DNA of 64,000 nucleotides. Source: Minisyncoccota bacterium (GTDB lineage Bacteria; Patescibacteriota; Minisyncoccia; Phycocordibacterales; UBA918). The notes beneath the pieces are model-generated. The model did no database searches. It was not told the DNA's origin and saw nothing but the letters and a program-made list of their open reading frames with translations. The DNA is taken from positions 139,063-203,062 of the forward strand of contig JAWKSQ010000001.1 of NCBI GenBank assembly GCA_041389045.1, written 5' to 3'. The translations under genes were made by a program, and so were the position numbers. Below are positions 1-64,000 of the stretch, piece after piece (the first letter of the stretch is position 1; each line of letters opens with the position of its first letter).

Positions 1-98
1 CACAGAGGGAAGTGTAATATAGGTAGCTATATGTTGTCAAGCATTTGGCCATAGACCCTCTGGACTATCACGAGGGCTTGCGTCATTAGTGTTGATAT

Positions 99-1429
99 AT
101 GAGTAGAACAGAGGCACCAGAGGGATTTGTATCCAAACATACGTTTGTACCAGTAACTACGCGCTACTGCCTCTATGCCCGCAAATCTACTGAGTCAGAG
201 GAACAACAGGTCCTTTCTATCGACTTGCAAATCAAGGAGATGCTCCAGATGGCAGAACGGGACAATTTGGAGATAGTAGAAATAAAAAAAGAATCACACT
301 CTGCCAAGGAGGCTGGGATGAGGCCAGTATTTAACGAGATTGTTGATGAGATAAAGTCTGGAAAGTTTAATGGAATACTGACGTGGGCGCCCGACCGTAT
401 CTCAAGAAACGCTGGTGACCTCGGTCGAATTGTTGATCTTATGGACTCAGGATTATTGCAGGAGATACGAACCTACGGACAAAAGTTCAGCAATAACCCA
501 AACGAGAAGTTTCTACTGATGATTCTTGGGTCTCAAGCTAAGCTCGAGAACGATAATAAGGTGGTGAACGTAAAGCGAGGGATGCGTGCACGATGTGAGA
601 TGGGGTTGTATCCATGTATCGCTCCTACAGGATATTCAAATAGTAAGAATGTAGATAAGCGGTGTCATATTGAAATCGACACAGAGCGTGCACCGATAGT
701 GAAGAAGATGTTTGAGAAGATTGCATACGAAAACCTAACGGGCAGGCAACTCTACTTCTGGCTGAAAGACGAAGCGAATTACAAAACAAGAACTGGTAAA
801 CAACTTCATCTCGGAAATCTTTACATGATTCTGCGGAATCATTTCTACTACGGAACCTTTCAATATCCAAAGAATAGTGGGCAGTGGTATAAGGGCGCAC
901 ACGAGCCACTAATTAGTAAGGCATTGTTTGATCAGGTGCAGGAAAAATACAGGTACAAAATACTCGAGGTAGTGGAATGCAGACAAAAGAGTTTGCCTTC
1001 ACAAAGCTCATGTCCTGTGCACTGTGTGGTTCAGGCATTACAGCAGATGAAAAGTATAAAACTCAAAAGAATGGAAATACTCATCGCTATGTCTACTACG
1101 GGTGCTGTAAGTCGAATGATAGAAGTTGTACCTCTGGCTATATAAATGAGGAGGACCTGGTCGAACAGCTAGTTGCCCTGATGGATAAAATTGAATTCAA
1201 CGACATCGGAATGAGGCAGAAAATAAAAGCAGAAATTGAACGTCATAAGAAGTTCCAATCAGGATTGCTTGGAGAAAAGGAATCAAAGATAAAGGTAAAA
1301 GATGTTGAGGTTAGGAATTATGCCAAGTACATCTTGAGAGAGGGTCAGATACATGAGAAAAGAGAGCTGTTATCGTGTCTGAAAAGTAGGGTGACTTTAG
1401 CAGGAAAGGTAGTAAGTTTGAGTAATTGA
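99..1429 (+). pseudogene. large serine recombinase (resolvase domain + recombinase domain + zinc ribbon), frame broken once
   Basis: ORF 99-1145 has the resolvase catalytic region (YCLYARKSTESEEQQ, WAPDRISRN). ORF 977-1429 continues in another frame with a Cys-rich ribbon (CALCGS..YYGCC) and a coiled coil. The frames rejoin if the A5 run at 943-947 is read as A6. Confidence 0.8.
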
Positions 1430-1571
1430 TAAAAATATCCATTAGAATCTCTGACTGTATCTTGCTTAAAATACAGGTTCGAATCATCTCGTCTTACACA
1501 CCAGCGAGCTAGCTCGAGAGACTCTAGTTCTTAGAGCGCCCAAGACAGGTTAATCTTAATTGTAAAACAAT

Positions 1572-1600
1572 AAGCATCTGAATTATCAGTGATGCTTTTT
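1572..1600 (+). terminator. putative rho-independent terminator after the recombinase
   Basis: Stem AAGCATC/GATGCTT followed by a T run. Confidence 0.45.
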
Positions 1601-1604
1601 ACTG

Positions 1605-2057
1605 ATGATTTGGTATACTTTTGAAATAATTATGTTCGAATGGATTAAATATTCATATCTCAAGTTTATCTTGATGACACTTACTTTCATCTTTATAGGA
1701 ACTCTATTTTTGAGTCTATTTCATATGTCTACTGACATGAGTATGACGAATCATACTCCTGGCTGTCCTATGCTGATGGAAACAGGAGCTATCTGTCAAA
1801 TGGATTACAGTGAGCATCTGTCAGCTTGGTCGGCACTTTCTCTCGCTATTCCTATTCTGTTACTAATGCTATTTTTACTACCTCTGGCAAAAGCATGTGC
1901 TATTGCTTGTTCTGTACTATTTAATCAAGTCTTCTTGGTATGGAAGCTCCTAGTATTTAATTTCTACCAGAAAAAATTTCCAACCTACATCGTTCGTAGT
2001 TTTCAAGAACTATTCTCAAGCGGAATTCTACACCCCAAGCTATACCACCTCGCATAA
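1605..2057 (+). CDS. hypothetical membrane protein with a Cys/Met motif, paralog of 13572..13988
   Basis: Shares SLFHMS..M.M..C..ME.G..IC.M...H..AW and a C-terminal QELFS.GILHPKL with ORF 13572-13988. Hydrophobic segments are present. The start may be the Met at 1632. Confidence 0.6.
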   Translation: MIWYTFEIIMFEWIKYSYLKFILMTLTFIFIGTLFLSLFHMSTDMSMTNHTPGCPMLMETGAICQMDYSEHLSAWSALSLAIPILLLMLFLLPLAKACAIACSVLFNQVFLVWKLLVFNFYQKKFPTYIVRSFQELFSSGILHPKLYHLA

Positions 2058-2114
2058 GCTAACCTCTTTTCACGAAGATAGTTTTTACTATTCGTGATTA
2101 CGTTAGCTTTTTTG
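2057..2114 (+). terminator. nested-hairpin terminator
   Basis: AGCTAAC..TCACGAA..TTCGTGA..GTTAGCT followed by TTTTTT. Confidence 0.6.
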
Positions 2115-2143
2115 ATGCTTAATAACTTGAATTATATTAATTT

Positions 2144-2893
2144 ATGGAAGAAACAACTCAAAAACAAACTAACCCGTACCTAATACCAGCTGCCATTCTC
2201 ATTGCTGGAGCCTTTGTAGCCGTCGCTCTGTACTTTGGTGGTTCTACACCTACACCAGTCGCAGTTGGGACAGGAAACAATCAGCCAGCAGTAGCGGGGC
2301 AGCCAGAACCAACCGGTTCAACCGATGCTGTTCGAACAGTTACTAGTGAAGACCACATTAAAGGAAATCCAGACGCACCGATTAAAATTGTTGAGTACTC
2401 AGATTTTGAGTGTCCGTTCTGTAAGCGATTTCACGACACTATGAATGAAGTGATGGATAAGTATGGAGATTCAGGCGAAGTGGCTTGGGTATTTAGACAA
2501 TTTCCTTTAGAGCAATTACATCCAGTGAAAGCTCAGGCGGTTGCTGTGGCTTCAGAATGTGCAGCAGAACAGGGTGGTAACGATGCTTTTTGGAAGTTTA
2601 CTGATGGATACTTCGACGTGACACTGACAAATAACCGAACTGATATCGAAACAGTCATTCCTCAACTAGCGAAAGAAGCTGGACTAGATCAGACAGCTTT
2701 TCAAACGTGTGTTGAAAGTGGAAAATACGATGACCATATCGCAGCCGACATTGCTAATGCAGTCGAGACAGGAGGTCGTGGTACCCCATGGAGCGTCATG
2801 ATTGGTCCAGATGGCAAAACCTATCCAATCAATGGTGCCCAGCCACTGGCGGCAATTGAACAGTTAATTTCAATTGCTAAAAACGAGCAATAA
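2144..2893 (+). CDS. DsbA-family thiol:disulfide oxidoreductase, membrane anchored
   Basis: N-terminal TM segment. Thioredoxin-fold CxxC motif DFECPFCKRFH. Thioredoxin-like C-terminal region (GTPWSVMIG). Confidence 0.85.
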   Translation: MEETTQKQTNPYLIPAAILIAGAFVAVALYFGGSTPTPVAVGTGNNQPAVAGQPEPTGSTDAVRTVTSEDHIKGNPDAPIKIVEYSDFECPFCKRFHDTMNEVMDKYGDSGEVAWVFRQFPLEQLHPVKAQAVAVASECAAEQGGNDAFWKFTDGYFDVTLTNNRTDIETVIPQLAKEAGLDQTAFQTCVESGKYDDHIAADIANAVETGGRGTPWSVMIGPDGKTYPINGAQPLAAIEQLISIAKNEQ

Positions 2894-2898
2894 AACTT

Positions 2899-3447
2899 AT
2901 GTACGTTAAGACCCTTAGAGTAGTTTTTGCAAAACCACTGTATGCCACACTATTTTTAGTAATTAGTTTCTTCGTGCTATCGGTAGCTATTATGTTGCCT
3001 CACGTAGGGCTAATAAGAACTTTATGGCAGTACGAATCGGTGTCTGTTGTTGAAATTTTGCTACTGACAGCAAATCTCTACGGGTCATTAGGAACAAACT
3101 TCACTATTCTGTCAGCTTCTTACACTGTGGTCATTGCTTTACTGTTTGGCATGCAGGTGACGCTTCTTGTGTACTATCTTAAAAGCATACGAAACAAAGC
3201 TACCAATCTGACCAGTGTAGGGGCCAGTGGAGTTGGTGGACTCATTAGTGGTTTTTTTGGTATCGGGTGTGCCGCTTGTGGGACATTTTTACTGTCTTCA
3301 ATCCTAGTGTTGTTCGGAGCTGGCGGATTGCTTGCGTGGCTACCGTTTGGTGGAGAAGAATTTGGTTTAATCGGAATAGGTTTATTGGTGTATGCCAATT
3401 ACCTCATTATAAAGAAAATAGATGCACCAAAAGTGTGCACATCGTAG
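2899..3447 (+). CDS. hypothetical 4-TM membrane protein with an intramembrane CxxC (GCAACG)
   Basis: Four hydrophobic segments. The third is Gly-rich and contains FGIGCAACGTF. The gene starts 6 nt after the dsbA-like gene. Confidence 0.5.
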   Translation: MYVKTLRVVFAKPLYATLFLVISFFVLSVAIMLPHVGLIRTLWQYESVSVVEILLLTANLYGSLGTNFTILSASYTVVIALLFGMQVTLLVYYLKSIRNKATNLTSVGASGVGGLISGFFGIGCAACGTFLLSSILVLFGAGGLLAWLPFGGEEFGLIGIGLLVYANYLIIKKIDAPKVCTS

Positions 3448-3474
3448 TTATTATTTATCCTAAATTATTAAAAT

Positions 3475-4008
3475 ATGAAACCATTAGTAATTATTATAGG
3501 TCTTGCAGTAATACTCTTAATTGGTGGATCGTGGTGGTCTAACACTTCTCAGCAGAAAGATTTCGAGCAAGAAATCATTGGTATCACCTCGACTATTGTT
3601 ACAGACCGTAGTCATGTACAGACTGAAGTTGATTACAAAGACACGCCCCCTGTTGGTGGAAATCATCATCCCGTGTGGTTGAGTTGTAACGGTGATATCT
3701 ATGATGAACCAGTTGTAGATGAAAATGCAGTCCATTCACTTGAGCATGGTGCGGTCTGGATTACGTATCAACCTAACTTATCAGTTGCAGATATAGAAAC
3801 GCTGGAGAAAAAAGTCACTGGCTATTCCTTTATTAGCCCCTATCCAGAACAAGAGTCTCTGATCATGATGACCGCTTGGGGTGTGCAACTTCCGCTTGAT
3901 ACTGTTGATGATCCGCGCATAGATCAATTTCTAGCTAAATTTCGACAAGGACCCCAAACACCCGAACCAGGAGCAACCTGCAACGCTATTCCGGGTGGAA
4001 TGCAATAA
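3475..4008 (+). CDS. DUF3105 domain protein
   Basis: N-terminal TM segment, PPVGGNHHPVW and VHSLEHGAVWITYQP match my recollection of the DUF3105 pattern. Confidence 0.75.
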   Translation: MKPLVIIIGLAVILLIGGSWWSNTSQQKDFEQEIIGITSTIVTDRSHVQTEVDYKDTPPVGGNHHPVWLSCNGDIYDEPVVDENAVHSLEHGAVWITYQPNLSVADIETLEKKVTGYSFISPYPEQESLIMMTAWGVQLPLDTVDDPRIDQFLAKFRQGPQTPEPGATCNAIPGGMQ

Positions 4009-4016
4009 GTCTGTAT

Positions 4017-4640
4017 ATGAAATACCAGATTCTAAAACAAAATTGGCTCGTCGTACTTCTTGGTGTAGTAGTTGGAATGGTTATTTTTCTCTGGGGACAA
4101 AATAACCAGTCTGGAGATACACCAAACGCTGCTGAAATTGGCTTTGCTCAAGATATGAGTGTTCACCATCAACAGGCAATAGAGATGTCATTCTTAGTTC
4201 GAGAAAAAACTGACAATCAAGAGATTCGAAGTTTTGCTTTTGACATCATCAACACACAAGCTAATCAGCGAGGGATGATGCTGGGCTGGCTTGATTTGTG
4301 GCAACAGCCCATGACCACCACCGGAAGACCAATGATGTGGATGCAAGCTGCAATGGATACTATGGATCATAGTCAGATGAGTAGCTCATTTACTTCTGGA
4401 GCCTATATGCCAGGTATGGCCACTAAAGCTGAAATGGAAAAGCTTGTAAACGTAGACGCCATTGAAGCAGAAAAATTATTTCTCGAACTGATGATTCGAC
4501 ATCATCAAGGCGGAGTGATGATGGCACAGGGTGTGATTGACCGTAGTGATAATGAAGTAGTCACACGATTGGCGGAAACGATGGTCAATGGCCAACAAGC
4601 CGAAATTGATTATATGAACGAATTGTTAACAAACTACTAA
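4017..4640 (+). CDS. DUF305 domain protein (ferritin-like four-helix, metal-stress associated)
   Basis: Two DUF305 repeats: FAQDMSVHHQQAIEMS and MIRHHQGGVMMAQ. N-terminal TM segment. Confidence 0.8.
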   Translation: MKYQILKQNWLVVLLGVVVGMVIFLWGQNNQSGDTPNAAEIGFAQDMSVHHQQAIEMSFLVREKTDNQEIRSFAFDIINTQANQRGMMLGWLDLWQQPMTTTGRPMMWMQAAMDTMDHSQMSSSFTSGAYMPGMATKAEMEKLVNVDAIEAEKLFLELMIRHHQGGVMMAQGVIDRSDNEVVTRLAETMVNGQQAEIDYMNELLTNY

Positions 4641-4649
4641 ATAAATAAT

Positions 4650-5309
4650 ATGGAAGAGACACAAAGAAATGAAGAACCTATTAAACGTAACGAGGAGGAA
4701 TTTCATGTAACCGCAACAAAAGTCCAGCAAAAACCACTCCTGATCTATGGCGCAGTTGCCGTAGTTATAGTTTTGGTAGTAGGAGCAATTTTGTACACAC
4801 AAGGTTTTGTCACTGCCGCTAAAGTAAATGGTCAGTCAATCAGTCGACTGAGTGTAGTCAGTGAGTTGGAAGAACAGGCTGGTGCGACAGTACTAGATTC
4901 TATGATTTCAGATATCCTGATCGAACAAGCTGCCACTGAGGCCGGGGTGACAGTGACTGACGCTGATGTGGCAACAGAGATTGTAGCTATTGAGTCACAA
5001 ATTACTACCCAAGGAGGAACGTTGGACGAGGTCTTAGTACAGCAAGGATTAGACCGGGAAAGTCTTACAAAACAAATTCGGATGCAAAAACTACTGGAAG
5101 CTCTTTTATCATCGGACATCGTGGTAACTGGTGAAGAAATTGATGCTTTTCTAGCAGAGAATGGCCCAGTTCCTGAAGGTCAGGAAGAAGCCGCTCGGGC
5201 ACAAGTAGCCGAACAGCTTAGAAGTCAAAAGTTTAGCACTGCTGCGCAAAGCTACGTAACTGGTTTACGTACTAAGGCAAACATTCAGTACTTAGTGAAC
5301 TACAAATAA
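4650..5309 (+). CDS. SurA N-terminal-domain-like membrane-anchored chaperone, no PPIase domain visible
   Basis: TM anchor followed by AAKVNGQSISRLSVVSELEEQAG and repeated helical segments, as in SurA_N/PpiD-like proteins. Confidence 0.5.
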   Translation: MEETQRNEEPIKRNEEEFHVTATKVQQKPLLIYGAVAVVIVLVVGAILYTQGFVTAAKVNGQSISRLSVVSELEEQAGATVLDSMISDILIEQAATEAGVTVTDADVATEIVAIESQITTQGGTLDEVLVQQGLDRESLTKQIRMQKLLEALLSSDIVVTGEEIDAFLAENGPVPEGQEEAARAQVAEQLRSQKFSTAAQSYVTGLRTKANIQYLVNYK

Positions 5310-5313
5310 TCGT

Positions 5314-6564
5314 ATGAGATATATTTTATTTAGTTTTATTGCTTTAGCCCTTGTTGGAGGAGGTTTTGTGGCTTGGCACAACACGGAAACATCGACTGTG
5401 GCATACGAACGAGAAACAACAGCCAGTGATTCAAGCACTGTAGTTACAAATAGTGTTCCTGAAGTAACCTCGAGTGCTGAGCCGTCTACTATGGAAGTGA
5501 GAGAAATTGAAATTCAGCCCGGTGATACATTCTCGACTATTATGGAAGAAATTGATGTACCATCCTCAGACCAAACTCTAATCCTGACCGCTGTACAAGA
5601 CGTGTACGACTTCACCAAACTCCAAGCTGGTAAATTGTTGCACGTGGTGTTTGCGCAAGACGCTCTTGCGTCGATTGATTATGATTTGTCTGATGATAAG
5701 AAAATAGTGGTAGAGAACGTGAATGGCGACTTTATCGCAAAAGAAACGGCTATTGAATATGACATCACCGATACAGCGCGTAGTGCTACTATCGAATCGT
5801 CGCTGTTTGTTGATGGTGCAGACGTTGGCTTGTCTGACAAAACACTCATTGAACTGGCTGAAATATTTCAGTGGGATATCGACTTTACCACTGACATTCA
5901 GGTCGGCGATTCATTTACTGTCTTGTATGAAGAACGTAAATCCAAGGATGGCGAAGAAGCTAGCTCAGGAAAAATACTCGCTGCTCAATTCAAAAATCAA
6001 GGCACAACATATGATGCTTATTACTATGAGACATCAGATGAAACGTCTGGCTATTATTCTGCCAGGGGCGAAAGTGTTGAGCGACAATTCTTAAGTTCAC
6101 CAATTAGTGTCGGGTACATCAGCTCTGGCTTTAGCTATAGTCGGGTGAATCCAGTTACTAAACAAGTTACACCACATCGAGCGCTTGATTATGCCGCTCC
6201 GCAGGGCACACCAATCGTCGCCATTGCTGACGGAGCAGTCTCGGTTGCCGGAAGTAAAGGTGGGCTTGGTATCACTGTTGAGATTGAACATGGTCAATAT
6301 CTCAGTCAGTATGCTCACCTTTCAAAGATAGCAACAGGCGTAAAACGAGGGGCCACAGTATCTCAAGGTGACATTATTGGCTATGTTGGTTCAACTGGTA
6401 TTTCAACTGGCCCGCACTTACAGTACGCTTTCTTTAAAGATGGTACACCGATTAATCCATTAACCGCTGAATTGCCTGTTGGTGAAGCGCTCGATGAATC
6501 AGTCATGAATGACTTTTTTGCGGTTCGCGACCGCCTTATCGAACAACTAGAACCCCTTAATTAA
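5314..6564 (+). CDS. M23 family peptidoglycan metalloendopeptidase
   Basis: HRALDYAAP, HGQYLSQYAHLS and GSTGISTGPHLQY (the HxxxD/HxH LytM signature). N-terminal TM segment. Confidence 0.85.
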   Translation: MRYILFSFIALALVGGGFVAWHNTETSTVAYERETTASDSSTVVTNSVPEVTSSAEPSTMEVREIEIQPGDTFSTIMEEIDVPSSDQTLILTAVQDVYDFTKLQAGKLLHVVFAQDALASIDYDLSDDKKIVVENVNGDFIAKETAIEYDITDTARSATIESSLFVDGADVGLSDKTLIELAEIFQWDIDFTTDIQVGDSFTVLYEERKSKDGEEASSGKILAAQFKNQGTTYDAYYYETSDETSGYYSARGESVERQFLSSPISVGYISSGFSYSRVNPVTKQVTPHRALDYAAPQGTPIVAIADGAVSVAGSKGGLGITVEIEHGQYLSQYAHLSKIATGVKRGATVSQGDIIGYVGSTGISTGPHLQYAFFKDGTPINPLTAELPVGEALDESVMNDFFAVRDRLIEQLEPLN

Positions 6565-6571
6565 CATTACT

Positions 6572-8518
6572 ATGACAGAGAGAAAACAAGAGTCAAAAAG
6601 TGCTTGTGACCATTGCCACAGCGACGCAAATCCTGAGACTGGAGTTCTGGCAATCCTGAGTGCAGGAGGTGCACTAAAATCACTTACACCTGTTTCAGGG
6701 ATGCTCTTAGCAGTGGGTTTTATTGGCTCGTTCTCACTACCTGAAGGCTGGAGTACACTTTTTTATCTACTATCTATCGTGGCAGGATCAATCTTTGTTC
6801 TACGGAGCGCCATCAATGGACTCATCAAACAAAGATTCTTAAATATTAGTTTCTTAGTAGTGATTGCTTCTATAGGAGCAATCTATATTGGTGAGTATGG
6901 CGAGGCGGCTGCAGTAGTTTTCCTCTTTTCATTAGCTGAATGGTTTGAGAGCTTTGGGGTTGAACGTTCACGTAAGGCAGTAGCAGCCCTCATTAAAAAA
7001 TCTCCAAAAGTCGCTCAGTTAAAAACTGGCGAGACTGTGCCTGTTGAAGAAGTTGAGATTGGAATGGTTGTAGTAGTAAAGCCTGGTGAGTTGATTCCAA
7101 TGGACGGTGTTGTTGTGGCTGGAGGTTCCTCAGTTGATGAGGCGGCGATTACTGGTGAGTCAACACCGTCTGATAAGGTCGTCAAAAGTAACGTGTTTGC
7201 TGGTACTCTCAATATACAAGGGTATCTTGAAATACAGGTAGAAAAAATGAGTAGAGATTCTACCTTTGCTAGAATCATTACGCTTATCGAAGAAGCTCAA
7301 GCCTCACGTGCCCCAACGCAAACATTTATTGATAATTTTGCTCGCTACTACACACCGCTAGTTGTTGTAGTGTCGCTACTAACGGTCGTCATTCCTGTGG
7401 TGCTACTTGGACAGCCATTTGATGAGTGGCTGTATCGAGCTATCACGCTCTTGGTGATAGCTTGCCCGTGTGCACTGGTAATTGCAACACCAGTTGCCAT
7501 CGCGTCAGCTATTGGCGGTGCGTCCCGTCACGGTATTTTGATTAAAGGTGGGGTGTATCTTGAAAAATTAGCCAAAGTGAAAGCGGTCGCTTTTGATAAA
7601 ACGCGGACTCTGACATACGGAAGACATACAGTTACAGAAGTCTTAGCGTTTGGTTCACACACCAAAGATGAAGTAATCGCTGACGCGGCTGGTTTGGAAG
7701 CTTTTTCCTCCCATCCGTTAGCAGAAGTAATTACTCAGTATGCAAAAGATCGAAGCATTACTCCACATAGCATGGAGTCGTTTGAAAACGTTGCTGGTAA
7801 AGGTGGAAAGGCACATTGTTTAGTTTGTAACGCAAAAAGTTATATTGGGAACACTAAGCTAATGAAAGAGCACGCGATAGAAGACAAATCGTTTTTAGCA
7901 GAAATTGAACGCTTGGAGAAGTTAGGCCAAACAGTAGTAATGGTGGCTGAAGAATCAGAGCTTATTGGGGCTATCGCAATAGCCGACACTGTACGTGAAG
8001 AATCCTCGTCTGTAGTTACGGAACTAAAGAAAGCTGGAGTAGAGAGTGCCATGCTTACCGGTGATAATACTCTCAATGCCACGTATGTGGCACAGTTAGT
8101 TGGCATAGATGATATTAGGTCTGAACTACTCCCTGAAGATAAAGTGAAAGCAGTGAAAGATTTACAAGCAAAGTATGGTTCAGTGGCGATGGTTGGCGAT
8201 GGGGTCAACGATGCACCCTCCCTAGTAACCTCAAATGTTGGCTTTGCCATCGGAGCAGGTGGTACCGATGCTGCGATTGAATCCTCAGACGTCACTCTTT
8301 TATCAGGTGATCTAACTACTATTCCACGTTCGATTCGATTAGCAAAAGCTACCATGAGAACGATTCGTTTCAATGTAGCTTTGGCTATAGGCGTAAAGAT
8401 TCTATTTTTGATTCTAGTACCGTTTGGCTTAACAAATCTTGTGTTTGCCATTGCAGCAGATTCAGGTATGGCGATTGTAGTTATTCTTAATAGCTTACGG
8501 CTATTTAATAAACAGTAA
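6572..8518 (+). CDS. P1B-type heavy-metal ATPase, CPC type (Zn/Cd/Pb-like)
   Basis: N-terminal CDHCHSD, TM6 ACPCALVIATP, GDGVNDAPSL, and TM8 AADSGMAIVV (DxG). The phosphorylation motif reads DKTRTLT instead of DKTGT. Confidence 0.85.
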   Translation: MTERKQESKSACDHCHSDANPETGVLAILSAGGALKSLTPVSGMLLAVGFIGSFSLPEGWSTLFYLLSIVAGSIFVLRSAINGLIKQRFLNISFLVVIASIGAIYIGEYGEAAAVVFLFSLAEWFESFGVERSRKAVAALIKKSPKVAQLKTGETVPVEEVEIGMVVVVKPGELIPMDGVVVAGGSSVDEAAITGESTPSDKVVKSNVFAGTLNIQGYLEIQVEKMSRDSTFARIITLIEEAQASRAPTQTFIDNFARYYTPLVVVVSLLTVVIPVVLLGQPFDEWLYRAITLLVIACPCALVIATPVAIASAIGGASRHGILIKGGVYLEKLAKVKAVAFDKTRTLTYGRHTVTEVLAFGSHTKDEVIADAAGLEAFSSHPLAEVITQYAKDRSITPHSMESFENVAGKGGKAHCLVCNAKSYIGNTKLMKEHAIEDKSFLAEIERLEKLGQTVVMVAEESELIGAIAIADTVREESSSVVTELKKAGVESAMLTGDNTLNATYVAQLVGIDDIRSELLPEDKVKAVKDLQAKYGSVAMVGDGVNDAPSLVTSNVGFAIGAGGTDAAIESSDVTLLSGDLTTIPRSIRLAKATMRTIRFNVALAIGVKILFLILVPFGLTNLVFAIAADSGMAIVVILNSLRLFNKQ

Positions 8519-8520
8519 TT

Positions 8521-8811
8521 ATGAAAAAGGAAACATTCAAGGAAATAATTGAAACAGACAATAGCATCCTCCTGCTCGATATTAGAGAGCCGGAAGAACT
8601 GCTAATTGAGGAAACAATTCCTGGTGCTAAGAACGTACCAATGGGGAAAGTTTTTACCGAAGCCATTAAAGGAAATTTACCAAAAGATGTACAGATAATT
8701 GTTTTCTGTCGTACAGGTGGTCGTGCTGGTGTAGTGGAAAGAGAGTTACGTGAAAGAGGGTATCTCATTGATGGATTGGAAGGCGGTCTAGAGGCTCTAA
8801 GGGAAACATAA
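8521..8811 (+). CDS. single-domain rhodanese-like sulfurtransferase
   Basis: Active-site loop FCRTGGRAG. About 96 aa. Confidence 0.8.
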   Translation: MKKETFKEIIETDNSILLLDIREPEELLIEETIPGAKNVPMGKVFTEAIKGNLPKDVQIIVFCRTGGRAGVVERELRERGYLIDGLEGGLEALRET

Positions 8812-8817
8812 TTATCT

Positions 8818-9291
8818 ATGCTAGAAATTGTCTCCATTTTTTTAGCTACCAAGTTGCACGTCGTTATTGTTTTGACTGCACTAGTTTTTGTTGCGCTCGC
8901 TTCAGATTATCAACGACTGCGAATTCTTGTATTAGCTACAATCTCATTACCTCTTACTTTTATCGTTAGCAGAAGTGCCTCTTTGTTAGTTGAGAACCCT
9001 CGACCATTTCTTGAGCACGATTTTATGCCATTGGTGGCTCACGCGGCTGACAATGGATTCCCTTCAGATCACGCTTTGTTGGTATTTGCTATCGCTAGTA
9101 TTGTGTTCACGTTTAACAAATCAGCTGGAATAGTTTTGTTTATTATGGCGGCTTTGGTTGGATTTGGAAGGGTGCTGGTTGGGGTACATCACGTTGTTGA
9201 TGTGCTAGGTAGTTTCGTGATTGCAGCATCCATTGTTAGTTTATGCTATCTAACTTTACGCAGTTCTCTTACTGAAATCTATAAAGATTAA
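8818..9291 (+). CDS. PAP2-family phosphatase (undecaprenyl-diphosphatase-like)
   Basis: PSDH and GRVLVGVHHVVD motifs in a polytopic membrane protein. Confidence 0.75.
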   Translation: MLEIVSIFLATKLHVVIVLTALVFVALASDYQRLRILVLATISLPLTFIVSRSASLLVENPRPFLEHDFMPLVAHAADNGFPSDHALLVFAIASIVFTFNKSAGIVLFIMAALVGFGRVLVGVHHVVDVLGSFVIAASIVSLCYLTLRSSLTEIYKD

Positions 9292-9310
9292 GTTTTTTGT
9301 GGGCGTTTTT

Positions 9311-10672
9311 CTATCCGAAGAATATTCCTCCTAATAACCAGAGATTTAGTCCAGCAATGATGATACAGATAATCCAAGCGATTATGCTAAGGATAGTTGA
9401 GTTTGCAAATTCACCCATAATCTTTTTACTGCCTGTAAACACAATGAGGGGAAAGATTGCAAAGGATAGTTGGAGACTAAGAACCACCTGACTTAATATC
9501 AAGAGATCTGTCGCTGCATTCGCACCGTAAAGACCAATAAAGACTACGGCAGGAATAATTGCTAGCAAACGAGTGATGATTCTTCGCATCCAAGGCTTGA
9601 TTCGTAGATTGATGAATCCTTCCATGATGATCTGACCAGCCAGTGTACCGGTAATAGTGGCGTTTTGTCCCGCTGCCAAAAGTGCAATGGCAAACAAAGT
9701 ACTAGCTGCACTAATACCAACTAGTGGCGAAAGGAGTTTGTAAGCATCCTCAATCGCTGCGACTTCATTGAGGCCGTTAGTAAAGAATACTGCAGCCGCT
9801 AGAATTAGAATTGAAGCATTAACAAACAAGGCGATAGTAAGGGCGATAGTTGAATCAAAAGTAGCAAACTTAACTGCTTCCTTTTTACCTTCTTTTGTTT
9901 CAGCATACATTCGAGTCTGAACGATAGATGAGTGCAAGTAGAGATTATGAGGCATTACTGTAGCTCCAATAATACCAATTGCTAAGTAAAGCATTTCAGG
10001 ATTGAATACTAATTGAGCAGTAGGAAGGAACCCAACTAGCAACGGAGCGATAGCGGGAGCTGAAGCAAAAATTTGAAAGGCAAATATACCAGCAATTGTC
10101 GCCATCAAAGTAACAATAAGGGCTTCTAAGTAACGGAAACCCTTATTCTGCAAGAGAAGAATAACTAAAACGTCAACTGCCGTAATGATCACACCGACTA
10201 TAATTGGAATATTAAACAGAAGGTAAAGTGCAATGGCTGAACCAATTACCTCGGCTAAGTCAGTGGCGATAATCATCACTTCAGCCATGAGCCAAAGTAT
10301 GATAGCGACCGGCTTAGGGAATTTATCTTTACACATTTGAGCTAGGTCTCTACCTGTCACAATACCCAGCTTTAGGGCTAGGTGCTGTAGAATCATGGCA
10401 AAAATACTAGACATTAGTACTACGGTAAGTAAGGCGTAGCCAAACTTTGAACCGCCAGCAATACTGGTGGCCCAGTTTCCTGGGTCCATATAACCGACAG
10501 CTACCAAAAAGCCTGGACCAGAATATAAGAGTAATTTTTTAGAAAAGGATAGGTTAGGTGGAACAGGAATTGAGCGGTGTACTTCAGGTAAACTCGGTGT
10601 CTTTTCATCTTCCCCCGCTTCTCTTGAGGCTCCTTTCCAGCCTAAAGCTTTAAATAAATTTGTGTGCGTCAT
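9311..10672 (-). CDS. mntH: Nramp-family divalent metal (Mn/Fe) transporter
   Basis: DPGNWATSIAGGSKFGY and MPHNLYLHS, 11-12 TM segments, 453 aa. Confidence 0.9.
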   Translation of the reverse strand: MTHTNLFKALGWKGASREAGEDEKTPSLPEVHRSIPVPPNLSFSKKLLLYSGPGFLVAVGYMDPGNWATSIAGGSKFGYALLTVVLMSSIFAMILQHLALKLGIVTGRDLAQMCKDKFPKPVAIILWLMAEVMIIATDLAEVIGSAIALYLLFNIPIIVGVIITAVDVLVILLLQNKGFRYLEALIVTLMATIAGIFAFQIFASAPAIAPLLVGFLPTAQLVFNPEMLYLAIGIIGATVMPHNLYLHSSIVQTRMYAETKEGKKEAVKFATFDSTIALTIALFVNASILILAAAVFFTNGLNEVAAIEDAYKLLSPLVGISAASTLFAIALLAAGQNATITGTLAGQIIMEGFINLRIKPWMRRIITRLLAIIPAVVFIGLYGANAATDLLILSQVVLSLQLSFAIFPLIVFTGSKKIMGEFANSTILSIIAWIICIIIAGLNLWLLGGIFFG

Positions 10673-10725
10673 AGGTATAATAAATCGCTTTTTGCGATAG
10701 GTTTTTAATAATGTTTTGTATAGTT

Positions 10726-11160
10726 TTAATCTTTAAACTTTGGAATAGGAGATCCATGAGGGTCATTCACTGGATTGTGTAAAAATTTTGCCAGTCTTTT
10801 TATTACGTCATCACTGAATGCATGTTCTAACTTCTCAGCTTCTTCATGGATTTTGTCTTTTGGAATTTTTAAAGTTTCGTGCAGGAAAACTTCTATAATC
10901 CTGTGTTTATAAGTTAGTTTCTGAGCCGCGCCCAAACCTTTTGCTGTCAAAGTAATTTGACCGTAGATTTCAGCAACTACAAAACCATCTCTAACTAATT
11001 CTTTCACTCGCTCTGAAACAGTTGATTTACTGAGCTTGAGACGTTCAGCAATATGTGTCACCCCAGCTTCACCCGTTGCTTTTTGGATAATATATATCGC
11101 TCTAATATAGTCTTCTTTGGTCGATGATATCGACGGAGGAGTACCCGAAGGTGTTCGCAT
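10726..11160 (-). CDS. mntR: DtxR/MntR-family metal-dependent repressor
   Basis: Winged-HTH N-terminus (EDYIRAIY..LKLSKSTVSERVKELV) and a dimerisation domain with HRIIEVFL..HEEAEKLEH. Lies directly upstream of mntH on the same strand. Confidence 0.8.
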   Translation of the reverse strand: MRTPSGTPPSISSTKEDYIRAIYIIQKATGEAGVTHIAERLKLSKSTVSERVKELVRDGFVVAEIYGQITLTAKGLGAAQKLTYKHRIIEVFLHETLKIPKDKIHEEAEKLEHAFSDDVIKRLAKFLHNPVNDPHGSPIPKFKD

Positions 11161-11246
11161 GTACGAACTATACTCTTATTCGCTTTAAAAGCAAGATAAA
11201 ATATCAACACAGGCAATAATTTATTATATGTAAATTTGAAACGCGA

Positions 11247-11275
11247 TTGACTAAGAGACCCCCTGGGGGTATCAT
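11247..11275 (+). promoter_or_regulatory. sigma70-like promoter with a G/C-tract palindromic operator in the spacer
   Basis: TTGACT (11247-11252), 17-nt spacer, TATCAT (11270-11275). The palindrome ACCCCCTGGGGGT (11258-11270) fills the spacer, 6 nt upstream of the csoR-family gene start. Confidence 0.6.
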
Positions 11276-11281
11276 TGAAAT

Positions 11282-11554
11282 ATGAAACAGGACATTAAGA
11301 AAAAAGTCATCAAAAGACTTAAAATCATTGAAGGTCAGGTTCGTGGGTTACAAAAAATGGTTGAGAAAGAGAAGTATTGTGTTGATGTTATTACCCAGTC
11401 CTCTGCTGTTCGTCATTCTCTAGGATCAGTTGAAGATTTAATGATGGAAAATCATCTTTCAACTCACGTGATTGAACAGATGAGGAAGGGGCAACATAAA
11501 AAAGCTACTCAAGAAATTTTATCGGTATATAAATTAGCTAAGTTTAATAAATAG
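11282..11554 (+). CDS. CsoR/RcnR-family metal-sensing repressor
   Basis: RLKIIEGQVRGLQKMV, then Cys (YCVDV) and NHLSTH. Ligand fingerprint is x-C-H-H. Confidence 0.8.
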   Translation: MKQDIKKKVIKRLKIIEGQVRGLQKMVEKEKYCVDVITQSSAVRHSLGSVEDLMMENHLSTHVIEQMRKGQHKKATQEILSVYKLAKFNK

Positions 11555-11556
11555 CT

Positions 11557-13554
11557 ATGAAACACTCACATGATTGTCATAGTCACGGAAGTCCTGGAAT
11601 GGGTCACGGCTCAGCTGGTACTTTTTTAAAGCGGTTTTGGATCGTTACCTTTCTGCTCATTCCGTTAGTCTTTGCTAACGAAATGATAATGGAGGCTATC
11701 GGTTTGGACTCATTCATTCTGAGCAAGTGGATCGGTTTTGGTATAGCTACAATTATTTTTGGTTTCTCGCTTATCTTTTTCCAGCATGCGTGGCATGAAA
11801 TAAAAGCCAGGGCGTATGGCATGATGACGTTGGTTTCAATCGCGGTTGCCTCAGGATATCTCTTTTCGGTAGCTGCTACATTTATTCCGAGTCTCGAAGC
11901 AGATTTCTACTTGGAAATTTCAACTTTGATTTGGGTGCTTCTCTTTGGGCATTACCTTGAAGCAAAGTCTGGAGCAGCAGCTGGTGATGCCCTTGCTGAA
12001 GTTGCTAAGCTTTTACCAAAACAGGCACACAAACTGGTTGACGGACAAGAAGTTGACGTAAACATTGCAGAGTTGGTTAAAGGCGATATTGTTTTAGTGA
12101 AACCAGGTGAGAAGATTCCAGCTGATGGTTTGATACAAGAAGGTTCTGCCAATATAGACGAAGCCCTGATTAGCGGTGAATCAAAGCCAGTTGAAAAAAC
12201 CGTCGGTGCGGAAGTAGTCGCTGGTGCTATCTGTCTTGATGGCTCACTCACCATTACACTTACCCGAGTTGGTGAACACTCTACCATTGGACAAATTCAA
12301 ACCTTAATCGCCCAGGCCCAACAGACCAAACCAAACTCGCAACGAATTGCCGACAAAGCAGCTGCCGTACTTACATTTGTGGCTGGTATTACTGCGCTGT
12401 TAACTATTTTGGTTTGGACATTCTTGCTAGGCGAGACGTTTGTGTTTGCGGTTACTCTCGCTATTACGGTATTGGTAATTGCTTGTCCGCACGCACTGGG
12501 TTTGGCTATTCCAACTGTGACCACCATCACGACATCACTAGCAGTGAAAAATGGTTTCTTCATCAAGAACCTAGCGAAGATTGAGGTCATTCGGAAAGCT
12601 GACTACGTGGTTTTTGATAAGACTGGCACGCTTACAACTGGTCAGTTTGGGGTGACTGATATTGTTGCGACCAGCAGTCTTTCTAAGGAAGACATTTTAC
12701 ACATTGCCGCTTCGCTTGAACAACATTCTTCACATATTATCGGTGAGTCTATTGTGAAGCATGCTAAAGATTCTAAAGTCGCACTCTCTAATATTTCAGC
12801 CTTTAAGAATGTAGCTGGGAAAGGTATCACTGCCGAACTTGATGGAAAAAGGTATGTGGTTGGTAATAAGGCCCTCATGTCTGAGATGAACATCAATCTT
12901 GATGGTGCTGAAGCCGAATATAAAACTCTGTCTAAGAAAGGCAAAACGACCATCTTGATAGCTGACGGAACTAAGGTGCTTGGTCTAGTCGCTCTGTCTG
13001 ATGCCATCAAACCAGAGTCATTTGAAGCAGTTAACCGGTTGCATGTAATGGGTGTGAAAGTAGCGATGTTAACGGGAGACAATATCCAAGTAGCTAAAAG
13101 TGTAGCCGAAGAACTTGGTATTGATACCTACTTTGCCGAAGTGTTGCCAGAAGATAAATACGAACACATTAAGGAATTGCAAAATGATGGCTCAATTGTA
13201 TTGATGGTTGGCGACGGTGTAAATGATGCACCTGCACTGACCCAAGCAAATGCGGGAATTGCCATTGGTGCAGGAACTGATGTGGCAGTTGAAGCGGGTG
13301 ATGTGGTACTGACTCGCAACAATCCCGAAGACATTGTTCGACTGATTACATTAGCCAAGAAAGTGTATAGCAAAATGATCCAAAATCTTGTGTGGGCGCT
13401 GGGGTATAACGTTGTCGCTATTCCAGCTGCTGCTGGCGTGTTTGCGTACTGGGGCTTCTTCTTACGGCCTGAAATCGGGGCGTTTGTGATGAGTTTATCA
13501 ACGGTGATTGTAGTAGCCAATGCCATGCTCCTCAAACGAATAGATTTAGGTTAA
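11557..13554 (+). CDS. copB: P1B-3 type copper ATPase (CopB-like, CPH motif)
   Basis: His-rich N-terminus (HSHDCHSHGSPGMGHG), TM6 ACPHALGLAIP, DKTGTLT, GDGVNDAPAL, YN in TM7 and MSLST in TM8. Confidence 0.85.
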   Translation: MKHSHDCHSHGSPGMGHGSAGTFLKRFWIVTFLLIPLVFANEMIMEAIGLDSFILSKWIGFGIATIIFGFSLIFFQHAWHEIKARAYGMMTLVSIAVASGYLFSVAATFIPSLEADFYLEISTLIWVLLFGHYLEAKSGAAAGDALAEVAKLLPKQAHKLVDGQEVDVNIAELVKGDIVLVKPGEKIPADGLIQEGSANIDEALISGESKPVEKTVGAEVVAGAICLDGSLTITLTRVGEHSTIGQIQTLIAQAQQTKPNSQRIADKAAAVLTFVAGITALLTILVWTFLLGETFVFAVTLAITVLVIACPHALGLAIPTVTTITTSLAVKNGFFIKNLAKIEVIRKADYVVFDKTGTLTTGQFGVTDIVATSSLSKEDILHIAASLEQHSSHIIGESIVKHAKDSKVALSNISAFKNVAGKGITAELDGKRYVVGNKALMSEMNINLDGAEAEYKTLSKKGKTTILIADGTKVLGLVALSDAIKPESFEAVNRLHVMGVKVAMLTGDNIQVAKSVAEELGIDTYFAEVLPEDKYEHIKELQNDGSIVLMVGDGVNDAPALTQANAGIAIGAGTDVAVEAGDVVLTRNNPEDIVRLITLAKKVYSKMIQNLVWALGYNVVAIPAAAGVFAYWGFFLRPEIGAFVMSLSTVIVVANAMLLKRIDLG

Positions 13555-13571
13555 AATAACAGACATAACGT

Positions 13572-13988
13572 ATGTTTACATTTGTACAACAAACAGCTAA
13601 GAAAATAGTCTGTATTAGCGTACTCACAGTTTTTATCGGCGCCATGTTCGTTAGCTTGTTCCATATGTCTGTAGGCATGGATATGGCTGGTGGCATGTCA
13701 GATTGTCTGTTTATGGAACGAGGTGAAGTGATTTGCCCGATGAATATCGCTGACCATATTGGGGCGTGGAAAGATGCTTTTGTTTCAGTCGTTCCAACCA
13801 TCGTCACGCTTGTATTAGCTGCGGGTGCGATTGCTTTGGTTGTTTCAACAGCACCTTTTTTATTGGGTGCAAAAAGAAAACTGATACCCATCCAACTCAA
13901 TGTGTTTCGTACTCGGACGTACTCCTTTTCATATCGTCCACTACAGGAACTATTTTCTAATGGTATTCTTCACCCAAAACTTTTTTAG
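13572..13988 (+). CDS. hypothetical membrane protein with a Cys/Met motif, paralog of 1605..2057
   Basis: Same conserved blocks as ORF 1605-2057 (SLFHMS, C..ME.G..IC.M, H..AW, QELFSNGILHPKLF). Immediately downstream of copB. Confidence 0.6.
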   Translation: MFTFVQQTAKKIVCISVLTVFIGAMFVSLFHMSVGMDMAGGMSDCLFMERGEVICPMNIADHIGAWKDAFVSVVPTIVTLVLAAGAIALVVSTAPFLLGAKRKLIPIQLNVFRTRTYSFSYRPLQELFSNGILHPKLF

Positions 13989-14044
13989 CTACCGAATATT
14001 GCGATTTAAATCGCTCATTTAGTAGCTTAGAAAAGTAAATAAAC

Positions 14045-14707
14045 ATGCAAAAAACATACTTTCTTGGTGCAATTCTTTTTGCACCATCGATTATTCTCGC
14101 TCACGAGGAAGAACTACATATCACCACGGCGTGGTACCAAGAACCGATGACTGTTGTCGCCATACTTTTAGCTGCTCTGGCTATAAGTGTGCTCAGCTAT
14201 GGAGTCATCACCAAGAGAAAAAACTTCATCACGATACCAGTAATAGCGTTGGTAGCGGTTGCTGTCACAGGTTTAGTTTCCTTTGGTCAAAACAACCTCA
14301 CCTACGAGCCAGACTTAGCGGTCGCAAACTTTGGTGAAGGTCAGTCAGTCACCTTATACAAGAGTCCGAATTGCGGCTGTTGTAGTGGTCACACAGCGGC
14401 ACTCGAAGCAGCTGGCTTTGATGTCACGATTGAAGAAACAAATGAGCTTAACACTATTAAACAATCAAACAATATTCCTCTGGGTGGAGAGAGCTGTCAC
14501 ACGTCTATCATTGGTGATTACGTAGTAGAAGGTCATGTGCCACTAGAAGCCATTGAGAAACTACTGACTGAACAACCTGACATTGCTGGCATTGGATTAC
14601 CGGGAATGCCAATTGGTACCCCAGGTATGCCAGGCAAAAAAACAGCTCCGTATGAAGTTTATCAATTATCAGCTGATGGAGAGATGTCACCTTATCTAAC
14701 TATCTAA
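14045..14707 (+). CDS. DUF411 (CopG-like) metal-binding protein with an N-terminal membrane region
   Basis: YKSPNCGCCSGH, CHTSIIGDYVVEGHVP and GLPGMPIGTPGMPG are the DUF411 signature blocks. Confidence 0.8.
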   Translation: MQKTYFLGAILFAPSIILAHEEELHITTAWYQEPMTVVAILLAALAISVLSYGVITKRKNFITIPVIALVAVAVTGLVSFGQNNLTYEPDLAVANFGEGQSVTLYKSPNCGCCSGHTAALEAAGFDVTIEETNELNTIKQSNNIPLGGESCHTSIIGDYVVEGHVPLEAIEKLLTEQPDIAGIGLPGMPIGTPGMPGKKTAPYEVYQLSADGEMSPYLTI

Positions 14708-14709
14708 AT

Positions 14710-16383
14710 ATGAAATACATATTAAGCATAGGTGCGTTCTTGCTCCTTATTGGTGGGGTGTTTTGGTATACCAGTACTCCAAACATGATGAGGATGAACA
14801 TGGACGGCATGATGATGGGACAAAATATTCCTGAAGAAGACAATTTAGCAATCTTGCACGATGCGAATGTACCAGAAGTACAGCCAACTCAAGTGGTTGA
14901 ACTCAATGATGGCGATACATTTAATCTTACTGCTTCAATTGTGAAGCAAGAAGTCGGTAATCGAACTGTAAAGCGGTTGGCGTATAACGGTCAGATTCCT
15001 GGCCCAGTACTGAAGGTGCAAAAGGGTGCAAAAGTGACCGTCAACTTTATCAACAACATAGACATGCAGACATCACTGCACTCACACGGCTTACGCGGAG
15101 ATTGGCAGATGGACGGTGCAGTACCGATTACTCCAGCCATTGCAGTCGGAGAAAGTTTCTCGTATGAACTTGAGTTCCCTGATACGGGCGTATTTTGGTA
15201 CCACCCACACGTACGTGAAGACTACCAGCAAGAAGTGGGTCTCTACGGAAACATGATTGTAGAAGAAGATGGGTACTGGAATGAGGCTGATCAAGAAGAA
15301 TATCTAATAGTTGATGACATTCTTGAAGACGGAGACTTTACCGAAGGAGTAGTGACTAACACTCTCATGGGCCGCTTTGGTGACACATTGCTCATTAATG
15401 ACAAAGAAGACTATAACTTTACCGTTAAACAAGGAGAAATAACACGGGCGTATATCACTAACGTTGCAAACACTCGAACCTTCCAGTTAGAGTTTGAAGG
15501 TGCACTCATGAAGCTTGTCGGTGGAGATGTGGGGCGAATTGAAAAAGAAGAGATAATCGAGCATCAGACTATAGGAACAGCTGAACGATATGTAATTGAG
15601 CTGTATTACGATACGCCAGGAACGTACGCAATTGATCATCGTGGAGAAACTATTGGTACAGTCACCGTAGAAGCTTCTGGTACAAATAAGAAAGCAGAAT
15701 TCATGACCTTGCGTTCTAACGTTGCTGACTATACTGATATTCGATCTGATGTTGCATCGTTATTATCTAAAACACCTGACAAAAATCTTCGTCTCGATAT
15801 AGAAATGAAAGGCATGATGAGCGGAATGATGAATGATATGAACGGTGGTGGATCAGGTATGGGTATGATGGGCGGAAATGCTGATGACGATATGATGCGT
15901 GAGCACTGCAAGATGATGCCGGAAATGGCTGGCTGTGAACCGTATCTAGAAGGATCTGAAGAAGAGGAAGAAGAACACGGCGAGGATGGTATTGAATGGG
16001 AAGACGATATGGCCATGATGAACAATATGAGTTCTGACGAAAATATCGAATGGGTTATTGAAGACACTGACACAGGAGCAAAGAACGACGAGATTGATTG
16101 GTCATTCAAGACTGGAGACTTAGTGAAGGTGCGTGTCTACAATGACGAAAAAGGTATGCATCCTATGCAGCATCCTCTTCACTTCCACGGTCAACGGTTT
16201 GTTGTCTTGGCAGAAGACGGTGAACTCAATGAAAACATGCAGTGGAAAGACACGGTGTTGATTCCAAAGGGTCAGACTGTAGATATTCTTGTTGATATGA
16301 GTAACCCAGGCAACTGGATGGCTCACTGTCACATCGCTGAACACCTGCACTCAGGCATGATGTTCAACTTTGAGGTGAAGTAA
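14710..16383 (+). CDS. multicopper oxidase with a Met-rich and acidic insertion
   Basis: Copper-site motifs HSHGL, WYHPH, HPLHFHG and HCHIAEHLHSGMM. The insert is MKGMMSGMMNDM..MGMMGG..EEEEEEHGEDG. Confidence 0.85.
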   Translation: MKYILSIGAFLLLIGGVFWYTSTPNMMRMNMDGMMMGQNIPEEDNLAILHDANVPEVQPTQVVELNDGDTFNLTASIVKQEVGNRTVKRLAYNGQIPGPVLKVQKGAKVTVNFINNIDMQTSLHSHGLRGDWQMDGAVPITPAIAVGESFSYELEFPDTGVFWYHPHVREDYQQEVGLYGNMIVEEDGYWNEADQEEYLIVDDILEDGDFTEGVVTNTLMGRFGDTLLINDKEDYNFTVKQGEITRAYITNVANTRTFQLEFEGALMKLVGGDVGRIEKEEIIEHQTIGTAERYVIELYYDTPGTYAIDHRGETIGTVTVEASGTNKKAEFMTLRSNVADYTDIRSDVASLLSKTPDKNLRLDIEMKGMMSGMMNDMNGGGSGMGMMGGNADDDMMREHCKMMPEMAGCEPYLEGSEEEEEEHGEDGIEWEDDMAMMNNMSSDENIEWVIEDTDTGAKNDEIDWSFKTGDLVKVRVYNDEKGMHPMQHPLHFHGQRFVVLAEDGELNENMQWKDTVLIPKGQTVDILVDMSNPGNWMAHCHIAEHLHSGMMFNFEVK

Positions 16384-16400
16384 TAGCGGTATGCACGCAA

Positions 16401-16436
16401 ACTAACAAGACCACTCAATTGAGTGGTCTTGTTAGT
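16401..16436 (+). terminator. 16-bp perfect hairpin terminator
   Basis: ACTAACAAGACCACTC-AATT-GAGTGGTCTTGTTAGT followed by TT. Confidence 0.7.
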
Positions 16437-16493
16437 TTGCTAGACTTGCTGAGATTGATGGGGTATTAACCCCTCTCGATAGGTCTCGCTACG

Positions 16494-16569
16494 TGGTGCG
16501 CCCACTAGGGATCGAACCTAGGACCTTCTCCTTAAAAGGGAGCTGCTCTACCGGCTGAGCTATAGGCGC
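16494..16569 (-). tRNA. tRNA-Lys (anticodon TTT), CCA encoded
   Basis: Manual cloverleaf: acceptor GCGCCTA/TGGGCGC, D arm GCTCAGCCGGTAGAGC, anticodon loop CTTTTAA, T arm CTAGG-TTCGATC-CCTAG, then ACCA. Confidence 0.85.
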
Positions 16570-16745
16570 AGATATTAGATTGTAATACGTATCTCTCCTT
16601 AATAAGGGTAAACAGTATGGGGTACTGTTTACGCGTACCGAGGTGAGCTATAGGCGTATTTATCAAACTTCAATACGTATCTCTCCTTAATAAGGGTAAA
16701 CAGTATGGGGTACTGTTTACGCGTACCGAGGTGAGTTGTGGCCGC
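16558..16745. repeat. 88-bp tandem direct repeat (about 2.1 copies) that includes the first 12 nt of tRNA-Lys
   Basis: The 64-nt core is identical at 16584-16647 and 16672-16735. GAGCTATAGGCG (the tRNA 5' end, 16558-16569) recurs at 16646-16657 and degenerately at 16734-16745. Each unit holds the hairpin GTAAACAGTA-TGGGG-TACTGTTTAC. Confidence 0.8.
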
Positions 16746-16854
16746 ATGGAAGTGGTGGCAATATACCACATTATATAGATAAATCAAAAGTAAAAATACA
16801 GCCGTCGGTGAAATAAAATAGATTCAAGTAAGATTCTCTGGTAGTCTAGCAAAC

Positions 16855-17310
16855 ATGAAACAGGTGATACTACACAACATTCGCAGTCACTATAATGTTG
16901 GAGCGATATTTCGTACTGCTGATGGAGCGGGAGTAAGAAAGATCTATTTGGTTGGTTATACACCAGCGCCTAAAGACCGTTTTGGTCGGTCTGTGCCAGA
17001 GATAAGTAAAACCGCACTGGGAGCGGAGCAGGCGATACCTTGGGAAAAGAATGATGACATTCTGGCGTTAATAGAATCCTTGCAAGCAAATGGCGTAAAG
17101 GTAGTGGCGGTTGAGCAAGCAGAAAATTCCACCCAGCTTTATGACTTTGTGGTGCCAGAGTCGGTTGCTTATATTTTTGGTAGTGAGACTGAAGGTCTGT
17201 CTAAAGAGGTGCTCGAAAGTGTTGATGAGGTTCTTGAACTACCAATGCTGGGGAGTAAAGAATCTTTGAATGTATCAGTAACGGTAGGAATTGTGTTGTA
17301 TCATAAGTAA
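16855..17310 (+). CDS. TrmH/SpoU-family RNA 2'-O-methyltransferase
   Basis: NVGAIFRTADGAGV, GSETEGLS and SLNVSVTVGIVLY motifs. Confidence 0.8.
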   Translation: MKQVILHNIRSHYNVGAIFRTADGAGVRKIYLVGYTPAPKDRFGRSVPEISKTALGAEQAIPWEKNDDILALIESLQANGVKVVAVEQAENSTQLYDFVVPESVAYIFGSETEGLSKEVLESVDEVLELPMLGSKESLNVSVTVGIVLYHK

Positions 17311-17313
17311 GTT

Positions 17314-18822
17314 ATGTTCCGAATCGGAAAGACTTTGTCGGATAAAAAAATACTTCTCGGGTATTTGCTTAGTGGCTTATGTTTAGGAATCGGTTTTTTG
17401 GTACCGACTCTTTGGGTGGTGGTTATCTTTGGGGTTGCTAGTTTTGTTTGGTTAGTGACATTAAGTGATAAATATAAAGTACTAGCGATCGGCGGTTTGA
17501 TGGCCTGGACAAGTAAAACTTTATTCGCTATCAGTTGGTTTTGGTCAGTTTACCCGATTAGTGTCTTTGATTTAGATATTGGTTACTCAGGCCTGTTAGT
17601 AATTTTTATGTACTGGTCATACGTTGGCGTATCTATCGGATTGGCTGGTCTATTTTTTGCCTTAATTTGTTCATTTCTATATAAAAATTTTTCCAAAAAG
17701 TTTTTTATTTTGACACTCCCATTTTTCTGGCTTTTATTTGAGATAACTGGCTCATATCTATTCACGTTGTTTTCTCTTGGAGAAGGGGGAACTTTAAATG
17801 GGGTATTTAGTTTTGGTTATATTGGGTATCTCCTGGCCGAGCATCCTTGGCTTTTGCAGATAGCCAATTTCGGTGGAGTTTTTACCCTTACTCTAGTAAC
17901 GGTTTTCTTGGGAGTTGGACTCTGGCAAATTTTAACAAATGACGGTTTTACCAAGAGAGTTCAAATCATAGGAATAGTTTTGCTGGTTGTTTGGATTTCT
18001 GGCTTCCTTATCGATCCAAAACCGATTGATAATTCAGTTAATAAAATTAAAGTAGCCATTGTTGATACAAATTTTAGTGGTCGAGAATATTCGTCTCGCT
18101 CAGATAGGGCGGAATATCATGCTAAGCAAATGCGTGAAGCCCTAAAAACTGCCTTGGAAGCAGAAGTTGATTATGTAGTGATGTCTGAGGATTCACGATA
18201 TATAGACGCCAGATTATCACCCCTTTCGGCTTATTCAATATTTCGCTTCGATCATGCCGACACAGAGGCCGTGGTCATTGAAGCGGGTCGGACACCGATG
18301 CCGGGCGGAGTGGTTACTTTGCGAGCAACTATCTACGACGGACAGGCCAAGACAGCTTATGGAGTAGACAAACAATACTTGGTACCACAAGGAGAATACA
18401 TGCCAAAAATTTCCACAGCAGTTATGAATTTATTTGGTTTATCTGAAACGGCCAAAGATATCGATAGTCGAGTACTTTATAGACCGGGTCCCTTATTCTC
18501 ACAGTCCGCTTTACCTAGTCATGTGCCAGGAGTTTTGTTTTGTTTTGCTACCGCTGATCCTTTAGGAGTATTTAAGTTAACTCGAGAACGAGCATTACCG
18601 TTTATTGCTCATCCGGTGTCACACGCTTGGTTTAATAATCCATATACACTATGGCATCAGTTCGATACCATGCTCAAGGTGCAGGCCGTTTGGAATAATG
18701 TGCCGATAGTGTCGGCCGGCAATAAAATCTCAGGTGCCCTCTACACAGAAAATGGTCTCAAGGTAGAGCCAGAAGTGTTTGCCAGCGGAGAAAGTTGGCA
18801 GGTTAAGCTAGTGGAGTTTTAG
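17314..18822 (+). CDS. apolipoprotein N-acyltransferase-like protein (polytopic N-terminus + CN-hydrolase domain)
   Basis: Multi-TM N-terminal half. C-terminal half has VVMSED (Glu), DKQYLVPQGEYMP (Lys, close to the Lnt DKxHLVPFGEY block) and LFCFATAD (Cys). Confidence 0.55.
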   Translation: MFRIGKTLSDKKILLGYLLSGLCLGIGFLVPTLWVVVIFGVASFVWLVTLSDKYKVLAIGGLMAWTSKTLFAISWFWSVYPISVFDLDIGYSGLLVIFMYWSYVGVSIGLAGLFFALICSFLYKNFSKKFFILTLPFFWLLFEITGSYLFTLFSLGEGGTLNGVFSFGYIGYLLAEHPWLLQIANFGGVFTLTLVTVFLGVGLWQILTNDGFTKRVQIIGIVLLVVWISGFLIDPKPIDNSVNKIKVAIVDTNFSGREYSSRSDRAEYHAKQMREALKTALEAEVDYVVMSEDSRYIDARLSPLSAYSIFRFDHADTEAVVIEAGRTPMPGGVVTLRATIYDGQAKTAYGVDKQYLVPQGEYMPKISTAVMNLFGLSETAKDIDSRVLYRPGPLFSQSALPSHVPGVLFCFATADPLGVFKLTRERALPFIAHPVSHAWFNNPYTLWHQFDTMLKVQAVWNNVPIVSAGNKISGALYTENGLKVEPEVFASGESWQVKLVEF

Positions 18823-20083
18823 CTAGACGGTCGAGTTCTTCCTGGACGACTGCGGCGTCGCTCCAAACAGTCTTTTGCCCATGTGGACCCATGATGTATG
18901 GATCAGTTCCTTTACCAGAGATAAGAACATGGCCACCAAAAGGTACTACCTCTAGAGCTTTACGAATCGCGAGCCTACGGTCAAGAATAATTTCTAGTTT
19001 ACTAGTATCAGCTATTCCTCTAGCCATCTGGTCAATTATTTGTTTTGGGTCTTCGTCGTACGGATCTTCATTGGTGAGGATTATATAGTCACAGTACTTG
19101 TCGGCTAAAGCGCCCATTTCTGGTCTTTTCCAAGTGTCTCTGCCACCGCCAGTGTTACCAAGGACACAAACTTTCTTAGTATTAGGGAAGGCCTGGTAAA
19201 GTTTTTCTAAAGAGTCTGGAGTATGAGCGTAGTCCACTACGGCTGTTAGTTGTTTAGGGGCACTCTTTTGTGGAGTGAACTTTTCTACTCGTCCAGAAAT
19301 AGGTGGAAAATCACGTAAGGCCTTGTCGATGGTTTGGAAAGAAATATTAAGCGCTCGAGCCAAAGTGATGGCCGCTAAGATATTGTAGACGTTGAAAAGC
19401 CCGATGAGTGGTACTCGGATAGTGACGTCGCCAAAGACTAGACTCACACTGTCACGGTGTAGTGAATGCAGGGACATATTTTTAAGACTGTAGGGAAGAG
19501 GGTGTTCGACTTTGAAATCCAGAAAATCTTGTCCGTGTTCGTCGTCGACATTTACTACTAGGTAGCGCGGTCTTTTAATGGACTGCTCAAGTCTTTTAGC
19601 GATAGACAATTTAGCCTTTTTGTATTTTTCAAAAGAACCATGAGACTCGATGTGTTCTGGTGTCAGGTTGGTGAAGATAAGAGCGTCCATTTCAATAAAC
19701 TGGTGTCGAAATTGTTTCGCGCCTTCTGAAGTCATCTCGATAACCGCGTGAGTACAGCCAGCTGTCACCGCTCGACGTAAAAAACTCTGGACGAAGAAAC
19801 GGCCCGGCATGGTCATCTTAAATAGATTCCGCTCTCTTTCATCGCCAATCTTAAATTGGATAGTAGACAGGGAAGCAACTTTGTGTCCGTTAGCTTCAAG
19901 GATTCGCGTCATGATCTCAGTCACCGAAGACTTACCTTTGGTGCCTGTGACAGCGATAACCATGATTTCCCGAGACGGGTTTTTATACCATTTAGCAGCT
20001 GTGTAGGCTAAAGCCAAATGATAAGGCGGACGGACAACGTCGAGGATTTTTCGTGGTATTAAAGACTTTAATTTGGCTATCAT
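18803..20083 (-). CDS. murE: Mur ligase family protein, MurE-like
   Basis: P-loop AVTGTKGKSSVTE, DYAHTPDSLEKLY and a C-terminal Mur ligase domain. Lacks a long N-terminal domain. Confidence 0.65.
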   Translation of the reverse strand: MIAKLKSLIPRKILDVVRPPYHLALAYTAAKWYKNPSREIMVIAVTGTKGKSSVTEIMTRILEANGHKVASLSTIQFKIGDERERNLFKMTMPGRFFVQSFLRRAVTAGCTHAVIEMTSEGAKQFRHQFIEMDALIFTNLTPEHIESHGSFEKYKKAKLSIAKRLEQSIKRPRYLVVNVDDEHGQDFLDFKVEHPLPYSLKNMSLHSLHRDSVSLVFGDVTIRVPLIGLFNVYNILAAITLARALNISFQTIDKALRDFPPISGRVEKFTPQKSAPKQLTAVVDYAHTPDSLEKLYQAFPNTKKVCVLGNTGGGRDTWKRPEMGALADKYCDYIILTNEDPYDEDPKQIIDQMARGIADTSKLEIILDRRLAIRKALEVVPFGGHVLISGKGTDPYIMGPHGQKTVWSDAAVVQEELDRLAKTPLA

Positions 20084-20136
20084 TACTTTAGTATACGGAC
20101 ATTCCTACCTTTTGCCAAAACTTAAAGTTAATGGGG

Positions 20137-20724
20137 TTATGAAATCGGTATTTGCTTAAGAACAGACTGAATAAGTGTCTTAGCGTCAAGGGAAGGGTCT
20201 TGTTTTAGAACAAAATTACGAGCTTCCTTTTGGTCATAACCTAAGGTGATGAGGGCGTCGATAGCGTCAGTCTGGGCAGTGGTTAAGCTACCTTGGCTTG
20301 AGATACTTTCGATATCTGGTGTGATGGTATTGTCTATCTTACCTTCAAGGTGGGTCACAATATTGCTAGCAGTTTTTTTGCCGATGCCTGAGACTTTGTG
20401 TAGATGTTCGGCATCTTGGAGTAAAATAGCCGTCGCTAAGAGGTCGGGGCTAGCCTGACTAAGTATTTGTAGGGCAGACTTAGGTCCGATTTTGGGAATA
20501 GTGATTAGAAGTTCAAAATAACGTAGTTCTTTTTCTTCGATAAAGCCGTAAAGGTCCAGCGCCGTCTCTCTGACGGCCAAATAAGTATGAAGCAATACTG
20601 AGTCGCCGACTACAAAGGTGTGTTGACTTGCGTTGGTGTAGACCAAATAACCAATATTATGGACAGTGACAACCAAGCTGTTGTCAGTTTGAGCTACTAT
20701 GGTGCCTTCTAGGGAACGGATCAT
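20137..20724 (-). CDS. ruvA: Holliday junction DNA helicase subunit RuvA
   Basis: MIRSLEGTIV..VHNIGYLVY OB-fold start, HhH region (IPKIGPKSALQIL, VSGIGKKTASNIV) and a C-terminal domain III. Confidence 0.85.
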   Translation of the reverse strand: MIRSLEGTIVAQTDNSLVVTVHNIGYLVYTNASQHTFVVGDSVLLHTYLAVRETALDLYGFIEEKELRYFELLITIPKIGPKSALQILSQASPDLLATAILLQDAEHLHKVSGIGKKTASNIVTHLEGKIDNTITPDIESISSQGSLTTAQTDAIDALITLGYDQKEARNFVLKQDPSLDAKTLIQSVLKQIPIS

Positions 20725-20821
20725 AAGTATTTCACTATTCTACCCCAGTTGGGCCAATTAATGAAAACACCTTGCTTTTTTGATTTCAATACCGTATAGT
20801 GCTGACACATAAAAAAATCAT

Positions 20822-21094
20822 ATGCCGATAACTAAAGGAGCAGAAAAGGCGAATCGCCAATCAGAGAAGAAAAGAATTTTTAACATTCGTCGTAAGAACG
20901 TGATGAGTGATGTTGTTAAGAGTGTAAATAAAGCTGTAACAGCTGGAGATGCAAAGAAGGCTAAGGAACTTTTGCCAAAGGCTTACCAGGCTATCGACAA
21001 AGCTGCTAAGCGTGGAGTCATCAAAGACAACACTGCTTCTCGCAAGAAGTCTCGTCTAACCGCTCGGGTAAAAGCAACTGAAGGAAAGAAGTAA
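20822..21094 (+). CDS. rpsT: 30S ribosomal protein S20
   Basis: KGAEKANRQSEKKRIFNIRRKN..AIDKAAKRGVIKDNTASRKKSRL. Confidence 0.9.
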   Translation: MPITKGAEKANRQSEKKRIFNIRRKNVMSDVVKSVNKAVTAGDAKKAKELLPKAYQAIDKAAKRGVIKDNTASRKKSRLTARVKATEGKK

Positions 21095-21120
21095 TCATTT
21101 AGCTTTATAAAGCAGACATA

Positions 21121-21149
21121 AAAAACCGCGCCTGAAGGCGCGGTTTTTT
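21121..21149 (+). terminator. rho-independent terminator
   Basis: AAAAACCGCGCC-TGAA-GGCGCGGTTTTTT. The same 27-mer recurs at 25903-25929. Confidence 0.8.
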
Positions 21150-21154
21150 ATTTT

Positions 21155-21192
21155 GAATACCACAATTAATTTCGAAATTAATTGTGGTATTC
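21155..21192. repeat. 38-bp perfect palindrome
   Basis: GAATACCACAATTAATTTCGAAATTAATTGTGGTATTC equals its own reverse complement (checked by hand). Lies between the rpsT terminator and the desaturase gene. Confidence 0.9.
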
Positions 21193-21324
21193 ATTAGCCT
21201 AAGCTTCTAGTTCTTAAGATAGTATGACAGTCAAGGATCTGAAAGATGCCAAATCTGCATTTATAACCATTTTTTGCTATACTCGCCGGTAGGTTAGTTC
21301 ATCAATTCTTGGGAGGAGCTCGTC

Positions 21325-22389
21325 ATGAGTGTCATTGATTTCTTAATCCATGGTTTCTTGGATTGGTCCTCTTGGTGGATCGTTCTTTATACATTGGTGA
21401 CGACGCATATTACCATTGTTTCTGTCACTATCTACCTACATCGGAGTCAAGCGCATATTGCGCTTAAACTCCAGGCAGTACCAGAGCACTTTTTCCGCTT
21501 CTGGTTGTGGGTTCATACCGGTATGCTTACAAAGGTGTGGCAATCTATCCACCGTAAGCATCACGCCAAGTGCGAGACGGAAGAAGATCCGCATAGTCCA
21601 GTTGCTCACGGCATAAAGAAAGTGTTCTGGCAGGGGGCGGAACTCTACCGGGCCGAGGCGAAAAACGAGGAGACTATGATCAGGTATGGTTATGGTGCTC
21701 CTTATGACTGGCTTGAGAGAAATCTCTATAGTCGATACCCAAAGTTGGGAGTAACCATTCTCCTGTTTATCAACGTTTTCCTTTTTGGAGTACTAGGGTT
21801 AACTGTCTGGGCGGTACAGATGGCCTGGATTCCGGTCCTAGCGGCGGGCGTGGTTAACGGGGTGGGACACTACTGGGGTCAGCGGACTTTTTCTCCACCG
21901 GATGAGTCGAGGAACATTTTTCCTTTGGGAATCTTGATTGGTGGAGAGGAGCTTCACAACAACCATCATACCTACCCGGCTTCTGCCAAGTTGTCAGTGG
22001 AGTGGTATGAGTTTGATATCGGGTGGTTATACATCCGGTTCCTTGAACTCCTTCGTTTGGCAAAGGTAAATAGGAAGCATTTAGCACCACGAGTGCAAAT
22101 TGCGCATCATACGAACACGCCAGAGGAGACAGTGCGTGTAGTGGTGGTAATGCGATTCGAATTGCTACGGCAGTTTGACGCCTTGGTCAAAGATGTGCCT
22201 GCTACTAGTCGCGAGCTTGTTCAGCAATTGCGGAAAGAGCTCACTTCTCTCTGGGAGGACAAAACCCTGACCGTCGAAACTCGGCTGGAGAGGTTCTCTG
22301 ATTGGTGCCTTAAGGCTCGTAGTAGCGGAGTACTCTGGCTTGATGGCCTGGTCTCCCTGCTCCCGTATTGGCGGGTGGTGCGGGGATAA
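21325..22389 (+). CDS. membrane fatty-acid (acyl-CoA/acyl-lipid delta-9-like) desaturase
   Basis: Three His boxes (HRSQAH, HRKHH, HNNHH) and TM segments. Confidence 0.8.
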   Translation: MSVIDFLIHGFLDWSSWWIVLYTLVTTHITIVSVTIYLHRSQAHIALKLQAVPEHFFRFWLWVHTGMLTKVWQSIHRKHHAKCETEEDPHSPVAHGIKKVFWQGAELYRAEAKNEETMIRYGYGAPYDWLERNLYSRYPKLGVTILLFINVFLFGVLGLTVWAVQMAWIPVLAAGVVNGVGHYWGQRTFSPPDESRNIFPLGILIGGEELHNNHHTYPASAKLSVEWYEFDIGWLYIRFLELLRLAKVNRKHLAPRVQIAHHTNTPEETVRVVVVMRFELLRQFDALVKDVPATSRELVQQLRKELTSLWEDKTLTVETRLERFSDWCLKARSSGVLWLDGLVSLLPYWRVVRG

Positions 22390-22451
22390 GTTCTTATATA
22401 CCGCATGTGTGAAAAAGCTGGGTACCCATCCCCAGCTTTTTTGTTTTCTAA

Positions 22452-23303
22452 TTAACTGTCTATTTGTAGATAATTTTTTGCTTCGAGGATAGTAATGATA
22501 GCTTCCGCCATATCACCGTCAGTGATAGCTTCGTTGACGTCTTGGAGTTGTTTTTCGATATTATCTTGATCACTAGTTTCCAATCGGTCCAAATTATCTG
22601 TTATAAAATTCACTGCCTCACTTAAGTACTGCGAAGAGGTTTCAGGTCCCTCGGTTTCCAAATAGTCATCGACTTCGTTAGTGAGAGTGGTTTCAGTTAG
22701 GTTAGAAGATTCGCCGATTTTTTCAACAAGCATAGGGTTGGCGTCTGTGTCATCTAAAGCATCCTCGTGCTTTTGGGTAACGTCATTAAGTTTTGATAGG
22801 AGGGAGATTTTATTTTCTGCCGTTTCCGCGTCAGTGTTTTCTACAGCATTTAATATAGAGACAGCTTCGGACACATGTTCACTTACTTGTTCGGCAAAAA
22901 AGGTGAGGTCGACAGGTTCGCTTTGGTTGGCAGATACTAGGGTTAATTCTTCAAGGCGAGTGTTAAGACGTTCAATCTCAAAACCAACTTTGTCAGTAGG
23001 TTCGAGATGAGTTAAGGCTATAATTTCTTCAATCACGTTTACTTTAACCGGGTAAAGCGTATCTCCTGGTAAACTGCCCTGTGCTAAATACCCGGTGCTA
23101 AAGAAAATGACAAACACAGCAAAAGCGCCAGAGAAAGCTCTTAGTTGCCAAGTAGAAAAGATTGAATATGGTGATGGTTGCGGAGTTTGATTCAAAGACA
23201 AAGTGGCCTGACTAAGTAAAAACGCCTTCATAGAAGTCTTTTCTTCGACACTGAGTTGTAGGTCCTTTCCGGTTTTTAGTTTTTCTTCTATGTCTATTTT
23301 CAT
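22452..23303 (-). CDS. DUF5667-like anti-sigma/membrane protein
   Basis: TM segment followed by GDTLYPVKVNVIEEI and a long acidic helical domain. Overlaps the upstream ECF sigma gene by 4 nt (ATGA). Confidence 0.5.
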   Translation of the reverse strand: MKIDIEEKLKTGKDLQLSVEEKTSMKAFLLSQATLSLNQTPQPSPYSIFSTWQLRAFSGAFAVFVIFFSTGYLAQGSLPGDTLYPVKVNVIEEIIALTHLEPTDKVGFEIERLNTRLEELTLVSANQSEPVDLTFFAEQVSEHVSEAVSILNAVENTDAETAENKISLLSKLNDVTQKHEDALDDTDANPMLVEKIGESSNLTETTLTNEVDDYLETEGPETSSQYLSEAVNFITDNLDRLETSDQDNIEKQLQDVNEAITDGDMAEAIITILEAKNYLQIDS

Positions 23304-23800
23304 GTTGATGTTTCGTAAATTTTCTTGAGTGCCTCCAGACCTCTTTTAATGCGCATGGATATGTTGGTTTCCTTCTCTTCGAGGATGACCGCAATATCCT
23401 TTACCGGTAAGTCTTCAATATACCTCATGATAAGAACAGTTCGATAGGATTCATTGATTTGATTTAGTTTGGCTAGAAGTTCATTATGGTTAGCCTCATT
23501 CTCGCTATTGGTTTTGGGGTCAACTGGTTCATAACCAGTGTCTGTCATTTCCTCGAGCGAGTATTTACTGCGGTTGGTCCTAATTTCATTTATGAACAAA
23601 TTGTGGGCTATTTTATATAAGAAAGCCTTCTCGTACTTGATGTCTGTACCACTAACTAAGCTTTGCCAAGCTTTCAAAAAAACATCTTGGGTTAACTCCT
23701 TAGCTCTTTCTCTGTCACCAAGTTTAAAAAACAAGTACCGAAATATTCCATCGGCATACTTGTCATAGAGATTCTCAAATAAACTTAAGGGTTTATTCAT
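23300..23800 (-). CDS. ECF-type RNA polymerase sigma-70 factor
   Basis: Region 2 (ELTQDVFLKAWQ) and region 4 HTH (LPVKDIAVILEEKETNISMRIKRGLEALKK). I place the start at the ATG (MNKPL), not the upstream GTG of the ORF track. Confidence 0.8.
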   Translation of the reverse strand: MNKPLSLFENLYDKYADGIFRYLFFKLGDRERAKELTQDVFLKAWQSLVSGTDIKYEKAFLYKIAHNLFINEIRTNRSKYSLEEMTDTGYEPVDPKTNSENEANHNELLAKLNQINESYRTVLIMRYIEDLPVKDIAVILEEKETNISMRIKRGLEALKKIYETST

Positions 23801-23803
23801 AGG

Positions 23804-23875
23804 TATAGACACAGCATACGAGAAAATCTCACAATTGTCAGGCAGTGTGAGATTTTTGCACGAGCCGTGTCTATA
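23804..23875 (-). promoter_or_regulatory. nested inverted repeat in the sigma-factor leader
   Basis: Outer arms are TATAGACAC / GTGTCTATA. Inner arms are the 11-bp AAAATCTCACA / TGTGAGATTTT. It ends 3 nt upstream of the sigma start codon. Confidence 0.5.
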
Positions 23876-23943
23876 TAGTTAAGCAAAGAGTCGATACTAA
23901 TTAAGTGTCCCTTAACGCTGTTAAAAAGATATTAAAAAAATAA

Positions 23944-25875
23944 ATGTATATGAATAGTTTTATTAAAAAAAGTGTTTTAGGGGGAATCATGGCTGTGACT
24001 ATGGTGACTGCGACTGTACCTCTACAAAGAGCGGAGGCGGTTAGCATGACTGATTTGCAGGCGCAGATTCAAGCTTTGTTGGCCCAGATTAATTCCTTAA
24101 AGAAGGTGGTAGACAGTGCGCCGGCCACGACTTGTAGTCCGTTTCTGACGAATCTAACCTTAGGTGATTCAGGTACTGGAGTCACTACTCTACAGAAGTT
24201 TTTACTCAGTCGAGGTCATGTCATCCCAGCTGGGGCAACTGGCTATTATGGTGAACAGACTCGTAGTGCAGTAGCTGCCTTTCAGCTTGCACAAGGAGTT
24301 AGTCCTAGTGCCGGAAATTTTGGACCACTGACCAGAGCAAAGGCTAATGCTCTATGTGTGCCGACGGTCGTAACTACGCCAGTTAATAACACCACTCCAA
24401 CTACTACTGTCACCACTCCAAAGGATGATACAAAAGTCGTTCTAAAAGGGGAGGGTGAGCTAGAAAAGTTTCAGGTTAAGAATGGTGATGATACTAATCT
24501 AGAAGAAGGACAGCAAAATAAGTCAGTACTAGAACTTTCTTTCGTTGGTCGTTATGGTGATGTAAAGGTAAATCGTTTTGATTTAGGTTTTTCACCAGAT
24601 TTAGCTAACAATGAAGACGATCCTTGGGATACCTTTACTGAAGTGTCAGTCTGGGAAGGTAACACCAGATTAGCTAAAGTTGATGGTAGTAAAAAGTCTA
24701 ACTGGAAAGAAGATAAGCAAATAAGTGGCTATACTCTAAGAATGTCAGGGCTCGATTATTTGGTAAAAGAAAATAAAGAAGTCGAACTGACGGTGAAGGT
24801 TACCACGCAAAAAAGTATTAAGGGTACTGATGATGGTGAAATTTGGAACATCTTCGTCCCTAACAACGGAATTAGAGGTGTAGACGCAGCTAATGCAAAT
24901 GTCTACTTGGGTGATACGGCTGATTACGTCACTGTCAGTATTGATAAGGCTGGTAGTACTGACGAACTGATCGTTAAGCGTTCAGACGCAGACCCAGACG
25001 CTACTACTTTTGAACTAAAAGACGATAGTAAGACGGGATTTATCAAGGTGTTTGCCTTCGATATCGATACTGACGACAGTACTCATGATATTGAACTCAG
25101 AAAATTGCCGATTTCACTAACTGTCAGTACTGGAACAGTGAACACCTTCATGCGAGACATCAGACTGAAAGCTCTAGGAAAAACCTACACGAAAAAAACT
25201 ATCACAGATGGAGTCACCAACAATGTTGTCTTTGACCTCAGTCGAAATGATTTCATTATTGATGGTGGTGACAGGATAACCGTTGAAGTAGAAGTAGAAT
25301 TCTATAAACTTTTGCCCGAGTTTGAAAATGCCACCATCACGAGTGAAGTAAATGTGTCCAGTATTGTCGCTGAAGGAGCTAGTAAGCTGACTGGTAGTAA
25401 GCTTTCAGGGAGAGCTTCTAGCGAAGAGCATACTCTGAGTACTAAAGGTATTTCAGTAAAGGCGACCTCAGTTACTAGTACCGTCACTGCAGTAAATGGG
25501 GCACTGAATGACTACGCTACATATATGATGGAACTGAGTGTGACAGCGTTCGGACAGGAGGTATACATTCCGGTCGGAGTTAATAGTGCTATCGAATATT
25601 CCCTTAAAGATGAACTCGGTAATACCATCCCCGCCCTTGGTGTCGCTATCCTCGATTCAAATGCTAAGTTGTCAGGAGATTACTACCGACTTAATAAGGG
25701 AGAGACTAAGAAATTCACTTTGGAGGTGAGCTATCAACCAGGTGTAGCCACTAGCTTAGCTAGACTACAACTACTCGGTATTAACTTTGCCAATAGTGCC
25801 ACTGCTCCAAACCAAAATTGGCGAGCAGTACCTGCTCAACACTTTAAGTCAGACGTAAAGTTAATTGTCGACTAA
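23944..25875 (+). CDS. secreted protein with a peptidoglycan-binding (PG_binding_1-like) domain and a large beta-rich C-terminal region
   Basis: Signal/TM N-terminus, coiled segment, LGDSGTGVTTLQKFL..YGEQTRSAVAAFQ, Thr/Pro linker. 643 aa. Confidence 0.65.
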   Translation: MYMNSFIKKSVLGGIMAVTMVTATVPLQRAEAVSMTDLQAQIQALLAQINSLKKVVDSAPATTCSPFLTNLTLGDSGTGVTTLQKFLLSRGHVIPAGATGYYGEQTRSAVAAFQLAQGVSPSAGNFGPLTRAKANALCVPTVVTTPVNNTTPTTTVTTPKDDTKVVLKGEGELEKFQVKNGDDTNLEEGQQNKSVLELSFVGRYGDVKVNRFDLGFSPDLANNEDDPWDTFTEVSVWEGNTRLAKVDGSKKSNWKEDKQISGYTLRMSGLDYLVKENKEVELTVKVTTQKSIKGTDDGEIWNIFVPNNGIRGVDAANANVYLGDTADYVTVSIDKAGSTDELIVKRSDADPDATTFELKDDSKTGFIKVFAFDIDTDDSTHDIELRKLPISLTVSTGTVNTFMRDIRLKALGKTYTKKTITDGVTNNVVFDLSRNDFIIDGGDRITVEVEVEFYKLLPEFENATITSEVNVSSIVAEGASKLTGSKLSGRASSEEHTLSTKGISVKATSVTSTVTAVNGALNDYATYMMELSVTAFGQEVYIPVGVNSAIEYSLKDELGNTIPALGVAILDSNAKLSGDYYRLNKGETKKFTLEVSYQPGVATSLARLQLLGINFANSATAPNQNWRAVPAQHFKSDVKLIVD

Positions 25876-25902
25876 AGGATAAGTTATAAAGTAACAAAAA
25901 AC

Positions 25903-25929
25903 AAAAACCGCGCCTGAAGGCGCGGTTTT
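25903..25929 (+). terminator. rho-independent terminator (same sequence as 21121-21149)
   Basis: AAAAACCGCGCCTGAAGGCGCGGTTTT. Confidence 0.8.
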
Positions 25930-25969
25930 GGTGTTGTAGGGTTATGTTTTAGTAAAATAAAAACCGCTG

Positions 25970-26056
25970 CGGAGGGAGAGGGATTCGAACCCTCGAAGAG
26001 CTTTCACCCTTAACAGTTTTCAAGACTGCCGCCTTCAACCACTCAGCCATCCCTCC
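25970..26056 (-). tRNA. tRNA-Ser (anticodon TGA)
   Basis: Acceptor GGAGGGA/TCCCTCC, D arm GCTGAGTGGTTGAAGGC, anticodon loop CTTGAAA, long variable arm, T arm GAGGG-TTCGAAT-CCCTC. No encoded CCA. Confidence 0.85.
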
Positions 26057-26152
26057 GCATCAGTTTCTATTTTCCGAGTATTCCCGTTAGCAACAGATAC
26101 TAGCAAATTAAGCCGAAATTGTACATAACACCTATGATACAATTTAAATCAA

Positions 26153-26619
26153 ATGGAACAATCACCACGCGCTATTACCTGGGAAGCCCCAGAGCATAAT
26201 CATACAGAAAAGGGAGGGGATTGGTTTTTTGCTTTCACTATTATATTTATCGCGATTGTTTTGTCAGCGATAATGTTTGGAAACACCCTCTTTGCGTTAC
26301 TAATGGGTATTTCGGGCTTGGCCCTGGCCATTTCAGTGTCTAAGCGACCAGCCATTATCCCTTACGCCGTTACGGTTAGAGGAATTAGAATTAATGAGGA
26401 GGTGTACCCGTATCCGGCGAAGCTTATTCGATTGATGAAGATGATCCTAAGGGTCCACAACTTCTAGTCCAATCAAAGCGTCACTTTATGCCCCTGTTGG
26501 TAATACCGCTACCACCAGACAATATTGATGACATTGAAGACATCCTTAAAGATCGATTACCGGAAGAGCATTTGGAAGAACCACTGTTCGTGAAAATACT
26601 GGAAATATTTGGATTTTAA
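26153..26619 (+). CDS. hypothetical small membrane protein, frame interrupted once
   Basis: ORF 26153-26467 (two TM segments) stops after ..INEEVYPY. An overlapping frame continues ..SIDEDDPKGPQLLVQSKRHFMPLLVIPLPPDNIDD..ILEIFGF to the stop at 26617-26619. The shift lies near 26410-26425. Confidence 0.5.
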
Positions 26620-26654
26620 GGTATGATGCTCCGACGAGTTTTGATGTATTAAAA

Positions 26655-26726
26655 GCTCTCGTAGTTTAATGGATAAAATGCTGGTTTGCGGTACCAGCGC
26701 TCCAGGTTCGATTCCTGGCGAGAGCA
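26655..26726 (+). tRNA. tRNA-Arg (anticodon GCG)
   Basis: Acceptor GCTCTCG/CGAGAGC, anticodon stem CTGGT/ACCAG with loop TTGCGGT, T arm CCAGG-TTCGATT-CCTGG, discriminator A. No encoded CCA. Confidence 0.75.
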
Positions 26727-26876
26727 CAAATAAACACTCCCAATAATATGGGGTGTTTATTTTTGTAGCTCGAAGAGCCGGAGTCTTCGTCCAGGAATCG
26801 AAAACTGTATATCGCACGGAGCAGAAGCAGTGACGGCTGCCGTCCCATGAGGAAGATTACCCTGGCGAGAGCACCA
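26727..26876. repeat. tRNA-linked repeat unit ending in a duplicated tRNA-Arg(GCG) 3' fragment
   Basis: Contains hairpin 26729-26765, short hairpin CGAAGA..TCTTCG 26771-26789, and CCAGGAATCGAA 26791-26802, which is the reverse complement of the tRNA T arm 26707-26718. CCTGGCGAGAGCA at 26861-26873 duplicates 26714-26726 and is followed by CCA. Confidence 0.7.
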
Positions 26877-26954
26877 CATAATATAGTCTTAGTTTGTAGC
26901 CCTTTTACAAACTACCTTTTAGGGGTGTTTCTTAACTTTTGATATAATCACAGA

Positions 26955-27365
26955 ATGAAAATCATAATCTGTTGTTCAATCACAGTTTCAGATAAGGTAT
27001 TACCAATTAGAAAAATTGGAGAATTTGGGCTTTGAGATAGAAATTCCTTTGGGCGTACAACAATACATAGATAATGATTATAAACATCTGAGTAAAAGTG
27101 AGAGGGCTAGTGATAAAAAAGATATGGATTTAATTACTCGCTATTACAAAAAAATTGCTGATAGTGATTATGTCCTAGTAATAAATGCTGAGAAAGATGG
27201 TAGGAAAATTATATAGGCGGGAACACTTTCCTTGAAATGGGATTTGCCCACGTATTAGGTAAAAAGATGTTTGTGTTAAATCCACTGCCGGTAGTTTCCT
27301 ACAGTGATGAACTTGAAGCCATGAACCTGCAAGTGATAAATGGTGATTTGAGTTTAATTAAATAA
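26955..27365 (+). pseudogene. nucleoside 2-deoxyribosyltransferase-like protein, two frameshifts
   Basis: Three frame segments: MKIIICCSITVSDKVLPIRK / LENLGFEIEIP..VLVINAEKDGRK / NYIGGNTFLEMGFAHVLGKKMFVLN..SLIK. The shifts fall at the A run 27001-27005 and the A run near 27205. Confidence 0.6.
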
Positions 27366-27519
27366 CTGTTTCAAACCAACTTATCCCATCCAGACTCTCC
27401 TATGTTCACTGCATCATTGAAAAACTGAACTTCCTGGCCAAGACTCCAAATTAGTCACGAACGCCAATAATTGTTAAACTGTTAGGAGTTAATTGTTAGT
27501 GGGGTTAATTTGAATTCTT

Positions 27520-28219
27520 ATGAAAACGTTGTTATCTATTGGTGTTGTAATTGTACTGGCCCTCGTGGCTTTCTCCCTCTGGTCACCAGGTGAAATGGGG
27601 AATGATACTAAAGTGCAGACGTCTGAAATGACTGGAACTGAAACGAGTGAAGTAATGGGTGAAATGACTCAGGTAGAAGGGAGTTTACGTGGTTGAAACA
27701 GAAGAAAGCAAGGTTAATTGGGCGGGTAAAAAGCCGTTGATTGATGGCTACGTTAATAAAGGTTTCTTGGCTGTTAGTGACGGACAAATTGAAATTACCG
27801 GAGAAGAGGTGTCAGGTAACTTTACTATCGACATGAATACCTTGTCGGTTTCCGATACTCCTACTAAGCCGGGAAGGGAGTCGGCTCTTGAAGGACACTT
27901 AAAGGGGGAGGGATGGTTTAATGTGGGCCAGTTCCCCGAAGCCTCGTTTGTTATTACTCAAGCGGAAATGAGTAACTCAGGAGGAAATTATCTGGTTACT
28001 GGAGATTTGACCATGAAAGGTGTGACGAATGAAATTAGCTTTCCCGCTAGTGTTTATCTAGATGAAGCAGGTAGCTTGGTCGCGGAAGCTAATTTTGAGT
28101 TTGATCGAACTAAGTGGGGAATTACTTCTGGGTCTGGGTCAATCTTTGATAACCTAGCCGACAATGTGATTGATGACATGGTGGCTCTGTCTTTTGTTTT
28201 GGTAGCAAACAAGCAGTAG
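27520..28219 (+). CDS. YceI-like polyisoprenoid-binding protein with N-terminal anchor, frame interrupted once
   Basis: Signal/TM MKTLLSIGVVIVLALVAF, then after a T-run shift near 27683 the YceI pattern ..VVETEESKVNWAGKK...GDLTMKGVTNEISFPA. Confidence 0.7.
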
Positions 28220-28239
28220 CTATATTAGAAAATATAAAC

Positions 28240-28271
28240 AAAACCGCCGGGCTTTGCCCGGCGCGGTTTTT
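28240..28271. terminator. bidirectional GC-rich hairpin terminator
   Basis: AAAACCGCCGGGC-TTTG-CCCGGCGCGGTTTTT between convergent genes. Confidence 0.6.
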
Positions 28272-28747
28272 ATTTAGTTATCCTAAAGGATGGTGAAACA
28301 ATGATATCTTCAGGAGGAGTTTCTTCCGCTGGTTCTTCTTTTATCTCGGCTTCTGAGTCCTCACTTTCTATGATTTCCGACTCCCTTTCAACTAACGGAT
28401 CGCTAGTCTCTGTAGGGTTTGGTGTCACAGGATTTTCTCTCATGAGTGAAGCTTTAACTGTGGCATATTCGGTTTTTCTTAATTCCAGACTATCTATAGC
28501 ACGTTTGACTTCACTCTCTTTATATATCATGAGAGGTGTGTTTTCAGTGGTGTTGTTTTCGTTGTTGTGATGATCGTATTGCCAATATAGACTGACACCA
28601 AATGCCAAAGCCAATTAGTAGTACTATAGCCACTGACCAACCAATAAACCATTCCCGAGTCGGGTGCATGATTTTATGGTCCTTCAAACCACCCTTTTGT
28701 CTAAGGATATCGTTTACTATTTTTTTAATCATTTTTTTATCTATCAT
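28270..28747 (-). CDS. hypothetical membrane protein (last gene of the pil cluster), frame interrupted once
   Basis: MIDKKMIKKIVNDIL..WFIGWSVAIVLLIGFGI continues as GVSLYWQYDHHNNEN.. if one T of a T3 run (minus strand, near 28600) is removed. Confidence 0.45.
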
Positions 28748-29267
28748 GATGGTGTAATAGTAATGAATAAAGTCAGGTGTCCTTCCCAAACATTATCAAT
28801 CACATTCCTAAGGGTAAGGGTGTCAATCCAAGAATGGTAAGGTAGATTCTCTATGAGTTTAGTAAAGCCCAGAACATCGTCTTTTTTGCCTTGGAAGTTA
28901 AAAACTATTTTAATATATTCGGTCTTTTTGTCAGACCCTATTACTTTGCCCAAATTTTCAGTTTCTAATTCTATCCAATTGATTTAGCCAGGGATTCAAT
29001 TTCGCCTAGGAAGTTGATGCTGTCGCTTTCGTCTTTAAAGAAGGCAGTGTCCACTATTTTTCTGTCGGCTTCAGTTTCTTGAATAAGTTTTCTTACTCTA
29101 ATAAACGATGTTTCTTGAGCGGTGTGCTCACTCATAATGGCTAAGTACTCTTCGATTTGACTGCCTTTAGTGTGTATTTGGTAGACTAAAAATCCGAAAG
29201 CACCAATCGTAATACTAAGTACCAGTAGTGAAAAAATAAATACTTTTTTTGTACGTGAGTTTGACAT
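28744..29267 (-). CDS. PilO-like/hypothetical membrane protein of the pilMN operon, frame interrupted once
   Basis: TM segment + coiled coil (ORF 28971-29267) continues as IELETENLGKVIGSDKKTEYIKIVFNF.. (ORF 28744-28953) with a 1-nt shift at a G run near 28965. Confidence 0.4.
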
Positions 29268-29269
29268 AT

Positions 29270-29809
29270 TTATTTAGTATCCTTCATGGTTACGGTCACA
29301 TTAAAGGTAATATCTTTATCACGGGCAAGGTTAGAGATGGGTAGTAAGACATCTTCGATTTCACCACTACTCAGTAATATTTCCCTAAACTCAGCCAAGG
29401 TCTGTCTGGTATCAGCATGACCACTGATAGCAATCGGGGAGATACCAGTGTCGGTACGACTGAAGTCAAAATTATCAATCTTTACCCCGGGGTTTGTGAG
29501 AGACTCGATTAGTTTGACTATCCTTGAAAAGCGGTCTTTTTCATCCAGTTTCATTATAAGTCCAGCCCGGGCACTAGACTTGATGAGGACAGAGGAAGAT
29601 AAATCATACTCGGTCACATCCTTGACTGCTTCTTGGGCTGGACCAGAGTAGATGTCTATTCGATTATTAATAATGACATTAACAGGAATTAATAGTACTC
29701 CAGCAATGATGAATATCCCACTTAGGATAAATACCCAAATTGAAACCACACGAGTCCAATACTCTTTGGCAACTTCATGCTTGGCTGTTTGTGGGATAAG
29801 ATTTGTCAT
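29270..29809 (-). CDS. pilN: type IV pilus assembly protein PilN-like
   Basis: 179 aa, N-terminal TM segment after a short cytoplasmic peptide, directly downstream of pilM. Confidence 0.5.
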   Translation of the reverse strand: MTNLIPQTAKHEVAKEYWTRVVSIWVFILSGIFIIAGVLLIPVNVIINNRIDIYSGPAQEAVKDVTEYDLSSSVLIKSSARAGLIMKLDEKDRFSRIVKLIESLTNPGVKIDNFDFSRTDTGISPIAISGHADTRQTLAEFREILLSSGEIEDVLLPISNLARDKDITFNVTVTMKDTK

Positions 29810-29812
29810 AAT

Positions 29813-30919
29813 TTATACGGTGTTGTGGAGAGCTAGACCGATAGCAGTGGCGTAACCAAAAGAGTAATTCTTCTCGATTGGAGGAACAAAAACATCTGTT
29901 TTAAAAGCATTTTCCCAGACATTACCGCGGACACAAGGGAGACCTAAAGATTCAGACATATACTCCGGTAATCCTTTTAGGTTTGAGCTACCGCCACATA
30001 AAATAACCTTTTTGATTCGACGACTAGCATTTTTATTACCGTCTTTAGTGTGCCAATACTGCATGCGGGTAGCAATCTCATCTTTGACGACAGAGATGGT
30101 GGGGATTAAACAGTCATAAACTCTAGTGTCCTCGGCGCCTTTAATCAGGCCTTGGGTATTTTTAATATTAGTTAGTTCTGATTCAGCCACGTTATCACCG
30201 AGGACCCGGCGCATAACTTGGGATAGTTGACCGCCACCAATGTCGATAGTGGAGGTGTAGAGTAGGACTCCATCTTTGGCGATACCAACTCCAGTACGTG
30301 TCTTACCAAAATCCACCAACATAACAGTGTTTCTTTCGTCTTCTGGAATCATGGCCCTAGCCATGGCTTGTGCCTCGACTTCAAAAGCAATCGGAGTCAG
30401 TCCTGCGTCACGACAAGCTTCGTAATATTGCATGATGGTGTCACGCTGATAGGCAGCGACGACAACTTTAGCAGTCTGATTGTTCTCTGTGTCATCGACA
30501 GGGAGAATTTCGTAGTCAAAGATGGTGTCACGAGCGGCAATAGGAACATTCTCTTCTAGTCGAAATTCCAGCAAGCTCAGGATTTCTTTCTGCGGAACAT
30601 TACTTTTTAATTCAGTCTCAAAAATGTAAGCTCGCTCTTCGGGTAGGGAGACGCGGATGAAATCAGCTTTAGTGATTTTCTTAAATTCACGTAAGGTGTC
30701 TGCCAGTTGCTTGGGATTAATAATTTCACCTCGGTCGAGGGAGTTAGCTGGGATATCAATATCCCCCCATTGTTTTAGGATTTTAGTTTTTTGGTTACGA
30801 AGCGATGGTTGAAAAGACACATACTTCAACGAAGTATCCGAAATATCCACCCCCACACTAGGAAGGGTTATATAGCTTGGTGGCGGTATAAGATCAGAAA
30901 GAACTGAAAAGACACTCAT
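29813..30919 (-). CDS. pilM: type IV pilus assembly ATPase-fold protein PilM
   Basis: Actin-like fold motifs VGVDISDTSLKYV, LVDFGKTRTGV, IDIGGGQLS and ILCGGSSNLKGLPEYM. Confidence 0.8.
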   Translation of the reverse strand: MSVFSVLSDLIPPPSYITLPSVGVDISDTSLKYVSFQPSLRNQKTKILKQWGDIDIPANSLDRGEIINPKQLADTLREFKKITKADFIRVSLPEERAYIFETELKSNVPQKEILSLLEFRLEENVPIAARDTIFDYEILPVDDTENNQTAKVVVAAYQRDTIMQYYEACRDAGLTPIAFEVEAQAMARAMIPEDERNTVMLVDFGKTRTGVGIAKDGVLLYTSTIDIGGGQLSQVMRRVLGDNVAESELTNIKNTQGLIKGAEDTRVYDCLIPTISVVKDEIATRMQYWHTKDGNKNASRRIKKVILCGGSSNLKGLPEYMSESLGLPCVRGNVWENAFKTDVFVPPIEKNYSFGYATAIGLALHNTV

Positions 30920-30962
30920 CTTTATAGTATACGCTGTCGGTCAGCCAAAAAGGCTTAAAAAC

Positions 30963-31568
30963 TCACAACACAAAATAAAAATATAATCCGCAGGCAATGA
31001 AGGTAAGGATAGTAATGAGAGTGATTTTTTCTCGGACAATTGTCACAGCTCGTTCACCAAATTTGTAGGTTAGATAACCAACAATTCCGTAGCGTAATAA
31101 TCTTCCTGCCAAAGCTCCAAACATAAAAAGTAAAAGATTGCCTTTGATAGCTCCGGCGGCTAAGGCAACTAAGGTAAAGGGGATAGGTGTTACAGCACCC
31201 ATAAAGGCTAAGACAAAAGTACTGTCACGGACTTGCTCGACCATCTGTGAAAACTGTAGAGCGGTCGACTCAGATACAAACTGCATGATGAGATCTAAGA
31301 AAAAAGCCGCGGTAATGAAAGCGATAAAACCACCAGCTAGAGAAGTTAGGGTGGTGACCATGACAGCGGTAAAGGCTCTGGCTCGGTGAGCCAAGATGTA
31401 GGCCACCATAAAAGGGTCAGTAATGATTGGTAGTAAAAGGGCCGACTCAACAAATGAGATGGTGCCAAGTATCCATAGACCATAACGCATTCTTAGCAGA
31501 ACGCTGATTTGATTAGTTAGGTTAAGAACATGTTGTTCAAATCTAAGGATAAAATTTGGCTTTGACAT
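30963..31568 (-). CDS. YqaA/DedA-related membrane protein
   Basis: Polytopic, with VESALLLPIITDPFMV near the N-terminus as in the SNARE-associated/DedA superfamily. Confidence 0.55.
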   Translation of the reverse strand: MSKPNFILRFEQHVLNLTNQISVLLRMRYGLWILGTISFVESALLLPIITDPFMVAYILAHRARAFTAVMVTTLTSLAGGFIAFITAAFFLDLIMQFVSESTALQFSQMVEQVRDSTFVLAFMGAVTPIPFTLVALAAGAIKGNLLLFMFGALAGRLLRYGIVGYLTYKFGERAVTIVREKITLITILTFIACGLYFYFVL

Positions 31569-31570
31569 AT

Positions 31571-31903
31571 TTATCTAACCTTGGCTCCAGGCGGTAGGGA
31601 AGCTTCAGGTGTGAGTAGACTAAAAACCTCATCAGTCCCAACTGCCAATATCATTCCCTGGCTTTCGAGACCTCGAATTGTTCTTGGGGCTAGATTAGTT
31701 AAGAAAGGGCATTGCTTACCAACTAAGGAATTAATATCCTCAAAATAAGTTCTGATACCAGAAACAATTTGTCTAGGCGCTTCTTCGCCAACGTCGACGG
31801 ATAGCTTGAGCAATTTGTCTGCATCCTCAACTATTTCGACAGCTGTAATGGTGCCGATTTTGATTTCTAGTTTGGCAAAATCTTCGTAAGAAATTTCGGG
31901 CAT
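31571..31903 (-). CDS. tRNA-binding domain protein (CsaA/EMAP-like)
   Basis: FAKLEIKIGTI..DADKLLKLSVDVGEE..RQIVSGI..LVGKQ..NLAPRTIRGLESQGMILA. Confidence 0.8.
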   Translation of the reverse strand: MPEISYEDFAKLEIKIGTITAVEIVEDADKLLKLSVDVGEEAPRQIVSGIRTYFEDINSLVGKQCPFLTNLAPRTIRGLESQGMILAVGTDEVFSLLTPEASLPPGAKVR

Positions 31904-31906
31904 AAA

Positions 31907-32293
31907 TTATTGTTTAGACTTGGTTATAAAACTATCTAGGATCAAGGTGGGTGCCGAGGCGTCAGTCATGTTGTTTCGACCTTGGATTTGAAGGGCGTCA
32001 GCCTTGGTCGAAAATTGTTCTGGCTCGAGATGAATCGGTAGACCGACTGAGAGAGTCAGATCCATCATCAGTTCTTCAATCTCTTCTTGGATTTTGTTCG
32101 GATTATTATCTTTATCGAGAGAGTGACCAATGACTACTTCACCAATTTTCTCGGTATTTATAATGGCTTCAATCTCTTTGGCTAGGGCAGGGGAGTTTTT
32201 CAAAACTTTATGCGGGAAAGCCATTTTCCCAGACTCATCAGTGATGGCTAAGCCAACTCGCTTGCTACCGTAATCAATTCCTAATTTTCTCAT
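31907..32293 (-). CDS. ruvX: Holliday junction resolvase-like RuvX/YqgF
   Basis: MRKLGIDYGSKRVGLAITDESG start. I trimmed the ORF-track N-terminal extension, which overlaps the upstream gene. Confidence 0.8.
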   Translation of the reverse strand: MRKLGIDYGSKRVGLAITDESGKMAFPHKVLKNSPALAKEIEAIINTEKIGEVVIGHSLDKDNNPNKIQEEIEELMMDLTLSVGLPIHLEPEQFSTKADALQIQGRNNMTDASAPTLILDSFITKSKQ

Positions 32294-32322
32294 TAATACT
32301 AGAATATCATGATTAAGCAGGA

Positions 32323-32760
32323 TTACTGCTTTTCGGAACAATTGAACATCCAGCGGGTACCAAATTTGTCGGTACAAGAGCCGTAGTAATCTCCCCAGAA
32401 CATATCTTGAAGCTCCATTTCGACTTTACCGCCGTCCGATAGAGCTTTAAAAAGTTTTTCTGTTTCAGCTCGCGTGTCTGGCATAAGGTTTATGTAGACA
32501 TTGTTCCCTTGTACCAGGGACATTCCCATGGAAGGGACAATATCTGTACCCATAAGGACGAAGTCATTCATAAGTGGTAGGGCGACATGCATAACTAGAT
32601 TTTTTTCGTCTTCCGATAATTCTGGCATGCCGTCTTGTGCTGGCACTTGCCCCATGCGACTAATGTCACCTTGGAATTCCGTCCCAAAAACTGACTGATA
32701 AAACAGAAAAGCCTCCTCGGTCTGACCGTCGAAATTTAAATAGATACTAACTTTTGACAT
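32323..32760 (-). CDS. VOC/glyoxalase-fold protein (PhnB/YjdN-like)
   Basis: SIYLNFDGQTEEAFLFYQSVFG and MFWGDYYGSCTDKFGTRWMFN. Confidence 0.75.
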   Translation of the reverse strand: MSKVSIYLNFDGQTEEAFLFYQSVFGTEFQGDISRMGQVPAQDGMPELSEDEKNLVMHVALPLMNDFVLMGTDIVPSMGMSLVQGNNVYINLMPDTRAETEKLFKALSDGGKVEMELQDMFWGDYYGSCTDKFGTRWMFNCSEKQ

Positions 32761-32916
32761 ACATTATTAGGTTAATTTAATTAATTAGTCAAAACTAATT
32801 GTAGATTAATTTGAGTATTTTACTAGTGTGACTTTTGGTCAGAAAAGGTGGATTTATCCCTAAACACCCCATTCCTAGTAGGAATGGGGTGTTTAAGTGT
32901 TTTTTGAGTGTGTTAA

Positions 32917-33735
32917 ATGGTCGGTAACTTATTTGGTATACTCATGGACATGGAAGATTTCCCAAACCGAGAAAGAAACGTTGAGCAAGATAGACGAGAG
33001 TTTATTAAAGCAATGGACTCAATTGCTATTGAAGAGATTCCTGCTGTATTTGATGAAGAAGCTAGTAATAGACTAGTGACTAGTCTAGATGCTAAGAAAC
33101 TGCTCATTCTTGGTGAAATGCACGGTGTAAAAGAAAATGCTGATGTTATTTACACTCTCTTTAAAAAGTTTGGATTTCGTCAACTTGCATTGGAGTGGGA
33201 GTCAGAGCTTGGAGTAGTTGCTGAACAATATCTTGAAACAGGAGAGTTGGATTTTGATGCAATACAAGACAGTCCCGATGGCAGAATTACTGCAGGGCAT
33301 TTTGTACTACTTAAAAAGTTAAAAGCAGAGGGTTTACTCGAAAAACTTATTTGCTTTGATAGTGCGGGAGAGGCGAACTGGAATGCACGTGATGAAAACA
33401 TGGCAAAAAATATTCTTAGTTGCCTAACAGATTCACCGACGTTGGTTGTCGCAGGTAATCTGCATGCCAAAGTCGAGTCAATAACTTTTAATGACGAATC
33501 AGGTGAACACCACCCCATGGGTGAAAGGGTGAAAGAAAAAATACCTGAGGTCCCATCTGGAAAGATTGATTACCTATCAGGTCAGTATCAGAACTATGGA
33601 ACTCAAGACTTTTTTGAAGACCCTGACCAAGAGAAAACTGGTCCGAGGTTTTATATTGCCGGAGACAGTTTGTATATGTTTGTGTTACCGGAAGCTAATG
33701 TTGCTGTAGTTCCAAATCCAAGCGAGAAGCTATAA
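32917..33735 (+). CDS. hypothetical protein, possibly of the ChaN/Tiki/erythromycin-esterase-like superfamily
   Basis: LILGEMHG and VVAGNLHA resemble the GxxH motifs of that superfamily. Weak assignment. Confidence 0.3.
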   Translation: MVGNLFGILMDMEDFPNRERNVEQDRREFIKAMDSIAIEEIPAVFDEEASNRLVTSLDAKKLLILGEMHGVKENADVIYTLFKKFGFRQLALEWESELGVVAEQYLETGELDFDAIQDSPDGRITAGHFVLLKKLKAEGLLEKLICFDSAGEANWNARDENMAKNILSCLTDSPTLVVAGNLHAKVESITFNDESGEHHPMGERVKEKIPEVPSGKIDYLSGQYQNYGTQDFFEDPDQEKTGPRFYIAGDSLYMFVLPEANVAVVPNPSEKL

Positions 33736-33763
33736 TAAATAGTGTATTTAATATACTTACAAT

Positions 33764-34291
33764 ATGAGTACCGAAAAATACCAAGGAAGAAAATATTTGG
33801 TCCAAAGCTATGATCCTAACTGGGTTGCACAATACGAAGTTGAGGAATCCGCTTTGAGACGGACTCTTGGAGGTAACATACTATCAATAGAGCATGTAGG
33901 TAGCACTTCTGTACCAGGACTGGCTGGAAAGCCACTCATAGATATCCTGGTTGTTGTCAAGAATATTGAAGAAGCTGACAGATTCGAGCCAACCTTGAGT
34001 TCACTTGGTTATGATTTTCTTGGTCAGTACGTGATGGAGGGTTCACGTTTATATGTTAAGGAGAAAGACAATACTCGTCTGGTAAACTTACATTTTTTCA
34101 AACAAGGACATAAACATATCTGTGAGATGATTGGATTGCGAGATTATTTTCGTTCGCACCCAGAAGTGGTCAAAGGATACAGTCAACTCAAGTTTGATTT
34201 ATTTGAAAAATATCCTGATGATTACGGTTCATACAGAAAATATAAAGATGATTGGGTGAATGAACTGAAAGCTAAACTCGGATTAGTATGA
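33764..34291 (+). CDS. GrpB family protein
   Basis: IEHVGSTSVPGLAGKPLIDILVVV and the following blocks are typical of GrpB/UPF0157. Confidence 0.8.
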   Translation: MSTEKYQGRKYLVQSYDPNWVAQYEVEESALRRTLGGNILSIEHVGSTSVPGLAGKPLIDILVVVKNIEEADRFEPTLSSLGYDFLGQYVMEGSRLYVKEKDNTRLVNLHFFKQGHKHICEMIGLRDYFRSHPEVVKGYSQLKFDLFEKYPDDYGSYRKYKDDWVNELKAKLGLV

Positions 34292-34701
34292 AAGAAATCT
34301 ATCACGGGACAACTCAAAAAGACTTACAGGTAATCAAGCCTTTTAAAAGATATACGCCTGGTGGCAAAGACATCGCTGATTCTATTCCTCCACGTATTTA
34401 TGCTACCTACAATCCAGCTTACGCTGTTGCGCACAGCTTCCCTTGGTCTTCTGATGATGGAGTAGATATTTCAATTAGAGACGGCATAGTAACTATCATT
34501 GTCCCAAGTGATAAAGAGTCTGTACTTAAACAAGAGGTCTGTATCTACACGCTTCCTGATGACACTTTTGTTTTTACTGATGAGGAAGAAACTGGTCTAA
34601 CTTATCACACTACCGAAGAAATTAAACCTATTACGTGTCAAAGCTTTAAAAGTGTTGCAGAAGCAATGGATAAAATGGGAGGAAAAATTATCTTTATATA
34701 A
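34288..34701 (+). CDS. hypothetical protein
   Basis: 137-aa ORF overlapping the grpB stop by 4 nt. No family recognised. Confidence 0.45.
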   Translation: MKEIYHGTTQKDLQVIKPFKRYTPGGKDIADSIPPRIYATYNPAYAVAHSFPWSSDDGVDISIRDGIVTIIVPSDKESVLKQEVCIYTLPDDTFVFTDEEETGLTYHTTEEIKPITCQSFKSVAEAMDKMGGKIIFI

Positions 34702-34743
34702 AAGTAAACAAATACGAAACTGAAGCGATTCATAACCTTCCTT

Positions 34744-34811
34744 TGACGCAGGTTACTAAGTGTTCTCACCAATTTCATTGGTTGCGAGCACTAAGTACCT
34801 GCTGTCCCAGC
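34744..34811 (+). repeat. 68-bp element, itself hairpin-forming; left copy of a perfect inverted repeat (partner 38955..39022)
   Basis: The reverse complement of 38955-39022 is identical over all 68 nt (checked base by base). Internal arms GCAGGTTACTAAGTG / CACTAAGTACCTGC and ACCAAT / ATTGGT. Confidence 0.9.
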
Positions 34812-34999
34812 GCATTTGTTTTCTTTCTGAGGAGAAAGAAAACAGCCTTTACGCTTCACAAAACTACAAAACCAGCCGCAGGGCTGGTTTTGTTTAATGT
34901 TTTGTGGGGTCAAGTTTCTAATTCACTACGTTCATAAGAACTTCCTCCCCGACCTCGTCTATTTTGGCATTAAGTAATAGCCAAAATATGACTCCGGTT

Positions 35000-35101
35000 G
35001 GCACACAGGCACGAAACTGAAGCAATTCAGTTTCTAAATCAAAAGCACGATTCTCTCAAAGAATCGTGCTTTTGATTTACCTGTGTGCCCCCGCGAGGAA
35101 T
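35000..35101. repeat. tRNA-linked three-helix module ending in a displaced tRNA-Arg(TCT) 3' fragment
   Basis: Closing helix GGCACACAGG 35000-35009 / CCTGTGTGCC 35080-35089. Hairpin GAAACTGAA-GCAA-TTCAGTTTC 35013-35034. Long hairpin 35036-35078. GTGCCCCCGCGAGGAAT at 35085-35101 duplicates 35306-35322. Confidence 0.7.
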
Positions 35102-35306
35102 GATCCCGCAGTTTCTAATTCTCTATGCCCGCCTGACGGCAGGCTAGCTCATAAGAACTGCTGGACGCAGCTCCCTCGTTTTCTTTCTAGGAAGGAAAGA
35201 AAACATCACTCCGCTGGTTCGATTCCTACGAAAAGTGCCTATGCACTTTTCTCTTGGGGTACGAACAAAAACGGCACACATAATAGTGTGCTCGTTTTTG
35301 TACTCG
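35102..35306. repeat. tRNA-linked repeat unit adjacent to the intact tRNA-Arg(TCT)
   Basis: GGTTCGATTCCT 35216-35227 is the reverse complement of the tRNA T arm region 35317-35328. Hairpin GAAAAGTGC-CTAT-GCACTTTTC lies in 35228-35252 and a long terminator-like hairpin at 35259-35303. Hairpin GTTTTCTTTCT..GAAAGAAAAC lies near 35178-35206. Confidence 0.65.
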
Positions 35307-35378
35307 TGCCCCCGCGAGGAATCGAACCTCGAATAACGGCTTAGAAGTCCGCAGTTATATCCATTTAACTACAAGGGC
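35307..35378 (-). tRNA. tRNA-Arg (anticodon TCT)
   Basis: Acceptor GCCCTTG/CGGGGGC (two G-U pairs), anticodon loop CTTCTAA, T arm CGAGG-TTCGATT-CCTCG, discriminator A. Confidence 0.8.
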
Positions 35379-35455
35379 AATCAACTTGCGAAGCATAGCA
35401 GAAAAAGATGGTGCTGTGAATATTAGATGAAAAGCAAATGGCATCGCGCTTGCAG

Positions 35456-35726
35456 GGTGAAAGGCTCGATCACCTCGCTGAGTATTTTTGTTCAAGATAA
35501 AGTTTTTTCGTGGTCACGAATCACTAAGTATATTTCTGCACTTCGTGCGAAATCCACTAAGTGTTCTCGACCCAGGCTCAACCCTTTTCTTCCCTGTGAA
35601 GGGGAAGAAAAGATGTCTCCGCCTCGCACTAAGGCACGAAAGCAAAGCAGTTTGCTTTCTAAAAGAAAAGCCCAGTCAATTTGTGACTGGGCTTTTCTTT
35701 TACCTTAGTGCGCGATGAGAGGCTCG
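35456..35726. repeat. tRNA-linked repeat unit ending in a displaced tRNA-Val 3' fragment
   Basis: 35456-35492 is homologous to 35715-35751. ACTAAGT-armed hairpins. Hairpin CCTTTTCTTCCC..GGGGAAGAAAAG. Closing helix CGCACTAAGG 35625-35634 / CCTTAGTGCG 35703-35712 encloses hairpins 35636-35660 and 35661-35701. TAGTGCGCGATGAGAGGCTCG at 35706-35726 duplicates 35894-35914. Confidence 0.7.
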
Positions 35727-35896
35727 GTCACCTCGCTAAGTATTTTTGTTCGCTATGCTCCAAAAAGTACTAAGCTCCTCGACCCCGGCTATTTTAATTC
35801 TCCAAGTCTTCGAATTAAAATCACGCCCTTCGAGCCTCACACATCTATGCCTGAGACACAAAATGTCCCAGCAAAAGCTGGGACATTTTGGTCTAG
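35727..35896. repeat. tRNA-linked repeat unit adjacent to the intact tRNA-Val
   Basis: CTAAGT-armed hairpin 35737-35781. Hairpin ATTTTAATTC..GAATTAAAAT. TTCGAGCCTC 35829-35838 is the reverse complement of the tRNA T arm 35907-35916. Terminator-like hairpin 35860-35889. Confidence 0.65.
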
Positions 35897-35969
35897 TGCG
35901 CGATGAGAGGCTCGAACTCCCGACCTTCGCAGTGTAAATGCGCTGCTCTACCAACTGAGCTAATCGCGC
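35897..35969 (-). tRNA. tRNA-Val (anticodon TAC)
   Basis: Acceptor GCGCGAT/ATCGCGC, D arm GCTCAGTTGGTAGAGC, anticodon loop TTTACAC, T arm GGGAG-TTCGAGC-CTCTC, discriminator A. Confidence 0.85.
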
Positions 35970-36055
35970 AGACTTTCATATCTGCGTCGCCATATACTAC
36001 CGGTTTTTCAAATATTATCAATATCTCTCCTGGCAGGTATACTGTGTCATATATT

Positions 36056-36328
36056 ATGACAGAAATTCAGTGTGTAATAACTGGTAAAGTGCAAAGAGTT
36101 GGTTATCGAGATTTTGTTCAAGATGCTGCCGCTGAACTTGGGCTGTTTGGCTACGTGCAAAATCAAGCGGACGGCTCGGTCACTCTAGTGGCTCAAGGTG
36201 AACCAGAATCACTTAGACTCTTTGTTGAATATTTGCACGAAGGTTCACCCTTGTCGAAAGTAGAGGGAGTGGCTGTTGAGTGGCGAACCTCGACGAAACT
36301 ATATGATGATTTTTCTAGTTTAATTTAG
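36056..36328 (+). CDS. acyP: acylphosphatase
   Basis: ITGKVQRVGYRDFV..GYVQNQADGSVTLVAQGE. The start is set at the internal ATG 36056, because the upstream part of the ORF-track frame runs over the tRNA. Confidence 0.85.
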   Translation: MTEIQCVITGKVQRVGYRDFVQDAAAELGLFGYVQNQADGSVTLVAQGEPESLRLFVEYLHEGSPLSKVEGVAVEWRTSTKLYDDFSSLI

Positions 36329-36329
36329 G

Positions 36330-37016
36330 ATGAAAACAAACTCCGGTTCGCTCCAGTGTGTGGGATTTATTATGGATGGTAATCGACGCTTTGCTAAGGC
36401 GAAGGGTGAAGAAACCTTAGCAGGGCATTTGGCTGGGAAGGAGAAATTTAAGGAGGTAATAGATTGGGTGATTGAGGCTAGTATCCCCCATGCGGTTTTC
36501 TATGCTTTTTCAACTGAAAATTGGAAACGTAGCGCAGATGAAATTGAATATCTATTGGGGTTATTAATGAATGAATCAGACCCTGATTCAAATTATATTA
36601 ATAAAAATGTCAGATTAAGGACAATCGGAGATATTGATCGCTTTCCAAAGTTGATGCAGGCTAGGCTTAGAAAGTCAGAGCTTGAAACAGCTGGCAAGAG
36701 ATATGTCACAACAGTTTGGTTGGCTTTGTCATACGGTGGTCGAGCTGAAATTGTTAAAGCGGTAAATCTGGCTATTAAAAATGGAGAACCAGTAACGGAA
36801 AAATCTTTTCACCAGCTACTAGAGACTAGAGAAATGCCTGACCCCGATCTAATCATTAGGACCGGTGGGGAACAAAGGTTATCGAACTTTCTCCCTTGGC
36901 AAAGTATCTATAGTGAACTTTTCTTTGTTGATACCTACTGGCCGGCTTTTACAAAAGACGAATTTCAGCGTATTCTCAGCGAATATGCAAAAAGAGAACG
37001 GAGACTTGGTCGCTAA
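36330..37016 (+). CDS. uppS: isoprenyl transferase (undecaprenyl diphosphate synthase)
   Basis: GFIMDGNRRFAK, FSTENWKR and RTGGEQRLSNFLPWQSIYSELFF. Confidence 0.9.
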   Translation: MKTNSGSLQCVGFIMDGNRRFAKAKGEETLAGHLAGKEKFKEVIDWVIEASIPHAVFYAFSTENWKRSADEIEYLLGLLMNESDPDSNYINKNVRLRTIGDIDRFPKLMQARLRKSELETAGKRYVTTVWLALSYGGRAEIVKAVNLAIKNGEPVTEKSFHQLLETREMPDPDLIIRTGGEQRLSNFLPWQSIYSELFFVDTYWPAFTKDEFQRILSEYAKRERRLGR

Positions 37017-37767
37017 TGATGTGGCTTTGATTCCAGAAATAATCTACGAAGATGATGATGTTTTGGTAATTAACAAACCTTATGGTTTGCTTGTGCATGA
37101 GGATTGGACAGCTAGTAACTCGCAGACAGTAGTCGAGTGGTTTCTTGACCGAGTGCCAAGTGCTCACGGGGTAGGTGAAGTAACGACTAAGCCAGACGGG
37201 ACACCACTTGAACGTTCGGGGGTAGTGCATCGCTTAGACCGAGAAACTTCTGGAGTGATGATTTTGGCTAAGACAGCTAAGGCGCACGCTCATTTGAAAA
37301 AGCAGTTTCATGATCGATTGGTTAAAAAAGAGTATCGTGCTTTCGTCTACGGACGACTACATGATCAGTGGGGAACTATCAACCGACCGATTGGGCGCAA
37401 TCCAAAAGACTTCAAGAAGCGTTCCGCTGAAAGGGGAGCGAAGGGTACCCTTCGTGACGCCCTTACTTACTTTGAAAGAATTGGTGTCGGTGAGTATGAG
37501 GGCGAACCATTTTCTTACGTTAAGCTCTTACCTAAAACTGGTCGAACCCATCAACTGCGGGTGCACTTAAGGGCGATAGACAGAGCCATCGTGTGTGACG
37601 CACTTTATGCCGATAAGAAAATGCCAATCTCTAATAATTTAGGTTTAGACCGACTGGCTCTCCATGCGCATGTTCTGGAAATAGAAATGTTAAATGGTGA
37701 AAAAGAGCGCTTCATTGCAACGATTCCAAGGGATTTTGAGCTAGCGGCTGAACGTATTGCAGAGTAG
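37006..37767 (+). CDS. RluA-family pseudouridine synthase (no S4 domain)
   Basis: VLVINKPYGLLVH, HRLDRETSGVMILAK and GRTHQLRVH. Start uncertain (TTG 37006 or GTG 37021). The long upstream extension in the ORF track overlaps uppS and I rejected it. Confidence 0.75.
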   Translation: MVANDVALIPEIIYEDDDVLVINKPYGLLVHEDWTASNSQTVVEWFLDRVPSAHGVGEVTTKPDGTPLERSGVVHRLDRETSGVMILAKTAKAHAHLKKQFHDRLVKKEYRAFVYGRLHDQWGTINRPIGRNPKDFKKRSAERGAKGTLRDALTYFERIGVGEYEGEPFSYVKLLPKTGRTHQLRVHLRAIDRAIVCDALYADKKMPISNNLGLDRLALHAHVLEIEMLNGEKERFIATIPRDFELAAERIAE

Positions 37768-37823
37768 GAAGGGGTGTGGTAGATTATGGCACGTTTAATC
37801 GTCCTATTGATTAGGTATTTATT

Positions 37824-38498
37824 ATGAAAACAGCAGTTACAGGAGTTACGGTTTCGCCCGTAAATATGAGTGAAAGAGTCGACCTAGGAATTAGGGCTGG
37901 CGACACTGTTCGTGTGCACCAGAAAATTCAAGATAAAGGTAAGACACGTATCCAGATTTTTGAAGGAATCGTGTTGGCCCGTAAGCATGGTACAGAACCA
38001 GGCGCTACTTTTACCGTTCGTAAGGTAGCTAGTGGAGTGGGTGTAGAAAAAATCTTCCCGCTTTACTCACCACTAATCGACAAGCTAGAAATTGTTAAGC
38101 GCGCTAAGGTTCGTCGCAGTAAGCTTTACTACATCCGTGAAAAAGTGGCTCGTGAGGTTAAGCGTCAAATGCGACGTATGACAATGATGGGGCTTTCTAC
38201 AGAGTCTGAGACCGAGTCAGCACTACGCGCAGCAGCTGAAGCCAAGGCTTTAGAAGAAGCAGAGCTAAAGGAAAAGGCTGAAGCTGAAGCTCGCGAAGCA
38301 GAATTCGCCGCTAAGGAAGCAGAAGAAAAGGCTAAGAAAGAAGAGGCGGATGCAGCGGCCAAGGCAGAAGCAGAGGCAGTTGCTACTCCAGTAGAAGAAG
38401 CTCCTGCTCCAGTTGAGACTCCAGCTGAAGAAGTAAAGGTAGAAGAAGTGAAAACAGAAGAAGCTACAGCTGTTGAAGAAAGCGAGAAGAAGGAATAA
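37824..38498 (+). CDS. rplS: 50S ribosomal protein L19 with an Ala/Glu/Lys-rich C-terminal extension
   Basis: [42 protein letters not shown] core, then about 110 aa of low-complexity AEAKEE repeats. Confidence 0.9.
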
Positions 38499-38512
38499 GT
38501 TTCAAAATACCT

Positions 38513-38548
38513 AAAACAAAAACCGGACCCTCGTCCGGTTTTTGTTTT
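38513..38548 (+). terminator. rho-independent terminator after rplS
   Basis: AAAACAAAAACCGGACCC-TCG-TCCGGTTTTTGTTTT. Confidence 0.8.
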
Positions 38549-38607
38549 GCTTGAAGTAGATGGCCTTTTCAGGCATAATGGCGCCACGCCCAAAAGGCGT
38601 GTCACCT

Positions 38608-38692
38608 GCCCAGGTGGTGAAATTGGTATACACGTATCCTTGAGGTGGATATGCCGAAAGGTGTGGAGGTTCAAGTCCTCTCCTGGGCACCA
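38608..38692 (+). tRNA. tRNA-Leu (anticodon GAG), CCA encoded
   Basis: Acceptor GCCCAGG/CCTGGGC, anticodon stem TATCC/GGATA with loop TTGAGGT, long variable arm, T arm GGAGG-TTCAAGT-CCTCT, then ACCA. Confidence 0.85.
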
Positions 38693-38826
38693 GATTAAAG
38701 CCGGCGACTAGCCGGTTTTAATGTGGGCGAGAGGACTTGAAAAGCTTTTGAGGCAGAATTGACTGAAAGGAAATTGTGTCCAAAAGGTCTACTGAACATG
38801 TAATGTTCAAGTCCTCTCCTGGGCAC
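38693..38826. repeat. tRNA-linked repeat unit ending in a duplicated tRNA-Leu 3' fragment
   Basis: Terminator hairpin 38697-38719. GAGAGGACTTGAA 38729-38741 is the reverse complement of the tRNA T arm 38670-38682. GTTCAAGTCCTCTCCTGGGCAC at 38805-38826 duplicates 38669-38690 (22 nt). Confidence 0.7.
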
Positions 38827-39022
38827 AGAGTCGCAAAAACAAGAACACCACCTTTAGGTGGTGTTCTTGTTTTTAGGAAGCAAACTGCTTTGCTTCCGGC
38901 GACTCTGTGAAGCGGAGACATGTTCTTGCTCGTTTCTAGAGCAAGAACAGTTGAGCTGGGACAGCAGGTACTTAGTGCTCGCAACCAATGAAATTGGTGA
39001 GAACACTTAGTAACCTGCGTCA
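38824..39022 (-). repeat. tRNA-linked repeat unit in inverted orientation, containing the right copy of the 68-bp inverted repeat
   Basis: Closing helix CACAGAGTCGC 38824-38834 / GCGACTCTGTG 38899-38909 encloses hairpins 38835-38874 and 38876-38897. Hairpin GTTCTTGCTC..GAGCAAGAAC lies near 38921-38949. The 68-bp element is at 38955-39022. Confidence 0.7.
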
Positions 39023-39038
39023 AAAAATCTTACGTTTT

Positions 39039-39140
39039 GCCGGTTTTAATGTGGGCGAGAGGACTTGAAAAGGTTGCCAGCTATTTTGAAAAAATAGCGA
39101 CAACCTGTACTGAACTCCTAGAGTTCAAGCCCTCTTCCAA
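39039..39140. repeat. second, degenerate copy of the tRNA-Leu-linked unit
   Basis: 34 nt are identical to 38711-38744 (GCCGGTTTTAATGTGGGCGAGAGGACTTGAAAAG at 39039-39072). It ends in GTTCAAGCCCTCTTCC, a degenerate tRNA-Leu 3' fragment. Confidence 0.6.
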
Positions 39141-39190
39141 CTTATGAATATATTGACAAAATACTATAAAAATGTTATTATATAAAAATA

Positions 39191-39507
39191 ATGAAAAATC
39201 TTGGCTACAAAGTATTTTTGCTCGGAGCAGTATTCCTAATCCCTTCGTAGGGCAGGCCAATTTTGATACTACAGCGCCAGGTCTACTCGACGAAAAGCCA
39301 GTTTCTCTTTTTGAGGATATTGCCGGATGTTTCTATGGTAGTACTGAGGGTGGTTTTAACTTCACTCAACAGCCGGTGACTAATGAGTTTGACTTGAGGA
39401 TACAGAAGTTTGTGATGGGGGACTTAGTTTTTTATATTTCTGACTTAGGTGTAATCACTGCCGATAGTGACCTAATGGCTATATCAATCTATCTTTCGTA
39501 CTCGTAG
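39191..39507 (+). CDS. hypothetical small secreted protein, frame interrupted once
   Basis: Signal-like MKNLGYKVFLLGAVFLIP in one frame joins FVGQANFDTTAPG.. (ORF 39172-39507) if the C3 run near 39243 is read as C4. Confidence 0.4.
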
Positions 39508-39520
39508 GATTTACCGTTAA

Positions 39521-39569
39521 ATCCAGCTAAACACCCCAAATGTATTACATTTGGGGTGTTTAGCTGGAT
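39521..39569 (+). terminator. very long perfect hairpin (about 21-24 bp arms)
   Basis: ATCCAGCTAAACACCCCAAATGTA / TACATTTGGGGTGTTTAGCTGGAT. Confidence 0.7.
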
Positions 39570-40336
39570 AAACCGATTTTTCCATCTCTTTGGCAGTTCT
39601 CTTGTTTGAAGTAGGGTTTAAATAAAAGCGGCGCACTTTGTGCGTCGCTTTTATTAATTTACCTTCCTATTTTCCTCCTCCAAAAAGTTTTCCAAAAAAT
39701 CCTGGCTTATTTGTTGATCTACTACTTAACTGTTCCATAAAACTTCCTTTTGGGGTAGGGGTTGTTGGCCTGTTTTCAGGAGTCGGTTTTAACATGTCTC
39801 TTCCATTTCTTTCTCTTGGTATGTCTCTGGCACCAAGAGATGTGTCAACCAACTTCAAAGGAGTTTTGGTTGGTACCGAATGTAATTTTCTCCCCGCGCC
39901 TATTAACTGGGCGTTGTCACCTTCTGTTATTTTTCGCTAACTCAGCAATGGTTTGCAATTGTTCTGTGGTGGGTTCATTCAGGTGTCTTTACCGGTAATT
40001 TTATTATCAAAGGTCATTGGCGGCATTCATAGTCAGCTCCAATCCCTCTATCTGCCAGTAGTTCATCTGCTTTACTATCTTGTTCAGCTGAAGCGGAGTT
40101 GCCAACGCTGGTTTGCCACCTATCAATTCTGTAATCAATCATTTTACTTGGCTCTTCTCTAAAATAACATCATCTGCTGTTGCCCCAGCCTGTAAACACC
40201 TCATTCGTTTTTTCTATTGCCCCACCAAATTTTCTGCTCCCATATATAAATAGATTATATATTGTAATAAATAATGAATATCTAGCTATATTGTTACATA
40301 AACACCATTTGGACTCAATGGTGAGGTGGAGACGGT

Positions 40337-40365
40337 AAAACCCCGCGCCCTAGGGCGCGGTTTTT
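40337..40365 (-). terminator. GC-rich hairpin terminator
   Basis: AAAACCCCGCGCCCTAGGGCGCGGTTTTT downstream of the minus-strand gene 40389-41027. Confidence 0.6.
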
Positions 40366-40388
40366 ATATATTGGATTTACTCACTATA

Positions 40389-41027
40389 TTACAACTCACA
40401 CGTTAAACCACAGCTTTCTGGGGGTGCAATTCCTCTTTCGGGACAGCTGCCAGAAAAGATACAGGCGCGGTCTTCAACTTTGCTTAGGTATTCCTTGATA
40501 GTCTTTTCGTCTTTTTTTCCCGCATAGAGCAGAACTCTATCTAGGTCCGCTGGCACGTACTCAGTGAGGTCGCCCGCATACACTTCGTCGTTAACATATA
40601 AGACCACTTCATTTTCGTCATCGTTACAAATCTTCCTGGCTTCCGGTAGTTCAAGACAGGTATTGGTAACTAACATCGGTCGGTCTTCCAGAAATTTAAA
40701 GCTTTTCAGGAAGGTGGTAAAGGAAATGTCGCGGGCGTGCATATGTACGACTGTACCGTCGTCATCATGGAGGTGGGCATTATCACTCAGTTTTCGTTCA
40801 GCGGTGCTCATAAACTGAGGCAGGGAAAGATCGACAATATCGCCATCTACCACTAGTAGAAAGTCAGCGTGCACATGATAGTCGCCATCTTCGTGACTAT
40901 GTCCATCATCACTATGTCCTGGCCACCGCTCACTGTCAATAAGTGTTGGTAGTAAATAATTCATCAACAGCATTCCGACAATAATTCCCATCAAACAAAC
41001 TTGTAGCGGGGTAAATTTATTTTGCAT
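40389..41027 (-). CDS. hypothetical membrane-anchored His-rich protein with a C-terminal Cys cluster
   Basis: TM anchor, HSDDGHSHEDGDYHVHADF, AHLHDDDGTVVHMHA, and C-terminal CIFSGSCPERG..CGLTC. Confidence 0.55.
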   Translation of the reverse strand: MQNKFTPLQVCLMGIIVGMLLMNYLLPTLIDSERWPGHSDDGHSHEDGDYHVHADFLLVVDGDIVDLSLPQFMSTAERKLSDNAHLHDDDGTVVHMHARDISFTTFLKSFKFLEDRPMLVTNTCLELPEARKICNDDENEVVLYVNDEVYAGDLTEYVPADLDRVLLYAGKKDEKTIKEYLSKVEDRACIFSGSCPERGIAPPESCGLTCEL

Positions 41028-41110
41028 AAGGCAACTCTACGATAAGTAACCTTATGTCGCAAGCGCTATTCAACAGATAGCTATATTGCTATAATCTTTG
41101 TCATTTAAAT

Positions 41111-42415
41111 ATGAATAACAAAACCATTTTTTATCAATTATTAGGCAACACCTTGTTTGCTTCCGTTATCAACTCCTTCGTGTGGTTTGCGGTCACTTTT
41201 TGGGTGTTTCTAGAAACTGAGTCAGTGCTAGCAACTTCATATATCGCTGGTATTTTTGCGGTGGCTAATATGACCTCGGCTTTTTTGTTCGGTACCATTG
41301 TCGATCATAACCGAAAGAAAACCGCCATGTTTTATTCTTCCACTATTTCTTTGGTTAGCTATTTACTCGGAGCTCTCATTTATTTCACTCAACCAGTGGA
41401 AGTATTTGCTGACCCGTCCTCGAGTACTTTATGGTTACTGGTGGTGGTACTAATGATTGGTAGTGTGTCCGGCAATCTCCGAATGATCGCTCTTTCAACT
41501 ACGGTTTCAATGTTGTTTACGGAAGGGAAGGATAAGGCCAATGGACTAGTGGGGGCGATGAACGGAATGAGTTTTGCTATCACCTCAGTTTTAAGTGGAC
41601 TAGTGATTGGTTTTTTGGGGATGAACTTCGCCATTATTATTGCGGTTGTCGTGACGGCTATGGTTTTAATTCATCTGCCCTTTATACCGTTAGTAGAAAA
41701 GGAAATTGTTCATGTTGAAGGAGCGGGGAAGAAAATAGACTTCAAGAAAACTTTTACAGTAGTAGCAGCGGTACCTGGTTTACTGACGCTGATTTTTTTC
41801 ACTACTTTTAACAATTTCCTCGGCGGGGTCTTTATGGCGTTAATGGATGCTTACGGTCTGTCTTTGGTGTCAGTGCAAACTTGGGGAATGATGTTTGCGG
41901 TTGTTAGTCTAGGGTTCATTCTTGGCGGTGGTCTTATTGCCAAATACGGTTTAGGTAAAAATCCACTACGGTCGATGTTAACCGTAAACGTGATTACTTG
42001 GACAACTTGTATTTTCTTTACCATCCAGCCCTCAGCCATTTTGCTGTTTATGGGCATGCTTATTTGGATGACGCTAATACCGTTTATCGAGGCAGCCGAA
42101 CATACGGTCATACAGGCAGTGGTGCCTCTGGAAAAACAAGGTCGAGTATTTGGCTTTGCCCAAAGTATCGAGTCGGCGGCAACACCGATTACTACGTTTC
42201 TCATTGGCCCGATTGCTACTTTCTTTTTTATTCCGTTTATGACGACCGGTGCTGGAGTAGAACTGATCGGGGATTGGTTTGGGGTAGGGCAGGCTAGAGG
42301 TATTGCCCTAGTCTTTATTTGTGCGGGTACCATCGGACTAATTGTGACGTTGATAGCCTTTAGAACTAAATCCTACCTGGTCATTTCTGAATTGATGAAA
42401 GTAAAGAAAGTCTAA
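41111..42415 (+). CDS. MFS transporter
   Basis: 434 aa with about 12 TM segments and an MFS-like loop pattern (DHNRKKT after TM2). Confidence 0.75.
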   Translation: MNNKTIFYQLLGNTLFASVINSFVWFAVTFWVFLETESVLATSYIAGIFAVANMTSAFLFGTIVDHNRKKTAMFYSSTISLVSYLLGALIYFTQPVEVFADPSSSTLWLLVVVLMIGSVSGNLRMIALSTTVSMLFTEGKDKANGLVGAMNGMSFAITSVLSGLVIGFLGMNFAIIIAVVVTAMVLIHLPFIPLVEKEIVHVEGAGKKIDFKKTFTVVAAVPGLLTLIFFTTFNNFLGGVFMALMDAYGLSLVSVQTWGMMFAVVSLGFILGGGLIAKYGLGKNPLRSMLTVNVITWTTCIFFTIQPSAILLFMGMLIWMTLIPFIEAAEHTVIQAVVPLEKQGRVFGFAQSIESAATPITTFLIGPIATFFFIPFMTTGAGVELIGDWFGVGQARGIALVFICAGTIGLIVTLIAFRTKSYLVISELMKVKKV

Positions 42416-42443
42416 TTTTGCTAATTAAAGTAGTAAGTTAGAT

Positions 42444-42472
42444 TTGACAAAGTATAGGGTACCCCCTATACT
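42444..42472 (+). promoter_or_regulatory. sigma70-like promoter with a CsoR-family-type operator across the spacer and the -10
   Basis: TTGACA (42444-42449), 17-nt spacer, TATACT (42467-42472). Inverted repeat GTATAGGG-TACC-CCCTATAC at 42452-42471. Confidence 0.6.
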
Positions 42473-42478
42473 ATACAT

Positions 42479-42732
42479 ATGAAAAAGAAAGATTAGAAAT
42501 CGTTAATCACATTAGTCGCTTGGAGGGGCAACTGGCTTCTGTTAAGGCTGAATTACTATTGGATGATCCAGATTGCGAAAAGGCTAGCAAAACACTACAT
42601 TCTGCCTCACGGTCATTTGCTGGTTTGCGAGAACAGTTTGTAGAAACCTTTCTACTTACTCACTTCATTGATAAGTCAAAAATTAAAGATCAAGGTCTGT
42701 TTAATCAATTAATTGCACTAATAAAAAGTTAA
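42479..42732 (+). CDS. CsoR/RcnR/FrmR-family repressor, start region frameshifted at an A run
   Basis: ATGAAAAAGAAAGA at 42479 gives MKKERLEIVNHISRLEGQLASVK.. only if A5 is read as A6. The ORF track therefore starts at TTG 42520. One Cys (DPDCEK) and one His (LTHF). Confidence 0.7.
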
Positions 42733-43260
42733 ATGAAAGAAATCAAACACATCTCAGTACATTCGTTTAAAGAGGTGGTAGAAGCAGAAGAGAATAATCC
42801 GTCAGTTGATTTTATTAATGTTTGTACGCCAGCTGAGTACAAAGAGAAACATATCAAAGGAGTTCGTAGCGTCCCGCTTGATGAAATCCAAAATCGAGTC
42901 GGTGAGTTTACCGGTAAGACTACCATTTATGTGCACTGTCGGAGTGGAAACCGTAGTCAACAAGCTATCAAAAAATTAGCTGAACTGGGACTTACGGCAG
43001 ACTTAGTAAATGTAGAAGGAGGTTTATTGTCCTGGGATGAAGCTGGCTTTGCTACCAATAAGCTGACCAATCGTCTACCGTTAATGCGACAAGTAATGGT
43101 CGTGGCTGGAAGTTTAATTCTACTTGGATATATTTTGTCACTATTTAATCATAATTTTATTTGGTTAAGTGTTTTTGTGGGGGCAGGTCTTACTTTTGCT
43201 GGTCTAACTGGGTGGTGTGGTATGTCATTCTTACTTGCTAAGATGCCGTGGAATAAATAG
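42733..43260 (+). CDS. rhodanese domain fused to a C-terminal two-TM (DUF2892/YgaP-like) region
   Basis: Active-site loop HCRSGNRSQQA. C-terminal hydrophobic hairpin ending GWCGMSFLLAKMPWNK. Confidence 0.8.
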   Translation: MKEIKHISVHSFKEVVEAEENNPSVDFINVCTPAEYKEKHIKGVRSVPLDEIQNRVGEFTGKTTIYVHCRSGNRSQQAIKKLAELGLTADLVNVEGGLLSWDEAGFATNKLTNRLPLMRQVMVVAGSLILLGYILSLFNHNFIWLSVFVGAGLTFAGLTGWCGMSFLLAKMPWNK

Positions 43261-43286
43261 AAAATTATTCTTTACTCAAATTTATT

Positions 43287-44198
43287 ATGCAAAACAAAAT
43301 TAACTACACTGATTACTTGTCACATCAGCCCGAGGTGCAGGGGTTCTTTGATGAGCGTACCAACACCATTAGTTATGTGGTGGCTGATCTAGCGACTAAA
43401 AAATTCGCCATCATCGATAGTGTGATGGATTACGAACCAAATGGAGCGACTTTATTTTTCGAGAACGCTGACGCTATTGTGACTTATGTAAAAGAGCATG
43501 AATATGAAGTAGAGTGGATTCTTGAGACTCATGTTCATGCAGACCACCTTTCAGCAGCTCCATATTTAAAAGAAAAGTTAGGGGGAAAAATGGCAATTGG
43601 AAAATATATTGTGGATGTCCAAAATATATTCGGAAAAGTCTTTAATGAAGGAACCGAGTTTAAGCGTGACGGTAGTCAATTTGATCGGCTATGGGAAGAT
43701 GGTGATACTTTTATGGTCGGCAGTATACCCGCCAGTGTCATGCATACACCAGGTCATACTCCAGCTGATATGGTCTACATTATAGGTGATGCGGTTTTTG
43801 CTGGTGACACAATGTTTATGCCCGACTTCGGTACAGCCCGCTGTGATTTCCCGGGTGGTAGTTCGTCTACCATGTATGAGTCAACCCAGAAGATTTTTGC
43901 CTTGCCAGACACTATGCGAATGTTCATGTGTCACGACTATTTACCAGAAGGTCGGACAAAGTATGTTTGGGAGACAACTATCGGTGAACAGAAAAAAAGT
44001 AATATTCACCTAAAGGAGGGAACTGATCCAGATCGATTCAAGGCTATGCGTGATGCTCGTGATGCTGAGCTTGGTATGCCAAGACTCATTATTCCGTCCA
44101 TTCAAGTAAATATGCGGGCAGGTCACTTACCTAAAGATAAAGAAGCTGGAAATATAGTGCTTAAAACCCCAGTTAATAGTGTGTTTTCAAATAAATAA
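43287..44198 (+). CDS. metallo-beta-lactamase-fold persulfide dioxygenase-like protein (ETHE1/Blh type)
   Basis: ETHVHADHLSAAPY, HTPGHTP and GDTMFMPDFGTARCDFPGGS. 303 aa. Confidence 0.75.
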   Translation: MQNKINYTDYLSHQPEVQGFFDERTNTISYVVADLATKKFAIIDSVMDYEPNGATLFFENADAIVTYVKEHEYEVEWILETHVHADHLSAAPYLKEKLGGKMAIGKYIVDVQNIFGKVFNEGTEFKRDGSQFDRLWEDGDTFMVGSIPASVMHTPGHTPADMVYIIGDAVFAGDTMFMPDFGTARCDFPGGSSSTMYESTQKIFALPDTMRMFMCHDYLPEGRTKYVWETTIGEQKKSNIHLKEGTDPDRFKAMRDARDAELGMPRLIIPSIQVNMRAGHLPKDKEAGNIVLKTPVNSVFSNK

Positions 44199-44331
44199 AT
44201 AAAGGTTAAATCTATAGTCTTTAAATTTGTTACAATAAGTCCAGAGAAGCAATCATTTTGATGAAACGGGGTTAAAGAAATTGATTAAAACTGTGTCAGT
44301 TTAGATAGGGATTATTACTAAATTCGAAAAA

Positions 44332-44975
44332 ATGAAAACAGATTTGATTTTAGGGGGAATCGTTTTAGTGTGTGTTGGTGGAGTGGCTGGCTACATGATT
44401 GCCAGCAGTGATTGGTATGAAGGGCGTGAAATGCATGATTCAATGCATGAACATATGGAAGATGATGACCGCAGTGAAGTGAGAGACACTGGTATGCTAG
44501 GTGGGGTGGAGGAAGTGGAGTCATATGGATCACTCAATGATGATGGTTACAAGTGAACGGGATTTTCTAAGAAGGGATGATTCCGCACCATCAGGAAGCA
44601 ATTGATACAGCACAAGAAGTTTTGGTTCGTGGTGGTAGTACTCCGGAAATAAAAGCCTTGGTAGAAAATATTATCGTGGCTCAAGAAAAGGAAATTACCG
44701 ATATGAAAGCTTGGTATTTAGTTTGGTATGGTACTGAGTATGTAGACAAGGGAAATTACCAGCCAATGATGCGTGACCTTTCTGAATTATCAGGAGTAGC
44801 TCTCGATAAACGTTTTCTAGAGGATATGGTAATGCACCACCTGGGCGCTATTATGATGGCCGAGAGTGTGAGACCCTATATTGAGCATGAAGAAATTGCG
44901 GATTTAGCAGACGCTATCGTTAAGACTCAGTCAAGTGAGATTGAGTTGATGCGGGAAATGCTGAAGGATTTATAG
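44332..44975 (+). pseudogene. DUF305 domain protein, two frame interruptions
   Basis: A TM N-terminus (frame 1), then ..WSHMDHSMMMVTSERDFLRR (second frame, 44501-44578), then MIPHHQEAIDTAQ..MVMHHLGAIMMAE (ORF 44577-44975). The second shift is at the G3 run 44574-44576. Confidence 0.65.
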
Positions 44976-45083
44976 TCTTTATTTCTTATAACAAACGACC
45001 CAACTTTGTTGGGTCGTTTGTTATAATTAAGGGTATGACTATGAATACTCTGCTACTTATAGGCATGAAGATTTGTCTGATAA

Positions 45084-46697
45084 GTGAATAATTATATGGG
45101 AAAATTTGTTCTTTCAAAAAAATATTGGATAGCTGGCATTGCTGTGGTCGGACTCGTTGGCTGGGGAGTTTTTGGTGGTAGTAAAAGTGTTTTGCCGGAA
45201 GGGGTGGAGATCGGTGTGGTTGGCCTAGGGGAGGTTCTTGAAGTAGTTAGTGAAACTGGTTACGTCAAAGCTTCTCAGGCCGTTGAGATGGCTTTTGAGA
45301 GAGGTGGACGAGTCACTGAAGTATTGGTCGAGAGTGGTTCGGTGGTAGAAGCTGGTGATGTATTAATGAAGCTTGATTCTGCATCAGCCGAAGCAGACTT
45401 GGTTTCCGCTTACGCTCGTTTGGAAGCAGAGCAGGTCCGCTTAAGGGAACTTTTGTCAGGAGCTGATACCAATAGTCTGGCAGTGACTAAGTCCGCGGTG
45501 GTATCGGCTGAGACGGCTTTAGCTAATGCGAAAAGAAACTTAGAGGAAGTAATCGCTCAGCAAAACCAGTTGGTAGTTAGTGCAGAAAAAACTCTTCGTT
45601 CAACGGGTCTGCAAGCATATTTAGTAAGTGAAGAAAAAGCAAACTCAAGTTATGTATACACGGCTCCAACTATTACCGGGACTTACAACAGTGAAGTAGA
45701 AGGGGTCTATCGATTAGAGTTGTACAGCTCAGGCGCACCGTCAGGTGCTTCGTATCGTGTACTTGGTTTGGAAAACATGACCGAAGCAGTGTCTACCGTT
45801 AGTCCGACGCCGGTTGGCACGAGAGGTTTGTTTGTACAATTTCCAAATAATTTTGCGAAGCAAACTGAGTGGGAGATTCCAATTCCTAACACTCGCTCAG
45901 CCAGTTATCTGACTAATTTAAATACCTACCAGGCAGTGGTAGAAGGTAGGAAGGTGGCCATAGCCACCGCCGAAAGTGCTGTGAAAGTAGCTGAAGCTAA
46001 CTTAAAGCAAAGTCAGACTCAGCTTACCCAGGTGTCTGGTTCGGCTCGTGATGAGAGAGTTTTGGCTCAGCAGGCTTTGGTCAAACAAATGGAGGCGTCG
46101 GTTATTTCAGCCCAAGTGCAGTACGACCACCTGACCCTCAAAGCTCCTTTTGCGGGGAAGGTGACTAAAGTTTCGGTTGATCCTGGAGTGATTGTGTCTC
46201 CTACAGTCCCAGTAGTGTCGCTTATTTCTGGTGACAACTATGAGCTGGTGGTAAATATCTCTGAGTCTGATATTCAAGAAATAAATATTGGCGATACCGC
46301 TACCGTTATTTTTGACGCTTATGATGATGGGTTGTTTGAAGCTAAGGTGATTAGGATCTCACCGAGTGCAGAAGTTTCGGAGGGAGTGAGATCTTTTGAA
46401 ATGATTTTGCAATTTATCAATCAGGATGATCGAATCAGGGCTGGTCTATCAGCTGATATTGATATCTTAGCCGAAAAGAGAACTGACGTTATTGTGGTTC
46501 CGACACGAGCGATAGTTGAACAAACTGATGGCAAGTTTGTCCGGACTTGGGATGGTACAACACTCAATTATCTTCCTGTGAAAACTGGTTTAAGAGGTTC
46601 AAATGGAATGACCGAAATAGTTAGTGGTCTGACTGAGGGAACAGAAATAATTACTTTTGCCCGAGAAGCGGATATTGAAAAACTAGAAGCTAATTAG
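45084..46697 (+). CDS. efflux membrane-fusion (HlyD/MacA-like) adaptor protein
   Basis: N-terminal TM, biotinyl-lipoyl-like hairpin (GDVLMKLD), long coiled coil, beta-barrel (LKAPFAGKVTKV). Start could be ATG 45096. Confidence 0.8.
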   Translation: MNNYMGKFVLSKKYWIAGIAVVGLVGWGVFGGSKSVLPEGVEIGVVGLGEVLEVVSETGYVKASQAVEMAFERGGRVTEVLVESGSVVEAGDVLMKLDSASAEADLVSAYARLEAEQVRLRELLSGADTNSLAVTKSAVVSAETALANAKRNLEEVIAQQNQLVVSAEKTLRSTGLQAYLVSEEKANSSYVYTAPTITGTYNSEVEGVYRLELYSSGAPSGASYRVLGLENMTEAVSTVSPTPVGTRGLFVQFPNNFAKQTEWEIPIPNTRSASYLTNLNTYQAVVEGRKVAIATAESAVKVAEANLKQSQTQLTQVSGSARDERVLAQQALVKQMEASVISAQVQYDHLTLKAPFAGKVTKVSVDPGVIVSPTVPVVSLISGDNYELVVNISESDIQEINIGDTATVIFDAYDDGLFEAKVIRISPSAEVSEGVRSFEMILQFINQDDRIRAGLSADIDILAEKRTDVIVVPTRAIVEQTDGKFVRTWDGTTLNYLPVKTGLRGSNGMTEIVSGLTEGTEIITFAREADIEKLEAN

Positions 46698-46702
46698 CTA
46701 TT

Positions 46703-47422
46703 ATGAGTCTCTTTGAGTTACATAATCTAGAAAAAACTTTCACTAGTCATGGTATAGAAACAAAAGTTTTACGCGGGATTAACTTTACGATTGAAGCCGG
46801 GGAGTTTGTTTCTATTATGGGGCCTTCTGGTTCTGGTAAATCAACTCTACTAAATATTTTAGGTTTTTTGCTAGATAATACGGGAGGGGAGTATAAGTTT
46901 AATGGTAAGCGGTACGATGATCATACCGAGGACGAGATTGCGAGAATCAGAAATAGAGAAATGGGTTTTGTCTTTCAAACCTTCAACTTACTTCCGCGTC
47001 TAAGTGTGTTTGAAAATATTCAGCTACCACTAATGTATTCGGGACGGCCGGAATCAGAATGGAAAGGGCGAGTAGCAGAGGTGATAGATATTGTTGGGCT
47101 AGGACACCGGAGTGATTTTGAAACCTATAAACTCTCGGGAGGCGAAAAGCAACGCGTCGCTATTGCGCGAGCACTTGTTAATGGGCCAAATGTTATTTTT
47201 GCCGATGAACCGACTGGCAACTTAGACTCGAAGTCAGGTGGAGCAATTATGCAGACTCTGCAGAGGCTTCATGATGAGTTTGGTCATACTGTTCTTTTGA
47301 TTACCCATGAGACTTTTACGGCGGAGCATGCCGACCGAATGATTTATATTGTCGACGGCCAGGTTGAGAGTGATAAGAAAATAACTAACCGACGCAATGC
47401 TAACGAAGATTTTATAAAATAG
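46703..47422 (+). CDS. ABC transporter ATP-binding protein (MacB/LolD-like)
   Basis: Walker [10 protein letters not shown], signature [15 protein letters not shown], Walker [12 protein letters not shown]. Confidence 0.9.
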
Positions 47423-47425
47423 CTT

Positions 47426-48667
47426 ATGCCATTTAAACATACTATTTTCACTGCTATCCAAGCTCTGCAAGGACATAAGTCCCGGTCGGTTTTAACTATC
47501 CTAGGTATCGTTATTGGGGTGGCCGCAATTATTCTGGTGATGTCGATTGGAAAAGGAGTTGAAGCTTTGATACTTAATGAGGTGAGTGGGTTGGGTCCAG
47601 AAACAGTAGTGCTTAGGCCAGGCGGTAATTTGACGGATATTACGCAAACCCTATATTCACAGTCAATCACGACGGCCGATATTGAAGCTTTAAAGAAGAA
47701 ACAGAACGTCCCTAACTTGATTGAAGTAGCACCTTTCGTTATTTCTTATGAACCACTTGAATATCAAGGTAGTTTATATCGACCTTCTATCTTTGGCGCA
47801 CCGGCTGATTTTATAGTTAATTTGTTTGACCTAACTTTGACTGAGGGTCATATCTATACTGACGATGACATTGATCAAGAAGCCAGGGTAGCTGTCATCG
47901 GGTCTGAGATTCGGGAAGAGGTCTTTGGTAGTTCTCGAGCTGTTGGTAAGCAGATAAAAATCAAAGATAAAAAGTTTAAGGTTGTCGGAGTGTTAGAGGA
48001 TAGGGGTAATGTTGGTGGTTTTAATATAGACACACTTGTTCTGATTCCTTATACCTCAGTCCAGACGTACATTACTGGTACGGATTATTTTGCTGAGGTG
48101 ATGATCCGGGCGGATTCTCCGGCGAATGTCGACAAATTGGCTTACGATGTGTGGGCGACCCTGAGGGATACTCACGATTTGAGTCTGCATGAAGAGGATG
48201 ATTTTAATATCACTACTCAAGAAGAGACGATTGAATCCATTGAAACTATCGTCGACATTTTCACTTGGTTTTTGATTGCCATGGTCGCTATCTCTTTGGT
48301 GGTTGGGGGAGTCGGTATCATGAATATTATGTTGGTGTCGGTATCGGAACGGACTAAAGAGATTGGTCTGAGAAAGGCACTGGGTGCCACGAATAGGGAC
48401 ATTCTGAGTCAGTTTCTATCTGAGGCTGTGATACTGACTAGTTTGGGAGGAGTGCTGGGTATTGTGATTGGCACTAGTGTTTCGTTTTTAATATCGGTTA
48501 TCTTAATCAATACCGTTGAAGCTACTAGTAATTGGGAATTTATTTTCCCAATCTCAGGTTCAATACTCGGAGTCGGTGTGTCAGCCACGGTCGGTCTTAT
48601 CTTTGGTATTTATCCCGCCAACCAAGCTGCTAAGAAAAGTCCTATCGAAGCCCTGCGGTATGAGTAA
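47426..48667 (+). CDS. ABC transporter permease, MacB-like (periplasmic domain + FtsX domain)
   Basis: TM1, then a large extracytoplasmic domain, then a three-TM FtsX-type C-terminus (ERTKEIGLRKALGA). Confidence 0.85.
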   Translation: MPFKHTIFTAIQALQGHKSRSVLTILGIVIGVAAIILVMSIGKGVEALILNEVSGLGPETVVLRPGGNLTDITQTLYSQSITTADIEALKKKQNVPNLIEVAPFVISYEPLEYQGSLYRPSIFGAPADFIVNLFDLTLTEGHIYTDDDIDQEARVAVIGSEIREEVFGSSRAVGKQIKIKDKKFKVVGVLEDRGNVGGFNIDTLVLIPYTSVQTYITGTDYFAEVMIRADSPANVDKLAYDVWATLRDTHDLSLHEEDDFNITTQEETIESIETIVDIFTWFLIAMVAISLVVGGVGIMNIMLVSVSERTKEIGLRKALGATNRDILSQFLSEAVILTSLGGVLGIVIGTSVSFLISVILINTVEATSNWEFIFPISGSILGVGVSATVGLIFGIYPANQAAKKSPIEALRYE

Positions 48668-48786
48668 CCCGTCTAAGTTTCATTAGTTATTGATGTTCGG
48701 TTGCAAGATATTTTAAATCACTTTTATACATATCCGACAAGGAAAAGATTTTTTATTTGAGTGCTCATCGGTCGTTAGTTTGGTGC

Positions 48787-48815
48787 TTGCAGGTTATACC
48801 CCCTGGGGGTATAAT
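48787..48815 (+). promoter_or_regulatory. orphan promoter-like module with the same G/C-tract palindrome as the csoR-copB promoter
   Basis: TTGCAG (48787-48792), 17-nt spacer, TATAAT (48810-48815). 19-bp perfect palindrome TATACCCCCTGGGGGTATA at 48795-48813. Confidence 0.5.
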
Positions 48816-49209
48816 GATGTGGTTAAAGCATCGATCGTAGGATTTATTTCGATTAGGTCAACGGACTTTTTGTTAGCAAATTCGTCCCATAAAAATATCA
48901 CATCACATTTCTGTTCTTTGTCGTTGGTCCATTCCGGTGGGACTAGGGAACATATTTTTGTATGTTAAGACTGTCTCGTAAGAGTACCTTGATGTTTAAC
49001 TTAAACGTATCTTTTATAACTTTCTCAATTTCTTCAGTTAATTTCTTCGTGTCTGTCTTCTTTGTTTCAAAGATTATATTGCCAGAATTGATGTAGGTGA
49101 TGACATTGTTATAGCCCAGTGACTCAAAGCATACTTTGAGTTTAGTCATCTCTACCTTGTTATTCCCTCCAACATTAATTCCTCGAAGCAGGGCGACATA
49201 CTTTTTCAT
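48794..49209 (-). pseudogene. DUF1697 domain protein, frameshifted and truncated
   Basis: MKKYVALLRGINVGGNNKVEM.. (ORF 48943-49209) continues in another frame as ..SLVPPEWTNDKEQKCDVIFLWDEFANKK.. and stops at 48794-48796, short of the usual family length. Confidence 0.6.
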
Positions 49210-49470
49210 CGTAAAAATATTATAACAAGTTTTAATTTCTCTATAGAGTAGCTATAAAAAACTAATGTAGCACTGCTTCAAAATGATCGGTACCAGGGTA
49301 ATCTTTCGCTACACGAACGGTACAGTTTTCACACCTTACTTCGCCAAAGGCTCGTTTCGGCATGTTCAAACTCTTCGATTCTCGACGCTAGTGACGTAGG
49401 TCACTAGCTGTAGCCTAGTCATAAAAAAGAAACCTCTCCCGAAAAGGGGAGAAGCTTCGTTTTCCTGATG

Positions 49471-49543
49471 GGCGATCACAGGGAATCGAACCCTGATTAC
49501 CGGTACCACAAACCGGAGTATTAGCCGTTATACGATGATCGCC
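49471..49543 (-). tRNA. tRNA-His (anticodon GTG) with encoded G-1
   Basis: GGCGATCA../..TGATCGCC acceptor including the G-1:C73 pair, anticodon stem CCGGT/ACCGG with loop TTGTGGT, T arm CAGGG-TTCGATT-CCCTG. Confidence 0.8.
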
Positions 49544-49795
49544 ATGATGTTTTGTAGGTGCACGGCGGACCAAAGTCCGCCGTGCACCACTACAATGCGC
49601 ATAGTTATACCTATTTTTGGACAAAAAGTCGAGAGCGAGGTTTGCTCGCTTTGCGGGCTAGTGTTAAACTCAATTATTATATGGACCAAGAAGGACTAAT
49701 GGTCACGCTATTTTTTACCTTTATGCTCTCGGCCGGGGTGGGTTTTTATTTAGCTCGGTTTATTTTTTAAGGTGGTAAGTTAAATACTGGTCTTG

Positions 49796-50938
49796 ATGTT
49801 AAAAATAACTTTTATAAAAAAACTTTACCTACTAGCTGTTTTGGTCGGTGCCTTTTTTGTCTCAACACAAGCTACTCTGGCTCAAGAAGTTCATCAGGAA
49901 TTTCAAGAAATAGTAAAAGCCAAAGTGATAGAGGTGGTGAGTGAAAGTGAGCGGGATATTATGGGAACCGGGGCCAAGACCACTGTTCAGGAGTTACGTA
50001 TTTTATTATTGGATGGCGAAAAGGCTGGGGAAGTGATTCGGTTTGAAAATGATCTCGTGATTTTAGAAAAAGATGACGAAATATTCGTTAATCGTTTGCA
50101 GTCTATCGATGGGACGGAGTTTTATTCGTTTAAGGATGTTGAGCGCCGTCCACCACTGGTTTTTTTGGTTCTTATTTTTGCCGGCTTAGTAGTTTGGTTA
50201 TCAGGCAAGCAGGGTCTGAGGGCATTGCTAAGTCTAAGTCTCAGTATCGGGGCCGTTATTTTTCTTTTAATACCCGCCTTACTTAAGGGTTATTCACCCG
50301 CGCTAGCTAGTTTGGTGATATCGGGACTAATTTTGTCTGTGACTTTGTTTCTTACTCATGGCTTTAAACCTCGAGTTGTCGTTACCTTTCTGGGGACTTT
50401 TAGTGCGGTGTTTATCACTTGTGCGATTGCTTATATTTGGGTGGAGTGGATGCGGTTTACGGGTTTTGGTGATGACGCTTCGGTTTATCTTAATTTTGCT
50501 ACGGGTGGAACGATTGATTTGGCGGGACTTCTACTTGGCGGAATCATCATCGGGTTACTGGGAGTTCTCGATGATGTTTCTATCACTCAAGCTTCGGTGG
50601 TGCAGGAGCTAAAGGGAGCTGACCCAGAGCTTGGTTTTAGAGAATTGTATGAAAAAGCTCTTAGAGTTGGGCGCGACCATGTTGGGTCGCTTGTGAACAC
50701 CTTGGCTTTAGCATACGTCGGGGCATCACTGCCAATGTTATTACTCTTCTCTTACTCGGCGTCGCCGATAATTGATTTAGTTAATCAGGAAATCATTGCC
50801 GCAGAAATCGTGCGAATTATAGTCGGTAGCATTGGACTAGTTTTGGCCGTGCCAATCACGACCGCTCTAGCGGCCTGGTATTTTAAAGATAAGAAAGTTG
50901 ACACTCATGAAGATTGTGGCCATAGTCACGTCCACTAA
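49796..50938 (+). CDS. YibE/F family membrane protein
   Basis: Signal/TM, an extracytoplasmic domain, then a multi-TM region with GVLDDVSITQASVV. His-rich C-terminus. Confidence 0.7.
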   Translation: MLKITFIKKLYLLAVLVGAFFVSTQATLAQEVHQEFQEIVKAKVIEVVSESERDIMGTGAKTTVQELRILLLDGEKAGEVIRFENDLVILEKDDEIFVNRLQSIDGTEFYSFKDVERRPPLVFLVLIFAGLVVWLSGKQGLRALLSLSLSIGAVIFLLIPALLKGYSPALASLVISGLILSVTLFLTHGFKPRVVVTFLGTFSAVFITCAIAYIWVEWMRFTGFGDDASVYLNFATGGTIDLAGLLLGGIIIGLLGVLDDVSITQASVVQELKGADPELGFRELYEKALRVGRDHVGSLVNTLALAYVGASLPMLLLFSYSASPIIDLVNQEIIAAEIVRIIVGSIGLVLAVPITTALAAWYFKDKKVDTHEDCGHSHVH

Positions 50939-50990
50939 AGTCTTGAGTTATAATTAAATAGACATTACAAATAATCCTATAAAGAGTTTT

Positions 50991-51383
50991 ATGAAAAATT
51001 TCGTTGAAGAGTTCAAAGCCTTTGCCATGAAGGGCAATGTGGTAGATTTGGCGGTAGCGGTGGTTATTGGTGCTGCTTTTGGCAAAATTGTCTCATCTTT
51101 GGTTGAGAACATTGTGATGCCACTAATTGGATTATTACTAGGCGGAGTTAACTTCACTACTTGGGCGTACCAGATTGGTGAAGGGGACGAGGCGGTTGTA
51201 GTAGCTTATGGTTTGTTTATCCAAAACGTCTTTGACTTCTTAGTGATTGCTTTTGCTGTCTTTATGGCTATTAAGTTGATGAGTCGATTACAAAAGAAGG
51301 AAGAAGAAGCGCCAGCCGCACCTAAGGCTCCGGCGGAGGACATTGTGCTACTTCGTGAGATTCGCGATAGCTTGAAGCGATAG
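50991..51383 (+). CDS. mscL: large-conductance mechanosensitive channel
   Basis: [40 protein letters not shown]. Confidence 0.9.
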
Positions 51384-51806
51384 AGTTAAAATTCCAAAAG
51401 AAAATCCGCCCCTTGGGTGGATTTTCTTTAATAAAAGCGCCCAGGTTACCCAAATGAAGGTAAATTTTTAGCAATTAAGGGCGAAATTATGTTGACGACA
51501 GGTTAATTATTTGTCTTAAAGAGTTATCCACTCCGAGTCCACATTGTTTTAGGCCATTTTGACAAAGTCCCTCTTTGAGAAAATGCTATTATCTAATTAC
51601 GCACGAGTCTCTCCACCGTGTGTCGGAGGTAGTTTCAGGCACGCTTTACTTAAGTCTTAGCCAACTTAGGTGGGGTTGTTTGTAACTAATTCAATATCTT
51701 TCTTAAACCTAATTGTCGTCACTGTTATACAAGCAGTTCACTACCACCGATTATGTTTGTGAGAGATATTATCTGAGGATATTTTTATTAGCGTGTTAGT
51801 AGTGAT

Positions 51807-53120
51807 ATGGAAATCAAAAATATTCGTAAGCGTGATGGTTCGGTTCAATCTTTCAATATTGAAAAAGTTGAAAGTGCTATCCTTAAAGCCTTATACGAAA
51901 CGCAAGAAGGTGAGGTCGCTGATGCTAAAAAAGTTACCGATCTAGTTTTGAAAAAAACGGTCGACATGTGTGTGCAGGCTGCTTCCGCTACACCGGACTC
52001 ACCAGAAGCAAAGAAGTGTGTCGATGGGCATCCGGCCGTAGAAGAAATACAAGACTTGGTAGAACAGTCCTTAATGGAACTGGGTTATTTCGATACAGCC
52101 AAGGCGTATATCTTATATCGTAGCGCTCGCAAAAAACTCCGTGAACGCGACATCTTCAAGAAGCGGGTAAATCTTAAGCCTTACGAATATCCAGAACTCA
52201 ACGAATACGTCAGTTCTATTCGTCACTCTTACTGGATTCATACGGAATTCAATTACACCAGTGACGTTAATGATTTCCACGTCAATGTTTCGGCAGCGGA
52301 GAGGAATACCATGAAAAATGCGATGTTGGCTATTGCTCAGATCGAGGTGGCGGTGAAGACTTTCTGGGGAGACATCTACAAAAAAATGCCGAAACCTGAG
52401 ATTGGCTCAGTCGGAGCCACTTTCGCTGAAAGTGAGGTGCGACACGCTGATGCCTATTCACACCTTCTGGAAATTCTTGGTCTCAATACCGAATTTGAAA
52501 GTATTACGTCTGTACCAGTGATACAGGAGCGCATCAAATACCTAGAAAAAACCATCACGCTAGCGCGGACTGATGAAAACCGTCAATACATGCACTCAGT
52601 GCTACTGTTCTCACTCTTTATTGAACACGTGTCTTTATTTTCACAGTTCCTGATCATCATGTCTTTCAACAAGCACCGAAACTTGTTTAAAGGTATTAGT
52701 AATGCAGTGGAAGCTACTTCTAAGGAAGAGCAGATACACGGAATGTTCGGAATTGATATTATTAATATCATTAAGAAAGAGCATCCAGAGTGGTTTGACG
52801 ATGCTTGTAAAGAGCTGATTATAACTTCTTGTCAGGAGGCTTTTGAAGCGGAGAGTAAGATAATAGATTGGATATATGAAGCAGGTGAGTTAGAATTCCT
52901 ACCATCGGCAAATGTGAAGGAGTTTGTGAAGCATCGTTTCAATAATTCTCTAGCTTCGATTGGTTTGCCACGGATATTTGAAGTCAGTGAAGCCCTCTTG
53001 GAAGAGACTGATTGGTTTGATAACGAAGTCATTGCGACTAAGCATGTAGACTTCTTTCACAAGCGATCAATCAACTACAACAAACGTAGTTCAAGTGTAA
53101 CGAGTGATGATTTATTTTAA
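51807..53120 (+). CDS. nrdB: class I ribonucleotide reductase beta subunit with an N-terminal ATP-cone
   Basis: ATP-cone start MEIKNIRKRDGSVQSFNIEKVESAILKA. Diiron/radical motifs ESEVRHADAY (ExxH-x3-Y), LFIEHVSLFSQF and EEQIHGMF. Confidence 0.85.
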   Translation: MEIKNIRKRDGSVQSFNIEKVESAILKALYETQEGEVADAKKVTDLVLKKTVDMCVQAASATPDSPEAKKCVDGHPAVEEIQDLVEQSLMELGYFDTAKAYILYRSARKKLRERDIFKKRVNLKPYEYPELNEYVSSIRHSYWIHTEFNYTSDVNDFHVNVSAAERNTMKNAMLAIAQIEVAVKTFWGDIYKKMPKPEIGSVGATFAESEVRHADAYSHLLEILGLNTEFESITSVPVIQERIKYLEKTITLARTDENRQYMHSVLLFSLFIEHVSLFSQFLIIMSFNKHRNLFKGISNAVEATSKEEQIHGMFGIDIINIIKKEHPEWFDDACKELIITSCQEAFEAESKIIDWIYEAGELEFLPSANVKEFVKHRFNNSLASIGLPRIFEVSEALLEETDWFDNEVIATKHVDFFHKRSINYNKRSSSVTSDDLF

Positions 53121-53145
53121 AATTATTAATTGATAAGAAAAGATT

Positions 53146-54873
53146 ATGGATTCTTGGTACTGGTTGAATGAAAATAGTCGCGGTTTTCTCGCACGAGGAT
53201 ATTTGGGTGAAGGGCAGACAGCCGAAGAGAGAATTAGAGTGATTGCTGAAGCGGCTGAGAAGTATCTCGGTCGTAAAGGTTTTGCTGATAAATTCTACGA
53301 CTATATGGGCAAGGGCTGGATTTCTCTCGCTTCACCAGTGTGGTCCAACTTCGGTATCAAGAAAGGTTTGCCGATTAGTTGCTTCGGGTCATATGTGGCG
53401 GACAACATGGGTAGTATTCTCTATACCAATGCTGAAGTCGGTATGATGAGTAAGTTTGGTGGTGGTTGCTCCGGTTTCTTTGGTGAACTACGTGGACGCG
53501 GGACTAGCATTTCTGATAACGGACAGTCTTCAGGAGCTGTGCATTTCATGCAACTATTTGAAACTTTGGTTGATGTGGTTAGCCAAGGTTCGGTGCGTCG
53601 TGGACACTTTTCTCCGTACTTGCCGGTAGAGCATCCAGATATTTTGGAATTTTTAGATATTGGTACTGAAGGTAATCCTATCCAAAAACTCACGCACGCT
53701 GTCACAGTTACTGACAAGTGGATGGAGGAAATGGTAGCAGGAGACGCCGAGAAGCGAGCAATTTGGGCTCGGGTGATTCAAAGGCGTGGTGAAATGGGTT
53801 ACCCATACATCATGTTTACTGATACTGCGAATAAGAACACGGTTCAAGTCTACAAAGACAAAAAACTCACTATCCATGCTAGTAACATGTGTAGTGAAAT
53901 CATGCTTCCGTCACGTGATGACTGGTCTTTCGTTTGCTGTTTGTCTTCAGTCAACCTTTTGCACTACGATGATTGGAAAGATACCGACCTCGTCGAGACA
54001 ATGATCGCTTTTCTGGATGCTGTAATGCAAGATTTTATTGTGAAGCTAGAGGAAATGCGTGATCATGCGGAACCAGAAAAGCGCCTTGGCTTTAGTTTTA
54101 TGGAGCGCGCCTACAACTTTGCTAAAGCTAACCGTGCGCTTGGTTTAGGTGTTCTCGGCTGGCACTCACTCTTGCAATCAAAAGAACTTTCCTTTGAGTC
54201 AGCAGAAGCCCAAAAGATGAATGTGGAAGTGTTTAAGAATATCCGTGAGAAAGCTGACTCGGCTACGGTCGAACTAGCCAAAGAGCTAGGTGAACCAGAA
54301 GTAATGAAGGGTTATGGACGACGTAACTCCACTTTGCTCGCTATTGCCCCGACCACCTCATCCGCTTTCATTTTGGGTCAAGTATCACAAGGGATTGAAC
54401 CAATTTGGTCTAACTGCTACATGAAGGACGTGGCCAAGATGAAGGTGACTATTAAGAACCCTACTCTCCAAGCTTTGCTCGTTGAGAAAGGGCAAGACAC
54501 TAAAGCGGTTTGGGACAGCATTCGTGACGCCGACGGCTCAGTTCAGCACCTAGACTTCCTTAGTGACAATGAACGAGCAGTTTTCCGCACTTTCTCAGAG
54601 ATCGATCAGTCAGTCGTCATCAAGCAGGCGTCAGAAAGACAAGAGTACATCGACCAGGGTCAGTCACTTAATATCATGGTGGCGCCGGATACACCGGTCA
54701 AGGATATCAACCAGCTGTACCTCCAGGCATGGAAGCAGGGAATTAAGTCTCTCTACTACCAGCACAGCATGAACGCCGCCCAACAAATGGTACGAAAGAA
54801 GTTGGCATCAAGAACGGAAGAGGAGAGAGTAAAAAAAGAAGGGGCGTCTTCGACGCCCCTTCTTTGTATCTGA
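53146..54873 (+). CDS. nrdA: class I ribonucleotide reductase alpha subunit, short form without an ATP-cone
   Basis: PISCFGSYV, ASNMCSEIMLPS (catalytic Cys/Glu), GLGVLGWH, and C-terminal KSLYYQ. 575 aa. Confidence 0.85.
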   Translation: MDSWYWLNENSRGFLARGYLGEGQTAEERIRVIAEAAEKYLGRKGFADKFYDYMGKGWISLASPVWSNFGIKKGLPISCFGSYVADNMGSILYTNAEVGMMSKFGGGCSGFFGELRGRGTSISDNGQSSGAVHFMQLFETLVDVVSQGSVRRGHFSPYLPVEHPDILEFLDIGTEGNPIQKLTHAVTVTDKWMEEMVAGDAEKRAIWARVIQRRGEMGYPYIMFTDTANKNTVQVYKDKKLTIHASNMCSEIMLPSRDDWSFVCCLSSVNLLHYDDWKDTDLVETMIAFLDAVMQDFIVKLEEMRDHAEPEKRLGFSFMERAYNFAKANRALGLGVLGWHSLLQSKELSFESAEAQKMNVEVFKNIREKADSATVELAKELGEPEVMKGYGRRNSTLLAIAPTTSSAFILGQVSQGIEPIWSNCYMKDVAKMKVTIKNPTLQALLVEKGQDTKAVWDSIRDADGSVQHLDFLSDNERAVFRTFSEIDQSVVIKQASERQEYIDQGQSLNIMVAPDTPVKDINQLYLQAWKQGIKSLYYQHSMNAAQQMVRKKLASRTEEERVKKEGASSTPLLCI

Positions 54874-56130
54874 ATGTTTTTCGGGTATGGAGAAGGGGAG
54901 GTCTAGGATATGAGTTTCTCATAAAATAGAAAAACGGCCTTGCAGGGCCGTCTTCCCCCTTATTAACCTACACTTACACTACTGGTCGAAGGCATTAATT
55001 GCAAGTACTTGAGTGTTAACTACATTAAATATGCAGTTATTATTAATCACTGTAATTGTTGTGGCATTTGCTACGACAGTGATAGTGGTTGCAAGAAGAG
55101 GTAGGTGTAGCACAAAGCCACGAATTTTAAAATCCGTGGCTTTGTTAGTCACTGCCAAAGCCTTGCAAGGTTTTTTGATGAGGAGTAGGATAAAAAGTAC
55201 CTCAGTCCATAGGGAATGAGGATGATTTGTACAACAGCACAAGATAGGAGAAGAATGATGCCAGATAAAAAAGAAGGTGGCGAGCTACCTGAAGGTGTAA
55301 CCGAGCCTGGAAACACCGCAGGTGGGCAAGCCAAAGCTTTGCTCGTAGTCAGTGAGGCTGATGACACTTGTCATCTTTCTGACTATCAGCGTTGCGCAGG
55401 ACTGCAGACACCAGACTTGCCGGTCAGGGGCCTCCTTTTCAACAAGTGAATCTGCCTCGGCAGAAACAAGCCGCGCCCCTTGGGACGCGGCTTCGATGTT
55501 TGACATCGGTCAGTTCATCTTGTATGGTGAAAATGGTTCTTTGTGTAGATAAAAAGATTGGAGTCTAATTTTGGCTGACAAAGAAGTGACCGTCGTGGCT
55601 TGCAGGGACTTGAATCGCTTGTAAGTGATCCACCAATTGAAGATGTTTCGGATAACGTCATCGACATGACTCGAAAACTTGTTCATGGAAAGGTACAAGA
55701 AGTATTGGTCAAGTGCCTGATATGCTCTAACCGGTTCAAGCTCGGTTCCCCGTATGGCAGGTGGGTTGAAAACGATGAAGATGCGGGAACTTGTTCTCGT
55801 CAGTGCGAAGAAAAACAAGAAAAAAGAGCTAACGGTTGCTGAAAAGGATTATTCATTCAGCTTCTATCAAACAATCAAAGAAAGGAGAAATCAGGCGGCT
55901 TCCTCAGAAGCCGCCCTTAAACTTTTCTATATTTCCTGAGTAATTCTCACCAATAGTAATATCCCCGAGGGTGTTGAAAGCTTGGTGGTACTCTGTTTAG
56001 GAGCAGTGTATGATAAAGGGGTAAGAGTTTTTAATAACAGCGAGCAGGGACTACGTTTCGCGACAACGCAGTCCCCGCCCGCTGTTTTTGATTGCCGACA
56101 GATTGGCCATAAGTTTGCTATAGTTTATTG

Positions 56131-57072
56131 ATGCGTTCAATTTTCTTCATAACCTTGATAACTGGTGCCGTAGTCGGTACCAGTTATTGGTATACCAGAA
56201 CGGCCGACATCTGCCCGGTACCGATTTACTATAGTCTGGGTGAAGTTGACGAACGTTTTGCTATTAGTCTTGATGAATTAAAGACAGTCGCGACTGAAGC
56301 AGAAGCTATTTGGGAAGGGTTAACTCCTCAAGAACTCTTTGTTTACGATGAAGAAGCTGAATTTAAGATCAACCTGATCTTTGATGAAAGACAACAACTG
56401 GCTAGGACTGAAGATGATTGGCGAGCTAGACTCGATCAGCAAGAGTTTAATAACCAACTAAAGCTGGAAGAAGTAAACCGTCTAAGTCAACGATACAGTG
56501 AACGGGAAGCTGACTACACAACTAAGCGAAATGAGTATGAAAGTCAGTTATCTAAATATAACGATAAGGTTGATCGCTACAATGGACGCGGTGGTGCTCC
56601 AGCGGACGTTTTCGCTGAGTTGCAGGATGAACAAGTAGCTTTAAGCAAGTTGGCAACCGAACTTTCTCGTCAGGAGCAAGATTTAAATAATCTTGCTAAC
56701 GAAATCAATACTTTGGGAGAAAAGGTCAATCAAAATATTACAGCATACAACCAAGAGGTGGTTGAGTATAATGAAATGTTTGGTTCTCGCGATATTTTCA
56801 CTCAGGGTGATTTTGGACGAAAAAGGATAAATATTTATAAATTTGACTCCAAAGCTGAATTAACTAAAGTTTTGGCTCATGAATTTGGCCATGCGCTTGG
56901 TCTTCCTCATGTTGAAGGGGAAGGTTCTGTCATGTATTATTTAACAACAGATACTGATTATCTAAGTGCTTCAGAGACTGATTGGTCAGCCCTAAGTAAT
57001 GTCTGCAAAGACACTAATACTTTTTCCCATGAGGCTCGTCGGATAATCAGGTCAGTATTATCATATCTATAA
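56131..57072 (+). CDS. membrane-anchored zinc metalloprotease, matrixin (M10)-like
   Basis: N-terminal TM, coiled-coil middle, HEFGHALGLPHV with a downstream Met-turn SVMYY. Confidence 0.7.
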   Translation: MRSIFFITLITGAVVGTSYWYTRTADICPVPIYYSLGEVDERFAISLDELKTVATEAEAIWEGLTPQELFVYDEEAEFKINLIFDERQQLARTEDDWRARLDQQEFNNQLKLEEVNRLSQRYSEREADYTTKRNEYESQLSKYNDKVDRYNGRGGAPADVFAELQDEQVALSKLATELSRQEQDLNNLANEINTLGEKVNQNITAYNQEVVEYNEMFGSRDIFTQGDFGRKRINIYKFDSKAELTKVLAHEFGHALGLPHVEGEGSVMYYLTTDTDYLSASETDWSALSNVCKDTNTFSHEARRIIRSVLSYL

Positions 57073-57080
57073 GACTTATC

Positions 57081-57873
57081 ATGGAAACAAATTTTTTTGG
57101 CACTAAAGGTAACCGGACGCTCGGAGCGCTAGCACTCACAATGGTGATTTTGGCATTAGGTACGTACTCAATGTCGACTTGGAAGCAAACTGAGTATATG
57201 TATACTGGGCCAACCACGATTTCGGTGACAGGGGAAGGTGAGGTTAATGCTCTTCCTGATATCGGTCAGTTCAGTTTTGCGGTTAATGCTTCTGGCGCTG
57301 ATGCTATTACTGCGAAAGAAGAATCAGGTACTAAGATCAATGATCTCATCGCTTTTCTCAAAGAAAGTGGTGTAGAGGAAAAAGATATCAAGACTGACTA
57401 TTACAACATGTACCCAAAGTACAAGAATGAAACTAAACCTTGCCCACTTGGTTCATATTGTCCTGGTGAACAAGTCCAAGACGGTTTTGAAGTAACGCAA
57501 GGTATTACTGTTAAGGTGCGTAATCTGGATGATGCAACCAAGATCATTTCTGGTGTTGGCGATAAAGGAGCTACTAATATCAGTGGTCTGCAGTTTTCAA
57601 TTGATGACACTAGCGTACTTCAAGAACAAGCTAGAGCTCTCGCGATTGATGATGCCAAAGCCAAGGCAAAAGTTTTGGCTGACAAGCTCGGGGTTCGTAT
57701 CACAAAGATGACTGGTTATTACGAACAAGATGGTGGCTACCCACAACCATACGCGATGGGTGGGGTCATGATGGATAGAGCTATGTCAGAGCAAGCTTTC
57801 AATGGTCCAAAGTTACCAACTGGTGAACAAATGACTAAGAGTCAAGGTTACTATTACTTACCAAGTAGAATAG
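57081..57873 (+). CDS. SIMPL (DUF541) domain protein, C-terminal frameshift
   Basis: ISVTGEGEVNALPDIGQFSFAV.. After ..LPTGEQMTK the family-typical end VKVTITYQVE* lies in the +1 frame, with its stop at 57871-57873. A terminator follows at 57898. Confidence 0.7.
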
Positions 57874-57897
57874 TGACGCCCGCCGGTAGTATAAATC

Positions 57898-57925
57898 AAG
57901 AAAAGCCCCGTACGGGGCTTTTCTT
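57898..57925 (+). terminator. rho-independent terminator
   Basis: AAGAAAAGCCCCGTACGGGGCTTTTCTT. Confidence 0.75.
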
Positions 57926-58140
57926 TAGCTTTGAATACAGTGTGATATTTTTACAAATTGCGCATTGCGTATAAGTATGTTTTTATGAGAAGCGTAAGTA
58001 AAGTTCTGTTTTCATTGTAGCTTAATTGATTCGAATCATAGAAGCCCAAAAGACTTTTTTGACTCAAATAAACTAAGTTTCAGGTTCTTTCAACTTGTGT
58101 CACCGTCTACATAGTAGACTTACCAGGAAAGGGGAAGTAT

Positions 58141-58350
58141 ATGCGATACATAAGTAAACATACTGGCAAGACTGTTGATACCGACCTACGGAGAAAGTCC
58201 TTATTCTTAGGTGGGCGCGTAACGATTTGGTTCACCGTCTTTATCGCAGTTGTGATGTTGTGTGGCGGACGATTCCTCGTGTACGACTACGATTGGAATG
58301 ATTTTTTCACCATCACCAGCCACTGGTGGACAATGCCATTGTGGCGTTGA
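58141..58350 (+). CDS. hypothetical small membrane protein
   Basis: A GGAAAGGGGAAG Shine-Dalgarno-like purine tract ends 4 nt upstream of the ATG. One TM segment. A hairpin terminator (AAGTCCCGA..TCGGGACTTTTT) lies at about 58393-58431. Confidence 0.4.
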   Translation: MRYISKHTGKTVDTDLRRKSLFLGGRVTIWFTVFIAVVMLCGGRFLVYDYDWNDFFTITSHWWTMPLWR

Positions 58351-58523
58351 GTTGAGGTCTGAGCATGACCCGTTTTTGTCAGGTTTTGTGGAAGTCCCGA
58401 GTGCAGTTTATAGCTGCTTCGGGACTTTTTCGTTTTATCCCTTTATTTTGACAGATTCAAAATATCTGGTAAGATATAAGCAATTCGCCCCAGAGGCGTT
58501 TTTATTTTGGTAAAATATTAAGC

Positions 58524-58712
58524 ATGAGTAATTTAGGAAACTATCTGCGTGACACAATGGCAGAAATGAAGCAAGTGACGTGGCCAACGCAAAAGCAAGC
58601 AATGCTCTATACTATTTTAGTAGTAGTGATTGCCGTGTTCGTGTCGTTGTTTCTAGGAGCGTTCGATTTCTTGTTCAAAGAGGGAGTTACATTCATTATT
58701 GAGAAGTTTTAA
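58524..58712 (+). CDS. secE: preprotein translocase subunit SecE
   Basis: 62 aa, EMKQVTWPTQKQ followed by a single TM segment. Located upstream of nusG. Confidence 0.85.
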   Translation: MSNLGNYLRDTMAEMKQVTWPTQKQAMLYTILVVVIAVFVSLFLGAFDFLFKEGVTFIIEKF

Positions 58713-58731
58713 TCAGTCGTAAGCAAAATAT

Positions 58732-59277
58732 ATGGCAAAACAAAAAGGCACCGGCGAGCGACATTGGTACGCGATTCACACCTACTCAGGTTATGAAAAC
58801 GCGGTTACGCGAAATCTCAAGCAACGTATCGACTCGCTTGGTATGAATGACAAAATCTTTAACGTGGTGGTTCCAACTGAGAAGAAGATCCGCGTTAAGG
58901 GTGGTAAGCGTGTCACTGAGGAAGAACGAATCTACCCAGGTTACGTGTTAGTAGAAATGATTGTTGATGATGAGTCTTGGTATGTAGTACGTAACACCCC
59001 ACGGGTGACTGGTTTCGTTGGTAGTGGTACCCAGCCAGTTCCTTTGACTGAAGCTGAATACAACGCACTGATGAAGCAAATGTCGACGGACGAAGTTAAG
59101 CATAAGCTTGATGTGACTCCAGGAGATATTGTTATTATTGCTGACGGTCCATTTAAGGATCTTGAAGGTAGGGTAGGTGAAGTCGATGAGAAGAGCGGTA
59201 AGGTTAAGGTGTTGGTCTCAATGTTTGGGCGGGAGACTCCAGTCGAGTTAGACTTCCTCCAACTCAAAAAGGTTTAA
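58732..59277 (+). CDS. nusG: transcription termination/antitermination factor NusG
   Basis: HWYAIHTYSGYENAV, YPGYVLVEM, and a KOW region GDIVIIADGPFKDLEGRV. Confidence 0.9.
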   Translation: MAKQKGTGERHWYAIHTYSGYENAVTRNLKQRIDSLGMNDKIFNVVVPTEKKIRVKGGKRVTEEERIYPGYVLVEMIVDDESWYVVRNTPRVTGFVGSGTQPVPLTEAEYNALMKQMSTDEVKHKLDVTPGDIVIIADGPFKDLEGRVGEVDEKSGKVKVLVSMFGRETPVELDFLQLKKV

Positions 59278-59643
59278 ACTAAACTCATCAGCGTATCACT
59301 TTGTCGCTACGCTAAAAATACTATTCCCTGGACTTCTGTCCCGGTCACAGCATTTTTAGCTAGGCTCCGCGTGCTCCATCTGATGTGATTAGTTTAAAGT
59401 TAAAAGATGTTGTCGGCGTGGAATTTAGTTCAATGTACCAAAAGTACACCTCGAAAAATTTCTAACCTCCTCGTTCTTCATCTCGTTTTAAACCTTTTGG
59501 CTGAGCTCAATAGAGGAGTTTGTTTAGATAGACGGCGCGACACTTCTGTTGCAAAACAATCGTTTCTCTTGTAGGATACGCAAGCTTCAAATAGATGCTT
59601 GGATATGGAACGAGCAACTATAAAAATTTAATTTAAAACCGAT

Positions 59644-60066
59644 ATGGCAAAGAAATTAGTCAAAAAAATCAAAGTTCAAGCTGTCGGTGGTAAAGCTACC
59701 CCAGCTCCACCACTTGGTCCGGTACTAGGTCAGGCTGGTATTAATATTGGTGAATTCGTGAACCAATTTAACGAACAGACTCGTGACCGCATGGGACAAG
59801 TAGTACCAGTAGAACTTTCAGTCTTCGACGACCGAACTTTTACTTTCATTACTAAAGTTTCACCGATGTCTCGTTTGATTCTAAAGAAAATGGATAAGGC
59901 TAAAGGTTCAAGTAAGAATGCTATTACCAAAATAGGAACTCTAACCAAAGCCCAAGTAAAAGAAATCGCTGAAGAGAAAATGCCTGACCTCAATGCTGCT
60001 TCACTCGAAGCGGCGATGAAGACGGTAGAAGGAACAGCTCGCTCAATGGGCGTAAACGTAGAATAA
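59644..60066 (+). CDS. rplK: 50S ribosomal protein L11
   Basis: KVQAVGGKATPAPPLGPVLGQAGINIGEFVNQFN. Confidence 0.9.
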   Translation: MAKKLVKKIKVQAVGGKATPAPPLGPVLGQAGINIGEFVNQFNEQTRDRMGQVVPVELSVFDDRTFTFITKVSPMSRLILKKMDKAKGSSKNAITKIGTLTKAQVKEIAEEKMPDLNAASLEAAMKTVEGTARSMGVNVE

Positions 60067-60173
60067 TTTACGTTTACAAAGGTTGTTGACAGTTTGTGAC
60101 TGAAAGGAAGTAAAGTGTCATACAACCTGAACCGCTTCTGTTAAGAAGTAAACGTAGAACAATCTACCTAAAG

Positions 60174-60214
60174 CAACAAAAAAGCCGGTCCCTTTGGGAC
60201 CGGCTTTTTTGTTG
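60174..60214 (+). terminator. rho-independent terminator after rplK
   Basis: CAACAAAAAAGCCGGTCCC-TTT-GGGACCGGCTTTTTTGTTG. Confidence 0.8.
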
Positions 60215-60247
60215 CACAGACGCTTACTCCTGATAAGATTACCTTCA

Positions 60248-60964
60248 ATGCAACTAATTCCCGTCAAAACCCGTATTCTCACACCACCGCAGGATGACCT
60301 CTTGCTTGTCTTAAAAGAGTCACTGCCAAAACTCCAAAATGGAGATATTGTCTTAGTTAGTTCTAAAGTAGTAGCTATTAATGAGGGCTGTACAGTAGAA
60401 ATGTCTAAAGTAGATAAAGACCAATTAGTGACAGAAACTGCTGACTTGATTATACCTAGACCATACTGGTCGTCACCACTGACTGTGGCGCATCACACTT
60501 TTCTCGGAGCAGCTGGGATTGATGAAAGTAACGGTAATGGTTTTTATATCAAATTACCGAAAGATTTATTTAATTCTGCGACTAACCTTCGAACTTGGCT
60601 CATGAATGAGTATGGTCTAGAAAAGCTCGGGGTAATTATTACAGATAGTCATTCCTCACCGTTTCGTTTTGGGGCGACCGGGGTGGCTTTAGCTTGGCGG
60701 GGTATCGAGCCAATCGAAGACTGTCGGGGTCGGGAAGACCTCTTTGGTCGGAAGATAGAGTATGAAAGATCCAACTTTGTGGACGGCCTAGCCTCGGCCG
60801 CGACGGTCCTCATGGGTGAAGTCGATGAATGTACGCCAGTGGTGGTTGTAAGAGGAGTACCCCGAATAGTCTTTACCGAAGCAGATACCAAAGACCAATT
60901 GTTTGTCGACTTCAAAGATGATACTTTCCGCATTCTCTACGAAAAGTTTTTGCCAAAGAAATAA
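60248..60964 (+). CDS. CofE-like (F420-0:gamma-glutamyl ligase family) protein
   Basis: IVLVSSKVVAINEG, GAAGIDESN, ITDSHSSPFRFGATGVALA and MGEVDECTPVVVVRG. The start is set at ATG 60248, downstream of the rplK terminator. Confidence 0.65.
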   Translation: MQLIPVKTRILTPPQDDLLLVLKESLPKLQNGDIVLVSSKVVAINEGCTVEMSKVDKDQLVTETADLIIPRPYWSSPLTVAHHTFLGAAGIDESNGNGFYIKLPKDLFNSATNLRTWLMNEYGLEKLGVIITDSHSSPFRFGATGVALAWRGIEPIEDCRGREDLFGRKIEYERSNFVDGLASAATVLMGEVDECTPVVVVRGVPRIVFTEADTKDQLFVDFKDDTFRILYEKFLPKK

Positions 60965-61361
60965 TCACTTGAGTTTACTTTTGGTAAATGTTATACCAAA
61001 AGTTGGTCCTGTGTTTCAATATTCTTCTCATAGGGGGACGAAGTGAAATATTTGTTATTTGCCTCGATGTATTCGATGTTGGTAGCTAATGCTCTTGTTC
61101 GTTTTCCGCGTTTTGCTATTCAGGCCTCTTCTGTCTCGACGGTTATCTGCATGGCCATTTGTGTAGCGTCGCTAAGAATGGTAGAGCAGGTTGGGTTGCC
61201 GTTTTTGCTTTTGGTCATTTCAGCTGCTGCCATTTCCGAGTATTTTTGTATCCTGTTAAAGAAAGGGGTCAGAGTCTCTACGTCGCGAAAGTATGGGGGC
61301 ATACATTTTTTTGTTTTAGCTTTTGCCACAGCGTTTATGTTGTGAGTTGAACATCGCAACG

Positions 61362-61391
61362 AAAAAGGCTCGGGTTAAACCCGAGCCTTTT
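61362..61391. terminator. bidirectional hairpin terminator
   Basis: AAAAAGGCTCGGG-TTAA-ACCCGAGCCTTTT, downstream of minus-strand folA. Confidence 0.7.
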
Positions 61392-61404
61392 CAAATTTTG
61401 TTTT

Positions 61405-61926
61405 CTAATTACGTTTTCTTTCCAAATCTACCCACTGGAAGCTAAGGTTACCGCTTTCGGTGACAGGGTGTTCCTTGACTGGAACGAAATGATTTTCATA
61501 TTCAGGGAAGTAGGTGTCCGCGACCGGTTCACTTTCGACCAAAGTTAAGTGTAGCTTAGAGACGTAGGGGAGAGCTACTTCATAAAGTTCTGCTCCGCCA
61601 CCAATATGAATTTCGGTAGGGTTCTCACGTTCCGCAATGGCAAAGGCTGCTTCAAGTGAATGGGCGACTTCAGCACCTTGGGGAGCATAGTCTGTGTTGC
61701 GAGTTAGGACAATGTTGGTCCGCCCCGGTAGTGGCTTGCCGAGCATGGCTACTATTGATTCAAAGGTTTTGCGACCCATAATAATTGGGTGTCCCATGGA
61801 GAGTTCCTTAAACCGCTTTAAATCAGCCGGGATATGCCAAAGAAGCTTATTTTTATAACCAATCGCTCGACTTTTGCGACTAATAGCCGCAACAATAACG
61901 ACGGGAATGTGTGGAAAATGCATCAT
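61405..61926 (-). CDS. folA: dihydrofolate reductase
   Basis: IVAAIS..IGYKNKLLWHIPADLKRFKELSMGHPIIMGRKTFESI and IGGGAELY. Confidence 0.9.
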   Translation of the reverse strand: MMHFPHIPVVIVAAISRKSRAIGYKNKLLWHIPADLKRFKELSMGHPIIMGRKTFESIVAMLGKPLPGRTNIVLTRNTDYAPQGAEVAHSLEAAFAIAERENPTEIHIGGGAELYEVALPYVSKLHLTLVESEPVADTYFPEYENHFVPVKEHPVTESGNLSFQWVDLERKRN

Positions 61927-62014
61927 GAGTACATTATGCCACAGCTTAGATAAGATGTCTTTTGGTAGGGTGAACTATAGTCACGTATAATGTTTAGATA
62001 AAATTTACATTCAT

Positions 62015-62695
62015 ATGGCACAATACGAAATTGAGATAAAAAGTTTGCTCGGGGACGAGGCTAAAGCTAAAGATTTAATTAAAAAAATGTGCGATGCCGA
62101 CGGTACTTGCAAGATTGAATCTACTAGTAGCCAACTGAACCATTACTTCACTGGTGGAGATATCAATAATCTCTACGCTAAAGTAGAACATTTATTCGGT
62201 AGTGAGGAGCAAGAGCGCTTCCAGTTGATAGCCGAAAAGGGTAGTGATTTTTCCGTCCGGACCAGACAAAAGGATGGTGAAGTGCTTTTGGTAGTCAAGG
62301 CTTCAGTTGATGGTGGTACTAGTTCCAACACTGTGTCTCGATTGGAGTTTGAAGAACCAGTGGCGGTCAGTCTCGAAGAGTTGGACAGTCTGGTGGAGTC
62401 AGCTGGCTATGAATACGAAGCCAAGTGGTCACGCGATCGCGAGGAGTACTCATACAAGGGAGTAAATGTTTGTATCGACTGCAACGCCGGCTATGGTTAC
62501 TTGGCAGAATTTGAAACGGTGACTGATACTGATGATGAAGTGAGTCTGGATAACGTCCGCAACCGTCTAAAAGAAATCATGGCAGAACTTGGCGTGGAAG
62601 AATTACCTCAAGACCGTCTTGCCCGTATGTTCGCTCACTATAACGCCAATTGGCGGGATTATTATGGGACCAAGGATACCTTTAACATTGAGTAA
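62015..62695 (+). CDS. CYTH domain protein (triphosphate tunnel metalloenzyme/class IV adenylate cyclase-like)
   Basis: N-terminal YEIEIKSLL (ExExK) and acidic beta-strand pattern. Confidence 0.65.
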   Translation: MAQYEIEIKSLLGDEAKAKDLIKKMCDADGTCKIESTSSQLNHYFTGGDINNLYAKVEHLFGSEEQERFQLIAEKGSDFSVRTRQKDGEVLLVVKASVDGGTSSNTVSRLEFEEPVAVSLEELDSLVESAGYEYEAKWSRDREEYSYKGVNVCIDCNAGYGYLAEFETVTDTDDEVSLDNVRNRLKEIMAELGVEELPQDRLARMFAHYNANWRDYYGTKDTFNIE

Positions 62696-62828
62696 AAATT
62701 TTCAGTATGACACATTTCTTTGTTGCTCTTCATAAAATAAAACTCATCGTACAAGTAGTACGTTTCGTCTTATTTTACTCGAGCGCCTCGAACTGTATTC
62801 ATCTTAAAAATTTTAATTAAAAAGTATT

Positions 62829-63374
62829 ATGTTTCTATCAGACGTTGATATTTTGAAGGGGGTGCATGATGGCAAGATTGTCATAAAGCCTTTTAGTGAA
62901 GAGCAGTTACAGTTGGCGAGCTACGATGTGACGCTCGGCAATGAATTTGAAGTGGTAGACCGTCACCAGATAGAGGCTTCCGATCCGGCAATGAAAATCT
63001 ATCCCAAGACACGAAAGATAACTATTGCTGATGATGGCGAATTTGTCCTCCATCCTGGAGAAAATGTCCTCGGTAAGCAACGGGAATTTATTGGTGTCGA
63101 TAACGAACACCTAATCCTACTTTCTGGGAAGAGTAGTTTGGCTCGAATCGGACTCGTGGTCCATAATACCGCTATGCTTTTTAACCCCGGGCATCATTTT
63201 TATCCGACCTTTGAGTTGGTTAACAGTAGCAATATTCCAATTATTCTTCGTCCTGGGATGGAGGTTGCCCAGCTACTTTTTGCAAAACTTAGTTCGCCAA
63301 CTAGTAAGTCGTACGAAGATGTTGGTCGCTTTGACTCAGCCAATTCTGACCACTTTGCCGAAGCCAAAAAGTAA
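62829..63374 (+). CDS. dcd: dCTP deaminase family protein
   Basis: LSDVDIL..I.I.PF..EQLQLASYDVTLG, GKSSLARIGL, and E..QL near the C-terminus. Confidence 0.8.
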   Translation: MFLSDVDILKGVHDGKIVIKPFSEEQLQLASYDVTLGNEFEVVDRHQIEASDPAMKIYPKTRKITIADDGEFVLHPGENVLGKQREFIGVDNEHLILLSGKSSLARIGLVVHNTAMLFNPGHHFYPTFELVNSSNIPIILRPGMEVAQLLFAKLSSPTSKSYEDVGRFDSANSDHFAEAKK

Positions 63375-63397
63375 TTATTTATTTTAAACATATACCT

Positions 63398-64000
63398 ATG
63401 CCAAAAAAGCATCCTGAGTATCAATATTTAGATTTGATGCAAGATATTCTTGATAACGGGGTTGATAAGCCATTATTTTTTAATGATGTAGTGCTAGAAG
63501 AATATAAGAAGAAAGGAGAACAACCACCTTTCATTCGCTCAGTGTTTGGAAGACAGATTCGTTTTGACTTAAGTGAAGGTTTTCCTTTATTGACTACCAA
63601 AAAGACTTTTTGGCGTGGTATCACTACCGAGTTACTTTGGTTCCTTTCTGGTAGTTCAAATATCAAACCTTTGATAGATAGTAATAATCATATTTGGGAT
63701 GAGTGGGCTTGGAAAAATTATCACATGTGGGCAGTAAAAAATTCTCCAGAGGAAGATATGGACCAAGATGAATTTATTGCTAAACTCTCGAAGCTCAGTG
63801 AAGATGATCCGTTTGTAAAAAAGTGGGGAGATCTAATCACTATTTACGGTCGTATGTGGAGACGTTGGCCAGCAAAAGATGGTCGAGAAATTGATCAATT
63901 AGCGTGGGCAATCGAAGGACTTAAGACTCGGCCGGAAAGGAAGTCATATGTAGTTAGTGCTTGGAATCCAGATTTTATTTACGAAATGGCTTCAGAGGGT
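63398..64000 (+). CDS. thyA: thymidylate synthase ThyA, 3' end beyond the window
   Basis: Not in the ORF track because it has no stop in the window. MPKKHPEYQYLDLMQDIL..FGRQIRFDLSEGFPLLTTKKTFWRGI..ELLWFLSGSSN..YGRMWRRW..VVSAWNPD. Confidence 0.85.
   Translation, partial: MPKKHPEYQYLDLMQDILDNGVDKPLFFNDVVLEEYKKKGEQPPFIRSVFGRQIRFDLSEGFPLLTTKKTFWRGITTELLWFLSGSSNIKPLIDSNNHIWDEWAWKNYHMWAVKNSPEEDMDQDEFIAKLSKLSEDDPFVKKWGDLITIYGRMWRRWPAKDGREIDQLAWAIEGLKTRPERKSYVVSAWNPDFIYEMASEG

Follow-up and report, generated by a model that had tools for sequence, protein, structure and literature searches.

Sensing of copper by a nascent peptide has so far been worked out mainly for CutF of Rhodobacter capsulatus (PMC9973294; bioRxiv 10.1101/2025.02.05.636593). 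CutF has fewer than 150 aa, with a Cys motif and, at its C-terminus, a stalling motif, and its gene is located upstream of genes for a multicopper oxidase and CopG. The CutF protein itself goes undetected although the proteins encoded after it are produced. A stem-loop shields the next ribosome-binding site (RBS), CutF works only in cis, and the mechanism, which was described recently, is copper-induced stalling of the nascent chain. The CutF-like (DUF2946) proteins include CopL of Xanthomonas and Stenotrophomonas and CruR of Bordetella (PMC9973294; bioRxiv 10.1101/2025.02.05.636593).

The window (the whole stretch of 64,000 nucleotides that was analysed, from a Minisyncoccota bacterium) encodes two members, ORF1 and ORF2, of a family to which we have given the working label FAM and which resembles CutF in several ways. 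FAM proteins have fewer than 150 aa, a putative N-terminal export or anchor segment, a Cys/His motif predicted to be exposed outside the cytoplasm and, in about the last 15 residues, a conserved motif. The genes are immediately upstream of copper-homeostasis genes on the same strand, mostly less than 100 nt away, and the targets of CutF, a multicopper oxidase and CopG, belong to the same two families that follow ORF2. There is a stem-loop between FAM and the next gene that covers the initiation region, and there is one copy per regulated module. By analogy, we think it somewhat probable that FAM acts in cis as a leader membrane peptide and senses external copper, as a functional analogue of CutF, CopL and CruR in candidate-phyla-radiation bacteria. 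A literature search for an account of the family in Patescibacteria found none.

ORF1 (FAM copy 1) is located at 1632..2057 on the + strand and encodes 141 aa from the ATG at 1632; ORF2 (FAM copy 2), also on the + strand, is at 13572..13988 and encodes 138 aa. The two proteins are paralogous, as the initial annotation had recognised, with a similarity far beyond chance (33% identity and 53% positives over 144 columns, E=2e-23 by BLASTP). ORF1 had been placed at 1605 to 2057. An ORF of that extent exists, but the true start is probably the ATG at 1632 (MFEWIKY), because both the homologues and ORF2 align from it; the 1605 ATG is probably spurious, since a hairpin at 1578-1613 overlaps it. The ORF2 protein is identical to the NCBI hypothetical protein R3B53_00885 from a Candidatus Paceibacterota MAG. 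SLFHMS, a Met-rich stretch, H-x2-A-W and a C-terminal QELFSxGILHPKL are present in both proteins, as had been reported. The motif C-x2-M-E-x-G-x2-I-C-x-M, which had been given for both, is exact in ORF2, but ORF1 reads C-x3-M-E-x-G-x-I-C-x-M, and the form common to the two is C-x9-C-x-M.

FAM is a large family, in which clustering at 50% identity gives 1,564 clusters or more, and 37/37 genome loci are from Patescibacteria. Members are nearly always 125-145 aa in length, below the 150-aa filter of PMC9973294, as are both window copies. The family had been called unrecognised, and the searches gave no confident match to a characterised one. In hmmscan against Pfam and NCBIfam (E<=1), ORF1 and ORF2 matched no family apart from three weak NCBIfam matches to ORF2 (E=0.05-0.17), which are far under their cut-offs, and 60 divergent FAM members gave only isolated single-sequence noise against Pfam, such as one DsbB match at E=0.02. 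There was no match to DUF2946/CopL for the window ORFs (Pfam-A and NCBIfam, E<=1) or for the 60 divergent members (E<=0.1), and no Pfam match of the window ORFs (E<=1) to MerT, MerF, Ctr, CopD, DsbB, VKOR, DsbD, HMA (CopZ), CcoS or KdpF. A profile search of PDB sequences gave a best E of about 0.7, which is noise; Foldseek of the AF2 model against PDB folds gave 0 matches, and tblastn of plasmids and phages gave no FAM match. One apparent locus from Chloroflexota (L038) is spurious, as the match falls within a dehydrogenase ORF. Domain fusions among the long members were also rejected, the extra length being due to mis-called starts only.

FAM is predicted to be a two-helix hairpin with both termini in the cytoplasm (N-in/C-in) and a Met/His-rich external loop. 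The AF2 model of ORF1 (pLDDT 75) has helices at residues 2-33 and 59-115 with a loop at 34-58, and that of ORF2 (pLDDT 72) has helices at 2-34 and 59-99; loop and tail are both of low confidence and there is no folded tail domain. Net charge is +1.5 at the N-terminus, -3.5 in the loop and +5.0 in the tail, and this bias, together with the N-terminal hydrophobic helix (AF2 residues 2-34), predicts that the loop is outside. Helix 1 looks like an uncleaved signal-anchor, with the second helix after it. The putative extracytoplasmic loop of ORF1 (1731..1829, + strand) has a Met-rich segment followed by C45-x9-C55-x-M57, H62 and W66; that of ORF2 (13674..13769, + strand) reads GMDMAGGMSD-C45-LFMERGEVI-C55-PM-NIAD-H62-IGA-W66. 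Across the family only C-x9-C-x-M...H..(A)W is conserved in the loop, in its fuller form C-x9-C-x-M-x4-H-x3-W. In alignment A4 there is no variation at C45, C55 and H62, while W66 and M57 are conserved to at least 90%; both Cys are present in 370/372 members. The Cys/Met/His loop adjoining the helices is a plausible candidate for a Cu(I) site.

The strongest conservation is not in the loop but in the last 17 residues, RPLQELFSxGILHPKLF, on the predicted cytoplasmic side. Over 171 FAM sequences at <=60% identity, the tail motif scores 3.08 bits per column, the Cys loop 2.47, the helices about 1.5-1.7 and the linker 0.79. In ORF1 the motif is RSFQELFSSGILHPKLY (1995..2045, + strand), a candidate ribosome-pausing peptide, which is followed by HLA and the stop codon; in ORF2 it is RPLQELFSNGILHPKLF (13935..13985, + strand), with the Pro135 codon at 13974-13976. 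Synonymous codons vary freely across the motif, so selection acts on the peptide. Spacing is conserved too. The distance from C55 to P135 has a median of 80 residues (10-90% range 78-81), that from H62 to G131 is 69 in 198/326 members, and exactly two residues follow K136 in 260/326 (80%). The spacer between the end of helix 2 (about residue 98) and Pro135 is about 37 aa. The single Pro135 is conserved in 315/335 members and there is no PP within the last 15 residues in any of 326. Compared with the motif classes in PMC10987492, the tail contains no RAPP-like or validated arrest motif. Within helix 2 only P75 and G85 are conserved. The helix ends (SLFHMS, DHIxAW and P75) are conserved beyond the needs of a generic signal-anchor, suggesting that mature FAM may have a function of its own.

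FAM genes are closely tied to copper genes. The next gene on the same strand is copper-linked (DUF411/CopG, DUF305/CopM, multicopper oxidase, DUF1573, DsbA or rhodanese) in 81/84 distinct loci, and a copper-linked gene is found within three genes in 83/84, with a spacing between FAM and the next gene of mostly 30-60 nt; the association with metal genes that had been suspected from the two window copies is thus strong among the homologues. The genes upstream encode cytoplasm-facing or membrane proteins (CsoR, P1B-ATPase, Grx-MauE, ferric reductase and ApbE) and those downstream encode proteins with N-terminal anchors. The class of the downstream gene varies and no single conserved protein partner is encoded nearby. 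Among the neighbours in all loci examined, CsoR was seen and a two-component system never. There is one FAM copy per module, two in the window and two in locus L101, as would be expected of an element that acts only in cis.

The placing of ORF1 at the head of a DsbA/DUF3105/DUF305 cluster, and of ORF2 after copB and before DUF411 and the multicopper oxidase, is confirmed by Pfam. ORF1 is followed by genes for DsbA, an uncharacterized 182-aa protein with a CxxC within a membrane helix, DUF3105, DUF305 (CopM-like), a SurA_N-like protein, an M23 peptidase and a CPC-type P-type ATPase (2144..8518, + strand), which would be the regulated set, and this gene order is repeated in L032-L034 and L037. 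A CsoR box was looked for upstream of ORF1 and none was found. The ORF2 operon begins with a promoter-like site, TTGACT-N17-TATCAT (11247..11275, + strand), and inside its spacer there is a perfect CsoR-type palindrome, ACCCCCTGGGGGT (11258-11270, + strand). Then come csoR (11282-11554) and a P1B-3 ATPase (11557-13554), together spanning 11282..13554 on the + strand; the ATPase is CopB-type by its motifs CPH, YN and MSLST, and ORF2 starts 17 nt past its stop. Downstream of ORF2 are DUF411 (CopG-like, with a CGCC motif) and the multicopper oxidase, which has a Sec-type anchor and a Met-rich N-terminal region (14045..16383, + strand); these two are the candidate translationally regulated set.

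There is a stem-loop at the stop codon of both copies. In ORF1 a hairpin (2052-2118, + strand) starts 3 nt before the stop codon and is followed by a U6 tract (dG -21.8 kcal/mol, z=-5.4); its core stem is AAGCTAAC/GTTAGCTT (2056-2109, + strand). Between ORF1 and dsbA it forms an intrinsic terminator or attenuator, which bears out the terminator already ascribed to this copy, and it is conserved in L032, L033, L034 and L037. In ORF2 the stem-loop is at 13979-14036 on the + strand (dG -21.0 kcal/mol, z -6.0) and has an inner stem, GCGAT/ATCGC. The 5' arm, ACTTTTTTAGCTAC (13979-13992, + strand), spans the K-L-F-stop codons (AAA-CTT-TTT-TAG, with the stem-partner segment TTAGAAAAGT), and the 3' arm, on the same strand, consists of GTAGC (14022-14026) and TAGAAAAGT (14028-14036); it ends 9 nt before the start codon of DUF411 (14045).

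The same arrangement is found across the family, where the K-L-F-stop codons pair with the region before the start of the next gene and the 3' arm extends, at the median, from -19 to -8 relative to that start codon. Over the 75 nt from stop-9 the mean z is -2.0, in comparison with -0.44 for in-ORF controls (p=8e-10, n=89 related loci), and the first paired base is located at -9 to 0 relative to the stop in 78/89 loci. We tested covariation by a register-free duplex swap, in which arms were paired with the pre-start regions of other loci. The duplex between a 5' arm and the pre-start region of the same locus is 1.9 kcal/mol more favourable than duplexes with the regions of loci that have a different arm (p=5e-8, n=75), and this pairing is 2.1 kcal/mol better than for in-ORF 16-mers (p=8e-9); the loci are phylogenetically related, so that the n behind all these p-values overstates the independent events. 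When RNAalifold was run on the post-stop regions aligned with MAFFT it predicted no pairing, since the register of the arms shifts from one class to another, and the post-stop structure is non-significant in about a quarter of the loci. Hairpins resembling terminators follow FAM in only 10/75 loci, so the terminator with a U tract is peculiar to the ORF1 subtype.

Taken together, the conserved tail, the hairpins anchored at the stop codon, the fixed spacer and the strict position upstream in cis suggest a regulatory role. In the mechanism that we propose, helix 1 would act as a signal-anchor during translation and put the Met/His-rich C-x9-C-x-M-x4-H loop outside the membrane. RPLQELFSxGILHPK would then be decoded exactly 80 residues past the second Cys, when helix 2 is just out of the exit tunnel and integrating, and the tail would be a translation-pausing peptide within the tunnel. 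The length of the pause would be set by the pulling force of helix-2 integration and loop folding, and copper on the loop would alter that force. A ribosome with Pro135 near the P site would cover the K-L-F-stop codons, which are the 5' arm of the stem-loop, while the 3' arm sits over -19 to -8 of the next gene. A pause would thus free the region where translation of the next gene starts, and it would do so in a genome without Shine-Dalgarno sequences (32/36 long ORFs in the window are without an SD-like motif), and more of the exported copper-defence proteins would be translated, which after ORF2 are the DUF411/CopG-like protein and the multicopper oxidase. For the ORF2 operon, CsoR would add control at the level of transcription, so that CsoR would respond to copper in the cytoplasm and FAM to copper outside. 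The inferred steps are the binding of copper, the pausing of the ribosome and the direction in which expression responds.

The ORF1 copy is the one for which the mechanism is least worked out. The hairpin there is a terminator rather than a shield over an RBS, so control would act on read-through into dsbA-DUF3105-DUF305, and, counted from the first nucleotide of the Pro135 codon, the base of the hairpin is at +19 nt, which puts it out of reach of a ribosome paused at that codon. Ordinary translational coupling, with no arrest involved, is also compatible with a stem in which the last codons of an ORF pair with the start region of the following ORF. On present indications we are about evenly divided, leaning slightly against, on whether FAM is an independently evolved class of pausing leader, with a non-polyproline 'GILHPK' tail and a two-helix sensor, through which these genome-reduced bacteria would read extracellular copper at the ribosome itself and gate exported copper-defence genes, at initiation in the ORF2 type and at termination in the ORF1 type.

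The initial annotation had suggested that the family handles Cu(I) or another thiophilic metal. The tie to copper genes (81/84 loci), the CsoR operator on the ORF2 operon and a plausible external Cu(I) loop agree with this, but metal handling is not supported in the form in which it was stated, since the conserved tail and the stop-anchored hairpins in both copies point to regulation. A plain extracytoplasmic Cu(I) chaperone was our initial working model too, and we gave it less weight after measuring how conserved the tail is, how constant the spacing is and how strongly the stem-loop is supported. In its fuller form, a stable membrane-anchored chaperone or relay, it is now the main rival, although we consider it unlikely. 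A Met/His 'fishing line' and a Cys2-Met-His site would take Cu(I) from the P1B-ATPase and pass it on to DUF305 (CopM-like), DUF411 (CopG-like) or the multicopper oxidase; the tail would dock a cytoplasmic or membrane partner and the hairpin would merely couple translation for stoichiometry. Such a role would account for an external loop that is well conserved and rich in Cu(I)-type ligands, for the conservation of both helix ends, and for a gene located right after a copB-type ATPase in at least 14 loci with copper-binding proteins downstream everywhere. Additionally, FAM and DUF305 alone make up the smallest module, the KD of CopM for Cu(I) is about 3e-16 (PMC4335983), and membrane-anchored copper chaperones such as CupA are known (PMC7558416). 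However, it leaves unexplained why conservation is highest in the last 17 residues, on the cytoplasmic side, why the Cys loop and the tail are a fixed 80 residues apart across a non-conserved linker, why two residues separate K136 from the stop in 80% of members with the stop inside a covarying stem, and why every module needs a FAM copy. The AF2 models, with no folded tail domain, and the lack of a single conserved partner encoded nearby also argue against it. By analogy with CutF, FAM is likely to be a nascent-chain sensor instead of, or besides, having a transport or chaperone role.

Three other roles are considerably less probable. The first of them in order of probability, which we nevertheless regard as improbable, is a thiol-disulfide relay, in which the near-invariant Cys of C-x9-C would shuttle electrons from a membrane redox protein (Grx-MauE, MauE or the 182-aa CxxC protein) to exported thioredoxin-fold proteins (DsbA or DUF411). 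Grx-MauE or MauE is upstream in 30/78 metagenomic loci, DUF411 or DsbA is downstream in about half of the loci, and CopG-like proteins contain a thioredoxin-like domain (PMC7558416). In about a quarter of the loci, however, FAM is followed by DUF305 or the multicopper oxidase only and there is no redox partner nearby; a single Cys pair without the quinone-type or four-helix scaffold of DsbB/VKOR, and the lack of a Pfam match to DsbB, VKOR or DsbD, also argue against a relay, which leaves the tail and stem-loop unexplained. The 17 nt between the CopB-type stop and ORF2, and the location of FAM directly after a copB-type ATPase in 14/37 genome loci and 6/78 metagenome loci, would suit a small regulatory subunit of the P1B-type copper ATPase like KdpF, sarcolipin or CcoS, with the hairpin packed on the pump and the tail touching its cytoplasmic domains. 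Most loci have no adjoining ATPase, exported copper proteins downstream are near-universal, no known small P-type ATPase subunit is matched in Pfam and the stem-loop at the stop codon is left over, all of which make a subunit more improbable still. Finally, a small protein with two helices, an external Met-rich segment and a Cys pair that heads metal-resistance clusters could form an oligomeric transmembrane conduit for copper or another thiophilic metal, like MerT, MerF or Ctr1. We give this the lowest probability of all: neither helix has a Met, Cys or His that is conserved within its membrane core, cytoplasmic Cys are absent, there is no Pfam match to MerT, MerF, MerC or Ctr, and import upstream of exported oxidases makes little sense.

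If FAM is a leader peptide, nascent membrane peptides that sense a metal outside the cytoplasm are found beyond the DUF2946 family, and such sensing would be a convergent solution that is present also in candidate-phyla-radiation bacteria. These are among the most genome-reduced bacteria. Arrest-peptide research would gain an abundant and highly conserved new tail motif (from the clusters counted above, >=1,564 at 50% identity), a large family of 'hypothetical proteins' would be given a function, and the gene order of copper islands, with cytoplasm-facing genes before FAM and exported copper proteins after it, would be explained. Were the chaperone rival correct, uncultured bacteria would have in FAM a new family, specific to them, of membrane-anchored proteins that bind Cu(I).

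The comparison with CutF also shows differences. FAM has no HMM match to DUF2946 or the CopL family by hmmscan, and its metal motif is C-x9-C-x-M...H after a Met/His-rich segment where CutF has CxxxC. CutF is a secreted peptide with a cleaved Sec signal, whereas FAM has two predicted transmembrane helices, which would keep the tail in the cytoplasm. There is no PP or PPP in the FAM tail (0/326), so the EF-P logic of CutF is inapplicable. FAM operates without a Shine-Dalgarno sequence and the ORF1 subtype is followed by an intrinsic terminator. FAM loci of known origin are all from Patescibacteria, in contrast with CutF-like proteins, which are found mainly in Pseudomonadota and Bacteroidota.

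The cop-operon setting of FAM is like that of CupA of S. pneumoniae, the CopL lipoprotein of S. aureus (copB-mco-copL), CopM (DUF305) and CopG (DUF411), which are found beside P1B-ATPases and multicopper oxidases and have Cys/Met/His Cu(I) sites at the membrane. FAM has no sequence or fold similarity to any of the four; they are folded domains (cupredoxin, DUF1541, four-helix bundle or thioredoxin fold) whereas FAM would present a loop of about 25 residues between helices. With SecM, MifM, VemP and ApcA/ApdA/ApdP, FAM would share a downstream stem-loop that is opened by a paused ribosome. Unlike SecM, MifM, VemP and the Apc and Apd peptides, it precedes copper-defence genes and not sec or yidC, and the tail is not RAPP-like; the signal is proposed to be external metal, in contrast with the export-machinery activity that is the signal of the SecM/MifM type. 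The motif of SecM is GIRAGP, which the GILHP of FAM loosely recalls. The narrow distribution of spacer lengths in FAM is like that of the membrane-insertion monitors MifM and ApcA (PMC10987492). Additionally, and with the exception of its target genes, FAM fits the four in-silico criteria for arrest peptides of Fujiwara et al. 2024 (PMC10987492), namely a small unannotated upstream ORF, an N-terminal signal or TM segment, a conserved C-terminus and a spacer of >30 aa.

The two open reading frames ORF1 (1632-2057, 141 aa) and ORF2 (13572-13988, 138 aa), which the initial annotation took to be members of one family, are paralogues (BLASTP, 33% identity, E=2e-23). Both have SLFHMS closing the first hydrophobic helix, then a Met-rich segment, C-x9-C-x-M, H-x2-A-W and a C-terminal QELFSxGILHPKL. 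For ORF1 the likeliest start is the ATG at 1632 and not, as annotated initially, the one at 1605: the alignments with ORF2 and with every homologue begin at the 1632 Met, and the 1605 ATG is overlapped by a hairpin (1578-1613). ORF2 is identical (100%) to a 'hypothetical protein' from a Candidatus Paceibacterota MAG. Word-indexed searches gave 244 relatives for ORF2 and 25 for ORF1, none with a Pfam domain. A profile of the family (FAM), built on 96 members and searched against 1.84 billion representative proteins, matched 1,564 clusters (50% identity) at E<=1e-3 and 699 at E<=1e-10. Of the best 150 matches, nearly all are 125-145 aa long and align over their full length. There was no match in Pfam, NCBIfam or PDB sequences to the window proteins or to 60 divergent members and no fold match to the model, and the original statement that neither ORF can be assigned to a named family stands. 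No description of the family was found in the searchable literature, and no relatives were found in plasmid and phage records. All 37 genuine loci on one-genome-per-species contigs are from Patescibacteria (Paceibacteria, Kaiserbacteria, Nomurabacteria and others); the family's true range is at least this wide, because the scan used a tail peptide pattern. One apparent locus outside Patescibacteria was spurious.

AlphaFold2 models both copies as a two-helix hairpin (ORF2 helices 2-34 and 59-99; ORF1 helices 2-33 and 59-115) in which the 25-residue loop is of low confidence and the tail is poorly ordered. Net charge over 261 members is +1.5 at the N-terminus, -3.5 in the loop and +5.0 in the tail. 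Read by the positive-inside rule, this pattern predicts an N-in/C-in topology that places the Cys/Met/His loop outside. Met and His average 3.2 and 1.0, respectively, in the ~14 residues ahead of the first Cys, with His runs in place of Met in some lineages, and both Cys are kept in 370 of 372 sequences. Information content, computed over 171 sequences of <=60% identity, is 3.08 bits/column in the tail RPLQELFSNGILHPKLF (the last 17 residues), 2.47 in the Cys loop, ~1.5-1.7 in the two helices and 0.79 in the linker from helix 2 to the tail, the least conserved segment. The membrane core of the helices has no conserved Met, Cys or His, and a metal-conduit reading is disfavoured for this reason.

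Pfam annotation of the neighbours of both ORFs bears out the gene context reported initially. Downstream of ORF1 lie, in order, DsbA, an unassigned 182-aa membrane protein, DUF3105, DUF305, a SurA_N-like protein, an M23 peptidase, a CPC-type P-type ATPase, a rhodanese and a PAP2 protein. A CopB-type P1B-3 ATPase (signatures CPH, YN and MSLST, His-rich N-terminus) ends 17 nt before ORF2, which is followed by DUF411 and then a multicopper oxidase. Just upstream of csoR there is a perfect CsoR-type palindrome, ACCCCCTGGGGGT, inside the spacer of the best promoter-like site; ORF2 thus belongs to a CsoR-controlled copper operon. All proteins that follow FAM in the window carry an anchor or signal at the N-terminus, and those encoded ahead of it are cytoplasm-facing or membrane pumps.

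Several other features of the window were recorded. A second exact copy of ACCCCCTGGGGGT is at 48798-48810, inside TTGCAG-N17-TATAAT (48786-48816). No convincing + strand ORF follows, just a 62-aa TTG ORF, and the next + strand gene (49793-50938) encodes a polytopic membrane protein with a C-terminal HEDCGHSHVH; the site may be an orphan CsoR-regulated promoter or a promoter for a small RNA or peptide. The first P-type ATPase (6572-8518), of the CPC type with CDHCH close to its N-terminus, has FDKTRTLT in place of the canonical phosphorylation motif DKTGT; the Cu(I)-pump signatures YN and MxxSS are both missing. The multicopper oxidase (14710-16383) has a Sec-type N-terminal anchor without a twin-arginine motif, then a Met-rich stretch, MMRMNMDGMMMG; its copper would have to be loaded outside the cell. 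The 182-aa polytopic protein (2899-3447), with GIGCAACG (CxxC within a hydrophobic segment), matched no Pfam family even with the cut-off relaxed to E<=10. Its gene accompanies DsbA in 14 related loci; in two others the listed genes include DsbA with no such neighbour. The protein may be a new membrane redox partner for DsbA in candidate-phyla-radiation bacteria. The whole metal cluster looks like an integrated island because it is placed between a serine recombinase (99-1429) and a tRNA-Lys gene (16494-16569), the latter directly after the multicopper oxidase. The recombinase is present as two overlapping ORFs (99-1145 and 977-1429), possibly owing to a frameshift. Near-identical islands are found in other GTDB species (related loci L001, L002 and L032; 94-99% amino-acid identity), with identity falling at ORF1 (65%), DsbA (87%) and DUF3105 (84%). 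This suggests recent horizontal transfer of an island whose left end is mosaic or fast-evolving.

ORFs were called at 37 genome loci, 79 metagenome loci (located using a divergent alignment) and several annotated contigs, and neighbours were classified by BLAST against the window's annotated proteins and Pfam-checked neighbours. A downstream gene is present for 84 of 91 distinct FAM sequences. The immediate same-strand neighbour is copper-linked in 81/84 and a copper-linked gene lies within three genes in 83/84, so the refuting case named in the initial annotation, homologues without a link to metal genes, clearly does not apply. The 78 metagenomic occurrences were tallied separately: the immediate downstream gene is DUF411 (CopG family) in 34, DUF305 (CopM family) in 22, DUF1573 followed by multicopper oxidase or DUF305 in 8, multicopper oxidase in 5, and rhodanese and an unknown gene in one each, with 7 at a contig end. 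At ORF1-type loci DsbA is directly 3' of FAM. Upstream in the metagenomic set are Grx-MauE or MauE (30, usually with csoR ahead of them), ferric-reductase-like or ApbE genes (10) and P1B-ATPases (6). The most frequent operon is csoR - grx/mauE - FAM - DUF411 - DUF305 and the smallest unit is FAM then DUF305. Each module has its own FAM: the window contains two copies, as does the 11.6-kb locus L101. A distant member sits before an HMA-DsbD-cupredoxin fusion, a CopZ-like protein, CopA, two DsbA and VKOR.

The commonest gene between csoR and FAM encodes a Grx-MauE fusion or MauE alone (L004, 9244-9990; L008, 9489-9998; ~30 metagenome loci). MauE alone has an N-terminal His-rich MEHNH...GH and C-x-C in the last helix. 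These are unstudied copper-regulated membrane thiol proteins. Many related loci (L003, 6643-9980; L005, L014, L075, L094, L099, L100, L121 and L123) have upstream of FAM a module of up to four parts: a membrane FAD/NAD oxidoreductase, a repeated secreted protein without a Pfam match, ApbE (flavin transferase) and a ferric-reductase-like membrane protein. The module is reminiscent of flavin-based extracellular electron transfer and may act as a cupric reductase. In L006, from a candidate-phyla-radiation MAG, the gene just ahead of FAM encodes a lysyl-oxidase-domain protein (copper amine oxidase family; 7817-8593).

A review of copper homeostasis describes cutF, a small gene upstream of cutO (multicopper oxidase) and cutG (CopG) in Rhodobacter capsulatus (PMC7558416). 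According to Ozturk et al. (2023, PMC9973294; 2025, bioRxiv 10.1101/2025.02.05.636593), CutF is exported co-translationally, binds copper through a periplasmic CxxxC motif, acts in cis only and is undetectable as a protein in vivo. Because FAM has the same overall design, CutF-like predictions were tested on it. The C55-to-P135 spacing (ORF2 numbering) is 80 residues (10-90% range 78-81) and the H62-to-G131 spacing is 69 in 198/326 members, and these fixed distances span the poorly conserved linker. A narrow spacer distribution is a reported signature of membrane-insertion-dependent arrest peptides, e.g. MifM (PMC10987492). With Pro135 at the peptidyl-transferase centre there are ~37 residues back to the end of helix 2, which would only just be leaving the tunnel and entering the membrane. 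In 260/326 members K136 is followed by exactly two residues. Several synonymous codons are used at all tail positions (six for Leu, four each for Pro and Gly, and both Ser codon families), so selection on the tail acts at the peptide level.

The 75 nt from stop-9 have a mean z of -2.0 against shuffles, with 46% below -2, compared with -0.44 and 7% for in-ORF controls (p=8e-10, n=89), and in 78/89 pairing begins at a base from -9 to 0 relative to the stop codon. RNAalifold on a MAFFT alignment of the post-stop regions failed, the arms being out of register. In its place we used a register-free test, in which the stop-codon arm was paired with the pre-start region of its own locus or of loci whose arm differs at >=4 positions. 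Pairing with its own region was better by 1.9 kcal/mol (Wilcoxon p=5e-8, n=75), and pairing of the arm beat that of in-ORF 16-mers by 2.1 kcal/mol (p=8e-9). Matched arm variants across loci are CTTTTTTAG/CTTAGAAAAG, CTCTTTTAG/CTAAAAGA, GTTGTACTGA/CACAAC and GGTTTTTTAAC/GTTAAGAAAAATC, and the median span of the 3' arm is -19 to -8 from the next start codon. The stop-to-start stem-loop thus covaries across FAM loci.

Of the 36 ORFs >=200 aa in the window, 32 show nothing resembling a Shine-Dalgarno motif within 20 nt 5' of the start codon, and the leaders are rich in A and T; translation in this organism appears to begin without SD pairing. Initiation here probably relies on an unstructured leader, in which a hairpin would be an effective block. 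The 5' arm of the ORF2 stem-loop (+ strand), ACTTTTTTAGCTAC (13979-13992), covers the K136-L137-F138-stop codons, and the 3' arm, GTAGC (14022-14026) with TAGAAAAGT (14028-14036), ends 9 nt before the DUF411 start at 14045 (free energy -21.0 kcal/mol, z -6.0). A ribosome with the Pro135 codon (13974-13976) in the P site would cover the next ~12-15 nt, most of the 5' arm.

The + strand hairpin at 2052-2118, anchored on the ORF1 stop codon and followed by U6 (dG -21.8 kcal/mol, z -5.4), is an intrinsic terminator, in agreement with the initial annotation, and is kept in four related loci. In ORF1 K136 is followed by five residues, which would leave the stem out of reach of a ribosome paused at Pro135; attenuation or occupancy of the termination codon is the probable mode of action of this subtype. 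Terminator-like hairpins follow FAM at 10/75 loci and are not family-wide. Where rhodanese or DUF1573 comes next (L021-L023, L028 and L102; ~10-75 nt past the FAM stop), an outer stem joins the K-L-F-stop codons and the next start codon region (…TAATGAAAAGT) and encloses a GC-rich inner hairpin, then a U-run, forming a nested terminator-like element.

Paralogy and family, topology signals, two-module conservation, fixed spacing and the covarying stop-to-start stem-loop are established, as are a near-universal cis position upstream of exported copper proteins and CsoR control of the ORF2 operon. We consider it somewhat more likely than not that FAM is a CutF-like copper-sensing, ribosome-pausing leader peptide. 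By analogy with CutF and monitoring substrates, the external Cys/Met/His loop would bind copper and the tail would pause the ribosome; copper would change the pulling force from helix 2 integration or C45-C55 disulfide formation, and the pause would free the initiation region of the following gene. The main rival reading, a stable Cu(I) chaperone anchored in the membrane, with translational coupling of the ordinary kind, is considered less likely. Conservation of the helix ends (SLFHMS, DHIxAW) speaks for some function of the mature protein, and the leader-peptide and chaperone readings are not mutually exclusive. Roles in a thiol relay, as an ATPase subunit or as a channel account for less and have a low probability.

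CutF-like (DUF2946) proteins are defined as having <150 aa, a signal peptide, a Cys/His motif, PP within 15 residues of the C-terminus and, downstream on the same strand, a gene that in most cases serves copper homeostasis (PMC9973294; bioRxiv 10.1101/2025.02.05.636593). FAM is like CutF in every architectural respect that was testable, but two defining features of membership are absent: there is no DUF2946/CopL HMM match and no PP motif in the tail (0/326). It differs further in its two transmembrane helices, its C-x9-C motif, its terminator-type subtype and its limitation to Patescibacteria in every locus of known origin. FAM also agrees with the four in-silico criteria for arrest peptides of Fujiwara et al. 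(PMC10987492), apart from the kind of downstream gene, and its motif is not RAPP-like. Unless profile-profile comparison reveals remote homology, FAM is probably a convergent analogue of CutF.

Follow-up and report, generated by a model that had tools for sequence, protein, structure and literature searches.

A candidate hairpin cassette at the 3' end of a tRNA-Arg(GCG) gene and a family of structured modules behind tRNA genes of Patescibacteria

A direct repeat that spans a tRNA gene from the T-arm to the 3' end, together with a regenerated tRNA, is the classic signature of tRNA-targeting tyrosine integrases. Sublocation classes of these enzymes were reportedly defined by Williams in 2002. 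Casposons, transposons that depend on Cas1, also insert at tRNA 3' ends and produce target duplications of 14-15 bp. Correia, RPE and REP sequences represent the bacterial MITEs and palindromic elements, and template switching at quasi-palindromes is a well-established route of mutation. The genomes of Patescibacteria are tiny, and how genes are gained and lost in them is poorly understood. The window analysed here, a stretch of 64,000 nucleotides from a Minisyncoccota bacterium (contig JAWKSQ010000001.1, positions 139,063 to 203,062), belongs to a genome with a GC content of ~42 %; the scattered single tRNA genes and the presence of PilM and DUF5667 proteins are typical of Patescibacteria. 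Behind its tRNA-Arg(GCG) gene, the repeated gene end known from integrative elements was found together with an antisense copy of this end and a structured core.

The insert behind tRNA-Arg(GCG) and its insert-free counterparts

The tRNA-Arg(GCG) gene (26655..26726, + strand) is intact according to ARAGORN and Infernal (RF00005, 63 bits); CAA comes next and no CCA is encoded. The 3' strand of the T-stem, the 3' strand of the acceptor, the discriminator and one C form the proximal copy S (26714..26727, +) of an exact direct repeat of 14 nt, CCTGGCGAGAGCAC, with the distal copy at 26861-26874 and a spacing of 147. The first-pass annotation had described a 13-nt version (CCTGGCGAGAGCA, 26714-26726 and 26861-26873) followed by CAA at the intact tRNA and by CCA at the distal copy; both matches are exact, and the identity extends to 14 nt. 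Behind the 14 nt, the proximal copy continues with AA and the distal copy with CA, so that the distal end reads ...GCA-CCA. This distal repeat S' with its CCA (26861..26876, +; CCA at 26874-26876), seen as the ancestral gene end in a displaced position, is no tRNA in its own right, with neither an ARAGORN nor an Rfam match. Block shuffles of the window contained 0.44 exact 13-mer pairs within 300 nt; 8 repeat runs were observed, and tRNA gene 3' ends accounted for half of these short-range runs (4/8).

The terminator, the short hairpin and the anti-T-arm segment reported earlier between the two copies were all present. The intrinsic terminator (26728..26765, +; hairpin 26728-26762) has a 13-bp stem with one bulged T, an 8-nt loop and a T-run, and came with the insert. 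It is followed by a short hairpin, CGAAGA-GCCGGAG-TCTTCG (26771..26789, +), located between a degenerate GCTC resembling the acceptor 5' strand and the antisense arm; at the equivalent position, the hairpin of other family members varies. The antisense arm A (CCAGGAATCGAA, 12 nt, 26791..26802, +) is the exact reverse complement of 26707-26718, that is, of the T-loop and the 3' strand of the T-stem, and pairs with 26855-26865 to form helix P1. Alignment to a related locus (L011, see below) and a covariance-model match identified 26803..26854 (+) as a decayed core of class A, in which GGAGC...loop and a small P4-like hairpin (26843-26853) are retained. The 147-bp insert has no credible open reading frame, and its left and right ends show no relation to each other. 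Genes for a PG-binding protein, YceI and PilM adjoin the locus. The two protein genes directly flanking the tRNA-Arg, 26153-26619 and 26956-27365, both appear frameshifted; one encodes a membrane protein ending in ...LEIFGF*, the other is a small gene starting with MKIIICCSITVSDK. They are either pseudogenes or affected by indel errors of the assembly. Look-ups of the exact proteins of two flanking genes found neither on record.

A scan with the 22-nt 3' end of the tRNA, limited to one genome per species, yielded 86 loci (designated L), of which 62 were from organisms other than Planctomycetes. In L036, a Ca. Elulimicrobium sp. (Patescibacteria), and in L019, an identical tRNA-Arg(GCG) is followed at once by CCA and then by ~70 nt homologous to the flank F of the window (26877..26945, +). 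L036 additionally shares the end of the upstream gene and a divergent tRNA-Ser with the window. Removal of 26727-26873 (147 bp) produced an end-to-end alignment of the window with L036 and L019, and this colinearity supports the insertion reading. Compared as sequences, the loci demonstrate that a 147-bp unit, delimited by the repeated gene end, has been inserted or lost. The first-pass annotation had considered the distal fragment to be the ancestral tRNA end with an encoded CCA, the present 3' end being supplied by an inserted unit, and had proposed a comparison with orthologous tRNA-Arg(GCG) genes. Both parts of this proposal agree with the relatives, which encode CCA and are free of the insert: removal of the 147 bp restores colinearity, and CAA and terminator, absent from the junction in L036 and L019, came with the insert. 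Owing to these two loci, the orthologues do not present the contrary picture of genes without CCA and without any insert-free allele. The alignments thus support the distal CCA-bearing fragment as the likely ancestral junction and the arrival of CAA and terminator with the insert. The empty allele in L036 and L019 could be ancestral or could go back to recombination of one repeat with the other, which removed the unit precisely. In the window, the empty-site junction would read ...GAGAGCA directly joined to CCACATAAT, and the junction of a circular or tandem form ...GAAGATTAC joined to CCTGGCGAGAGCACAAATAAAC.

The inserted cassette brings its own copy of the last 13-14 nt of the tRNA, then CAA and the intrinsic terminator; the tRNA gene is thereby preserved whole and keeps a terminator, but its transcript now depends on CCA addition. 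The original end, S'-CCA with the native flank, was displaced 147 bp downstream. An encoded CCA is not a general marker of an ancestral end or of polarity: it occurred in only 10 of the 62 non-planctomycete loci, and the tRNA-Leu of the window, L009 and L075 show the reverse pattern, a proximal copy with CCA and a distal copy without. For annotation, this means that neither a displaced tRNA end nor an encoded or missing CCA should lead to a pseudogene or polarity call without comparison to an empty site. A metagenome scan with the upstream 643-aa protein yielded only a 1.3-kb contig that ended short of the tRNA. The ~70-nt flank after tRNA-CCA (26877-26945) is conserved in the window, L036 and L019, with a different next gene in each. 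This flank may be the promoter-bearing end of older cassettes instead of a plain chromosomal flank.

Layout, structure and distribution of the module family

The insert belongs to a layout that recurs behind tRNA-Arg(GCG) in many Patescibacteria: the gene end S, a short trailer with a terminator, the antisense arm A, a core of 60-110 nt, S' and another terminator. The same layout was present behind other tRNA genes, with arms that match each of them (Arg-TCT, Val and Leu in the window; Ser, Lys and Tyr elsewhere). In a strict test with 9-mer seeds, A and S' were detected downstream of 17 of 117 Patescibacteria tRNAs, upstream of none, and at none of 384 planctomycete tRNAs. Seed or covariance-model evidence placed modules behind 5 of the 7 tRNAs of the window and behind rplK. 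The covariance models R1 for class A and R2 for class B retrieved 5 class-A and 2 class-B copies in the window and 15 and 19 copies, respectively, in the loci. The family is widespread in Patescibacteria and comprises two core classes.

Within the window, the class-A module behind tRNA-Leu(GAG) (38669..38826, +) has an intact core (covariance match 38730-38817, 76.9 bits) and the order S (22 nt, then CCA), small terminator, A, class-A core, S' (then CAG) and terminator. A second, older class-A module of the same array (39058..39135, +; 59.7 bits) has a decayed S'. Behind tRNA-Val(TAC), a class-B module (35706..35914, -; 73.9 bits) consists of S, terminator, A, core and S' with a 21-nt repeat, and an R2 match at 35512..35623 (-) is an orphan class-B core without a tRNA-like end, an older member of the array. 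The module behind tRNA-Arg(TCT) (35085..35322, -) has a 17-nt repeat, a terminator, the arm GTAGGAATCGAA and a long core. A decayed class-A module is located downstream of tRNA-His (49295..49385, -; 40.7 bits). The only copy at a protein gene is class-A-like and occupies the 3' end of rplK, encoding L11 (60052..60157, +; R1 match 60068-60157, 25.8 bits, E 8e-4). Its order is S (GTAAACGTAGAA), a new stop codon, A (TTTACGTTTAC), core, S' (again GTAAACGTAGAA) and terminator. The arms are copies of the final 12 nt of rplK and the stop codon is supplied by the insert; without it, the reading frame would continue to ...GVNVEQST*. As the arms of this copy are not derived from a tRNA, tRNA likeness follows from the target and is not a conserved feature of the modules.

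The closest relative of the Arg(GCG) insert is the module at the equivalent position in L011 with 79 % column identity. Against L011, the window core is missing ~19 nt, namely the 3' strands of P2 and P3, and the R1 match (26791-26863; 27.7 bits, E 2.9e-4) was among the weakest. Judged by this alignment, the Arg(GCG) copy is a decayed relic of the module family and, with a part of the core lost, probably inert.

The class-A core is a three-way junction. A and S' form the long helix P1, P2/P3 make up an extended hairpin with a loop that often reads GAGCGAAGCGAA, and a GTACYG junction leads to P4, a 5-bp hairpin with a TGTAA loop which uses the universal TTC of the T-loop. RNAalifold predicted 16 pairs for class A, with compensatory changes in 13. 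Among the 15 covariance-model matches, in an alignment fitted to the model, 95.5 % of cells were paired vs 65.7 % in shuffles, and the covariation score on this fitted alignment was 0.705 vs 0.21 in shuffles and at most 0.25 in slid controls. Class B has the conserved strings GACGGAGC...GCGAGTC, GGGTCGNG and CSTGACCGA. A G.U pair was invariant in 9 of 9 class-B sequences, thus the tRNA-sense strand is the one that folds. The structure of the folded strand is under selection. In several copies, P1 equals the coaxial helix of acceptor and T-stem. Known structured elements were considered and rejected. ARAGORN and Infernal gave no sign of a further or permuted tRNA or of a tmRNA on either strand, and the minus-strand fold had z = +0.2. 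For a hammerhead ribozyme, the junction strand lengths do not fit by inspection, and Rfam scans gave no match; a group I intron would need a much larger core and likewise had no Rfam match. Target-primed reverse transcription with A as primer-binding site was dismissed as well, for no workable strand polarity was found.

One core subfamily has an identical junction/P4 sequence, GTACTGAACATGTAATG, and a second is characterized by the P2 pair AGGTTGYC/GACAACCT. These subfamilies were present behind Arg-GCG, Arg-TCT, Leu and Ser genes in different genomes, and the arms in each copy were always equal to the local gene end. Judging from these shared sequences, the cores have spread between targets. 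L085 contains two near-identical complete units of 142 bp in tandem. Mixed arrays, with decayed copies at greater distance from the gene, were found in L075, in L009 and behind the tRNA-Leu of the window. Defence or transporter genes are present in some units. L069 (606-3799) contains, between copies of the tRNA-Arg 3' end S, an AEP-TOTE primase fused to a helicase and a Fic/DOC protein with an HTH domain; L019 (2245-4734), likewise between such copies, has a P-type cation ATPase with a mini class-A module and then the conserved neighbour ruvX behind it. A clean A-core-S' end was not present in all cargo-carrying units. In L009, a class-A core has taken the place of the T-loop in a pseudo-tRNA-Arg(TCT) (1090-1280) just upstream of the intact gene; on the downstream side of that gene, the antisense arm also covers the complement of its encoded CCA (TGGTGCCTCCACG).

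Two further observations concern tRNA flanks. The tRNA-Lys gene (16494-16569, -) has a copy of its 5'-terminal 13 nt located 88 nt upstream, and within 16556-16735 a 64-nt unit is duplicated in tandem with a period of 88. This upstream repeat may correspond, on the 5' side, to the modules at 3' ends. A motif (C)TAGCGAGRCCTAYYGARAGG..TAA(A)TA lies behind tRNA 3' ends of differing identity in the window (16455-16493, -), L008, L063, L069 and L019; in the other loci it stands directly after tRNA-Arg or after S', and in L069 it forms the tRNA-proximal end of the gene-carrying island.

The family appears to be undescribed in Rfam and in the literature searched. Rfam scans of 25500-27500 and 34900-36000, at the gathering threshold and at E<=10, revealed no plausible family, and only genuine tRNAs passed. 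A literature search for tRNA-linked elements of Patescibacteria/CPR, integrons, MITEs and T-loop insertions found no description, which does not prove absence. Comparison of the locus to phage records by megablast gave no match, and scans of viral contigs with module patterns gave nothing or three chance matches in high-GC contigs without tRNA. The distribution suggests that the 3' flanks of Patescibacteria tRNA genes are hypervariable sites filled with structured modules.

Origin and role of the modules

In most units a terminator separates S from A and leaves no space for a promoter, which favours a role at the DNA level. With slightly better than even confidence, we read the 147 bp as a protein-less hairpin cassette inserted into the 3' end of tRNA-Arg(GCG) by in-trans recombination within S at a folded hairpin. 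Integration and loss would occur by recombination inside the shared S segment; the crossover point is not placeable within the repeat. The reaction would be catalysed in trans, and the folded A:core:S' hairpin would serve as the site of recombination by imitating, as a single strand, the duplex target, in resemblance to the recombination of integron attC with attI or of CTX-phage attP(+) with dif. The arm A might be re-matched to new targets by quasi-palindrome template switching. Neither a free or circular form nor a donor copy of the module was found, viral scans included, and the search for a recombinase linked to any module was negative. Beyond the single locus, we suggest tentatively, and with considerable doubt, an undescribed cassette-capture system in which folded elements with or without cargo would be moved by an in-trans recombinase, gene 3' ends regenerated, integron-like arrays built and arms re-templated for each target. 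If the modules are recombination sites, they provide a new route of gene capture that spares the target gene and may embody a programmable, target-mimicking principle of integration. If they are RNAs instead, they constitute two new widespread classes of structured RNA that are built on a copy of the neighbouring gene end.

The G.U pairs and conserved loops fit a role as RNA equally well, and this is the main rival reading. The modules would then be functional non-coding RNAs resembling tRNA minihelices, with a three-way junction inserted into a mimic of acceptor and T-stem. They would be transcribed from the tRNA promoter by read-through and matured by tRNA-processing enzymes, with indels and arrays as by-products of homologous recombination between the repeated gene ends. 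The strong covariation, the G.U pairs on the sense strand including the invariant one, and the loop motifs GAGCGAAGCGAA and TGTAA are in line with this, as are the constant sense orientation downstream of a transcribed gene, the terminator after the module and, in several copies, the identity of P1 with the acceptor and T-stem helix. We nevertheless regard such RNAs as an unlikely explanation, for a strong terminator usually parts the module from the tRNA, space for a promoter is absent, and P1 of the rplK copy is not tRNA-like, so that tRNA mimicry is not a conserved feature. Many copies, including the one at Arg(GCG), are decayed, and no Rfam family matched.

Since the repeat spans the tRNA from the T-arm to the 3' end and the tRNA was regenerated, the insert could also be the relic of a conventional integrase island, attL...attR, from which the interior including the integrase gene was later deleted; the kilobase-sized cargo between S copies in L069 and L019 would suit such an origin. 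An attL/attR-like configuration had been proposed in the first-pass annotation. The resemblance lies only in the geometry: the repeat, the regenerated tRNA and the insert-free allele agree with it, but the unit itself, 147 bp without an integrase and part of a structured non-coding family, does not. Independent loci at different tRNAs have the compact layout of 90-190 bp and homologous cores in common, which random internal deletions would not reproduce, and L085 contains two near-identical complete 142-bp units. Among 60 window proteins scanned with Pfam there was no tyrosine recombinase, nor was there one in the arrays of L019 and L069, and no integrase was seen in any array examined. An island relic is thus quite improbable. 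The protein at 99-1145, with Resolvase and Recombinase domains, is a serine recombinase and the sole recombinase of the 64 kb; it was rejected as the responsible enzyme, being 25 kb from the locus and at the far end of a different island. This metal-handling island (99-16493) adjoins the 3' end of tRNA-Lys and has the serine recombinase at its opposite end; it contains genes for DsbA-like, DUF3105 and DUF305 proteins, two P-type ATPases, Nramp, a DtxR-like repressor, a DUF411 protein and a multicopper oxidase. A distal tRNA-Lys fragment belonging to this island was absent from the window.

A local origin without any mobile element would require template switching at the tRNA/terminator palindrome, leading to an inverted and direct triplication of the gene end. 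In intact copies, e.g., in L007 and L072, S, terminator and A indeed form one long quasi-palindrome. This mechanism leaves the cargo genes unexplained, and homologous cores of 60-110 nt with conserved motifs are common to different tRNAs and genomes, hence we consider it very improbable. A chance match of the two 13-nt copies, of which ~0.4 pairs within 300 nt are expected per window, has practically no probability, since the locus also has a 12-nt antisense arm, a homologous module occurs in L011, empty-site alleles exist and four further tRNAs of the window show the same layout.

Comparison with described systems

The modules resemble tRNA-targeting integrative islands with tandem accretion, such as those of the T-loop sublocation class of tyrosine integrases and the tycheposons (bioRxiv 10.1101/2020.12.28.424599), in the duplicated tRNA 3' segment, the regenerated tRNA, the repeated partial tRNA ends and the hypervariable flank. 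The 14-nt repeat of the tRNA 3' end flanking the insert, the intact tRNA (63 bits) and the insert-free alleles are the marks of an integrative element; an integrase was not found at the locus. Unlike the islands, module units are as small as 90-150 bp without an integrase, possess a structured antisense arm and core, and target rplK as well.

With casposons the modules have in common a long target duplication consisting of the tRNA 3' end and repeated insertion at one site. They differ by the lack of Cas1, polymerase and terminal inverted repeats of the element's own, and by the antisense arm, which target duplication does not explain; Cas1 and family B polymerase were absent from the window. 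Assignment to the casposons fails because Cas1 and element-specific inverted repeats are missing. The small size, the non-coding sequence, the inverted-repeat ends and the potential to form hairpins are shared with the MITEs Correia, RPE and REP. The ends of MITEs are element-specific and identical everywhere, whereas the module ends copy each insertion site, and membership fails on these target-specific ends. The arms vary with the target, and the target duplication, short and fixed in MITEs, is 12-22 nt long in the modules and overlaps the arm.

Integrative elements of the CTX-phage type (IMEX), whose folded ssDNA attP mimics dif, also have two inverted target copies, ~70-110 nt apart, able to form a duplex that imitates the chromosomal target, and once integrated they carry the inverted pair at one end, adjoining the displaced half of the target. 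In the modules, the target is a gene end and not dif, and a phage genome does not belong to the element.

Integrons have the same order of parts: an anchor site, a unit, an imperfect inverted-repeat hairpin (attC) with an outer arm repeating the anchor, and the next unit. The modules differ in that they were found without IntI, attI or Pc, and their arms are copies of 10-22 nt of the local gene end that change with the target, with the R''/R' boxes (RYYYAAC, GTTRRRY) absent; they are not members of the integrons, since R boxes and IntI are lacking. They are anchored at the 3' ends of tRNA or protein genes, and the tip of the hairpin is a conserved three-way junction. In both systems, arrays contain empty as well as gene-carrying units, the structure is conserved while the arm sequence varies, and only one strand folds well. 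Recombination on a single folded DNA strand may likewise apply to the modules; the sole, indirect hint is the tolerance of G.U (G.T) pairs on the sense strand.

Follow-up and report, generated by a model that had tools for sequence, protein, structure and literature searches.

In the IS200/IS605 family, an internal guide base-pairs with the flanking cleavage or target site, so that the guide always matches its neighbour (PMC3201880, PMC5934647), and in IS110 bridge RNAs the left and right guides (LTG and RTG) each pair with a different strand, one to each side of the core (PMC11208160). Casposons integrate site-specifically and with polarity at the 3′ end of a tRNA, where they duplicate a long target and form tandem arrays (PMC5137440). 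Here we describe short cassettes (~110–220 bp, gene-less and hairpin-rich) behind tRNA genes of a Minisyncoccota genome, in which a segment of 10–24 nt is complementary to the insertion junction. They occur in a window of 64 kb (that is, the whole stretch of DNA analysed), which we compared with 80 syntenic metagenome-assembled loci from Paceibacteria and Kaiserbacteria-like genomes obtained by a ribosomal protein L19 scan (the L-numbered loci below). Two junction types are present: the T-loop type (scaffolds T2, E and T3), bounded by direct repeats of 13–25 nt that extend from the tRNA T-loop (~C56) to the 3′ end (~C74), and the 3′-end type (T1), which has no duplication. Judged from sequence, they are best described as a new, widespread family of non-autonomous tRNA-end insertion cassettes in which an internal complement would specify the junction. 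The original prediction from this DNA held that no described element has such an organisation, and it is borne out by Rfam, where only the seven tRNAs of the window reach the gathering score (an E-value scan of 34400-39400 gave only weak chance hits), and by the literature, in which we found no description of such cassettes.

For T1, the nearest analogy is the logic of IS200/IS605. The PATE elements of that family and REP/REPIN sequences (moved by Y1 HUH enzymes) are likewise short, gene-less and hairpin-rich; T1 resembles them in inserting 3′ of a short motif (from ..CAC/linker to ..CCAC/) without duplication and in having hairpins at both ends, and IS200/IS605 elements have one active strand, as the cassettes do. 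The IS200/IS605 guide, however, lies 5′ of the hairpin foot, whereas the junction-spanning complement of the cassettes (8–12 bp) lies 3′ of the hairpins, and the cassette helix comprises 8–12 Watson-Crick pairs (up to 24 bp in two parts) compared with 4 nt plus non-canonical contacts in IS608. Also unlike IS200/IS605, the cassettes target a tRNA end, the T-loop type has an 18–22-nt duplication, no Y1 transposase is present among the 50 window ORFs and no replication-strand bias was seen. Integrative elements that target tRNAs through tyrosine or serine integrases share with the cassettes the direct repeats from T-loop to 3′ end, an intact tRNA and tandem insertion at the same tRNA; yet such islands contain an integrase, whereas the cassettes are 110–220 bp long without ORF or cargo, carry an inverted att core inside the unit and have two repeats that both look target-derived. 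Integron attC and CTX-phage attP sites are similar in keeping structure while sequence varies, the duplex copy of the partner site being recreated by an imperfect, bulge-containing hairpin; the cassettes differ in their attachment to tRNA genes, their alignment (A1, below) contains no R''/L''-L'/R' boxes with GTTRRRY, and no link to IntI or Xer was seen. The bridge RNAs and seekRNAs of IS110/IS1111 are comparable in their short rewritable guides that flank a hairpin and match the target, and T1 has a 2-nt core; here, however, both complements (IRb and IRa, below) pair with the tRNA-sense strand, over one contiguous segment of 22–24 nt, no DEDD recombinase is encoded in cis in the window, and a shared core dinucleotide without duplication is seen in T1 only, the T-loop types duplicating 18–22 nt. 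Casposons resemble the cassettes in polar, tRNA-end-specific insertion with a long duplication, but that duplication is 15 bp and lies beside the tRNA, whereas the cassette duplication lies within it, and the cassettes have neither terminal inverted repeats, nor cas1/polB, nor a fixed duplication of ~15 bp.

Anatomy of the cassettes

The original prediction was of a three-helix module whose closing helix is rewritten to match the 3′ end of each neighbouring tRNA. All seven of its arm pairs are exact reverse complements, with arms 46–89 nt apart: 26707-26718/26791-26802 at tRNA-Arg(GCG), 35216-35227/35317-35328 at tRNA-Arg(TCT), 35829-35838/35907-35916 at tRNA-Val, 38670-38682/38729-38741 at tRNA-Leu and, for presumed displaced tRNA fragments, 35000-35009/35080-35089, 35625-35634/35703-35712 and 38824-38834/38899-38909. 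The small hairpins framed by ACGAAA..TTTCT were likewise recovered (35011-35035, 35228-35252, 35636-35660 and 38875-38898). The module does not stand alone, however, but forms the tRNA-proximal head of an insertion unit; these units carry either direct repeats or junction nucleotides common to both ends, are present in some relatives and not in others, and occur in stacks; the displaced fragments do exist, but as the direct repeats (T-loop to 3′ end) that close each T-loop-type unit. Nor does a module follow every tRNA, as had been claimed: among the seven tRNAs of the window (ARAGORN and Rfam), tRNA-Lys and tRNA-Ser lack one, and a decayed eighth copy that had been overlooked lies behind tRNA-His.

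A cassette begins with the terminator of the tRNA, followed by a small hairpin, the complement, a CGGAG..ATG motif and one or two more hairpins. In the T-loop type, the tRNA segment from T-loop to 3′ end (hereafter S) is followed by a bidirectional terminator, IRb (the reverse complement of the acceptor 3′ strand, often decayed), a small hairpin of 7–9 bp and IRa (the reverse complement of the T-loop and T-stem 3′ strand), and then by the CGGAG..ATG motif or the long hairpin of T3, further hairpins and a second S. The single complement to the T arm or 3′ end that had been proposed is therefore usually one of two in this type, IRb and IRa flanking the small hairpin, although the exact pairs themselves stand. 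In T1, CAC precedes both junctions, or CAG if the tRNA ends in CAG. Here, ..CAC leads into a linker of 5–9 nt, the terminator, the small hairpin and a complement that covers the linker and CAC, with or without two further tRNA nucleotides; RGNCGGAGNNATG, hairpin H2 and a long hairpin H3 ending in ..GTGACCAC or ..TTGACCCCAC complete the unit, past which the sequence is unrelated from copy to copy. In this layout, the left end has a three-way junction, and the right end has H3. With tRNAs ending in ..CAC, the right end reads ..GTGACCAC or ..CCCCAC, and where tRNA-Asp ends in ..GCAG, it reads ..GTGACCAG; the core common to both junctions (in T1 only) is AC in the window and AG in L091. The right end of T1 copies the terminal nucleotide of the target, and the shared core of 2–3 nt is a signature of site-specific joining. 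The T1 head forms a tight three-way junction with conserved junction nucleotides (alignment A1, 16 heads), and the conserved single-stranded motifs include CGGAGACATG. Coding potential was considered and rejected: the ATG in this motif opens short frames, the frame and length of which are not conserved between copies. The units contain no ORFs, and their two ends do not form an inverted repeat.

In the window, two stacks lie on the minus strand. tRNA-Arg(TCT) (35306-35378; first repeat copy, 35306-35322) is followed by a T2 unit (35102-35305) with a terminator (35265-35301), decayed IRb (35252-35262), small hairpin (35230-35251), IRa (35216-35229, compared with 35216-35227 as predicted), CGGAG motif (35204-35215), H2 (35179-35203) and scaffold to 35102, and then by the second, identical 17-nt repeat copy (35085-35101); T2 homologues stand behind tRNA-Val in L011, L016 and L030 and behind tRNA-Arg in L005. 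Next comes the 3′-end-type unit A (34904-35084), composed of the linker ACAGG (35080-35084), terminator (35035-35079), small hairpin (35013-35034), closing-helix complement (35000-35009), CGGAG motif (34987-34999), H2 (34962-34986) and right end ..TTGACCCCAC (34904-34924), which is 85% identical to the unit directly behind tRNA-Arg in L032. Inserted after its ..CCCCAC end is an older 3′-end-type unit, Z (34742-34903; terminator, 34866-34893; complement GTTTTGTG, 34857-34864; long hairpin H3, 34745-34811). Behind tRNA-Val(TAC) (35896-35969; first repeat copy, 35894-35914) stands the T-loop-type unit E (35727-35893; terminator, 35859-35890; IRa, 35829-35838; H3 ending in GGTGACC, 35726-35786), closed by an identical repeat copy of 21 nt (35706-35726) and followed by the 3′-end-type unit C (35510-35705), which comprises the linker TAAGG, terminator (35660-35702), small hairpin (35638-35659), complement (35625-35634), CGGAG motif (35612-35624), H2 (35585-35611) and H3 with the end ..GTGACCAC (35510-35573). 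A decayed third repeat copy lies past unit C (35451-35467).

On the plus strand, tRNA-Leu(GAG) (38608-38692; first repeat copy, 38669-38690) is followed by unit G, a T-loop-type unit with scaffold T3 (38693-38804; terminator, 38695-38721; IRa, 38729-38741; long hairpin and mini-hairpin to 38804), an identical 22-nt second repeat copy (38805-38826) and the 3′-end-type unit D (38827-39030), with linker (38827-38834), terminator (38835-38874), small hairpin (38876-38897), complement (38899-38909), CGGAG motif (38910-38922), H2 (38923-38947) and H3 (38946-39024). An older partial T3 unit follows (39039-39138; second IRa, 39057-39069; decayed repeat, 39127-39138). Along such a stack, the orientation of S alternates (S-forward, terminator, S-inverted, scaffold, S-forward), as in the copies at tRNA-Leu (forward at 38669, inverted at 38729, forward at 38805, inverted at 39057 and decayed forward at 39127), and decayed copies are those furthest from the tRNA. 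Also on the plus strand, tRNA-Arg(GCG) and one T-loop-type unit together occupy 26655-26874 (tRNA, 26655-26727; terminator, 26728-26762; small hairpin, 26770-26789; IRa, 26791-26802; direct repeats, 26714-26727 and 26861-26874). The decayed T3 unit and its tRNA-His occupy 49285-49542 on the minus strand (tRNA, 49470-49542; terminator, 49429-49458; IRa remnant, 49374-49383; decayed repeat, 49285-49303), this unit being homologous to an intact one behind tRNA-His in L084. The S repeats measure 14, 17, 21 and 22 nt at tRNA-Arg(GCG), tRNA-Arg(TCT), tRNA-Val and tRNA-Leu, respectively, both copies being identical in each case. Two units that otherwise differ share an H3 hairpin, seen as a 79-nt, 96% inverted repeat (34742-34820/38946-39024), and the units are therefore mosaics.

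Covariation, spread and signs of insertion

When the 16 T1 heads of alignment A1 were scored against the three-helix structure, 90.6% of cells were paired compared with 64.4% in shuffles, changes on both sides were found in 32 of the 38 pairs, and the covariation score was 0.696 compared with 0.199 (none of 500 shuffles attained the observed values); slid registers paired at only 38–52%. The small hairpin shows compensatory change at 9/9 pairs without a single GU pair, and the prediction that architecture is kept while sequence is replaced holds strongly for all three helices. Among 20 distinct T1 units, the linker pairs at 6.8 of 8 positions (3.3 with the arms re-dealt), and in 12 of them the match extends to the two tRNA nucleotides that precede CAC. 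Homologous units in L022 (behind tRNA-Val) and in the window (at tRNA-Arg) have the linker pairing ACAGG/CCTGT in common, yet the former ends in GTGCG, matching CGCAC, and the latter in GTGCC, matching GGCAC. As the helices covary and the complements follow the local tRNA end, the central observation of the original prediction stands.

The pattern is lineage-wide in Paceibacteria (Patescibacteria). For ~216 usable tRNAs from the window and 80–85 related loci, we compared the last 35 nt of the tRNA plus 12 nt of trailer with the next 25–250 nt, counting exact inverted matches of ≥12 nt: 75 tRNAs have such a copy of their own 3′ part downstream and two controls gave 0, which excludes chance. Direct repeats of ≥12 nt of the tRNA 3′ part were found for 44 of the ~216 (control, 0). 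An nhmmer profile of the CGGAG-H2-H3 scaffold gave 68 matches. A tRNA on the same strand precedes 41 of them by ≤150 nt and one by ~720 nt, 16 belong to stacks within ≤400 nt of such a tRNA, and the others are behind inserted islands (3) or at locus edges (7); these settings account for all 68. The commonest small hairpin (25 nt, exact) was found on at least 120 metagenome contigs and, among the matches listed, adjoins at least 30 tRNA species in identical form, while the segment 3′ of it complements the local T-loop region (-22..-9) or the 3′ end and linker (-6..+7). A phage origin was rejected, two scaffold motifs having 0 matches in viral contigs.

Several observations bear on insertion. 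Homologous T1 units stand directly behind tRNA-Arg in L032 and behind tRNA-Val in L004, L008 and L022, and the same homologues are displaced in the window by exactly one T-loop unit plus one repeat. The cassette type at a given tRNA varies among close relatives, in which cassettes are present or absent, and the five identical tandem 136-nt T1 units on the L091 contig, FUWD013231401.1, imply active amplification. A comparison with empty sites was sought in near-identical strains, but three window proteins had no exact match on record. The complement, predicted to be exact, is carried by the unit and sometimes imperfect: of 77 IRa cores, 37 are perfect and 40 are not, and 12 of those 40 match a foreign variant of the same tRNA (that is, the variant of another genome), where 6% is expected at random. 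In the ~8 informative cases in which IRa fits the foreign variant, the two direct repeats both keep the local sequence. IRa travels with the unit, which speaks against a locally templated complement and, for the T-loop type, in favour of a target-derived duplication. Conservative recombination would need one element-borne repeat, and both look local, which counts against the explanation we favour below. Also on that side of the balance, neither circles nor excised copies of the units were observed.

Enzymes and islands at the same tRNA ends

No recombinase or transposase was found near the window units or carrying their ends; specifically, there is no HUH domain among the 50 ORFs scanned in the 64-kb window, and neither a DEDD gene nor an integrase in the window. 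To our knowledge, a target duplication of ~18–22 bp is not known for HUH or IS110 enzymes. In related loci, large serine recombinase islands with Mrr, Shedu-like and methylase cargo occupy the tRNA-Val 3′ end (L001, L021, L081, L082 and L084), and a serine recombinase element lies at tRNA-Ser in L067. The sequence in which these islands terminate mimics the tRNA 3′ part; it is conserved and exceeds the tRNA segment by 5 nt. L021 and L084, with a module at the far end of the island, suggested this recombinase as the mobiliser; the candidate was rejected because the islands of L081 and L082 end in ..GTTCAAGT..GCAC followed by ordinary host sequence without a module. In both L021 and L084, the module predates the island, which is situated between it and the tRNA.

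IS110-family transposases form a large multicopy family in these bacteria, and in L091 a DEDD transposase (domains DEDD_Tnp_IS110 and Transposase_20) lies just past a head-like region. The element starts with CG/CCACCATAGAACC, ends in ..TCTATAGA/CG and is inserted in IRa at GGATT-CG-AA; its start is found inside IRa in L091, L206-L212 and L223. As a parent of the modules it was rejected, given that the conserved IS starts inside IRa and that the head differs among copies with the same transposase; its differing ends and its insertion inside IRa identify it as a user of the modules, not their parent. IS110-family elements are likewise reported to use REP repeats as targets (PMC11208160, PMC12288879). 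The serine recombinase islands and the IS110-family element are merely co-tenants of the same sites.

Alternative explanations and a proposed mechanism

The explanation that we prefer, with a probability of about one half, is that the cassettes are a non-autonomous insertion family specific for tRNA 3′ ends, the junction of which is set by base pairing on the tRNA-sense strand. That strand is indicated by the closing-helix pair 13:84, which is T.G in 7/16 T1 copies, and by the transition mismatches between IR and tRNA (13 of the G.T type and 4 of the A.C type); minimum free energy was discarded as a criterion, since the tRNA strand is the more stable in 31/31 units but loses this advantage relative to dinucleotide shuffles (z -3.3 and -3.2). 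The same wobble, together with the compensatory covariation, the tight junction with its conserved nucleotides, single-stranded motifs such as CGGAGACATG and an excess of interior GU pairs on the tRNA strand (66 compared with 23 on the other), is also what a structured RNA would show, be it a fold of the tRNA 3′ trailer reached by terminator read-through or a small RNA, with a role in tRNA 3′ processing, quality control or regulation and a closing helix that sequesters the 3′ end. This we consider distinctly unlikely. Only the terminator and head show the GU excess (in the scaffold, 16 compared with 10, not significant), folding z-scores are equal on both strands, and a strong intrinsic terminator with its U-run separates the arms of the closing helix. 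Terminator hairpins (35273-35292, 34866-34893 and others), with a GC-rich stem and a T-run after the gene, are called on both strands, and helix 2 alone has the features of a rho-independent terminator; the long hairpin is itself an ordinary strong bidirectional terminator, although the original prediction took the module for a selected fold rather than a plain terminator, and the small hairpin and closing helix are located past the T-run. No sigma-70-like promoter was found inside the units on either strand by a search that detected the tRNA promoters. With the arms separated by a terminator and no internal promoter, the closing helix would rarely exist in RNA. Fast turnover of types among close relatives, decayed stacks and flanking repeats are unexpected for a host processing signal, and the complement sometimes fits a foreign tRNA. 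From the terminator position and the lack of promoters, a role at the level of DNA, on the tRNA-sense strand, is the likelier one, and of the two possibilities originally raised, a selected fold in RNA or in single-stranded DNA, free RNA is the less likely half. The window has units on both replication strands, an argument, based on only 3–4 units, against any single-stranded DNA mechanism tied strictly to the lagging strand.

Alternatively, the repeats may be attL/attR remnants of emptied islands and the inverted copies products of template switching at the terminator, passive scars and palindrome growth without any implied function. Integrative islands demonstrably use tRNA 3′ ends here (the tRNA-Val and tRNA-Ser cases above), IRb abuts the terminator stem to form a continuous long palindrome, and some tRNAs have an extended terminator stem without a scaffold (for example, L002 and L012). 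We nevertheless regard this as unlikely: with conserved scaffolds recurring at no fewer than 30 tRNA species, deletion would have to leave the same 110–220 bp every time, the sequenced islands lack these ends, a single template switch cannot make an IRa beyond the conserved small hairpin, foreign-variant copies of IRa contradict local templating, and the identical tandem copies of L091 indicate active amplification. That the cassettes are transposase-less derivatives of IS110/IS1111, with a head encoding a bridge RNA or seekRNA and the complements as guides, is very unlikely, even though the IRb-hairpin-IRa layout resembles a guide loop, T1 has a 2-nt core (AC or AG) at both junctions, such transposases are present in these bacteria and the units are without an internal promoter (IS110 promoters form at the circle junction). 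The sole IS110-family element found has different ends and sits inside IRa, the target of IRb and IRa is contiguous and paired on a single strand, and T-loop-type units carry an 18–22-nt target duplication, for which we know of no IS110 precedent.

Under base-paired insertion at tRNA ends, the cassette would supply the tRNA with a new bidirectional terminator. On the tRNA-sense strand, its complement would pair with the last nucleotides of the target together with the first nucleotides of the cassette itself, and this junction pairing and the two hairpins would make up the three-way junction. In single-stranded DNA, such a base-paired junction might be the substrate of a recombinase or transposase acting in trans, the target or cleavage site being named by an internal guide as in IS200/IS605 ends, folded attC sites and guide-RNA systems. 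New cassettes would enter beside the tRNA and push older ones outward. The original observation is confirmed and extended, and its interpretation partly supported.

A bolder possibility, which we consider doubtful but conceivable, is that these are self-guided miniature elements in which the 10–24-nt complement, within a three-way junction formed by one DNA strand or an RNA copy, picks the tRNA end, rewriting of the complement retargets the element (hence the 30 or more tRNA species), and an enzyme not yet linked to them mobilises them in trans. If true, this would be a natural, programmable, base-pair-addressed form of DNA insertion, distinct from IS110 bridge RNAs, IS200/IS605 guides and CRISPR-associated transposons. 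The junction-spanning complement offers a directly testable hypothesis for base-paired target choice, and the naturally retargeted copies a ready-made data set on specificity. Cassette repeats would also account for broken assemblies and spurious 'tRNA fragments' among candidate-phyla-radiation genomes. If the preferred explanation holds, many tRNA genes of a major uncultured lineage are trailed by arrays of tiny mobile cassettes that replace the tRNA terminator and record successive insertions, with the newest nearest the tRNA, and that would serve in turn as secondary landing pads (for example, for the IS110-family element at the T-loop complement), with serine recombinase defence islands at the same tRNA ends.

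Serine recombinase islands at tRNA genes

Among the related loci from other, metagenome-derived genomes (L-numbers), five carry genes for a family of large serine recombinases of 543–546 amino acids (L001:6421-8052, L021:6242-7879 and 10001-11640 in each of L081, L082 and L084), which are convergent with tRNA-Val and overlap that tRNA's 3′ end. The islands at this gene are 5–8 kb in size, have defence-like cargo (Mrr_cat, SduA_C/Shedu, and a DNA methylase with a HATPase) and share a conserved terminal motif, AAAAAGTTCAAGTxGGGTxATAxTxxxGCAC. This end (..GCAC) resembles the T-loop-to-3′-end segment of the tRNA that is duplicated around T-loop-type cassettes, yet exceeds that segment by 5 nt, in keeping with the difference expected between attP and attB half-sites of serine integrases. 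Two inserts at tRNA-Ser(GCT), one of 937 bp with a single gene (L063:3024-3960) and one of 6.4 kb with the gene for a different serine recombinase (L067:620-7190), have the left end (T/A)AGTCGAG..CTCG in common.

In the window, a block of approximately 16 kb (1-16493) lies downstream of tRNA-Lys (16494-16569) and is probably an integrated island, the far boundary of which lies beyond the window. At its far end is a 348-amino-acid serine recombinase with Resolvase and Recombinase domains (99-1145, plus strand), and metal-handling genes are abundant (that is, DsbA-like, DUF3105, DUF305, two P-type ATPases, Nramp, multicopper oxidase and DUF411). Directly after the tRNA is a conserved 46-nt hairpin motif, GAGACCTATCGAGAGGGGTTAATACCCCATCAATCTCAGCAAGTCT (16442-16487, minus strand), near-identical copies of which occur after tRNA-Arg(TCT) in L016, in truncated form in L030 and after a 3′-end-type cassette (T1 unit) in L032; this motif is a possible tRNA-proximal end for a further family of islands.

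Tandem and inverted copies of cassette parts

In L091, a displaced 3′ fragment of tRNA-Asp is followed downstream by five tandem T1 units (4158-4726, minus strand), all identical, 136 nt long and without a terminator. In the window, the same long distal hairpin (H3) of two otherwise different units forms a 79-nt inverted repeat that is 96% identical (34742-34820 and 38946-39024). This repeat flanks a 4.1 kb segment with tRNA-Arg, tRNA-Val, uppS, rluD, rplS and tRNA-Leu, and could mediate its inversion. A perfect 24-nt palindrome (39521-39569; arms 39521-39544 and 39546-39569), downstream of an open reading frame (39172-39507), is probably just a terminator.

An IS110/IS1111-family element in the T-loop complement

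The cassettes are themselves the target of an IS110/IS1111-family element (L091:5086-6168, minus strand; L206-L212; L223:1278-2315), which encodes a DEDD transposase of 345–346 amino acids and inserts specifically into the T-loop complement, at GGATT-CG-AA. Its subterminal inverted repeats are CCATAGAACCC/GGGTTCTATAG, with the core CG, and its 3′ non-coding region contains possible seekRNA guides, in stretches resembling GGAATCGA and ATAGACGAA. Given that most members of the family are carried by contigs of 1.2–2 kb, these data suggest that the element is multicopy.
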